Shown: positions 1 through 27,858 of the stretch, piece after piece | Position numbering within the stretch: the first letter of the stretch is position 1 | How the letters are laid out: every line of letters begins with the position of its first letter | NCBI GenBank assembly: GCA_964552785.1 | Contig: CAZKIC010000001.1 | Span: 1-27,858 of the forward strand | Direction: 5' to 3' | Length of the DNA stretch: 27,858 nt | DNA from: an uncultured archaeon | GTDB lineage: Archaea; EX4484-52; CAZKIC01 | Translations under genes and position numbers: made by a program | Notes under the pieces: generated by a model | Told to the model about the DNA's origin: nothing | The model's input: the letters and a program-made list of their open reading frames with translations, nothing else | Database searches by the model: none

Positions 1-1728
1 TGTATAAAGCGAACTTAAAAATGATTCCCATCGACCGCCAAAACCTAATGGGATTAGGGAACTTATCTGCTTCTTTATTTCATCAAATCTGTTTCCTCCT
101 TCAATGTATTCTTTTATTTCTTCTATCGGATTTTCTGATAGTATTGTTGTATAAAATACATATCTTTCAAATCCATTTTTTTGTTTTTCAGTTAATGATT
201 CATAAAACTCATTTACTTCTTGTTCGCCAACCATAGCCAAAATATTATCTAATATCCTTTGTGAGTTGTCCAATAAATATTTGGTTGAGGCAGAAGATAG
301 TTTTCTCTTCATGTATTCTTCTTTCATAAAGGTGTACTTTGATTTCAAAGATGACACCACTACGTCTATGAAATATTGTCTGAGGCGCCACGAGTAATTC
401 CGTTCACGGCCTGACACTACATTCGAGATGCCTTTTAGATTCTCTTCATGCCCAAAGCCCTTATCTATCAGTTCCATATACTTTTCTAAAATACCAATTG
501 TTTTTGAAAGATTATCGTCATTTGCCCACATTGTGCTCTTGGCTATCGATTTTGAAACAACCTCTAAAGTTTCTGAGTTTATATATCCTTTATACCTGAG
601 TTGTTTCGATTTTTTTAATATATTGATTATTTCATCTGAAGACATACGATTAAGTAGTCTTGAGTAACAACAACTACAAAACCATCTAGTATTTAGCATA
701 ACTTCTGAAATAGGCTTTACACTAGAGCCATCAATATCACCACACTCTACTTGTTCTCCATAATCCTGTAAAAGAGAGATTGTTTCTGAGAAGTTCTCAT
801 CACTTCTATTTATTACACTCCATGCTATTACATCTGAAACAGATTTCAATGTTTCTTCATGCATCAATCCTTTATCCACTAGCTGTTTACATTGTTGGAA
901 CACAGATATTGTTTCCTCGGAGGATAAACGGTCAAGGAGTGTTAAATACTTATCATTCCTATCCTTTATTGCACTATTTGCTATTACTCTAGAAAACATT
1001 TCCAAATAATCCTGTGATCTAGAAAACAAAAAGTTCAACTTGTTCATTACTTTGTAGATTTTGTATATCTCATTGTTACGCCCAACAGAATCTATGTTCT
1101 CGTCTCTAAAGTCAAGACCTATCCATAATCTCTCAATAGACTCTCTGAGTTCTTCTTCATCTATTTTTCCGTTATATAATCCCAAAACTTCATTAATATG
1201 CCTTCTCAACACATACCTTTCAAATCCATCTCTGTCCATTACTGCTGTAAATCCTTCTTCCTTTTTGAATATCTGGGCTTTTATGTCAGAAAATAGCTCC
1301 TGTTGAGACAAAGTCAAAACAATGTCTGTATAAGGAGTTGTTTTTGCTTTGTCTAAAACCTCTTGGTATGTTCCTTTCAATACTCTATGTCTTGGCTTTA
1401 TACTTTCTGCCTGTCTGTTCAATATTTTCAAAGCATTAAACAGATCCTGCCTTGTTTTCACATTTGAAGGAATTTGAAATTCTTCCAACAAAGAATCAAC
1501 TGTTTCCAATATTTCTTTTTCATCTTTACTTGGAGTTCTAAAATCCAGTTCTATTGCATCTACATTTCCATCTATCTTTGTGTCTATATCCTTTATTTCT
1601 TTTAGAGCCTGTGCTATATGATCTATTCTTAATATGTATTCTTCTTCAGGAAGATTGTCATCTATGCTGTTTAATTTATCTTTTATTTCTTGTTCTATGT
1701 TTTCTTGAGTGTATGTTATTGTTAGCAT
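1..1728 (-). CDS. Large hypothetical alpha-helical repeat protein, >576 aa, 3' end beyond the window edge (absent from the ORF track)
   Basis: Manual translation: ATG at 1728, preceded by AAGGAG and 1 nt after the radical SAM stop, reads MLTITYTQENIEQEIKDKLN... with no stop for 576 codons to position 1. Internal ~45-aa repeats at about aa 237-440. Confidence 0.9.
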   Translation of the reverse strand, partial: MLTITYTQENIEQEIKDKLNSIDDNLPEEEYILRIDHIAQALKEIKDIDTKIDGNVDAIELDFRTPSKDEKEILETVDSLLEEFQIPSNVKTRQDLFNALKILNRQAESIKPRHRVLKGTYQEVLDKAKTTPYTDIVLTLSQQELFSDIKAQIFKKEEGFTAVMDRDGFERYVLRRHINEVLGLYNGKIDEEELRESIERLWIGLDFRDENIDSVGRNNEIYKIYKVMNKLNFLFSRSQDYLEMFSRVIANSAIKDRNDKYLTLLDRLSSEETISVFQQCKQLVDKGLMHEETLKSVSDVIAWSVINRSDENFSETISLLQDYGEQVECGDIDGSSVKPISEVMLNTRWFCSCCYSRLLNRMSSDEIINILKKSKQLRYKGYINSETLEVVSKSIAKSTMWANDDNLSKTIGILEKYMELIDKGFGHEENLKGISNVVSGRERNYSWRLRQYFIDVVVSSLKSKYTFMKEEYMKRKLSSASTKYLLDNSQRILDNILAMVGEQEVNEFYESLTEKQKNGFERYVFYTTILSENPIEEIKEYIEGGNRFDEIKKQISSLIPLGFGGRWESFLSSLYT

Positions 1729-1729
1729 T

Positions 1730-2395
1730 TTAAACTCCTTTTACCCTACATTCAACACTGTTCCCTTCCATATCTATCGTTTCAAGAGAGCATGAATCAC
1801 AATGATGTTCGCCGTCCACCACAACTAGCGGATTTATATTTATCTTGACGTGTTTGTATATTTCTTCAAGTTCACTCCTTGTTATCGTTTCAAATGAATT
1901 GTTTCTTTTTGTTCTAACCGCAGGGCTCAGCCTCAAACCAAAACCATTTTTATAAGCGTATTCAGCCACAGATCCTACTTCACTTAAGTTTCCCTTAAAA
2001 ACAACACAATTTAATGTTATTCTGTGTCCTCTCTCCTTGTATTTCTCTATGTTTTCAATAACTAAGTGCAAGTCCCTATTTGTGATATATCTATATGTTT
2101 TCTCATCCAGAGATGGCAGAGAGATTATTAAAGACGTCTCTTTAGGAAGTTCTTTATATATAGAGCCGTTTGTAGCCACAGCAATTTGTTTACCTTTAAT
2201 CAAACCATACACTATGACTTCTTCTATTGAAGGATAAAGCAAGGTTTCTCCTCCACTCAATCCTACAAACTCATCTTTTGTTGCTCCTATGAAATACTTT
2301 GCACTTTCTAAAGGCATAAATCCCTGCCTTTTTTCTCCGAGATAACAATAGACACAAGAGTGATTGCAAGATTCTGTCAACTCAATTATTCTCAC
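1730..2395 (-). CDS. Radical SAM protein (MoaA/PqqE/NirJ-like) with short C-terminal Cys cluster
   Basis: CxxxCxxC (CNHSCVYC), GGE (LSGGETLL), TNG (ATNGS), C-terminal HCDSC...C. GTG at 2395 preferred over 2404 because it lies 5 nt after GGTGA, the spacing seen for the upstream gene and adk. Confidence 0.88.
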   Translation of the reverse strand: MRIIELTESCNHSCVYCYLGEKRQGFMPLESAKYFIGATKDEFVGLSGGETLLYPSIEEVIVYGLIKGKQIAVATNGSIYKELPKETSLIISLPSLDEKTYRYITNRDLHLVIENIEKYKERGHRITLNCVVFKGNLSEVGSVAEYAYKNGFGLRLSPAVRTKRNNSFETITRSELEEIYKHVKININPLVVVDGEHHCDSCSLETIDMEGNSVECRVKGV

Positions 2396-3230
2396 ATTTT
2401 TCACCTTTACTCTCCGTTAATTCCGGAGGCAAAACAGGTATCTTTCCACCTTCGTTCATTAAGTTGATATACAAAGCAGTTATAGATTCCAGATGTTCCT
2501 CTATGAATGTTGCGCTTTCCTCATCAAAACCCGATAAATCTACGTAAGATCTTATCTCGCGTATTTGCTGATATACGTCTTCATAAGAATATTCTTTATT
2601 CAGGAAAGCAATGTTAGATCTTATCTGTTCTTTTTTTACCTCTATTATTACTTCATAATGACTTCCTCTCTCACACCGTCTTGTGGATACATTATAAACA
2701 GAATCTATATGCTCAATGTGTTTTGGTCTTACATTCTCAATAGGTTTTCTGTAAACTCTCATAGATATATCATCTAATATTCTCTTTATCTCTGCATTTG
2801 TTGTGAAACCCAATCTCTCTATTAATTCTTTGTTTATATCTCCTGCAGGTGTTAAAAGCAGTTGATTAAGTAACAAATCGTGATATGCTAAAGTCAGAGT
2901 TTCAAGAACTATGTGTTTATGCAGCCTTGGTTCCTCTGAACCTCCATTTTCCATTACTTCTTTATACAACACCACTTGCAAATCGCGTATCATGTTTTTT
3001 ATATATGTTGCGTACTCTAATCTCAATCCTTCTGATGTAGCGATAGCATTATACAAAGCTCCATCTAACACAAAATAACTTGTTTGTCTTGGAGTATTTA
3101 TCTCTATTACTTTTCCGCCTCTTTGTCTTAATTCGTATGCTTCTCTTTTGTCTTTTGTATGAACATATCCTCTGAACTCTTTTTCAATTTCTTCCTGATA
3201 AACTGTAGTTGGAACATAAATTCGCTCCAT
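2382..3230 (-). CDS. Hypothetical protein (~281 aa), no recognisable motif
   Basis: Long ORF; ATG at 3230 follows AAGGTGA by 5 nt; tightly coupled to both neighbours, overlapping the radical SAM start. Confidence 0.82.
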   Translation of the reverse strand: MERIYVPTTVYQEEIEKEFRGYVHTKDKREAYELRQRGGKVIEINTPRQTSYFVLDGALYNAIATSEGLRLEYATYIKNMIRDLQVVLYKEVMENGGSEEPRLHKHIVLETLTLAYHDLLLNQLLLTPAGDINKELIERLGFTTNAEIKRILDDISMRVYRKPIENVRPKHIEHIDSVYNVSTRRCERGSHYEVIIEVKKEQIRSNIAFLNKEYSYEDVYQQIREIRSYVDLSGFDEESATFIEEHLESITALYINLMNEGGKIPVLPPELTESKGEKCENN

Positions 3231-3240
3231 TATACTCACC

Positions 3241-4695
3241 TTACGCTATATCTGTGAATATATCTCCTATCTCTTCCCTTATTTCATCCCATGCTACTTG
3301 AGCATAATTATTTTCTGTTGATACCGACATATTAGCTTTTCTTCCAAGTTTTTTAGCAAGTTTCTGAAGTTCTGCAATTCTTTCAACATCTCTCACAGAC
3401 ATACCTTCAACATAGTCAATCTCTACTTCGTTTCTTCTTGCATATTCTTCTATGAATTCTCTTGAAGGTAAAGGCATGAATCCTTTATAAGGGAATCTCG
3501 TAAGTGTTCTGCTCATCAATCCGGGATTATTGGTTGTACCAACTATATAAACTCCTTCCTTTGGTTTGCTAAGATGACTCAAAAAGAAGTTTATTTGATC
3601 CATTTTGTAGTATCCGTAACTTCCCAAAAGCCCCTCTACTTCATCCAACACCACTATACATGGAGCGGATGCTTCAGCCATCTTCAACACTTTCTTTAAC
3701 CTGTTTACTGTTTCACCAACAAATTTGTTTTCTAATTCAGAGCCACTTATAAAAATGTAGTTGTAATTATTTTTCTTAGCGAAAGCTTCCACAAGTGTCG
3801 TTTTTCCTGTACCGTGCGGACCGTAGAGAAGTATGTTCGCGCCTTCCTCTAATGAAAACAACGCGTCCAAAATTGTTATATGTTTTTCATAAGTTACAGT
3901 TATCAAATCTTTGAAATCAACAGAAGGTTCTTTGAAGTAGGACACAGTCTTTTTTACAGTCGGCTTGAAAACCTTCAATGCACGATCCACACTTTCTTTC
4001 GATATTTTTCTATTATTTGTTCTTTCCAATTCAGCAGCATAAGCTCTGCCCAAAAAGTCAACCAGATCTGCTGGTGTGTATCCCGATGTTTTTGAAGCTA
4101 CATATTTTCTTAAATCATCGTTAATCTTAAATCCCACCGTATCGGAATCAATAAGAGTATTAATTATAGCTAATCTTTGGTCGTAATTAGGCATATTGAA
4201 CTCAATTTCAAAGGATAATCTTCCTCCCCTTTTTAATGCCGGTTCTATCTCGCTCAGATAATTGGTTGTTGCTAAAATGTATATGTCTTTATTGGAGCCA
4301 TTTCCATCCAGTTCCGTTTTTAAAGAAGAAATAATCCATCTGTTATTTTTATCTCGTTCTGCTATTGATTCAAATTCATCATAAAATATTATGACTTTCT
4401 TTCCTTTAGTAACTTCCTTTCTCGCGTAATTAAACATATCTTTTATTGCTTTTGGATTTATTTCCCCTTCTATGATCTCCAAATCTCATTTATCTATTTC
4501 ATCCCTAAAAGAATCGTAAATAATTTGCATTGCTGTCTTTGTTTTTCCTGTTCCGGGAAATCCATAGAAAATAGCACCTAAAGAACCCGTTTCTCCAAAT
4601 TGATGATCATCTCTCTCAAAGCACGCATATCTTAATTCTTCTAATTGCGTCTTGGTTTCTTCATCCAGTATTAGAGGATGTTTTGGTAATCTCAA
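3241..4695 (-). pseudogene. CDC48/VCP-like tandem AAA+ ATPase without N-domain, interrupted by one in-frame TGA (pseudogene, sequence error or recoded gene)
   Basis: ORFs 4486-4695 and 3241-4482 share a frame: ...GAT AAA TGA GAT TTG GAG. D1 Walker A GFPGTGKT lies before the stop; Walker B IIFYDEFE and SRH TTN..EPALKRGGRL lie after it. D2 has GPHGTGKT, pore loop KFVGE and VLDEVE. Confidence 0.8.
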
Positions 4696-4826
4696 ATTAA
4701 TACGTCTAGGTTCATATAACTCTGATGAAGGAACATAACCTCTTGAAGGTCTTTGATTGTGATCTCCACCCGAATGTGTTCTTCCGTCTCTTTTTTCCCA
4801 TCTCCAAAAATATTATATTTGCTCAT
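4692..4826 (-). CDS. 44-aa leader ORF (MSKYNIFGDGKKETEEHIRVEITIKDLQEVMFLHQSYMNLDVLI), or frameshifted true N-terminus of the AAA gene
   Basis: ATG 4826 preceded by GGTGA and a TATA box; its TGA overlaps the TTG of the AAA frame (TTGA). The AAA frame is open from about 4810 and is -1 relative to this ORF at GGG AAA AAA G. Confidence 0.45.
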   Translation of the reverse strand: MSKYNIFGDGKKETEEHIRVEITIKDLQEVMFLHQSYMNLDVLI

Positions 4827-4872
4827 TTGTTCACCATTGTTAATCTATTTTGTCATTATTTAGTGATTAACA

Positions 4873-4880
4873 TATTTAAA
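4873..4880 (-). promoter_or_regulatory. Putative TATA box of the AAA/radical SAM operon
   Basis: TTTAAATA preceded by purine-rich GGTAGAAATC, 47 nt upstream of ATG 4826. Confidence 0.55.
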
Positions 4881-5211
4881 GATTTCTACCTTCTTAGGAG
4901 TTGGCCCGTTTGAAGCTACGACAGACAACCAACTAAACCAATATCAATACACAAAACCATTCTTAACCCGGCCAGAATTCAAGTAACAAGTCAGAACTAG
5001 TTAACATTAAAGAAGCACAATGCAATATCAGACAAATTACCAAACACAAAAAAAGATTCGTGCTTCCACAAATAAATGAAGGTTTAATCTTTTAATATTT
5101 AAATTCAGCAAACCATACACAAATTCACAAAAGCAGTTTAGGTATGCATAAGAGAGATAGGAAGTCTAGGAAGATCCAAGTAAGGAGTTGTATTATACAT
5201 ATTCTATCTCA

Positions 5212-5547
5212 TTAATATCGTCCCTCTGCCGTAGCTTCCGAAAAAAAGGATTCTATAACTACCAGTTGTACCAGAAAAACAAATGTTATCGCATATATCA
5301 ATTTCAGAAAAGAATTGTTCAGAAAAAAAGAAGCCAACCCAAAAATAAAAGACAAAATACTTAAAAACAGACCGATCTCGTAAATAATATGCTGGTTATA
5401 CACAATTTCTACAGCACTGGAGTCATCCAGACGTATTGCATGAATAACAATCATGAATAAAGATATTATTATACTAACCAGATACATATCCTTCAATCTG
5501 GGCCGAGGCCCGTCAGGGGATGGCCTACTGTAAATTAACGTATCCAT
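5212..5547 (-). CDS. Small hypothetical membrane protein (~3 TM helices)
   Basis: Three hydrophobic segments (YLVSIIISLFMIVIHAI; IGLFLSILSFIFGLASFFL; LIYAITFVFLVQLVVI); starts 8 nt after the archease stop. Confidence 0.65.
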   Translation of the reverse strand: MDTLIYSRPSPDGPRPRLKDMYLVSIIISLFMIVIHAIRLDDSSAVEIVYNQHIIYEIGLFLSILSFIFGLASFFLNNSFLKLIYAITFVFLVQLVVIESFFSEATAEGRY

Positions 5548-5555
5548 AAACCCGC

Positions 5556-5966
5556 CTATTGATCTGCAACAACATGAGCTTCGTAAACAGAGTTCTTTTT
5601 TTCTATCCTTAAGTTGTTGAATGTCACAGCTTTTATGCTTCCAAACAACTTATAGCTTTCGTTTATCTCGTCCCCTAATAATGTTGCTTTAAGCTTGCCC
5701 TTTTCTATCTTTACTTCCCTGACAGTGTTTAATAAGAAATATTCTGCATCCAGCAAATATATAAATTCATTCAGAAAACCAAACAACAACTCAATGTTGT
5801 CCTTTCCCTCTATCTCTATTTTCACTTCCTTTCTTGGTTTAACTTTCGTAGTATCTGTTATTAGATTAATCAATGCCAGTGCCGCGTTTTTGAACAATTC
5901 TTCTATATCCTTGCCATAAGCAACAAAATAAGCGTCTGCTGTATGATTTAGATATTTATATTTCAT
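5556..5966 (-). CDS. Archease (RtcB tRNA-ligase cofactor family)
   Basis: N-terminal YLNHTAD motif, ELLFGFLNEFIY, C-terminal IKAVTF...VVAD; 136 aa, typical size. Confidence 0.92.
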   Translation of the reverse strand: MKYKYLNHTADAYFVAYGKDIEELFKNAALALINLITDTTKVKPRKEVKIEIEGKDNIELLFGFLNEFIYLLDAEYFLLNTVREVKIEKGKLKATLLGDEINESYKLFGSIKAVTFNNLRIEKKNSVYEAHVVADQ

Positions 5967-6024
5967 TACTATAGAATATTATTTAAATTTTTTAATGGTA
6001 TTGCAGGACGCCCGAATAACAACA

Positions 6025-6591
6025 TCAAATCAGTCTTTTTTCCAAACTTATAATATAGAACGCGCTAAGAAAACACAAAACAGACATTATGACGAAAAGA
6101 ACTTTAAATCCAAACACACTAGCTATCAGACCACCAATCGCAGATCCAATAGCGATTGAAAAATAATTCATTGATTCCCATGCGCCCCATTCTCTGCCGG
6201 CTTTTCTTTCAGTGACATGTTTAGAATAAAGAGCGTCAAAAGCAGGAGAATAGAATGCTTCTGCAAAACCAGTTAAAATCTGAACCATGAACAAAAACCA
6301 GATTGAGTTTACAAAAATATAAAGAAAGAATCCTATACCCATTACAAAATAACCAGAAGCAACAATCAAATCGTCTCTTTTGTTTTTATCTGCAAATTTT
6401 CCTGCAATCAATGTTGTTACTCCTGCCGCCAATGCAAATAAACCACTAGTGAACCCTGCATCTAATATATCCCCGCCAACTTCTTCAACAAACAGGGCAT
6501 AAATAGGACCAAGCATAGCGCCAGCAAACAATACCAACCCATTCGTGATCAACAACACTCGCAGCGCTTTATTGAATAAGAACCTTCTCAT
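6025..6591 (-). CDS. Half-size (6-TM) MFS-family transporter
   Basis: Six hydrophobic helices; MFS motif A-like GKFADKNKR after TM2; QILTGFAEAF..PA and GSAIGG motifs; only 188 aa with a clean start and stop. Confidence 0.82.
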   Translation of the reverse strand: MRRFLFNKALRVLLITNGLVLFAGAMLGPIYALFVEEVGGDILDAGFTSGLFALAAGVTTLIAGKFADKNKRDDLIVASGYFVMGIGFFLYIFVNSIWFLFMVQILTGFAEAFYSPAFDALYSKHVTERKAGREWGAWESMNYFSIAIGSAIGGLIASVFGFKVLFVIMSVLCFLSAFYIISLEKRLI

Positions 6592-6680
6592 AAACTAATA
6601 TTTATCATATACAATTATATAATTTACAACAAAAACAAATATAGAAAAATATATTAGTAACTTACTACAATCTATATATA

Positions 6681-7484
6681 ATGAAAACAAATTACGTAAT
6701 ATTTACAGATCTGGACGGCACACTGCTTGATCATGAGACTTATTCTTTTGAAGATGCATCAGAATCTTTAGAATTGATTAGAAAACACAACATACCATTG
6801 ATATTGTGTAGCAGCAAAACAAAAGAGGAAATCATATATCTGAGAAAAAAACTGAACCTCAAACACCCATTTATAGTTGAGAATGGTGGTGCCGTATACA
6901 TTCCAAAGAATTATTTTGACTTCAAATACCATTACGATAGAGAAGATCCTGATTACAACATAATAGAGTTCGGAACTTATATTGATGCCCTTGAAAAAAC
7001 TCTCAAGAGAATAAAAAACAGAGGTATAAAGATAATATCTTTTATTGATATGACTCCTGAAGAGATATCTAAAGACACCGGTCTTGGAATAGAAGAGTCT
7101 GTAAGAGCTGGAAAAAGAGAGTATGATATACCCTTTAAGATACTGGATAATGATAATGAAAAAACAATTAAAGAGATTATAAAGAAAGAAAAGCTGAATT
7201 ACACAAAAGGCGGAAGATACAGCCATATAATGGGAGATAACAACAAAGGAAAAGCCGTCAGAAAATTAATGGAGTTGTTCAGGAAGAAAAACAATAACAT
7301 AAAATCTATAGCTCTCGGAGATTCTCAAAACGATTTTCCTATGCTGGATGCTTCTGATGTAGGTATATTGGTAAAAAGACCTGATGGCTCTTACTCCTCT
7401 GACACATACAGAAAAGCGCAAGGGGTGGGCCCAACAGGATGGAACAAAGCAATTCTCGAACTTTTGGAGGGAAAATATGAATAA
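6681..7484 (+). CDS. mpgP: HAD-IIB phosphatase, mannosyl/glucosyl-3-phosphoglycerate phosphatase family (MpgP/YedP-like)
   Basis: FTDLDGTLLD, CSSKT, PFIVENGGAVYIP, REYDIPF, GGRYSH..NKGKAV, LGDSQNDFPML. Confidence 0.85.
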   Translation: MKTNYVIFTDLDGTLLDHETYSFEDASESLELIRKHNIPLILCSSKTKEEIIYLRKKLNLKHPFIVENGGAVYIPKNYFDFKYHYDREDPDYNIIEFGTYIDALEKTLKRIKNRGIKIISFIDMTPEEISKDTGLGIEESVRAGKREYDIPFKILDNDNEKTIKEIIKKEKLNYTKGGRYSHIMGDNNKGKAVRKLMELFRKKNNNIKSIALGDSQNDFPMLDASDVGILVKRPDGSYSSDTYRKAQGVGPTGWNKAILELLEGKYE

Positions 7485-8715
7485 AAAATACATGAAAAAA
7501 GGAGAAGAGTTATATAAGAGTTCAATAGAGATACTTAAGCAGGTTCAAATGGAAAATGGAGGGTGTTTAGCTACACCACCAGGACAAAGATATCCTTATG
7601 TGTATCCGAGAGATCATGCTGTTTGTATTCTTGGTTTTTTATCTGCAGGAATGTACAAAAACGCTAGAAAAGGTATTGAGTTCACATTAAAAGCCCAACT
7701 TGAAAATGGAGCGTTTCCTCAAAGATACGACAAGAACGGAAAGGATGCATCATATAAACCAATACAGCTTGACGGCTCAGGACTTATACTTTATGCACTC
7801 TCAAAATACGTTCAAAAAACAAAAGATTTTGAACTTGTAGAGAAATACTGGGACAAAATAAACAAGGCTATAGATTATATACAGAAAAACCTGAAAGAAG
7901 AGAAGAATCTTGTGTATACTCCGAATGCCATACATGAGTTCCCCCCTATAGAGAATGGCCTTGAGATATACACCAACTCTGTTGTGTGTGGAGGACTAAA
8001 AGAGATGGCGGAAGTTGCCAAGATGCTTGAATACAATAATCACCAATTCATAAATGGACAGAGATCAAACTGGGTGGGTCTATACAAAACAATATATGGC
8101 GGAATAAACACATATATGTGGAATTCTCGCCTTAATTCATTCATAAAGACTATCAGATTAAATGAAAGCAGTTCTATAGATGAAGATCCGGACGCATCGA
8201 CACTTGCTTTATCAGAATACGAAGTTCTGAAAGATTCTGATGAAAAAATGAAGAAAAACGTAGAAAGATTAAAAAAAGAGTTGTGGCACAAGAAACTTGG
8301 CGGATTGTGCAGATATCCAAAATATATAGGCAGGAACAATGGCGGATGGGGTCCTTGGCCTCATTTTACTTTGATGCTCGCAAAGCACTACTTAAGATCC
8401 GGAAACATAAAAGAAGCTGAAAAGTGCATAAAGTGGGTTATTGACAACTCTTTTGAGAATAAGATTCCGGAACATTTGGCAACAAAAGAAGACTTTGAGG
8501 AGTATTACCACGATTATATGGAAGCAGGGGTCTTAAGACCTGACAGAGTGATAATGTTAGAAAACGCAAAAAAACATCCTCTTTTCAAGAAAGGTATTGT
8601 ACATGTCATAGAACCTTTAGCATGGCCACATGCAGAATTCATCATGACATGGAATTTATACAAAGAAACTCTTGAAAGACAAAAAAGAAAAGGAAAAATA
8701 GTATCTATATTCTAA
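7477..8715 (+). CDS. GH15-like (glucoamylase/trehalase-type) six-hairpin glycoside hydrolase
   Basis: YPYVYPRD, QLDGSG, PDAS, GGLCRY, PWPHFTL, IPEH and PLAWPHA motifs. ATG 7477 follows GGAGG and overlaps the mpgP stop by 8 nt; the track start at 7384 is too early. Confidence 0.8.
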   Translation: MNKKYMKKGEELYKSSIEILKQVQMENGGCLATPPGQRYPYVYPRDHAVCILGFLSAGMYKNARKGIEFTLKAQLENGAFPQRYDKNGKDASYKPIQLDGSGLILYALSKYVQKTKDFELVEKYWDKINKAIDYIQKNLKEEKNLVYTPNAIHEFPPIENGLEIYTNSVVCGGLKEMAEVAKMLEYNNHQFINGQRSNWVGLYKTIYGGINTYMWNSRLNSFIKTIRLNESSSIDEDPDASTLALSEYEVLKDSDEKMKKNVERLKKELWHKKLGGLCRYPKYIGRNNGGWGPWPHFTLMLAKHYLRSGNIKEAEKCIKWVIDNSFENKIPEHLATKEDFEEYYHDYMEAGVLRPDRVIMLENAKKHPLFKKGIVHVIEPLAWPHAEFIMTWNLYKETLERQKRKGKIVSIF

Positions 8716-8742
8716 TCCAATAAAAGCTGCTAATTCAAAGTT

Positions 8743-8774
8743 TATCGGCACCCCTCAACAACAAACTATATAAA
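8743..8774 (+). promoter_or_regulatory. Promoter with TATCGGCA-N16-TATATAAA architecture (nuclease operon)
   Basis: TATCGGCA 8743-8750, TATATAAA 8767-8774, ATG at 8803. Confidence 0.75.
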
Positions 8775-8802
8775 GTAAACAGCAGAAATAAACATAGATA
8801 AC

Positions 8803-9984
8803 ATGGTATTGTATTCTCATTCCAGAATAGGGACCTTTGAACAATGCAAGTTAAAATACAAGTACAAATACATAGACAAAATAGAACCGCCTTTAGGACA
8901 ATCAATAGAGGCTTTCATGGGAACATTAGTTCATGAAACTTTAGAGAAATTATTCAAAGATCTTAAATTCCAAAAACAAAATACTTTGGAAGAGTTACTG
9001 GATTTCTTCGAAAGATCATGGAAAGAAAATTGGAATGACTCAATATTCTTCGCAAGAGAAGAGTTCAAAGAAGAGAACTTCAAAGAAATGGGTAAAAAAT
9101 ACATCGCGGATTTCTTCAACAAACACCACCCATTCAACAAAGACAGAACTTTAGGATTGGAGATGGAAGTAAATCTGGATTTAAACGGGGATGGAAGATA
9201 CACGTTAGTGGGCTATATAGACAGGCTGTCAGAAAAAGATGGAGTAATAGAGATCCAGGATTATAAGACCTCGAACACATTGCCGACACAGGAAAATATA
9301 GATAAAGACAGGCAACTTGCTTTATATTCTATTGCTGTAAAGAACATGTATCCTTTCGCCAAGAAAATAAACTTGGTCTGGCATTATCTTGCATTTAACC
9401 AAACTCTGACAACAACAAAAACAGAAAAAGAACTTGAAGAAATAAAAAAAGAAATAATAAGCAAGATAGATCTCATTGAGAATGAAAAGAATTTCGAACC
9501 AAAAGAATCAACACTTTGCGACTGGTGTGAATTCCAGCCTATTTGTCCATTAAGAAAGCATCTTTTTAAGACAAAACACATGGAAATAAATGAATTTCTG
9601 GGGGAAGATGGTGTCAAACTGGTAAATGATTATGAAAAAACAAAAGAAGAGCTGGACAGAATAGAGGAAAAGCTGGAAAAGATAAAGGAAGCATTATTTT
9701 CTTATTCCGAGAAACATCATGTTGACAATATAGTTGGAAGTAATGCAATCGCACGCCTCAGAAAATACAAAAACATCAAATTCCCAAACAAAGGAGAATC
9801 AGGGAGAGATTCTGTAGAAAATATAATCAAAAAATCTGGACTGTGGGAAAGATTCTCAACTCTGGATACATTCTCACTATCAAGATCGATACAGGAAGGG
9901 CAAATACCTGAAGAAGTCATATTAAACCTGAAAGACTTTGTATCTGTATCAGAAACAAAAAGAATATACTTAAGTAAAAAATAA
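8803..9984 (+). CDS. PD-(D/E)XK nuclease, RecB/AddB/Cas4-like, with 4-Cys Fe-S staple and C-terminal extension
   Basis: YSHSRIGTFEQC, GTLVHETLE, GYIDRL, IQDYKTS, QLALY, CDWCEFQPICP. Confidence 0.88.
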   Translation: MVLYSHSRIGTFEQCKLKYKYKYIDKIEPPLGQSIEAFMGTLVHETLEKLFKDLKFQKQNTLEELLDFFERSWKENWNDSIFFAREEFKEENFKEMGKKYIADFFNKHHPFNKDRTLGLEMEVNLDLNGDGRYTLVGYIDRLSEKDGVIEIQDYKTSNTLPTQENIDKDRQLALYSIAVKNMYPFAKKINLVWHYLAFNQTLTTTKTEKELEEIKKEIISKIDLIENEKNFEPKESTLCDWCEFQPICPLRKHLFKTKHMEINEFLGEDGVKLVNDYEKTKEELDRIEEKLEKIKEALFSYSEKHHVDNIVGSNAIARLRKYKNIKFPNKGESGRDSVENIIKKSGLWERFSTLDTFSLSRSIQEGQIPEEVILNLKDFVSVSETKRIYLSKK

Positions 9985-10009
9985 TAAAGATTTGCCCTAA
10001 TAGGGGTAT

Positions 10010-10720
10010 ATGGATGAGAGATATAAGCCAATGTTGGCATTAAAGGACATAACAGAAGAATCTCTTAAAGAATTAAATAACAAGAAAGTAATAATTATAG
10101 GTCAGGGAGGATTAGGTTCCTGGTCTGCCGAGTTTCTTCTGAGGGCAGGAATATTAAATCTGACTTTAGTGGATGGAGATAAAGTTGAACTCAAGAACAT
10201 ACTAAGGCAAAATTATGATGAACCAAACATAGGTAAATACAAAGTTCAAGCCATGAAAAATAAACTCGAGGGAATAAATTCAAAGGCAAAAATAACCGCT
10301 CTTGATGAATTCCTCACAGAAAAGAACACAGAAATGCTTAGAAATCACGACTTGATAATTGACGGGTGTGATAATTTAAACACAAGATATATAATAAATA
10401 AATTTTGTATAGAAAATGAAATCCCGTGGATTTATGGAACCGCTCTGGCTTATCAGGGGTATGCCAAGATAATAACAAAAGAAACATCCTGTTTGGAATG
10501 TATATACCCCAGAAAGAAGGTTTCAGAGGAGAACATAACAAGCAGGCAAGGTATTTTAATCTCAACAAATGTAACTGTAGCCACTTTGCAGACAAAATTA
10601 GCTTTGGAAGTCTTATTAAACAAAAAAATACATGACGAATTAATATTTATAGACATTGAGAATCATAATATAAACACCCTCAAAGTAAAAAAGAGAAAAG
10701 GGTGTATTTGTAGTGATTAA
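10010..10720 (+). CDS. ThiF/MoeB/HesA (E1-like) adenylyltransferase
   Basis: IIGQGGLGSW nucleotide-binding loop, DGDKVELKNILRQ, DGCDN..TRY.IN, CLEC and C-terminal GCIC. Confidence 0.88.
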   Translation: MDERYKPMLALKDITEESLKELNNKKVIIIGQGGLGSWSAEFLLRAGILNLTLVDGDKVELKNILRQNYDEPNIGKYKVQAMKNKLEGINSKAKITALDEFLTEKNTEMLRNHDLIIDGCDNLNTRYIINKFCIENEIPWIYGTALAYQGYAKIITKETSCLECIYPRKKVSEENITSRQGILISTNVTVATLQTKLALEVLLNKKIHDELIFIDIENHNINTLKVKKRKGCICSD

Positions 10721-12157
10721 ATGACTTTAAAAGTGTTCAACACATTAACAAAGAAAAAGGAAATATTTAAACCACTTAAAGGAAAAACTGTAAATATGTA
10801 TGTTTGTGGAGTAACTGTTTATGATTATACTCATTTGGGGCATTTGAGGAATTATGTTGCTTTTGACGTGATTCACAGATATTTGGAGTATAAAGGATAT
10901 AAAGTAAAAAAAGTACAGAATTTCACAGATATAGACGATAAGATAATAAACAAAGCATCGGAAGAAAAAACAACAGAAAAGGAAGTTGCTGAAAAATTTA
11001 TAGATGCTTATTTTAAGGACATGAAGCCTTTCAATATAAAAGAGGCATATGTTTACCCAAAAGTTACTGAAACAATAGAAGATATAATAGAATTCATTCA
11101 AGACCTCATTGACAAAGGTTATGCATACGAAAAAAACGGAAGCGTATATTTCCGGGTTTCAAAATTCAAAGATTATGGAAAGTTGTCGGGTGTTAATTTA
11201 GAGGAACTTAAAAAACACAGGATAGAGCCAAATCCGGAAAAAGAAGACCCCAGAGATTTCGCTTTATGGAAAAAGGCAACAGATGTTGATTACAAAACTA
11301 ACGCTGCCTTTAAGAGTCCTTGGGGTGATGGAAGGCCCGGATGGCATATTGAGTGTTCTGTAATGGCGTTCAAACATCTCGGAGAGACATTAGACATACA
11401 TGGAGGAGGGAAAGACCTAATATTCCCTCACCACGAGAATGAAATAGCGCAAAGTGAATCAAGAAATGAAAAGCCATTTTCAAAATACTGGATGCATGTT
11501 GAATTTTTGAATATCAACAAAGAAAAGATGTCAAAATCTCTCAAGAATTTTGTCAGTGTGAGGAGCGCTTTATCTAAATACGAACCTGAAGTATTGAGAT
11601 TCCTGTTCTCTTCAAACCATTATCGTCAGCCGATGGATTTTTCAGAAGAAGAAATAGAAAACGCAAAAAGAAATTTTGAAAAAATAAAGAACACATTAAA
11701 CAATCTTTTGTCCGAGATTTCATTCCTTGTTGAGTACCCTGAAAACGACAACAAAGGTGAAAACTCGGACAGAATTGCGGAAGAGAGAGAGAAAATATTA
11801 AAGAAATTTGAGGAAGCAATGGATGATGATTTTAATGCTTCAAAAGCGCTTATTCCTTATTTTGAGTTTGTCAAACTTATAAACCAGTATTTAGAGATTG
11901 AGAAAACAAATATTTCTGTATTACGCACACTCCTCAAAAAATTCTTGATAATGAGTCATATTTATGGAATATTTCAGAATGTGAAGGAATTTAGAACACT
12001 TACAAAGAAAGAGAAAGAATTAATAGAGGAAAGAGAAGTTCTGAGAAAAGAAAAAAGATTTGAAGAAGCTGACAAAAACAGGGAAAAGCTTAAGGATAAA
12101 GGAATAGTGCTTAATGACACAAAAAAAGGAGTCAGATGGTACATAGAACGGAATTAA
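10721..12157 (+). CDS. cysS: Cysteine--tRNA ligase
   Basis: [15 protein letters not shown] (HIGH), [49 protein letters not shown]. Confidence 0.97.
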
Positions 12158-12279
12158 GTCTGCCGTAGTTTGTAGTTATGTTAAAAATATATAAAAGAAG
12201 ATGTTATTTTAATAATTTCTTACCATGTAAAGCAAAATACATATACAGATCATAAATAGATAGATTAAAATATATCAGA

Positions 12280-14781
12280 CTATGCTCTTATAAACTCTCC
12301 GTCATCAGAAAGTTTTACTCCAAACACCTGAGAAACTCCTTTCTGCATCGTTACCCCGTATACTCTTTCCGCATGTTTTACTGTTGCATCATTATGGGAT
12401 ATGACAATAAACTGGCTTTTCTCAAGATTCTTCATTATCATCTCCCCGACTTTTTCAGAATTGGTCTTGTCCAGAGCAGCATCAACCTCATCTAATAAAT
12501 AAAATGGCGAAGGCCTGAAATGTTGTATGGCAAACAAAAAAGATAAAGCGGTAATGGCTTTCTCTCCGCCAGATAAAGAATCTATAGACAATAGCTTCTT
12601 GCCTTTTGGCTGTGCCCTAATAATTAAACCAGAATCAATATTGCCTTCCTCCTCTAATTCCAGTCTTGCCTCCCCATCGGCAACTTCTAGAAATATCTTT
12701 CCGAAATATTCATTTATTTTTTCAAAAGCGTGGTTGAACAGGAACTTCCTTTTCTCCTCTATCTGGTCTATCATATTCAGAATTGTCTTTCTTTCATCCT
12801 GCAACTTCTCTATTCTTTTTAAGAAATTATTATAATCTTCTTCATAATATTCATATTCCTCTATGGCTTTCATGTTAACTAAGCCCGCATTTCTCAAAAA
12901 CACTTCAATCCTTTTAAGTTCCTTCTCAATTTTCTCTACATCCCCTTTCTCTAGATCTTTATTGTCTTTGTATTTTTCAAAATCCTGAGAATATGTCTCA
13001 AACTCGGCTTCAAGACGCGCTTTTTTAATCTGTAAATTCCTGACTTCAACCTCTAAATTAATCATACTTTCATAAGCACTCTTTCTTTCAGTTCTGATTT
13101 TGTCTAGTTCCTCTTCAACAAGCTCTCTTTTCCTCTGTATATCCTTAACTTCATTGCTCTCGTTATCCTCTGCAGCCCTTTTAGACTCTAAAAGCTCGTT
13201 AAGATCCCCTATTTCATTTTTCAATTTATCAATCTCTTCCTGTAAAATTGATTTGCGCCTTTCATACTCTTTAATCTCTGATGTATTGACAGTTGCCAGA
13301 GAGCCTCTCTTTTTGTGAGATCCTCCAACAATAGCACCCGAAGCCTCGAAAAGCTCGCCGTCCAAAGTAACCACTTTTATCCCTTTAATCTTCTTAGCAG
13401 AGTCGACATCCTCTGCTATTAAAGTATCTCTAAATACGTATTCAATAGCGCTCTTATATTTAGGATTATATTGAACCAACTCAGAAGCAAAACCTATAAT
13501 TCCCGGCATTTTTGAAGCCAGTTCTGCCTTGCCGCTCCTTATATGCTTGCCAATCCTATCCAAAGGAATAAACCTCATTCTGCCTAATTTGTTCTCTTTC
13601 AGATATCTAATACCTTCTATAGCTCTTTTCTCGGAATCAACAACAACATCATTCAAATGATTCCCCGCAGCTATTTCTATGGCGGTCTGGAACTTTGAAT
13701 CAACAGTAATTAAATCAGAAATAGCACCGTCATAATCAATAACTCCGTCTAACCTACTCAAGCTTGTATTTGAAGACCCCTGACTCTGGCTTATTGATAA
13801 CAATTTTGAGATCATTTCTTCAATAGTTTCTATCTCCTTTCTATTAACATTAATCTTACTTTCCTTTTCCATTATTTTTTTAGTAATCTCCTCAATATCC
13901 TTCCTGAGATTCTTGTTTATACTTTTAGATATCATCTCGTCCTCTAATTTTTTAATCTCCTCCTCTTTCTTATCAAGAAGGTCATCAAATTTGTTGATAT
14001 TGGATTTCAAAGCATTATACTCATCTTCTTTAATTTTCAAATTCCTCTTGACATTCTCAAATTCTGTCTCTACAACTTTAAGTTTTGTATAAGCTAATTG
14101 TGCCCTAAGAACTGCCTGCCTATCTGTCAATTCCTTTACTTTCAATGCAGCATTTCTCTCCTTCCTTATTTTGTCCAAAAGCTCTTTTTTCTGTTCTAAT
14201 ATAATGTTTGCTTCAGAAATATTTTTTTCTGCACGTTCCAACTCCATCAGACTTTTTTCTTTCTTCTCATTATACTCCTTGACTCCTGCAGCATTATCTA
14301 TTATCGCCCTTCTTTCTTTATGCCGCATCTCTATGACTCTTGTGATGTCTCCTTGCTGAATAATAGACATGCCGTCTGTGTCAAGCCCGATCTTATCAAG
14401 AATCGCCTGAATATTTTCTCTTTTATCTGTTTTTCCGTTGATCTTATAGTAAGACACCCCTCTTCTGTTAACTTTTCTTGAAATAGTTATAACATCTTCA
14501 TCTATATCTATTGCCCTATCGCTATTATCTATTACAAGCTCCACTTCTGCAGTATCTGCCGGCCTCCTTCCGTGCCCTCCATTGTATATTATATGCTCCA
14601 TTCTTTGAGCTCTCATAGACCTTGAGCCTTTACCGAGAACAAAAACCAGTGCATCAACTATATTTGATTTCCCTGAACCGTTGGGGCCAATAACAGCATT
14701 AAATCCAGAATAGAAAGGTATCTCTGTTTTATTTGCGAATGATTTAAATCCTACTGCTGTTAGTTTTGCTATTCTCGCCAT
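12280..14781 (-). CDS. smc: SMC chromosome segregation ATPase with short arms (833 aa)
   Basis: Walker A GPNGSGKSN, Q-loop IQQG, hinge GRMRFIPL and GAIVGG, signature LSGGEK, Walker B LDEVDAALD, ISH. ATG 14781 follows GGGAG. Confidence 0.94.
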   Translation of the reverse strand: MARIAKLTAVGFKSFANKTEIPFYSGFNAVIGPNGSGKSNIVDALVFVLGKGSRSMRAQRMEHIIYNGGHGRRPADTAEVELVIDNSDRAIDIDEDVITISRKVNRRGVSYYKINGKTDKRENIQAILDKIGLDTDGMSIIQQGDITRVIEMRHKERRAIIDNAAGVKEYNEKKEKSLMELERAEKNISEANIILEQKKELLDKIRKERNAALKVKELTDRQAVLRAQLAYTKLKVVETEFENVKRNLKIKEDEYNALKSNINKFDDLLDKKEEEIKKLEDEMISKSINKNLRKDIEEITKKIMEKESKINVNRKEIETIEEMISKLLSISQSQGSSNTSLSRLDGVIDYDGAISDLITVDSKFQTAIEIAAGNHLNDVVVDSEKRAIEGIRYLKENKLGRMRFIPLDRIGKHIRSGKAELASKMPGIIGFASELVQYNPKYKSAIEYVFRDTLIAEDVDSAKKIKGIKVVTLDGELFEASGAIVGGSHKKRGSLATVNTSEIKEYERRKSILQEEIDKLKNEIGDLNELLESKRAAEDNESNEVKDIQRKRELVEEELDKIRTERKSAYESMINLEVEVRNLQIKKARLEAEFETYSQDFEKYKDNKDLEKGDVEKIEKELKRIEVFLRNAGLVNMKAIEEYEYYEEDYNNFLKRIEKLQDERKTILNMIDQIEEKRKFLFNHAFEKINEYFGKIFLEVADGEARLELEEEGNIDSGLIIRAQPKGKKLLSIDSLSGGEKAITALSFLFAIQHFRPSPFYLLDEVDAALDKTNSEKVGEMIMKNLEKSQFIVISHNDATVKHAERVYGVTMQKGVSQVFGVKLSDDGEFIRA

Positions 14782-14832
14782 CAAATCTCCCTAATCTCCC
14801 TATTTGCCTAATTATAATATGAACTTTGAGAG

Positions 14833-14864
14833 TTTATATAGGTTTTCAATAAAGAATGCCGATA
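14833..14864 (-). promoter_or_regulatory. Promoter with TATCGGCA-N16-TATATAAA architecture (smc)
   Basis: Minus-strand TATCGGCA 14864-14857, TATATAAA 14840-14833; ATG at 14781. Confidence 0.75.
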
Positions 14865-14950
14865 CATGTAAGCTCGTATAAACATATTAATCCAATCAAT
14901 AAAGACCAAAACGATAGTTTTAAAAAATATAAGATATATATTACTAATAG

Positions 14951-15505
14951 GTGATTACAATACCCTGGACAGAGTTTGGAACTTTTGAATTTGAGACTGA
15001 TGCATTAAATGAAGTTTATCAAGACTTAAAGAAAAATAAAGGAGAAGAGAAATGGAAATTAATAAATTACCTTAGATCTTTTATATTTCCTGATATAAGC
15101 AACTTAGATAACGATGAAAATAATACATTAACATACACAGCAACAAGAAAAACTATTGAAAATGTATATAGACACATAATAAAAGAACACAATAGAAGAA
15201 AAGAACTGTTGCTCGAACACGAAAGATATACAACAAAAACATACAAAAGAGATGTAGACAGAGGGAAAAAAGAACTGGAAGCATGGAAGACATTAGGGGG
15301 GCCGACAAAATCCCAAGAAGTGAATAACGCAATAGAACAATGGGTTAAATTAAAGGACTTTCTCGAAAAATATGAGAAGTTTATTGAAAGAGCAAACCAG
15401 ATTAACAAAAAATTGGGATTGCCAAGAATTAAAACAGAAAAATTAGAAGAGCAAAAAATAGGAAACCCACAAAGAATAGAAAGAATACAACAAAGCCTTT
15501 TCTAA
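14951..15505 (+). CDS. Hypothetical helical protein (184 aa)
   Basis: Long Lys/Glu-rich ORF with GTG start about 30 nt after TTTAAAAA (14919-14926); no family motif recognised. Confidence 0.72.
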   Translation: MITIPWTEFGTFEFETDALNEVYQDLKKNKGEEKWKLINYLRSFIFPDISNLDNDENNTLTYTATRKTIENVYRHIIKEHNRRKELLLEHERYTTKTYKRDVDRGKKELEAWKTLGGPTKSQEVNNAIEQWVKLKDFLEKYEKFIERANQINKKLGLPRIKTEKLEEQKIGNPQRIERIQQSLF

Positions 15506-15557
15506 GATCAAGACACACATATTAATAAAACTGTAGATTCAATTCTAATGTGATATT

Positions 15558-17045
15558 ATGGCGAATTACAAAAAATTAGACTACATCAAAAACAAAGAAA
15601 TCGGTTCTTACGAAATAAAAGCAATAGTCAAGAAAATAAAACAAACAAAAGGGCCGACATTATTTGAGTTAGAGGACGGAACAACAACATTAACTTGTGC
15701 TGCTTTCTCAAGTCCTGGAAAAAGAACTTTCCCTGAAATTCAGGAAGGGATGTATGTCGAAGCAACCATTCAAATAGAATCAAGAGATGAAAGAAAAAAC
15801 TTCAGCATAAAGGAGATATTCGAGATGACAGAAGCCTCGAAAAAAACTTTTGAAGAAGCCCTGAACAAAGAAAAAGACATACTGGCGGAAACAGAAGAAA
15901 AGCTCCTAATAGTGAATACAAATAACATGCAAAAATTAAAACCCCTGATAAAAAAAATAGCATTCGAGATAAGAAAAGCCGTAATAAATAAACAACCTAT
16001 AATATTGAAACATCACGCTGATGCCGATGGCTATATATCCGCATTAGCTTTAGAAGAATCAATTAAAGGCTTCATGTTCAAAATATATAAAGAAGTGGAC
16101 GAATTCTTAATCTCAAAAAACCCGATGAAATCGCCATTTTATTCTTACAGTGATGCCTTAAAAGATATAAGCAACATCAACAAAACAAAAGAAAGATTTA
16201 ATTCAAAATCCCCTTTAGTTGTTATCTTGGACAACGGCTCTACTGATGAAGATATTCTAGCTTTAAAACGATTAAACATCCACAGTATAAAAACAATAGT
16301 TATAGACCACCATAAACCCTCAAAAGAAGTAGATGATTATCTATACCTGCATTTAAATCCATACAATCTTGGTTTAGACAAAAACATCTCTACAGGTTTA
16401 ATGGCTGTAGAAATTGCTAATCTCATACATCATCTAAAAAATCCAGTTACTTACGCAGCAATAAGCTTAATAGCGGATAAATCAGAAGGAGAAGAGGTTG
16501 ATTTCATTCTAAATAAAGTGAAAAAAGAAGAAATAGAAACATTAGCAGCATGTATAGATTATGATGCATACAATCTCGGCACAATCTCTGAAACCAACAT
16601 AATCTCAACTTTATTAGAAAACAAAGAATTCATAGAAGAACTAAATAAAGAGATTAAGAATAAATTTAATATATTAATGGCAAGATTCAAAAAATACGGA
16701 ACTATAACAACAAAGAACAAAATTAAAATATTGGAATTTGACACGGATTTATATACGGGCCAATTCGACTATCCTCCTCAAGGAAAAGCAACTGGAGTCA
16801 TATTCAGAGAATACGGCAACAAACAAACAGTAGCTCTTGGTTATGGTTCCGACTCCGTGTCTATAAGAATTTCAGAAGAATTAGAAGGAATAACCGTATT
16901 CAGCATAAAAGAACATCTAATTAAAAAATTCCCTGAAGGAAACATTGAAGGAGGGGGGCATGAAAAAGCAGGCACAATAAAATTCCTGAAAGGACTAAAA
17001 GAAGATATAATAAATGAGATAAAAAATTACATTATGAATTATTGA
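15558..17045 (+). CDS. Archaeal RecJ-like DHH phosphoesterase with N-terminal OB fold (COG1107-like)
   Basis: IKQTKGPTLF OB segment; HHADADG, ILDNGS, IDHH, KSPFY and C-terminal GGGHEKAG. Confidence 0.86.
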   Translation: MANYKKLDYIKNKEIGSYEIKAIVKKIKQTKGPTLFELEDGTTTLTCAAFSSPGKRTFPEIQEGMYVEATIQIESRDERKNFSIKEIFEMTEASKKTFEEALNKEKDILAETEEKLLIVNTNNMQKLKPLIKKIAFEIRKAVINKQPIILKHHADADGYISALALEESIKGFMFKIYKEVDEFLISKNPMKSPFYSYSDALKDISNINKTKERFNSKSPLVVILDNGSTDEDILALKRLNIHSIKTIVIDHHKPSKEVDDYLYLHLNPYNLGLDKNISTGLMAVEIANLIHHLKNPVTYAAISLIADKSEGEEVDFILNKVKKEEIETLAACIDYDAYNLGTISETNIISTLLENKEFIEELNKEIKNKFNILMARFKKYGTITTKNKIKILEFDTDLYTGQFDYPPQGKATGVIFREYGNKQTVALGYGSDSVSIRISEELEGITVFSIKEHLIKKFPEGNIEGGGHEKAGTIKFLKGLKEDIINEIKNYIMNY

Positions 17046-17584
17046 TTAAGAATATGTTTAGATCCGTCACCTTTAACACGATTTATAATCTTCCCGGCCA
17101 GTTCTTCAGGAGAATCAAACTCAGAACTTAGAATCAGATCATATCTTGACTTGTCTCCAAAAGTTATTCCGTAAAAATCATGATATCTTTTTTCATTCTC
17201 AGAATCCCTGAATTCCAGAAGCTTTTTTGCTTCTTCAACAGAAATATTGTCTCTGACAGAAACCCTTTTAGCCCTCACATCTAAAGGACAATCCAAAAAA
17301 ACTCTAAAAGAACAGTTGCAAAAAAAAGCCGTAATCCTTCCTTCAAAAACCGCGTTATTATACTTCAATGAAAGTTCTCTCATTTTCTCATCCAGGTACA
17401 TGTCATACTTATCTTCCTTTCTAACTAATTTCGTAAATTCTTCTAAAGACATTCCTTCTTCCTTTGCCATTTCCCTAAAAAGATCTCCGGCAGAAAACGG
17501 TCCCTTCATATTCAGTCTCTTGGCAAGAACTCTGGATAATGTTCCCTTACCACTTCCGGAAACACCATCTATACAAATATTCAT
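17039..17584 (-). CDS. cmk: Cytidylate kinase (archaeal type)
   Basis: MNICIDGVSGSGKGT, SAGDLFREMAKE.GMSLEEF, FEGR, RAKRVSVRD, RY..FYGI. Start at ATG 17584 rather than the track start at 17698. Confidence 0.88.
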   Translation of the reverse strand: MNICIDGVSGSGKGTLSRVLAKRLNMKGPFSAGDLFREMAKEEGMSLEEFTKLVRKEDKYDMYLDEKMRELSLKYNNAVFEGRITAFFCNCSFRVFLDCPLDVRAKRVSVRDNISVEEAKKLLEFRDSENEKRYHDFYGITFGDKSRYDLILSSEFDSPEELAGKIINRVKGDGSKHILNQ

Positions 17585-17648
17585 AACAACACCAAAGAAA
17601 CAATTATGAATATATTGAAGTTTAATTCTATATATATTTAAAAAAAAC

Positions 17649-18209
17649 TCAGAGAATATTGGATAATTCTTCTGCAGCTTTATCCAGGCCATTGTCATGA
17701 TTATAGATAACTTTAACTGTACATCCTGTTAAAACAGAATAAGACATTGCTACCGCCCTGTTGATGTTCTGGTGTAAATGAATCTCCTCTAAAGAATCTC
17801 CATCTCTAACTCTGGATTTGTCCTTATTCCTTCTATTAAATATCTCTTCATCATCCGCCTCAACCAAAACAAACAAATCCGGTTTTAATAAACTGATAAC
17901 ATATTCCGGAAATCCTGACAAAAAACCTTTAGGTGTTTTAATTGAAGCATGGCTGTCTATAAGAATATTCTCATTCCTGGCCATCTCTGCTATTTTCTTT
18001 GCAGTCAACTTCTGGTTCTCTTTTTGCTTTTCCTGAGGCAATTTCCTCAGTTCATCTCTGTCCTTTACCCATCCCTTGTCTTTAGCATTCTCGAACATAA
18101 GAGTTCCGTAATTAACTAATTTATAATCTTTAGAAGACAATTCTAAAGCCCTGCTTATTACTGTGCTCTTTCCTACTCCTGGTATTCCTGCTACTATAAC
18201 TAAAGTCAT
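17649..18209 (-). CDS. adk: Adenylate kinase (archaeal AdkA type)
   Basis: VIVAGIPGVGKST, VNYGTLM, DRDELRKLP, IDSHASIKTPKGFLSGFP. ATG 18209 follows GGTGAGGTGT. Confidence 0.92.
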   Translation of the reverse strand: MTLVIVAGIPGVGKSTVISRALELSSKDYKLVNYGTLMFENAKDKGWVKDRDELRKLPQEKQKENQKLTAKKIAEMARNENILIDSHASIKTPKGFLSGFPEYVISLLKPDLFVLVEADDEEIFNRRNKDKSRVRDGDSLEEIHLHQNINRAVAMSYSVLTGCTVKVIYNHDNGLDKAAEELSNIL

Positions 18210-18333
18210 ACACCTCACCAATATAGATAAATTCCGCAACTTTTATATATATTACACAAATATACATTAGTATTATAAAATTTAAGCCTAAAAATGAATC
18301 TAAAGACTATAAAAAATAAAATGTGAAAAAAAC

Positions 18334-19146
18334 ATGACAGAGAAAAAAGTAGAACTAACAGATGAAGAAATTAAGGAGATAAAATCGCTTCTTGATAAAT
18401 TTGATTCTTTAAAATCAAAAACAAGAGAACTCAAAAATCAAAGAGATAAAGTTATTGAACAGATTAAGAAAGAACTAAAACCAAAAAGAGACGAATTAAA
18501 CAAAGAAGTGGCTATATTAAGATCTAAAATAGAAAGAAACACAAAAAAACTTGAAAAGCTTCTGAAAGAAAAAGGAATAACCGAGAAATCAAAGAACTCT
18601 TTCGCTTTCTTAAAAAAAGAATTGAGACGACTTGAATGGAAAGTTCAGACAGAAGTTCTTTCCATAAAACAAGACGAGAACATTCGCAAGAAAATTGAAG
18701 AAATCGAAAAAAAAATAAAAGACACAGCAGACATAGAACGGATAAAAAGATTCTTAAAAATAGACAATGAGAAAATAGAGCAAGTTAAAAAAGAAGCAGA
18801 CAAATTACATGATTTAATAAAAGAAAAATCTGAAGAAGGGGAGAAATTCCACAAAAAATTGATGGAATTGATGGATGAACTCACAAAACATAAAAAACAA
18901 ATAGAAGAAAAGAAAGACAAGATTGAAGCTTTCAGAAAAGAAAAGAAAAAAGCGAAAACAAGTAGCAGAGCTTCAAAGAGAAAAAGCGAAAAAATAATAA
19001 AACAAAAGGAATACAAACCATCAAAAGAAGACAAAAAGAAAGCTTTGGAAGAAGCAGAACAGCTTTACAAAGACTTCATGGCAGGAAAGAAACTTTCTGG
19101 AGAAGACCTCATCAAAGTACAAGAATATATGAAATCGTTGGACTAA
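18334..19146 (+). CDS. Conserved archaeal coiled-coil protein (COG1340-like)
   Basis: Heptad-rich throughout; RRLEWKVQTEVLS and C-terminal AEQLYKDFMAGKKLSGEDL resemble my recollection of this family. Confidence 0.72.
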   Translation: MTEKKVELTDEEIKEIKSLLDKFDSLKSKTRELKNQRDKVIEQIKKELKPKRDELNKEVAILRSKIERNTKKLEKLLKEKGITEKSKNSFAFLKKELRRLEWKVQTEVLSIKQDENIRKKIEEIEKKIKDTADIERIKRFLKIDNEKIEQVKKEADKLHDLIKEKSEEGEKFHKKLMELMDELTKHKKQIEEKKDKIEAFRKEKKKAKTSSRASKRKSEKIIKQKEYKPSKEDKKKALEEAEQLYKDFMAGKKLSGEDLIKVQEYMKSLD

Positions 19147-19183
19147 CATAACAAAAGATTTCAGATATGTAGAATAACAAGGA

Positions 19184-19612
19184 TCAGCCTAAAATCAATT
19201 GGGATGCACCATACCTCAAACAAGATTCAACTTCTTTTCTTGTAATTTCTCTGTCTCTCAAAATCACAAAATAACCTTTAATATTAATGCCGTTTTGTTT
19301 GAGTGTATTAAATACATCTCCGGAAGCTTTAGATATAATTGACTTATAAACATCCTCCAGTCCTGTACGATCTGCAGAAAGATTAAAGACTAAAACTTTA
19401 CCTCTGTCAACATACACATTACCGTCGCAAGGAAATTCAATGTCTCCCAAACCGTATCTTTCAATCATCTTTTCTCTTCCGGGCACATCAGAAAGATAAA
19501 CCTCCACAATGCCATCCGCATTTTCTTTTGAAAGTGCAATCCAGTGGCCGAAAGGATCTCCCAACTTCCGAACATTATACTCAAATTCCTTAAAAATATA
19601 ATTCCCTTCCAT
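19184..19612 (-). CDS. Hypothetical protein (142 aa)
   Basis: ORF divergent from xpd, with TTTAAAAA about 25-30 nt upstream (19643-19636); no motif recognised. Confidence 0.7.
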   Translation of the reverse strand: MEGNYIFKEFEYNVRKLGDPFGHWIALSKENADGIVEVYLSDVPGREKMIERYGLGDIEFPCDGNVYVDRGKVLVFNLSADRTGLEDVYKSIISKASGDVFNTLKQNGINIKGYFVILRDREITRKEVESCLRYGASQLILG

Positions 19613-19648
19613 AACTATTATTAGCCATAGAAAGATTTTTAAAGCTTA

Positions 19649-19680
19649 TATCGGCACACCACACCAATTAACTATATAAA
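19649..19680 (+). promoter_or_regulatory. Promoter with TATCGGCA-N16-TATATAAA architecture (xpd)
   Basis: TATCGGCA 19649-19656, TATATAAA 19673-19680, ATG at 19703. Confidence 0.75.
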
Positions 19681-19702
19681 ACATACAAATTAATTAAGAA
19701 TA

Positions 19703-21601
19703 ATGACCAGAAAAACAAACAACATGAACGAATATTTTCCATATGATGAAATAAGAAAAGGCCAGGACTCATTCATAAAAATAGCAAAAGACATTATTGA
19801 GAATAAAAGGCATCTTCTTGTCCATGCGCCAACAGGCATAGGAAAAACCGTGGCTGCATTAGTGCCTGCACTACAATACTCTTTAAGAAACAAAAAAAGA
19901 ATTGTTTTCGTAACTCCAAGACACCAACAGCACAAAATAGTCATAGACACAATTAAAAGTATAAACAATAGATGGAACACAAGAATATCGATAACAGATT
20001 TCTTGGGCAGACAAAAGATGTGCAACATGGATGTATCTTTGTTGAGTTCAACAGATTTTAATGCGTTCTGCAAACATCATAGAGAAAACAAAACCTGTCC
20101 ATTCTACAATAAAACTTACAAGGATAAAAAAACAACTCCGGAAGCAGACATATTACTAAAAGAATTACACAATCAGGCTCTATATGGTGAAGATTTAAAA
20201 GAGAGGTCATATAAATTCTGTCCGTATGAGATAAACGTGGAATTAGGCAAGAAAACAGATGTGATAGTAGCGGATTATTATCATATATTCAGCCCGAGAA
20301 TAAGGGAGCACTTTCTTAAGAGACTAAACACAAAATTAGATGATATAATACTAATAGTTGATGAAGCCCACAATCTTCCATCAAGAGCAAGATCTCTATT
20401 CTCATCAAGAACATCATTCTATCAAATCAACCGCGTAAAAGAAGAATTAAAGGATTACAACAAAAATATCTCAAAACTGCTCGATTCAATAAACAAAGAT
20501 CTTATGAAAAAATTCAGAAATAAAAACAATATGAAGATCAATGGAGAATTCTTAGTTGAAAAAACAGACTTTACTGAAACAGTAAATAAATATATTCCAT
20601 ACAACGATTTGCTGGACGAACTATACTCCTACAGCGATATCATACATGAAAAAAAGGAGAGATCCTTTGTATCTGGGTTGACAACATTCCTTGAACTATG
20701 GTCTGAGGAAGATTCTTCTCTAGTAAGACTTGTAAATCTAGATGAAAAAGGTTTTAAATTGTCTTTAGAGTGTTTAGATCCATCTATTATAACAAAAGAT
20801 GTTTTTGAAGAAGTGCATTCTTCGGTATGTATGTCTGCAACATTATTGCCGTTGGAAATGTATTCCGACCTGTTGCAGATACCAAACCCGGCAAAGTTGC
20901 AATTAAAAAGCCCGTTTCCAAAAGAAAACAAAATATCAATAATATTGGATAATGTTACAACAAAATTCAGTATGAGAAACGAAGAAGAATATAAAAACAT
21001 TTCTGAAGAATTAATCAAACTATCTGAGATCATACCAGGAAATATAGGTGTATTCTTTCCTTCTTATTATATAAGAGATGAAATTTTGAGACTGATAAGA
21101 GAGAAAGTAAATAAACATCTATTCATTGAGATACAGGGTTCGACAACAGAGCAAAAGAACAAATTGATGGAAGATTTCAAGAAAGCCTCTGAAAACGGCG
21201 GAGGTATACTAATGGCTGTTGTTGGGGCTAATTTCTCGGAAGGTGTTGACTTTAAAGGAGAATGGATGAATGGAGTAATATTGGTAGGTCTGCCTTTAGA
21301 CCGTCCGGATCTGTTGACAAAATCCTTGATAGATTACTATCAAAACAAATTTAAGAAAGGTTGGGAATATGGATACACATACCCTGCAATGAACAAAGCA
21401 ATACAAGCAATGGGTAGGTGTATAAGGTCAGAAAAAGATAAAGGGGTTATAGTTCTAATGGACGCCAGATACAAAGAAAGACGTTACAGAAATTTATTGC
21501 CTTCAGATTATGAATTCATAGAAAAATCAGATGAAAAAATAAAAGAACTTTTCAAAGAATATATCAAACCAAAAACCACAAGTCTAAAAGGATTCATCTA
21601 G
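19703..21601 (+). CDS. xpd: XPD/Rad3-family Fe-S DNA helicase
   Basis: APTGIGKT; four Fe-S cysteines (GRQKMC, FCK, TCPFY, FCPYE); DEAHNL; SATL; FSEGVDF; QAMGRCIRS. Confidence 0.93.
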   Translation: MTRKTNNMNEYFPYDEIRKGQDSFIKIAKDIIENKRHLLVHAPTGIGKTVAALVPALQYSLRNKKRIVFVTPRHQQHKIVIDTIKSINNRWNTRISITDFLGRQKMCNMDVSLLSSTDFNAFCKHHRENKTCPFYNKTYKDKKTTPEADILLKELHNQALYGEDLKERSYKFCPYEINVELGKKTDVIVADYYHIFSPRIREHFLKRLNTKLDDIILIVDEAHNLPSRARSLFSSRTSFYQINRVKEELKDYNKNISKLLDSINKDLMKKFRNKNNMKINGEFLVEKTDFTETVNKYIPYNDLLDELYSYSDIIHEKKERSFVSGLTTFLELWSEEDSSLVRLVNLDEKGFKLSLECLDPSIITKDVFEEVHSSVCMSATLLPLEMYSDLLQIPNPAKLQLKSPFPKENKISIILDNVTTKFSMRNEEEYKNISEELIKLSEIIPGNIGVFFPSYYIRDEILRLIREKVNKHLFIEIQGSTTEQKNKLMEDFKKASENGGGILMAVVGANFSEGVDFKGEWMNGVILVGLPLDRPDLLTKSLIDYYQNKFKKGWEYGYTYPAMNKAIQAMGRCIRSEKDKGVIVLMDARYKERRYRNLLPSDYEFIEKSDEKIKELFKEYIKPKTTSLKGFI

Positions 21602-24600
21602 AAATTCGCTCCGCAACCACTACATGTACCTTCCAAAATCCTGGATCCGCATTTCGTACATCTTAAAGGAACTCCTTCTATAACCTTTACAATATCAGAA
21701 ACATAGCTATCATCACTGACTTTGTTTGCGAAGTATGCATAATCCTTCTCAACTTTTTCCTCGAGAGCCTCTACAGTCTGGCTCAATCTGCTCTTAATAC
21801 TGTCTAAAGGACCTTGTTTCTGCATCTTAGGTAATTCCTGACGCGCTCCAACAAAAGCTGGAGACGCGCCAGAAACGGTTGGCTTTATCGGATAACCATT
21901 AGATGAAATCTTGCTTCTGTACATAAAGAAAGACGCAACAACTACAGCCAACAACACAATAAACAATAAATACCAATACCACGCTAAACCTTGTTGAATC
22001 TCTTCTTCCTGAATCTTGGCGATAAGTGCATTTGCATCATTCAGTTTCTGTCTTGAAAGCTCATAATTTCCATTCTCAATGGCGTTGTAAGCCTCACCCA
22101 AAACTCTCTTAGCATCATCATAAAATAATCTTTTATAATCAGGCAGGGCTTCATAATCCATCGAAGTTAATATACTGTTCAAAGAGGTATACCTTGACAT
22201 TAAAGAGTCATATTCAGAATTGTCAAGTTCAAAAACAAACAACTCTGTGAATGTTTTTTCGTCTGACTGTATCCTTACTCCAACATCATAAACTGTTTCT
22301 ATGAACAATTCTTTCGGACAGACATTCATTCTCAGAGTTCCTGTTTCTCCCGGAGATAAAGAATCAATACTGTCTAAACCACGTATATTAAACTCAGGAA
22401 ATTGCGAATCCATAATCTTTAGATTGTTAAGTGTTTCTGTTCCATCATTTTCAACACTCACATAATAATCAGAACAAGCTCCTTTTGACAAATAAACTGT
22501 GTTGTCTAAAATACGCAATGAACTATATGTTAAAAGAGGCGCTGTCACTATTCCGGAGGTGGATGATGACATGCCTCCTGTACTTCCTCCGGTACTCCGG
22601 CTAGAACTGGAACCTCCTCCGCAATTAGAACAACCACTAGATGTTCCGGCAGGCCAATCAACCTCTATATATTCAACTTCCTTGCTTGACAAAGCATACA
22701 TCCCCGTAATAAAAGAATTCTGTCCGCTCTTGTCAACCTTTATTGAAACATTGTTCGGATATACGGATATATTATAAACAAGATATATATTGTTGGAAGA
22801 GTAATCATAATAAGATGATGAGTTTATAGTGTGATTTGTTTCATTTCTTAATATAGCTGTTGCCCCAGAGATTCCATTAGAAATATGTATCTCAAAAATA
22901 CCCAGACCTTCGCTTGAATTAACAACAAAAGTCTTATTATTTCCATTTGTTTGGTCACGACCTCTCACAACAGTAATATTTAATTCTGTTGTATTAACTA
23001 TCGGCAGGTATCCCTGTCTTGTTATATTTGAATTATTGATCCATAATATATAATTTCCAGGAATTACATGAGTAAACAAAACACCAGGATCGGTTACATT
23101 GTAAACATTATTAAGGGATACATTAACACCCTCTATATCATTTCCTGTTGCATTTGTTATATTAACTAAGTATTTGGTGTCATTAACATATATTGTCTTT
23201 AATGTAATCTCTCCAGCATTGATAATTGAGACATTGCTTGATGAAGCCCCAAGATATTCTGGAAGATTATTGAATGTTATGTTGTAATCTCCTAAAGGAA
23301 GAATAGAGAACAAAACAGAACCGTTTTGTGTGGTATTTGTTCTTGAAACCGGTCCATTTATGCTTAAAGAGATGCCGTCAACATATTGGTTTAACTGATC
23401 TATGAGTGTTATGTTTAATCTTGTTGTGTTTATAATTATATTTTCTGTTGTGTTCTCACCAGGACTTATTGTATAAGTTGTTGTAAAGTTGTCATAACCC
23501 TTGTTTCCTCCTATGACTGTGACATCATAGGTAAGATCCCTGAAGAACTCTGAAACAACAGACGGACTGCTCAATGTAAGATTTACATCATAATCAACGC
23601 CGTTGTCTATCAAAACATTAACTCCTTCGACATAATTCCCATTTTCGTCAACAAACCTTATTGTCTTGTATCCCCACCCTTTTGGATATAAATAGTAATC
23701 CTTTGAAGTGGTTCCGCTGAATGAAGAATTATCTGACATCTCCTCAAAGTTAACAACAGCAATTGAAACATTATAAGGCTGATAATACGGATTAATAATA
23801 ATATTGAATTGGCCGTTGTTGTGAGATCCTTTATACATTGTGTTGAGATTATCATCAACAGTGCTTACAGTTCCTGGATACAATGAAGAATCTAACAATT
23901 GGTTTGTCATTATATTATAAAGATTTCCTGAAAATGTTCCGCTTCCAGTCATAGGAACTTCTCCGCCTCTAACTTTATGGATTTCTCCCTCCGACAATGT
24001 AGTTGTCTCTACAGTATCTAAATACCCTTGTTTTGACACCTCTATATTATACGTGATAGTTGTCGGACTTCCAACAACAGAATCTTGCGAATAAGGACTC
24101 ACATTGAAATAGAAAGTTCCATTTGCATCTGTTGTTACAGAATACCTTGTGTCTCCATTATGCTTTAATTTTATTGTTGCATACGAAACATTATATCTTG
24201 GATCTCCTGTTGTTACGAAATATTTGTCATAAACATGTCCTGAAACAACAGCAGTTCCTGTCAATGAAACCTTGAAACTTCCATAAACCCCTCTTGTGTT
24301 CTGATTGTAATTGTCATAATGCGTTCCATTAAAATATAGAGAATCGTCATAAGAATCGTAACTGCTGTATCCTTCCGCAAAAATAGAAACATAATAATTT
24401 GAAAGACCATTGACTCTTATGAAAGCATCTCCGTTGCTGTCAGTATAATCCTCTCCTACAATAATATATCCTATAGCTCGTCCATCCAGATAATTGGCAT
24501 AACCCATCTCCCCTCCTTTTACAGAAAAATGATAGAATGCAGAAGGAAGATTCTCAAAAACAACCCACCCTGTTGAATTCGTCAGATTTGTATATGAAGA

Positions 24601-27600
24601 AGATTCATTTGTATAAGCACTTAAAGAAACAAATCTTGATCCAGAATCATCAAAATATTGAAGATCTGCAATAGTTACAAATATACCGGAATTTCCTATC
24701 TCTTTAGTATCTCCTAAATCAACAAACTCTGTATCTGATCCGACACTTATGTTTGCAGAAGTCTGATTTATTCCTGTTACACTCAGTATCTTCCCGTTTA
24801 TGGTCCTTGTATCTCCTATAAACATAACCTCAGAATATATATCGTAAGCGGTCGCAACAACAGTTATATTTCCACCCAAAGAAGATCCTGTATAATTGGT
24901 AAGATGAATATACACATTATAAGATGGGTACGAAGGAGGATCAAGCCAGACAGAATTGTTCTGCCCTGCCTGAACATTAAATGCAGTATAATTTATTGAA
25001 TTTGTTTTTATTCCTATTGCATTTGTCGCATTGACAGTAACATTATAAGTTCCAGAAGGAACTGCCCTAAACATTATCATACCATTAGAATTCGTAAGAC
25101 CTGTTAAAGGATCTCCTGAAGCATTGGTCACAACAGAACTTGCACCCATTATACCCGTATACACAGTTACATTTGCGTTCTGTATCGCCTCGAATGTTGC
25201 ATTAGTAACATTAACCCATAAATATGTTATATTAACAGTTATCAGACAGGTTTGTGTCGGAGATGAATGCGAACAACTCTCGCTGTTATTAATTCCGTAA
25301 CCAACTGAAGATCCATTAACAACAACATTATAACTTCCGTCCTGCAGTCCTGAAAAAGATACCTTACCATTTACTGTGTTCTTGGATTGTGAAAAAGAGG
25401 AATTGGATATTGTAACATTCACACCATCTTCGACATAAAGATTGTCTGTATCCTTTACTTCTATAATCATTCCTCCTTCGTCAAATGTAAAATTATAGAA
25501 CTCTGATGAGACATTACAGTTTCCTTCTCTGTCACATATTGTGAAATTCCAGCGATAAGAGCCAGATTGTAAAGTTAATTCTAAAGATATATTTGTTGAG
25601 AACGAAGAATTTGCTGCATTGTATGATGTTCCGTTGTAATAAGTAATACTTAAATTAACTTGCTCTGTTGCAGTAACAGCCAGCAAAACTGTTGATCCTG
25701 TAACTGTGCTTTCATTAGCAGGATAGACATTTGTGTAATTAGGGGTTGTTATATCATTCACATGGAACACTCTTGTATTAGTCTGATTTGTATTCCCGTA
25801 TGTATCCCTCCCTATCACATAGAAACCTATGTCTTTTCCCTCATACCCTTGTGTATTGAAAGTAAAGTTAGCCCAGTCCGAAGGCGCATTCATTGAAGTT
25901 ACTGTGTTCTCAGCAGTATAGGAGCCTGTTTTGTTTGTATACAACGTAGCATTCTCTAAATGAGTGTCCGTCCAATATGAATATATTAAAACTATTTCTC
26001 CTTCATCAACAGCCCCCGAAGAATTGTCTCCGTAATTTGTGTATGTCGGGCTTGAAGTGTCGTCCATTTGTATGCTTTGTGTCGGGCTTGAATCGGTTTC
26101 GCCAATAACAACAACCATGGTTCTGTTTTCATAAGAAGAATGATTAGCGGTCAGATTATAAGACCCAGGAATAACATTGCTCCAATTTATATTCCCATTA
26201 ACGTCTGTAAGTCCTGTCATTAATGTTCCTAAAGCAGTGGTTGCTATAGTACTTCCCACAGGACCATTCCATAGAGTAACATTTACCCCTTGAGCATTTC
26301 CTCCGTTTGCTGTTGTATGAACTGTAAATGTTATGGCTGGTAAATTAAAAACACGATAATTGGTTGTACCTGCTACAATTCCTGAATATGTTCCTGAATC
26401 AGTTACACACCCACCTTGACTTCCGTTTATCACATAATTATATGTCCCTGTTGGTGTCCTTACAAACAAAGCGCTTTCTCCTGAACTGATGTTAGCTGAG
26501 AAATTGCATATATTCTCATAAGCCTGTGCAGACGAGCAAGATGATAATGTATAATTAACATAGATATTTGGGCCACTATAACCAGAACAATTAACTGTAA
26601 CATTAAGTTTGGTCTCATTGAGTTTGTAACTCAAAACATAATTTCCATTTGACTGCGCGCTTTCATTATACTGAAATATTTGAACAAGTGCATTCTTAAT
26701 AGGCCAGCCGTTTAAAGAATCATTAACATGTGTATGGAACATCGCCTCAAGATAGAATGCATCATCGCCCGTAAAGCCATGATCAGAATTGTATCCATTC
26801 ATTGAATTATCTTTCACAACAGTCTGATAACCATCTCTTTTAGCCTGAACTCTAAATGTTAGTGTTCCATCAATATACATAGAGAAATTGCCGTTTTGGG
26901 TTACCTGCGAATATAAGACATCATCAGAGGACAAAGAAAGAACCTGGACAGTTGCATCCTCTATAAAATGATATGTTTTTTTGTCAATAACGTATCCATA
27001 TATATAAGTGCTTCCTCTCATTTTGATATCGAAATTAACAAGGTTGTAGTCTTTTGAATAATTTGTTGTTACATTATTCTGGTATCCTGATTTAGACATG
27101 CTTAAATAATAACCAGATGTTAAAGAAACATTCAAATCAAAAGATCCTGAAGAATTTGTTTTAAAACTATAAAGGGTTGTGTTGCTTCCGTAGGATTTAA
27201 GATCGACATCCACATCCGCCAGTCTATCCAGATTATACTCATCTATGATATTTATGAAAACCCTGGTGCTTCCGTACAATTCTCCATTCAATGTATTGTG
27301 GCCTATAGTTGAGGTATAATTAACACCGCCATTATCATAGACTCTTGGTATGTATCCGGCTTTTGAGAAATTTAAATTATATTCAACACCAGAAGGTATG
27401 GCTATACTATAATCTCCATTGCTGTCTGTAGAGGTAATGTAGATATTGTCATTTGTTACATCTCTAACAACAACAGAAGCATTTCTTATCTGAACTGCTC
27501 CAATCTTTGTAACTCCCGCTTTAACAAACTCCTTCAGATTGCCGTCTATTGTTGCCTTACCTTTCATCAAGATATCTCCTATATCATTTGTCCCTGATGT

Positions 27601-27858
27601 TGAACTTAAAGTTGTGGTGTTCTTATTATACTGTGTATGCTCAAAATCAATAGTGTAATTCTCCCCGCTCCTAACATAAATACTAAATGTTCCGTCCGAA
27701 AGAGTTGTTGTTGAATACTCTGTATTGCTTCCTGTCTTGAATTTGACAGAAACATTCTCTAGAGGAATTTTTGAAACCTTGTTGTCAAGATAGTAATCCA
27801 CAACAGTTCCGTTTACCAGAGATTCTCCCCTCAAATAAATTATTCCTGTGTAATTCCC
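21598..27858 (-). CDS. Giant membrane-anchored surface protein with repeated carboxypeptidase-regulatory/Ig-like beta domains, 5' end outside window (>2086 aa)
   Basis: Frame stays open upstream of TTG 27834 to the edge (GNYTGIIYLRGE). Repeated (L/M)xGxxx(I/V)xGx(V/L)x(D/E)...A(T/S)(V/I)...TDxNGxF/Y units, many N-x-S/T sequons, Gly/Ser linker, TM helix at ~21919-21990, C-terminal CxxC-x8-CxxC. Confidence 0.88.
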   Translation of the reverse strand, partial: GNYTGIIYLRGESLVNGTVVDYYLDNKVSKIPLENVSVKFKTGSNTEYSTTTLSDGTFSIYVRSGENYTIDFEHTQYNKNTTTLSSTSGTNDIGDILMKGKATIDGNLKEFVKAGVTKIGAVQIRNASVVVRDVTNDNIYITSTDSNGDYSIAIPSGVEYNLNFSKAGYIPRVYDNGGVNYTSTIGHNTLNGELYGSTRVFINIIDEYNLDRLADVDVDLKSYGSNTTLYSFKTNSSGSFDLNVSLTSGYYLSMSKSGYQNNVTTNYSKDYNLVNFDIKMRGSTYIYGYVIDKKTYHFIEDATVQVLSLSSDDVLYSQVTQNGNFSMYIDGTLTFRVQAKRDGYQTVVKDNSMNGYNSDHGFTGDDAFYLEAMFHTHVNDSLNGWPIKNALVQIFQYNESAQSNGNYVLSYKLNETKLNVTVNCSGYSGPNIYVNYTLSSCSSAQAYENICNFSANISSGESALFVRTPTGTYNYVINGSQGGCVTDSGTYSGIVAGTTNYRVFNLPAITFTVHTTANGGNAQGVNVTLWNGPVGSTIATTALGTLMTGLTDVNGNINWSNVIPGSYNLTANHSSYENRTMVVVIGETDSSPTQSIQMDDTSSPTYTNYGDNSSGAVDEGEIVLIYSYWTDTHLENATLYTNKTGSYTAENTVTSMNAPSDWANFTFNTQGYEGKDIGFYVIGRDTYGNTNQTNTRVFHVNDITTPNYTNVYPANESTVTGSTVLLAVTATEQVNLSITYYNGTSYNAANSSFSTNISLELTLQSGSYRWNFTICDREGNCNVSSEFYNFTFDEGGMIIEVKDTDNLYVEDGVNVTISNSSFSQSKNTVNGKVSFSGLQDGSYNVVVNGSSVGYGINNSESCSHSSPTQTCLITVNITYLWVNVTNATFEAIQNANVTVYTGIMGASSVVTNASGDPLTGLTNSNGMIMFRAVPSGTYNVTVNATNAIGIKTNSINYTAFNVQAGQNNSVWLDPPSYPSYNVYIHLTNYTGSSLGGNITVVATAYDIYSEVMFIGDTRTINGKILSVTGINQTSANISVGSDTEFVDLGDTKEIGNSGIFVTIADLQYFDDSGSRFVSLSAYTNESSSYTNLTNSTGWVVFENLPSAFYHFSVKGGEMGYANYLDGRAIGYIIVGEDYTDSNGDAFIRVNGLSNYYVSIFAEGYSSYDSYDDSLYFNGTHYDNYNQNTRGVYGSFKVSLTGTAVVSGHVYDKYFVTTGDPRYNVSYATIKLKHNGDTRYSVTTDANGTFYFNVSPYSQDSVVGSPTTITYNIEVSKQGYLDTVETTTLSEGEIHKVRGGEVPMTGSGTFSGNLYNIMTNQLLDSSLYPGTVSTVDDNLNTMYKGSHNNGQFNIIINPYYQPYNVSIAVVNFEEMSDNSSFSGTTSKDYYLYPKGWGYKTIRFVDENGNYVEGVNVLIDNGVDYDVNLTLSSPSVVSEFFRDLTYDVTVIGGNKGYDNFTTTYTISPGENTTENIIINTTRLNITLIDQLNQYVDGISLSINGPVSRTNTTQNGSVLFSILPLGDYNITFNNLPEYLGASSSNVSIINAGEITLKTIYVNDTKYLVNITNATGNDIEGVNVSLNNVYNVTDPGVLFTHVIPGNYILWINNSNITRQGYLPIVNTTELNITVVRGRDQTNGNNKTFVVNSSEGLGIFEIHISNGISGATAILRNETNHTINSSSYYDYSSNNIYLVYNISVYPNNVSIKVDKSGQNSFITGMYALSSKEVEYIEVDWPAGTSSGCSNCGGGSSSSRSTGGSTGGMSSSTSGIVTAPLLTYSSLRILDNTVYLSKGACSDYYVSVENDGTETLNNLKIMDSQFPEFNIRGLDSIDSLSPGETGTLRMNVCPKELFIETVYDVGVRIQSDEKTFTELFVFELDNSEYDSLMSRYTSLNSILTSMDYEALPDYKRLFYDDAKRVLGEAYNAIENGNYELSRQKLNDANALIAKIQEEEIQQGLAWYWYLLFIVLLAVVVASFFMYRSKISSNGYPIKPTVSGASPAFVGARQELPKMQKQGPLDSIKSRLSQTVEALEEKVEKDYAYFANKVSDDSYVSDIVKVIEGVPLRCTKCGSRILEGTCSGCGANF

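What the first reader, a model, noticed from the sequence alone, without database searches (positions are those of the whole stretch)
1..4826. Uncharacterised coupled operon: CDC48-like double AAA ATPase + unknown protein + radical SAM + large helical-repeat protein
Seen: four or five same-strand ORFs behind one TATA box, with gaps of 10 nt, -14 nt and 1 nt, and an RBS (GGTGA or AAGGAG) at each junction. Established: tandem type II AAA+ ATPases remodel or unfold proteins, and radical SAM enzymes with an extra C-terminal Cys cluster often modify peptides or proteins. Inference: a protein-modification/remodelling module, or an accessory defence or host-interaction system, in which the solenoid is scaffold or substrate. 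I do not recognise this combination as a named system, and the operon continues beyond the window.
Basis: partly seen in the sequence, partly recalled or inferred. Interest (0 to 1): 0.7.

Follow-up and report, generated by a model that had tools for sequence, protein, structure and literature searches.

The report
Orphan archaeal AAA–radical-SAM operon, ATPase broken
This is a real, tightly coupled four-gene operon of an uncultured archaeon (a Cdc48-type double ATPase, an orphan protein, a miniature MoaA/viperin-like radical SAM enzyme and a large helical protein). It is seen in only two or three related lineages, matches no named system, and in this genome its ATPase gene is knocked out by a frameshift and a premature stop.

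Summary
The ORF layout is real. Four minus-strand genes (4826→1) follow a TATA-like box, with junctions of 10 nt, −14 nt and 1 nt, each preceded by GGTGA or AAGGAG. Domain calls hold:
- a type-II classical AAA+ ATPase, closest to Afg2/p97/VAT, with no N-domain;
- a 282-aa protein with no family;
- a 221-aa radical SAM enzyme (CX3CX2C, GGE, and a conserved C-terminal CX2CX13C, the MoaA auxiliary-cluster spacing);
- a protein of more than 576 aa, mostly helical, with two 94-aa tandem repeats.

There is a −1 frame change near an A6 run (4791-4796) and an in-frame TGA (4486-4488) between Walker A and Walker B of D1. Both lesions recur in independent assemblies, and TGA is an ordinary stop in this genome. 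A relative (L004/L005, 52-66% aa identity) keeps the same gene order with an intact 524-aa ATPase. dN/dS is 0.12-0.16.

The 282-aa protein has no other relative among 1.84 billion representatives, and nothing matches PADLOC, PHROGs, plasmids, phages or GTDB genomes. Both AlphaFold models failed (pLDDT 45-47). Function is unresolved. I favour a dispensable, lineage-specific accessory (conflict-type) module over a protein-maturation pathway. Interest is moderate.

The parts
4873..4880 (-). TATA-box-like TTTAAATA, 47-54 nt upstream of the ATG
   Evidence: The position fits an archaeal promoter. The pattern itself is only mildly enriched in the window (17 matches against 9.6 expected).
4831..4835 (-). 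GGTGA ribosome-binding site before ATG 4826
3241..4826 (-). Disrupted gene for an N-domain-less type-II (D1+D2) classical AAA+ ATPase. Read through, it gives about 528 aa, 66% identical to the intact 524-aa L004 protein.
   Evidence: PF00004 matches twice (E 6e-45). The closest solved structures are Afg2/Drg1, p97/Cdc48 and VAT (E about 1e-47). Motif positions: D1 Walker A 4540-4563, D1 Walker B 4369-4392, D2 Walker A 3799-3822, D2 pore loop NKFVGE 3712-3729, D2 Walker B 3634-3657.
4692..4826 (-). Frame-A fragment (44 codons, MSKYNIFGDGKK...), which holds the true start codon. Its stop TGA 4692-4694 overlaps TTG 4693-4695.
   Evidence: The N-terminus resembles L004's MTKKSIFENYRE.
4791..4796 (-). 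A6 run, the most likely site of the 1-nt loss that throws the gene into the -1 frame
   Evidence: Homology to L004 continues in the -1 frame upstream of any start codon in that frame. The exact site between 4796 and about 4770 is inferred.
4486..4488 (-). In-frame TGA between Walker A and Walker B of D1. It aligns with Glu in the L004 protein.
   Evidence: It is present in L001-L003 and in contigs of runs X2 and X3. TGA ends 6 of the 21 ORFs examined in the window (one being the 69-aa fragment closed by this same TGA), so it is an ordinary stop here.
3241..4482 (-). Remaining 413-aa ORF: the rest of D1 without its P-loop, plus the complete D2
2382..3230 (-). Gene 2: a 282-aa orphan alpha/beta protein with many invariant His and one invariant Cys. 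No family is known.
   Evidence: The only relatives are P0002 and P0004 (64% identity) in L004 and L005.
1730..2395 (-). Gene 3: a 221-aa radical SAM enzyme. CNHSCVYC lies at 2345-2368, the GGE motif at 2240-2257, and the C-terminal CX2CX13C at 1748-1801.
   Evidence: The MoaA motif spacing is taken from PMC5352715.
1..1728 (-). Gene 4: a protein of more than 576 aa that runs off the contig. It has a conserved N-terminal region of about 260 aa, then tandem 94-aa helical repeats (aa 264-347 = 688-939; aa 358-438 = 415-657).
   Evidence: The only relative is P0003 (48% identity). In L004 the gene starts MLKLTYSED, 4 nt after the radical SAM stop.

Best explanation
What it is (shown). This is a lineage-restricted, translationally coupled four-gene operon on an archaeal chromosome. 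The genes are:
(1) a Cdc48/Afg2-type double-ring AAA+ ATPase without an N-domain; D2 carries a canonical substrate-threading pore loop (KFVG), and D1 has Walker A and B but no aromatic pore loop;
(2) an orphan 282-aa protein;
(3) a very small radical SAM enzyme of the MoaA/viperin/twitch neighbourhood, with a second three-Cys site (CX2CX13C) that would hold a [4Fe-4S] cluster with one open iron;
(4) a large, mainly helical protein with tandem 94-aa repeats.

State in this genome (shown, with interpretation). The ATPase gene carries a 1-nt frame change and a premature TGA. It is most likely a recent pseudogene, so the module is dispensable and probably inactive here. The sister lineage keeps it intact.

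How it most likely works (inferred, low confidence). It is an accessory conflict-type module, for defence or symbiont-host interaction.
- The repeat protein is the sensor or scaffold.
- The radical SAM enzyme is the effector. It binds a nucleotide-like or other small or peptide ligand at the open iron of its auxiliary cluster and transforms it by 5'-deoxyadenosyl radical chemistry.
- The AAA+ hexamer uses the co-translated gene-2 protein as a stand-in for the missing N-domain adaptor. It remodels or unfolds a partner to switch the system on or to recycle it.
For: Anatomy and coupling.

Domains:
- AAA.
- Radical SAM. The best profile hits are MoaA (2e-17), pVip (4e-15), viperin-like structures 9dfu and 7n7h, and MoaA 1tv7.
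- CX2CX13C is conserved in both lineages and has the spacing of MoaA's substrate-binding auxiliary cluster.

Real genes under purifying selection: dN/dS 0.12-0.16.

Synteny and coupling are conserved in L004 and L005, which have an intact 524-aa ATPase.

The lesions are real:
- Three further assemblies are identical or nearly so.
- Contigs from two other runs and studies agree.
- TGA is used as a normal stop.

Accessory character:
- Gene 2 has no relative among 1.84e9 representatives.
- Genes 3 and 4 have one relative each outside this organism.
- There are no hits in GTDB genomes, JGI contigs or IMG/VR.
- The neighbouring genes differ between the window and L004.
- The ATPase is inactivated in one lineage.
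- Repeat content in gene 4 varies between lineages.
Against: - No component matches a defence family at a meaningful level. The PADLOC hits are generic AAA and radical SAM cores.
- No defence genes are seen nearby. The surroundings are housekeeping genes.
- The G+C of the operon equals that of the rest of the contig, so nothing points to recent transfer.
- The CX2CX13C match to MoaA is a spacing match only. The HMM alignment to MoaA stops before it.
- The adaptor and sensor roles for genes 2 and 4 are pure inference. Both AlphaFold models were unusable (pLDDT 45 and 47) and the fold searches were meaningless.
- With only 2-3 lineages sampled, 'patchy distribution' may simply reflect a poorly sampled clade. 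Its housekeeping proteins are also singletons in 90% clusters.
Confidence: 0.35

Rival explanations
1. Protein-maturation module. The AAA+ unfoldase, with the gene-2 protein as adaptor, holds or unfolds a specific protein, most simply the gene-4 repeat protein or gene 2 itself. The twitch-type radical SAM enzyme then installs a post-translational modification such as a crosslink, methylation or epimerisation. This is essentially the first reader's primary reading.
For: - The SPASM/twitch neighbourhood includes many peptide and protein modifiers. SkfB, AlbA, PapB, HxsC, mycofactocin and anSME-type models all hit weakly.
- The D2 pore loop KFVG indicates polypeptide threading.
- The 1-nt junction between the radical SAM gene and gene 4, and the 14-nt overlap between gene 2 and the radical SAM gene, suggest stoichiometric complexes.
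- There is a precedent for a radical SAM enzyme maturing a repeat-bearing effector, the HXS system (PMC13128918, seen).
Against: - The best radical SAM hits are NTP-acting enzymes (MoaA, viperin), not peptide maturases.
- No RRE/PqqD-like domain was detected.
- No Cdc48-type unfoldase is known to me as a partner of a radical SAM maturase. This rests on my own knowledge; the literature searches found none.
- Loss of the ATPase in this lineage while the other genes stay intact argues against an obligatory step.
Confidence: 0.25
2. The ATPase is not dead. It is made as a naturally split protein, or rescued by recoding. Possible routes are termination-reinitiation at the two stop/start junctions (TGA 4692-4694 overlapping TTG 4693-4695; TGA 4486-4488 followed 3 nt later by TTG 4480-4482), -1 slippage on G-AAA-AAA, or TGA read-through.
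For: - Both breaks are followed at once by a possible TTG start.
- All catalytic motifs are still intact, and the AAA gene has the lowest dN/dS of the three (0.12).
- The same lesions are fixed in samples from two different studies.
- The A6 run sits at the frame change.
Against: - Neither TTG has an RBS.
- The split would separate the P-loop from the rest of the D1 Rossmann fold.
- Two independent rescue events would be needed in one gene.
- The sister lineage encodes one uninterrupted 524-aa protein.
- No RNA data exist.
- Intact motifs are equally expected for a recent pseudogene.
Confidence: 0.12
3. The radical SAM enzyme is a divergent MoaA or cofactor maturase, and the operon serves molybdenum or tungsten cofactor or another metallocofactor assembly, with the AAA+ acting as an insertion chaperone.
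For: - The top NCBIfam hits are MoaA models and the tungsten-cofactor oxidoreductase maturase.
- The CNxxCxYC and CX2CX13C motifs resemble those of MoaA.
Against: - Scores are far below the cut-offs: 63 against 284 bits for MoaA, and 36 against 380 for the W-maturase.
- The protein is about 110 aa shorter than MoaA and lacks a conserved C-terminal Gly-Gly tail (the need for that tail is from my own knowledge of MoaA).
- No MoaC, MoaB, MoaE or oxidoreductase gene is nearby.
- The partner proteins are orphans and the ATPase is dispensable.
Confidence: 0.05
4. It is a remnant cargo of an integrated virus, plasmid or other mobile element, and is now decaying.
For: - The distribution is narrow.
- The flanking genes differ in the two lineages.
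- One gene is pseudogenised.
- A 385-nt AT-rich upstream spacer is present.
Against: - There are no hits in IMG/VR, phage or plasmid collections, and none in PHROGs for genes 2 and 4.
- No integrase, tRNA or terminal repeats were found.
- The G+C is identical to that of the host contig.
Confidence: 0.1

Closest known systems
Cdc48/p97/VAT and Afg2/Drg1 type-II classical AAA+ unfoldases
   Same: Two tandem PF00004 domains are present. Walker A and B are present in both, D1 has an RxxR Arg-finger region, and D2 has the pore loop K-F-V-G. The best PDB matches have E about 1e-47.
   Different: - There is no N-terminal double-psi-barrel domain, only a tail of about 55 aa.
- The total length is about 524 aa, against more than 720.
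- TIGR01243 scores 130 bits against a cut-off of 803.
- The C-terminus (…FTDIA / …FTDIM) has no HbYX proteasome-docking motif.
- In this genome the gene is interrupted twice.
MoaA (GTP 3',8-cyclase)
   Same: It gives the best NCBIfam hit. The proteins share the N-terminal CNxxCxYC motif and a second three-Cys motif with the same CX2CX13C spacing as the MoaA auxiliary cluster that binds GTP.
   Different: - The protein is 221 aa, against about 300-340 aa for MoaA.
- Scores are 59-63 bits against cut-offs of 231-325.
- The HMM alignment ends before the C-terminal Cys motif.
- There is no conserved Gly-Gly tail.
- There is no MoaC partner.
Prokaryotic viperins (pVip) and viperin-like enzymes
   Same: pVip is the only PADLOC family the radical SAM protein matches (E 4e-15), and viperin-like enzymes give the best solved-structure profile hits (9dfu, 7n7h, 6b4c). 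Viperins are single-effector radical SAM antiviral enzymes acting on NTPs.
   Different: - Only the radical SAM core (aa 8-142) aligns.
- The NCBIfam viperin model scores 38 bits against a cut-off of 180.
- Viperins have no auxiliary cluster, and they have a C-terminal NTP-binding extension that is absent here.
Twitch/SPASM radical SAM maturases (SkfB, BtrN, HxsC and others) and the HXS defence system
   Same: A compact C-terminal Cys motif follows the partial TIM barrel. The operon also encodes a repeat-bearing protein next to the radical SAM gene.
   Different: - All hits are far below the cut-offs.
- No RRE or leader-peptide logic is apparent.
- The repeats here are 94-aa helical units, not short HxS-type repeats.
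- The partner ATPase is unrelated.
IetA/IteA anti-phage AAA ATPase (IetAS)
   Same: It gives the best PADLOC hit for the ATPase (E 5e-26).
   Different: IteA has a single AAA domain and is paired with a protease. The NCBIfam IteA model scores 81 bits against a cut-off of 510. There is no IetS-like protease here.

Membership tests
CDC48 family AAA ATPase (TIGR01243) | Whole-protein score above the curated cut-off (802 bits) | tested here: not met
   129.8 bits.
CDC48 family AAA ATPase (TIGR01243) | N-terminal substrate/adaptor-binding domain preceding D1 | tested here: not met
   No Pfam N-domain was found. Only about 55 residues precede D1 in the intact L004 protein.
CDC48 family AAA ATPase (TIGR01243) | Two tandem classical AAA domains with Walker A and B | tested here: met
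   PF00004 matches twice, and the motifs were located.
Proteasome-activating AAA (PAN / Cdc48-20S) | C-terminal HbYX motif | tested here: not met
   The C-termini are ...TDIA and ...TDIM. PAN models score about 116 bits against a cut-off of 500.
MoaA (TIGR02666 / TIGR02668) | Score above the curated cut-off | tested here: not met
   62.9 against 284 bits, and 59.3 against 325 bits.
MoaA (TIGR02666 / TIGR02668) | CX3CX2C plus a C-terminal CX2CX13C auxiliary-cluster motif | tested here: met
   C10/C14/C17 and C199/C202/C216 are conserved in both lineages. The motif definition is from PMC5352715. Cluster binding itself was not tested.
MoaA (TIGR02666 / TIGR02668) | GTP 3',8-cyclase activity and a MoaC partner | not testable with these tools
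   No MoaC-like gene is in the window. Activity needs biochemistry.
Prokaryotic viperin (NF038283 / PADLOC pVip) | Score above the curated cut-off, with the C-terminal NTP-binding extension aligned | tested here: not met
   38.2 against 180 bits. Only profile positions 8-169 of 281 align. PADLOC aligns 5-152 of 257.
IetAS / IteA anti-phage system | IteA equivalog score and an adjacent IetS protease | tested here: not met
   81 against 510 bits. There is no protease in the operon.
Radical SAM superfamily (PF04055) | CX3CX2C, the GGE SAM-binding motif, and a Pfam score above gathering | tested here: met
   59.7 against 29.5 bits. CNHSCVYC and SGGETL are present.
Any PADLOC / PHROGs / Pfam / NCBIfam family for genes 2 and 4 | Any significant profile match | tested here: not met
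   There are no matches in any of the four libraries, none among PDB sequences, and none for gene 2 among 1.84e9 representatives.

The most novel reading that the evidence does not exclude
In its intact form (as in L004), the operon is a previously undescribed archaeal system. In it, a Cdc48-type unfoldase is functionally coupled to one of the smallest radical SAM enzymes with a MoaA-like open-iron auxiliary cluster. Two proteins of new folds serve as adaptor and as repeat-based sensor or substrate. This would be either a new kind of antiviral or symbiosis module that makes a radical-derived nucleotide product, or the first unfoldase-assisted radical SAM protein modification.
Probability: 0.25. 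Interest if true: 0.65.

Novelty: new variant of a known kind. Interest (0 to 1): 0.4.

Why it matters
- If the intact version works as a unit, it would link two very large enzyme superfamilies, classical AAA+ unfoldases and radical SAM enzymes. I found no described operonic partnership between them.
- It would also offer a minimal (221-aa) two-cluster radical SAM scaffold for enzymology.
- It adds two protein families with no detectable relatives.
- The practical value is limited. The hosts are uncultured vent and mat archaea, only two or three lineages carry the operon, the 3' end is unknown, and the copy in this window has a disabled ATPase.
- For annotation, the useful result is that the AAA gene here should be flagged as a pseudogene or split gene rather than as three small ORFs.

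Tried and rejected
- Exact-protein look-ups with the ORF listing start codons failed. The corrected gene-2 start (ATG 3230) worked.
- Extending the contig leftwards was not possible. The window is the whole contig. L001-L003 are shorter copies of the same sequence. L004 and L005 both end about 30 nt into gene 4. The contig carrying P0003 is not on record.
- The neighbourhood search for recurrence found nothing. This covered GTDB genomes twice, JGI metagenome contigs twice and IMG/VR twice.
- Phage and plasmid tblastn searches for gene 4 gave no match.
- AlphaFold2 gave pLDDT 45 for gene 2 and 47 for gene 4. The Foldseek hits had TM ≤ 0.24 and were generic designed helical repeats or LAGLIDADG enzymes at probability 0.06, so I discarded them.
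- I rejected genetic-code reassignment or selenocysteine as an explanation for the TGA. TGA ends 6 of the 21 ORFs examined, the position aligns with a non-conserved Glu, and there is no Rfam hit.
- I rejected sequencing error as an explanation for the lesions.
- No RNA runs were found to test expression.
- I considered repeat-induced assembly breaks in gene 4, but no DNA-level repeats are present in 1-5300. Low coverage (2-4×) explains the breaks.
- The upstream regions of the window and L004 show no conserved promoter block.
- Literature searches for an AAA + radical SAM system found only unrelated systems, Ophion and HXS.

Full report
**1. What is in the sequence**

All genes of the finding lie on the minus strand.
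- A TATA-like TTTAAATA sits at 4873-4880, a GGTGA at 4831-4835 and an ATG at 4826.
- The AAA reading frame ends at TAA 3241-3243.
- Ten nucleotites later, after a GGTGA, ATG 3230 opens gene 2 (282 aa), which stops at TGA 2382-2384.
- The radical SAM gene starts at GTG 2395, preceded by GGTGA and overlapping gene 2 by 14 nt. It ends at TAA 1730-1732.
- One nucleotide later, after AAGGAG, ATG 1728 opens gene 4, which is still open at base 1 (576 codons).

The TATA match is well placed, but this pattern is common in a 34% G+C window (17 found against 9.6 expected).

The window is an entire 27,858-nt contig, so the operon cannot be extended from it.

**2.

- ATG 4826 opens a frame that reads MSKYNIFGDGKKETEEH… and stops after 44 codons at TGA 4692-4694.
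- The sequence homologous to the intact relative continues in the -1 frame (…HSGGDHNQRPSRGYVPSSELYEPRRINLRLPKHPLILDEETK…). It does so upstream of any start codon in that frame.
- One nucleotide has therefore been lost, most simply from the A run at 4791-4796.
- That frame is then interrupted by TGA 4486-4488, between the D1 Walker A (GFPGTGKT, 4540-4563) and Walker B (IIFYDEFE, 4369-4392). The position aligns with a Glu in the relative.

The lesions are not assembly errors.
- Three independent assemblies from other samples are 99.9-100% identical and carry the same ORF pieces.
- Contigs of two further runs, from a hydrothermal-vent study and a microbial-mat study, cover 4445-4950 and 4215-4631/4750-4950. 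All match the window exactly except the 4215-4631 contig, which has a single differing letter at an unlocated position.

TGA closes 6 of the 21 ORFs I examined in the window. One of these is the 69-aa fragment closed by this same in-frame TGA. The code is therefore standard.

No other gene in the window is obviously interrupted. An MFS gene is only half length.

Read through, the protein is 66% identical over its full length to the intact 524-aa orthologue, and every catalytic motif is preserved. The inactivation is therefore recent relative to the split of the two lineages.

A split-gene or recoding rescue cannot be excluded. Each break is followed at once by a TTG. However, neither TTG has an RBS, two separate rescues would be needed, and the sister lineage has a single ORF.

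**3. The proteins**

*ATPase.*
- PF00004 matches twice (E 6e-45).
- The closest curated model is CDC48, but far below its cut-off (130 against 803 bits).
- The closest solved structures are Afg2/Drg1, p97/Cdc48, VAT, NSF and Rix7.
- It has no N-domain and no C-terminal HbYX motif.
- D2 has the threading pore loop KFVG. D1 has none.
- In short, it is a Cdc48-like type-II unfoldase core that would need a separate adaptor.

*Gene 2.*
- There are no hits in Pfam, NCBIfam, PADLOC, PHROGs or PDB sequences.
- The word-indexed search of 5.8e9 proteins found one relative (P0002, 64% identity).
- The exhaustive profile search of 1.84e9 representatives found only its own cluster.
- It is a true orphan, with many invariant His and one invariant Cys.

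*Radical SAM enzyme.*
- It matches PF04055 (59.7 bits) and carries CNHSCVYC and SGGETL.
- It is only 221 aa long.
- Its best matches are MoaA (2e-17), archaeal MoaA, viperin and pVip (4e-15). In PDB they are viperin-like enzymes and MoaA. All are far below the family cut-offs.
- Its C-terminus carries C199-x2-C202-x13-C216, invariant in both lineages.
- That is the spacing of the MoaA auxiliary [4Fe-4S] cluster, whose open iron binds GTP (PMC5352715).
- This is a motif-level resemblance, not an alignment. The enzyme fails every MoaA and viperin membership score.

*Gene 4.*
- It matches no family and has one relative, P0003 (48% identity).
- The first 260 or so residues are well conserved.
- Two 94-aa tandem repeats follow (score 141 against 34±5 for shuffles). 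Each is built from helix pairs of the type LSxEExxxVFxxxxxLVxxGxxxEExLKSVSxxI.
- Repeat content differs between lineages.

*Structure models.* AlphaFold models of genes 2 and 4 reached only pLDDT 45 and 47. The fold searches gave nothing usable.

**4. Recurrence**

- L004 (an ENA metagenome scaffold) and L005 (an independent Logan assembly of another run) carry AAA (intact, 524 aa), gene 2, the radical SAM gene and the start of gene 4 (MLKLTYSED). The order and the tight junctions are the same.
- Pairwise dN/dS is 0.12 (AAA), 0.16 (gene 2) and 0.16 (radical SAM), with dS saturated. All three are real genes kept by selection.
- The genes upstream differ. The window has archease, a half-size MFS, an MPGP-like HAD phosphatase and a GH15 glycosidase. 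L004 has Pelota, a 253-aa protein and a secreted 674-aa protein. None of the L004 neighbours has a counterpart in the window.
- G+C is the same inside and outside the operon.
- No further copies were found in GTDB species representatives, JGI contigs, IMG/VR, phages or plasmids.
- The host lineage itself is poorly sampled. Its CysRS, XPD and GAN proteins are singletons or pairs at 90% clustering. This weakens any argument from rarity.

**5. Explanation**

Three things are shown: the operon, its coupling, its domain content and motifs; its conservation in a sister lineage; and the inactivating lesions here.

The mechanism is inferred. Four observations point to an accessory module rather than housekeeping:
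- the components have orphan status;
- the ATPase has been lost in one lineage while the rest stays intact;
- gene 4 has a variable repeat protein;
- the genomic context differs between lineages.

The nearest relatives of the radical SAM enzyme act on nucleoside triphosphates, and one of them (viperin) is an antiviral effector. I therefore rank a conflict-type module first (0.35). In that reading the repeat protein senses or scaffolds, the radical SAM enzyme is the effector, and the AAA+ with gene 2 is the remodeller.

An unfoldase-assisted protein-modification pathway comes next (0.25). Lower down are a functional split ATPase (0.12, compatible with either function), a mobile-element remnant (0.10) and a divergent Moco or tungsten-cofactor role (0.05).

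None of these can be decided with the present data. The deciding experiments are listed under next steps.

**6. Comparison with the known, and novelty**

- The two enzymes are new, small subfamilies of very well known superfamilies.
- Genes 2 and 4 are new families.
- The combination matches no PADLOC system and none I could find in the literature. The radical-SAM defence systems I did find, pVip, HXS and Ophion, have different partners.
- I rate it a new variant of known kinds of machinery rather than categorically new. No function is demonstrated, and the evidence for a system rests on two to three closely related lineages.

**7. Verdict**

It needs one important correction: the ATPase gene is disrupted.
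- Interest is 0.4.

Noticed in passing
window 6025-6591 (-): The MFS transporter gene is only 188 aa and matches positions 1-167 of the 347-position MFS_1 profile. It is either a half-size transporter or a truncated gene. There is no room for a second half before the archease gene.
   Followed up: partly
window 21598-27834 (-): A 2078-aa ORF with repeated CarboxypepD_reg / prealbumin-like beta-sandwich domains fills the right end of the contig. It is probably a giant surface or S-layer-type protein.
   Followed up: partly
window 12280-14784 (-): The SMC protein is unusually short (834 aa), though both head halves and the hinge are detected. This fits a reduced-genome archaeon.
   Followed up: no
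window 8803-9984 (+): A stand-alone PD-(D/E)XK / Cas4-like nuclease (393 aa) is present, with no CRISPR array or cas genes in the window.
   Followed up: no
window 4692-4695 and 4480-4488 (-): Both breaks in the AAA gene are followed at once by a TTG (TTGA stop/start overlap; TGA-GAT-TTG). This could be coincidence or could allow termination-reinitiation.
   Followed up: partly
window 4912-4925 and 5225-5238: A 14-nt inverted repeat (93% complementary) brackets most of the 385-nt intergenic region upstream of the operon. It may well be chance in AT-rich DNA.
   Followed up: no
L004 1-4272: In the sister lineage the operon sits next to Pelota, a 253-aa unknown protein and a 674-aa protein with a signal-peptide-like N-terminus. 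None of these has a counterpart in the window, so local synteny around the operon is not conserved.
   Followed up: yes
whole window: The housekeeping proteins of the contig (CysRS, XPD, GAN/RecJ-like) are singletons or pairs in 90%-identity clusters of a collection of about 15 billion proteins. The organism belongs to a very sparsely sampled vent and mat archaeal lineage. I could not determine its taxonomy with the tools left.
   Followed up: partly
window 7384-7484 (+): The 100-nt apparent overlap between the HAD phosphatase and the GH15 ORF comes from using the first ATG. A start at 7477 or 7492 removes it.
   Followed up: partly

What the first reader, a model, noticed from the sequence alone, without database searches (positions are those of the whole stretch)
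8743..19680. Identical promoter architecture TATCGGCA-N16-TATATAAA upstream of three DNA-maintenance genes: candidate archaeal regulon
Seen: the exact 8-mer TATCGGCA lies exactly 16 nt upstream of an exact TATATAAA box at three intergenic sites: 8743-8774 (+, Fe-S nuclease), 14864-14833 (-, smc) and 19649-19680 (+, xpd). The spacers differ, so this is not a duplication. I did not see it before adk, mpgP, archease, the RecJ-like gene or the AAA operon. A rough base-composition estimate gives about 0.5 copies of the 8-mer by chance in this window, with no expected phasing to TATA. Caveat: a fourth copy at 22999-23006 is inside the surface-protein CDS (antisense) and is followed after 16 nt by TATATTTG. 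Established: archaeal activators such as Ptr2 and the Sulfolobus ara-box factor act from sites just upstream of BRE/TATA. Inference: a GC-rich activator site coordinating DNA repair or chromosome genes, possibly a damage or cell-cycle regulon. I do not know this motif from any described regulator.
Basis: partly seen in the sequence, partly recalled or inferred. Interest (0 to 1): 0.78.

Follow-up and report, generated by a model that had tools for sequence, protein, structure and literature searches.

The report
Conserved upstream motif on repair-gene promoters
In this uncultured DPANN archaeon, the genes for an XPD helicase, a Cas4-like nuclease and SMC each carry the same 8-base element 16 bases upstream of the TATA box; the element recurs in front of the same genes in distant relatives, so it is very probably the binding site of an unknown regulator that controls them together.

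Summary
TATCGGCA occurs 4 times in the window (0.36 expected), and 3 copies lie exactly 16 nt upstream of TATATAAA, in front of a Cas4-like Fe-S nuclease, SMC and XPD. The flanks and two of the three spacer pairs match only at the random level, so these are not duplications.

The window comes from a DPANN archaeon, probably Aenigmatarchaeota. The element is conserved in relatives. T[A/T]TCGGCA lies 16-19 nt upstream of a TATA-like box, in the same orientation, in 5 of 10 orthologous promoters: XPD 3/4, nuclease 1/3, SMC 1/3. It lies in front of none of about 182 neighbouring genes (Fisher p about 1e-7). Intragenic copies match the chance count.

A strict scan of 596 Gb of genomes also found it before two orthologous Bro-N/DinD-like genes whose spacers differ.

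The best reading is an orientation-specific transcription-factor site centred near -50, just upstream of BRE/TATA, defining a small genome-maintenance regulon. This position favours activation. The regulator, the sign of regulation and the signal (damage or cell cycle) are all unknown. No regulator gene is evident in the window.

This is a new member of a known kind of element. I found no description of this motif in the held literature.

The parts
8743..8750 (+). Motif copy 1 (TATCGGCA), upstream element of the nuclease promoter
   Evidence: The orthologous promoter in L254 keeps TATCGGCA-N16-TAAATAAG.
8767..8774 (+). TATA box TATATAAA of the nuclease promoter (preceded by AAC); 28 nt to the ATG, so a very short leader or none
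   Evidence: The distance to the start codon is read from the sequence; the role as TATA box is inferred.
8803..9984 (+). PD-(D/E)XK / Cas4-like nuclease, 393 aa, with the four cysteines expected of a Cas4/AddB-type Fe-S cluster
   Evidence: PDDEXK_1 3e-36, Cas_Cas4 1e-6; cas4, AddB nuclease-domain hits; DPANN orthologues, at most 56% identity.
14857..14864 (-). Motif copy 2 (TATCGGCA on the minus strand), upstream element of the SMC promoter
   Evidence: The SMC orthologue in L257 has TTTCGGCA-N16-TTTATATA.
14833..14840 (-). TATA box TATATAAA of the SMC promoter (preceded by ACC); 51-nt leader containing a doubled Shine-Dalgarno-like TAGGGAGAT
12280..14781 (-). SMC, 833 aa from the ATG at 14781
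   Evidence: SMC_N 2e-67, SMC_hinge 7e-30; best named homologues are Aenigmarchaeota SMC.
19649..19656 (+). Motif copy 3 (TATCGGCA), upstream element of the XPD promoter; lies between two divergent promoters
   Evidence: Conserved in front of XPD in L252, L261 and L270. Identical in a 99.9% identical contig, L251.
19673..19680 (+). TATA box TATATAAA of the XPD promoter (preceded by AAC); 22 nt to the ATG at 19703, as expected for a leaderless mRNA
19703..21601 (+). XPD/Rad3-family helicase, 632 aa (625 aa if started at 19724, as in the JGI gene call)
   Evidence: DEAD_2, HBB, Helicase_C_2.
19636..19643 (-). TATA-like box TTTAAAAA of the divergent promoter for the 142-aa orphan ORF (19184-19612, minus strand). 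It lies 5 nt from the motif and 23 nt from that ORF's ATG.
   Evidence: sequence. A similar arrangement occurs in L252, where TGCCGATA is followed after about 1 nt by TTTTATATA of a divergent gene. The role as a promoter is inferred.
22999..23006 (+). Fourth TATCGGCA copy, inside and antisense to the surface-protein gene, followed by TATATTTG. Most likely a chance copy and not part of the system.
   Evidence: Across 204 kb, intragenic copies of T[AT]TCGGCA number 10 against about 9 expected by chance, and no ORF follows this copy.

Best explanation
T[A/T]TCGGCA is the recognition site of an unidentified sequence-specific DNA-binding protein.

It lies in one fixed orientation, 16 nt (range 16-19) upstream of the TATA box. 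That places it at roughly -55 to -48 from the transcription start, just upstream of the BRE.

From there the bound factor most likely contacts or helps recruit TBP/TFB and activates transcription. This would co-regulate a small set of genome-maintenance genes: XPD helicase as the core member, a Cas4-like Fe-S nuclease and SMC in this organism, and a Bro-N/DinD-like gene in related lineages.

Shown: the sites exist, they are far beyond chance, they are not duplications, they are conserved in front of orthologues while the surrounding sequence is not, and they are absent from neighbouring promoters.

Inferred: protein binding, activation rather than repression, and the physiological signal (DNA damage or the cell cycle).
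For: 1. Window statistics: 4 copies against 0.36 expected, with 3 at exactly N16 from TATATAAA.

2. Flanks match at random-level identity, so there was no duplication.

3. Phylogenetic footprints, with unrelated spacers:
- XPD, L252 (63% identity): TATCGGCA-N16-TATATAAT. This is the only ATCGGCA in 21.9 kb.
- XPD, L261 (44%): TTTCGGCA-N16-TTTATAAA.
- XPD, L270 (42%): TATCGGCA-N18-CTTATAAA.
- Nuclease, L254 (56%, same assembly as L252): TATCGGCA-N16-TAAATAAG.
- SMC, L257 (53%): TTTCGGCA-N16-TTTATATA. It shares the 12-mer TTTCGGCACGCA with the XPD site of L261.

4. Specificity. In 203.6 kb (the window plus 10 loci fetched by protein identity), all 8 promoter-positioned copies precede XPD, the nuclease or SMC. 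None precedes any of about 182 other genes. The 10 intragenic copies equal the chance expectation. Fisher test, 5/10 against 0/182: p = 1.2e-7. For exact 8-mers only, 3/10 against 0/182: p = 1e-4.

5. Collection scan. An exact-pattern scan of 596 Gb of genomes gave 31 bacterial hits with no promoter context (the comparable metagenome hits were mostly inside long open frames) and 4 archaeal hits, all intergenic, correctly oriented and 20-77 nt from a start codon. Two of these precede orthologous Bro-N/DinD-like genes (57% identity) whose promoters share only the motif and the TATA box.

6. The A/T box after the motif ends 19-28 nt before the ATG in 7 of the 12 sites. This is the geometry expected of leaderless archaeal promoters, so these boxes are likely the real TATA boxes.

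7. The orientation relative to the gene is the same in all 12 sites.
Against: - No binding protein was identified. Nothing in the window has a recognisable DNA-binding domain.
- Conservation is incomplete. The element is missing from the nuclease promoters of L001 and L262, the SMC promoters of L260 and L264, and the XPD promoter of L266.
- Other DNA-metabolism genes sampled lack it: the RecJ/HAN-like gene, topoisomerase VI, NreA, ScpA/B, a Cas4 paralogue with a HerA-like gene, and AP endonuclease.
- The loci were chosen around the three gene families, so the size and composition of the regulon are unknown.
- Spacing varies by 2-3 nt in one relative.
- At two XPD loci the motif abuts the TATA/BRE of a divergent gene, which would also fit a repressor or a dual regulator.
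- Two of the four archaeal scan hits (L141, pilin-like; L145, small ORF) could be chance. My rough estimate, not a tool result, is about one chance archaeal promoter hit for that scan.
Confidence: 0.72

Rival explanations
1. The same protein-binding site acts as an operator for a repressor, or for a dual regulator. The bound factor would block or distort BRE/TATA, or repress the divergent gene whose TATA box abuts the motif, and would release the genes on a signal, as LexA does.
For: In the window the motif is 5 nt from the TTTAAAAA box of the divergent 142-aa ORF. In L252 it is about 1 nt from the TTTTATATA box of a divergent gene. From general knowledge, many archaeal regulators repress or activate depending on where their site lies.
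Against: Relative to the conserved target genes, the site lies upstream of BRE/TATA. Archaeal repressors usually overlap or follow the TATA box or the start site. The nuclease sites (window and L254) have no divergent gene. The divergent partners are not conserved: a 142-aa orphan, a 345-aa protein, a 241-aa PD-(D/E)XK protein and a 210-aa protein.
Confidence: 0.18
2. The element marks a promoter class read by an alternative basal factor, such as a TFB or TBP paralogue or an associated subunit, rather than by a classical regulator.
For: The fixed orientation and near-fixed distance to the TATA box resemble a core-promoter architecture. In the window all three promoters also share the same CTATATAAA box.
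Against: From general knowledge, known TFB contacts (BRE) end about 6-7 bp upstream of the TATA box, whereas this element starts 16 bp upstream. In relatives the TATA boxes differ (TTTATATA, TTTATAAA, TAAATAAG, CTTATAAA) while the 8-mer stays the same. No TFB or TBP paralogue could be examined.
Confidence: 0.06
3. A generic promoter element, a compositional artefact, or a chance co-occurrence.
For: The TATA part is a common archaeal promoter sequence. The 8-mer also occurs inside genes.
Against: Probability about 2e-13 for the window alone. The element is absent from about 182 other genes, including ribosomal-protein operons. It is conserved at orthologous promoters with unrelated spacers. No shuffle reproduced the counts.
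Confidence: 0.02
4. A non-transcriptional chromosomal site, for example a loading or binding site for SMC, Orc1/Cdc6 or a nucleoid protein, that happens to sit in intergenic DNA.
For: One target is SMC itself. In Sulfolobales an Orc1/Cdc6 paralogue binds short promoter motifs (PMC6061795).
Against: A strict orientation and a 16-19 nt distance to the TATA box of a specific downstream gene are not expected of a structural chromosomal site. The element follows the genes across non-syntenic loci.
Confidence: 0.02

Closest known systems
Sulfolobales DNA-damage-response element 5'-ANTTTC-3', bound by the Orc1-2 regulator (PMC6061795)
   Same: A short, non-palindromic promoter motif shared by a set of genes linked to genome maintenance and bound by one global regulator. 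Mutating the motif abolishes regulation. It is the only well-described archaeal DNA-damage regulon, and it includes pili genes. One of the scan hits here (L141) precedes a pilin-like gene.
   Different: The sequence is unrelated (ANTTTC against T[A/T]TCGGCA). The phylum differs (Thermoproteota against DPANN). The targets differ: ups, ced and tfb3 there; XPD, a Cas4-like nuclease, SMC and Bro-N here. The position there is given as -23 to -55 from the ATG, not at a fixed distance upstream of the TATA box. No Orc1 paralogue or any other factor has been linked to the present motif.
Archaeal upstream activating sites: Ptr2 of Methanocaldococcus jannaschii, TFB-RF1 of Pyrococcus furiosus, the Sulfolobus ara-box, the GvpE UAS of haloarchaea (from my own knowledge of the literature)
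   Same: The position is immediately upstream of BRE/TATA. The proposed mode of action is recruitment of TBP or TFB. The element is orientation- and distance-dependent relative to the core promoter.
   Different: The sequences are unrelated. Ptr2 and other Lrp-type sites are palindromic and often paired, whereas this element is a single asymmetric 8-mer. Those systems control metabolic or gas-vesicle genes, not genome-maintenance genes. Activation has not been shown here.
Bacterial LexA SOS box
   Same: One cis-element placed before several DNA-repair genes, and also before mobile-element or Bro-N/DinD-type genes. NCBIfam gives a weak DinD-family match for the Bro-N protein.
   Different: The SOS box is a palindromic operator that overlaps the promoter and is bound by a self-cleaving repressor. 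This element is asymmetric, lies upstream of the core promoter, and is in an archaeon with eukaryote-like basal transcription.
Eukaryotic E2F sites (TTTSSCGC) on S-phase and DNA-repair genes
   Same: A short T-rich-then-GC element (compare TTTCGGCA) upstream of genes for chromosome maintenance. This would fit a cell-cycle reading.
   Different: The resemblance is recalled from memory and is partial. No E2F/DP-type protein was sought or found, and the similarity has no statistical support.

Membership tests
Archaeal transcription-factor binding site upstream of BRE/TATA (UAS-type element) | Located in intergenic DNA at a defined short distance upstream of a TATA box that is itself correctly placed relative to the gene start | tested here: met
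   12 of 12 sites have an A/T box 16-19 nt downstream of the 8-mer. In 7 of them the box ends 19-28 nt before the ATG.
Archaeal transcription-factor binding site upstream of BRE/TATA (UAS-type element) | Conserved at orthologous promoters while the neighbouring bases diverge (phylogenetic footprint) | tested here: met
   Present in 5 of 10 orthologous promoters (XPD 3/4, nuclease 1/3, SMC 1/3) with unrelated spacers, and in the Bro-N pair L149/L151.
Archaeal transcription-factor binding site upstream of BRE/TATA (UAS-type element) | Restricted to a subset of promoters, i.e. not a general promoter element | tested here: met
   Found at 0 of about 182 other genes in 10 loci. Intragenic copies are at chance level.
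Archaeal transcription-factor binding site upstream of BRE/TATA (UAS-type element) | Specific binding by a protein, with an effect on transcription | not testable with these tools
   This needs EMSA or footprinting and in-vitro transcription or reporter assays. No candidate factor is evident in the window.
Sulfolobales Orc1-2 DNA-damage-response element | Motif 5'-ANTTTC-3' within a roughly 20-bp consensus AATAGTTTCRGWDTACTCWS | tested here: not met
   The conserved core here is T[A/T]TCGGCA. The L257 and L261 variant (TTTCGGCA, preceded by C or T) does contain an ANTTTC-like TTTC, but the conserved GGCA and the fixed N16-to-TATA geometry have no counterpart there.
Sulfolobales Orc1-2 DNA-damage-response element | Bound by an Orc1/Cdc6 paralogue induced by DNA damage | not tested
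   No Orc1/Cdc6 gene lies in the window or in the fetched loci, and no expression data exist.
BRE/TATA core promoter element | Contacted by TFB or TBP, within about 7 bp upstream of the TATA box, and present at most promoters | tested here: not met
   The 8-mer ends 16 bp upstream of the TATA box and is absent from about 182 other genes.
Dispersed repeat / miniature mobile element / segmental duplication | Sequence similarity that extends beyond the motif into the flanks and spacer | tested here: not met
   Flank identity is 22-35% against 30% expected at random. Spacer identity is 31-69%.
Bacterial LexA-type SOS operator | Palindromic operator overlapping the promoter or start site | tested here: not met
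   The 8-mer is not palindromic, occurs as a single copy per promoter, and lies upstream of the core promoter.

The most novel reading that the evidence does not exclude
T[A/T]TCGGCA at about -50 is the response element of a so far unknown activator that drives a DNA-damage or cell-cycle programme in Aenigmatarchaeota.

The programme would couple XPD to a Cas4-like Fe-S nuclease, possibly working as a helicase-nuclease pair, and to SMC. Accessory Bro-N/DinD-like genes in variable genome regions would have acquired the same element to sense that programme.

This would be the first regulon defined in any DPANN archaeon, and only the second genome-maintenance regulon known in Archaea after Orc1-2 of Sulfolobales.
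Probability: 0.35. Interest if true: 0.8.

Novelty: new member of a known kind. Interest (0 to 1): 0.62.

Why it matters
I found no published description of gene regulation in DPANN archaea. Searches of the held literature found no promoter motif or regulon for this group.

In Archaea as a whole, the one well-described regulon for genome maintenance that I know of and found is the Orc1-2 system of Sulfolobales.

A conserved, highly specific element in front of XPD, a Cas4-like nuclease and SMC offers three things:
- a concrete DNA bait for finding the regulator;
- a way to enumerate co-regulated genes in metagenome-assembled genomes;
- a functional hint that archaeal XPD, whose cellular role is still debated, works together with a Fe-S PD-(D/E)XK nuclease. 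In L261 XPD also lies divergently beside another PD-(D/E)XK protein.

The same element on accessory Bro-N genes suggests that mobile or variable genes may use the same signal.

Tried and rejected
- **Literature search for the raw 8-mer:** it returned only primer and oligonucleotide matches.
- **Broad viral-contig scan with a variable gap:** an apparent excess at gap 16 came from one redundant phage family. The strict pattern on viral contigs hit one coding family only (8 near-identical contigs) plus one unrelated contig. Both results are chance.
- **Strict-pattern scan of metagenome contigs:** 40 hits, most lying inside long open reading frames; a handful lay in short open stretches but showed no archaeal promoter context. 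Only L183 was clearly archaeal, and it has the same sequence as L141. The other contigs of the source organism were not recovered. The window's own contig is not in the DNA collections either.
- **Bro-N relatives in viral contigs:** these are bacterial phage genes with Shine-Dalgarno leaders and no motif.
- **The two small ORFs divergent from the SMC and XPD promoters, as candidate regulators:**
  - No Pfam, NCBIfam or PDB match.
  - Single-sequence AlphaFold models were unusable (pLDDT 51 and 37).
  - The 142-aa ORF has no homologue among 1.84 billion representative proteins beyond its own exact sequence.
  - Neither ORF, nor the 270-aa coiled-coil ORF, has a relative in the related loci.
- **The Bro-N protein as the regulator:** considered unlikely, because the gene lies in a variable region that is missing at that position from the 88%-identical relative L257, which still carries the element on its SMC promoter.
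- **Rfam and tRNA scans of the window:** nothing found, so the element is not part of a known RNA gene.
- **One-mismatch variants of the 8-mer in other window promoters:** none.


Full report
**1. Observation**

The exact 8-mer TATCGGCA occurs four times in the 27,858-base window, at 8743 (+), 14864 (-), 19649 (+) and 22999 (+). Dinucleotide-preserving shuffles give 0.36 copies on average, and none of 100 shuffles reached four.

Three copies are followed after exactly 16 nt by TATATAAA, with no mismatch: 8743-8774 (+), 14833-14864 (-) and 19649-19680 (+). The fourth is followed by TATATTTG.

TATATAAA occurs 12 times in the window. The chance that three or more of those carry the 8-mer at exactly +16 is about 2e-13.

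All three sites also share A-[A/C]-C just before the TATA box.

The 60 nt on either side are 22-35% identical between sites, against 30% expected at random. Spacer pairs are 31, 44 and 69% identical. The sites are therefore independent and not copies of one segment.

**2. Genes and organism**

The downstream genes are:
- a 393-aa PD-(D/E)XK/Cas4-like nuclease. Its four cysteines, one near the N terminus plus CDWCEFQPIC, are those expected of a Cas4/AddB-type Fe-S cluster;
- SMC (SMC_N + hinge);
- an XPD/Rad3 helicase (DEAD_2, HBB, Helicase_C_2).

The window has 34% G+C. Its proteins match DPANN archaea only. The best homologues are 56% (nuclease), 63% (XPD) and 54% (SMC) identical. The named top SMC hits are Aenigmarchaeota. 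The organism is thus a poorly sampled DPANN lineage, probably Aenigmatarchaeota.

A 5.6-kb JGI contig (L251) is 99.9% identical to window 18872-24504 and keeps the XPD site.

No copy of the 8-mer, exact or with one mismatch plus an A/T box, precedes adk, cmk, mpgP, archease, the RecJ/HAN-like gene or the AAA ATPase gene.

The window holds no known RNA family and no tRNA gene.

**3. Promoter geometry**

The TATATAAA box ends 28 nt before the nuclease ATG and 22 nt before the first XPD ATG. These distances are typical of leaderless or nearly leaderless archaeal genes.

The SMC promoter has a 51-nt leader with a doubled Shine-Dalgarno-like TAGGGAGAT.

If the TATA box sits at about -31 to -24, the 8-mer covers about -55 to -48, immediately upstream of where the BRE lies. 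This placement is an inference from standard archaeal promoter architecture.

The orientation of the 8-mer relative to the downstream gene is the same in every case.

At the XPD locus the reverse complement of the motif is 5 nt from a TTTAAAAA box. That box is itself 23 nt from the ATG of a divergent 142-aa ORF.

**4. Conservation at orthologous promoters**

This was the decisive test.

| Gene | Locus | Protein identity | Source | Promoter element |
|---|---|---|---|---|
| XPD | L252 | 63% | ENA REYS20-1 assembly (its nuclease contig is also in GCA_027043765.1) | tTTATCGGCA-aagtgaaggatggttt-TATATAAT; the only ATCGGCA in 21.9 kb |
| XPD | L261 | 44% | GCA_013139905.1 | TTTCGGCA-N16-TTTATAAA, 22 nt before the ATG |
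| XPD | L270 | 42% | ZHAN22-2 | TATCGGCA-N18-CTTATAAA, 23 nt before the ATG |
| XPD | L266 | 44% | GCA_021163205.1 | none; here XPD follows an NreA gene |
| Nuclease | L254 | 56% | same assembly as L252 | TATCGGCA-N16-TAAATAAG, 19 nt before the ATG |
| Nuclease | L001 | 56% | GCA_964545795.1 | none; 35-nt intergenic gap, probably operonic |
| Nuclease | L262/L263 | 50% | GCA_030631965.1 / ZHAN22-2 | none |
| SMC | L257 | 53% | ZHAN22-2; the same SMC protein is also in GCA_023142905.1 (L259) | TTTCGGCA-N16-TTTATATA |
| SMC | L260 | 54% | ZHAN22-2 | none |
| SMC | L264 | 53% | GCA_053998655.1 | none |

The SMC site of L257 shares the 12-mer TTTCGGCACGCA with the XPD site of L261, although the gene and the organism both differ.

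In total, 5 of 10 orthologous promoters carry T[A/T]TCGGCA, and 3 of 10 carry the exact 8-mer. In all five the spacers are unrelated to those in the window.

**5. Specificity**

The sample is the window plus ten loci fetched by protein identity, 203.6 kb in all. In it T[A/T]TCGGCA occurs 18 times on both strands.
- Eight copies are promoter-positioned, and all eight precede XPD, the nuclease or SMC.
- Ten copies are intragenic. None has a canonical TATA box at the right distance (the window copy at 22999 is followed by TATATTTG). Composition predicts about 9 such copies by chance (the expectation is my own calculation).
- None of the roughly 182 other called genes in the ten loci has the element. 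These include ribosomal-protein operons, topoisomerase VI, NreA, ScpA/B, an AP endonuclease, a second Cas4-like gene next to a HerA-like gene, and a RecJ-like DHH protein (gene tables).

Fisher's exact test gives p = 1.2e-7 for 5/10 against 0/182, and p = 1e-4 for the exact 8-mer only. The binomial chance of the orthologue hits is 2e-7 to 2e-11.

The element is therefore neither a generic promoter feature nor a compositional effect.

**6. Collection scans**

The pattern TATCGGCAY-N14-CTATATAAA was scanned over 596 Gb of species-representative genomes and gave 35 hits.
- Thirty-one are bacterial and show no promoter context. In the comparable metagenome scan most hits lie inside long open reading frames.
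- Four are archaeal. All four are intergenic, all read TATCGGCAC, and all are correctly oriented 20-77 nt upstream of a start codon.

The four archaeal hits are:
- L149 and L151. Both precede orthologous Bro-N proteins (Pfam Bro-N 4e-11, a weak NCBIfam DinD match, 57% identical to each other). Their promoters share only the motif and the TATA box.
- L141, from a Micrarchaeia MAG, which precedes a pilin-like gene.
- L145, which precedes a small ORF of unknown function.

L149 is 88% identical in DNA to L257 over 3.3 kb. The two are therefore close relatives, and the Bro-N gene sits in a region that differs between them.

My rough estimate is about one chance archaeal promoter hit for this scan, so L141 and L145 are uncertain.

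The same pattern in metagenome contigs gave 40 hits. Most lie inside long open frames and none of the rest shows an archaeal promoter context, apart from a duplicate of L141. Viral contigs gave only chance hits. The rest of the source genome could not be reached.

**7. Mechanism**

The best-supported model is a protein-binding site. It is a single asymmetric 8-mer in fixed orientation, one and a half to two helical turns upstream of the TATA box, and it is kept at the promoters of particular genes across lineages whose proteins are only 42-63% identical.

This position, upstream of BRE/TATA, is where archaeal activators act. Ptr2, TFB-RF1, the ara-box factor and GvpE are examples from my own knowledge. 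Archaeal repressors usually overlap or follow the TATA box. Activation by recruiting TBP/TFB is therefore the most likely mode. I put it at about 0.5 within a probability of about 0.9 that the element is a transcription-factor site of some kind.

A repressor or dual regulator is the main rival. At two XPD loci the motif abuts the TATA box of a divergent gene. However, those divergent genes are not conserved, and the nuclease sites have no divergent gene at all.

XPD is the most consistent target (4 of 5 lineages including the window). The nuclease and SMC are lineage-dependent targets.

The pairing of XPD with a Fe-S PD-(D/E)XK nuclease, together with a different PD-(D/E)XK protein lying divergent to XPD in L261, suggests that the two may work together. 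This is speculation.

The data do not say whether the signal is DNA damage or the cell cycle.

**8. The regulator**

Nothing in the window has a recognisable DNA-binding domain.

The two small ORFs that are divergent from the SMC and XPD promoters were examined as candidates:
- They have no family or PDB match.
- They give unusable single-sequence structure models.
- They have no relatives in the related loci.
- The 142-aa ORF is an orphan among 1.84 billion representative proteins.

The Bro-N protein is DNA-binding in principle. It is nevertheless an unlikely master regulator, because it is an accessory gene.

**9. Comparison with known systems**

Full-text searches found no description of this motif, and none of any DPANN regulon.

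The nearest functional analogue is the Sulfolobales DNA-damage element ANTTTC bound by Orc1-2 (PMC6061795). The sequence, the targets, the geometry and the phylum all differ.

The element meets the testable criteria for an archaeal upstream regulatory site: position, footprint conservation and specificity. It fails the criteria for BRE/TATA, for a dispersed repeat and for a LexA-type operator.

It is therefore best filed as a new member of a known kind of element.

**10. Verdict**

The interpretation as a candidate regulon is supported by independent comparative evidence. The activator role and the damage or cell-cycle signal remain inferences.

Interest is moderate to high. This is a specific, testable handle on transcription regulation and genome maintenance in a group of archaea for which I could find no description of either.

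Noticed in passing
window 14785-14802 (minus strand, SMC leader): A tandem 9-nt duplication, TAGGGAGAT x2, lies directly upstream of the SMC start codon. It doubles a Shine-Dalgarno-like sequence. The ORF listing starts the ORF at TTG 14784, but an ATG follows at 14781.
   Followed up: no
window 19703 vs 19724: The public JGI gene call for the identical XPD (P0121, 625 aa) starts at the second ATG. The first ATG is 22 nt after the TATA box, which fits a leaderless mRNA and a 632-aa protein.
   Followed up: partly
window 19184-19612 (minus strand): A 142-aa ORF divergent from XPD is an orphan. It has no Pfam, NCBIfam or PDB match. In 1.84 billion representative proteins the only hit at E <= 1e-10 is its own exact sequence. 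Its TTTAAAAA box lies 5 nt from the motif.
   Followed up: yes
spacers of window 8751-8766 and 19657-19672; L257 9819-9834; L261 9955-9970: Four of the twelve spacers are C/A-rich with AACAAC / ACACCAA-like repeats: cccctcaacaacaaac, caccacaccaattaac, cgcaacaccaaaacaa and cgcataacaacaacca. The window's nuclease and XPD spacers are 69% identical. This may be a second, weaker element or simply a BRE-proximal composition.
   Followed up: partly
L254 9637-9930: A non-coding stretch of about 300 nt, visibly richer in G+C than the surrounding contig, lies upstream of the nuclease orthologue. It looks like a structured RNA gene. It was not scanned against Rfam.
   Followed up: no
L149 3300-4792 vs L257 5327-5895: Two close relatives (88% DNA identity over 3.3 kb) differ just after the DUF4921 gene. 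L149 has a Bro-N/DinD-like gene with the motif. L257 has about 570 nt with no ORF at that position. The Bro-N gene therefore behaves as an accessory or mobile gene.
   Followed up: partly
L261 9234-11881; L266 8743-11851: In one relative XPD is divergently paired with a different 241-aa PD-(D/E)XK protein. In another relative XPD directly follows the DNA-repair gene nreA, and there it lacks the motif.
   Followed up: partly
window 7384-7484: The mpgP-like HAD phosphatase ORF (6681-7484) and the GH15-like ORF (7384-8715) overlap by about 100 nt as listed. The true GH15 start is probably a later ATG.
   Followed up: no
L254 7759 and 8533; L270 10306 and 12448: Several intragenic sense-strand copies of TATCGGCA occur in relatives. 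Two lie in one 632-aa gene of unknown function, one inside XPD itself and one in an MtrH-like gene. Their number fits chance, but the pair within one gene may reflect a repeated peptide.
   Followed up: no
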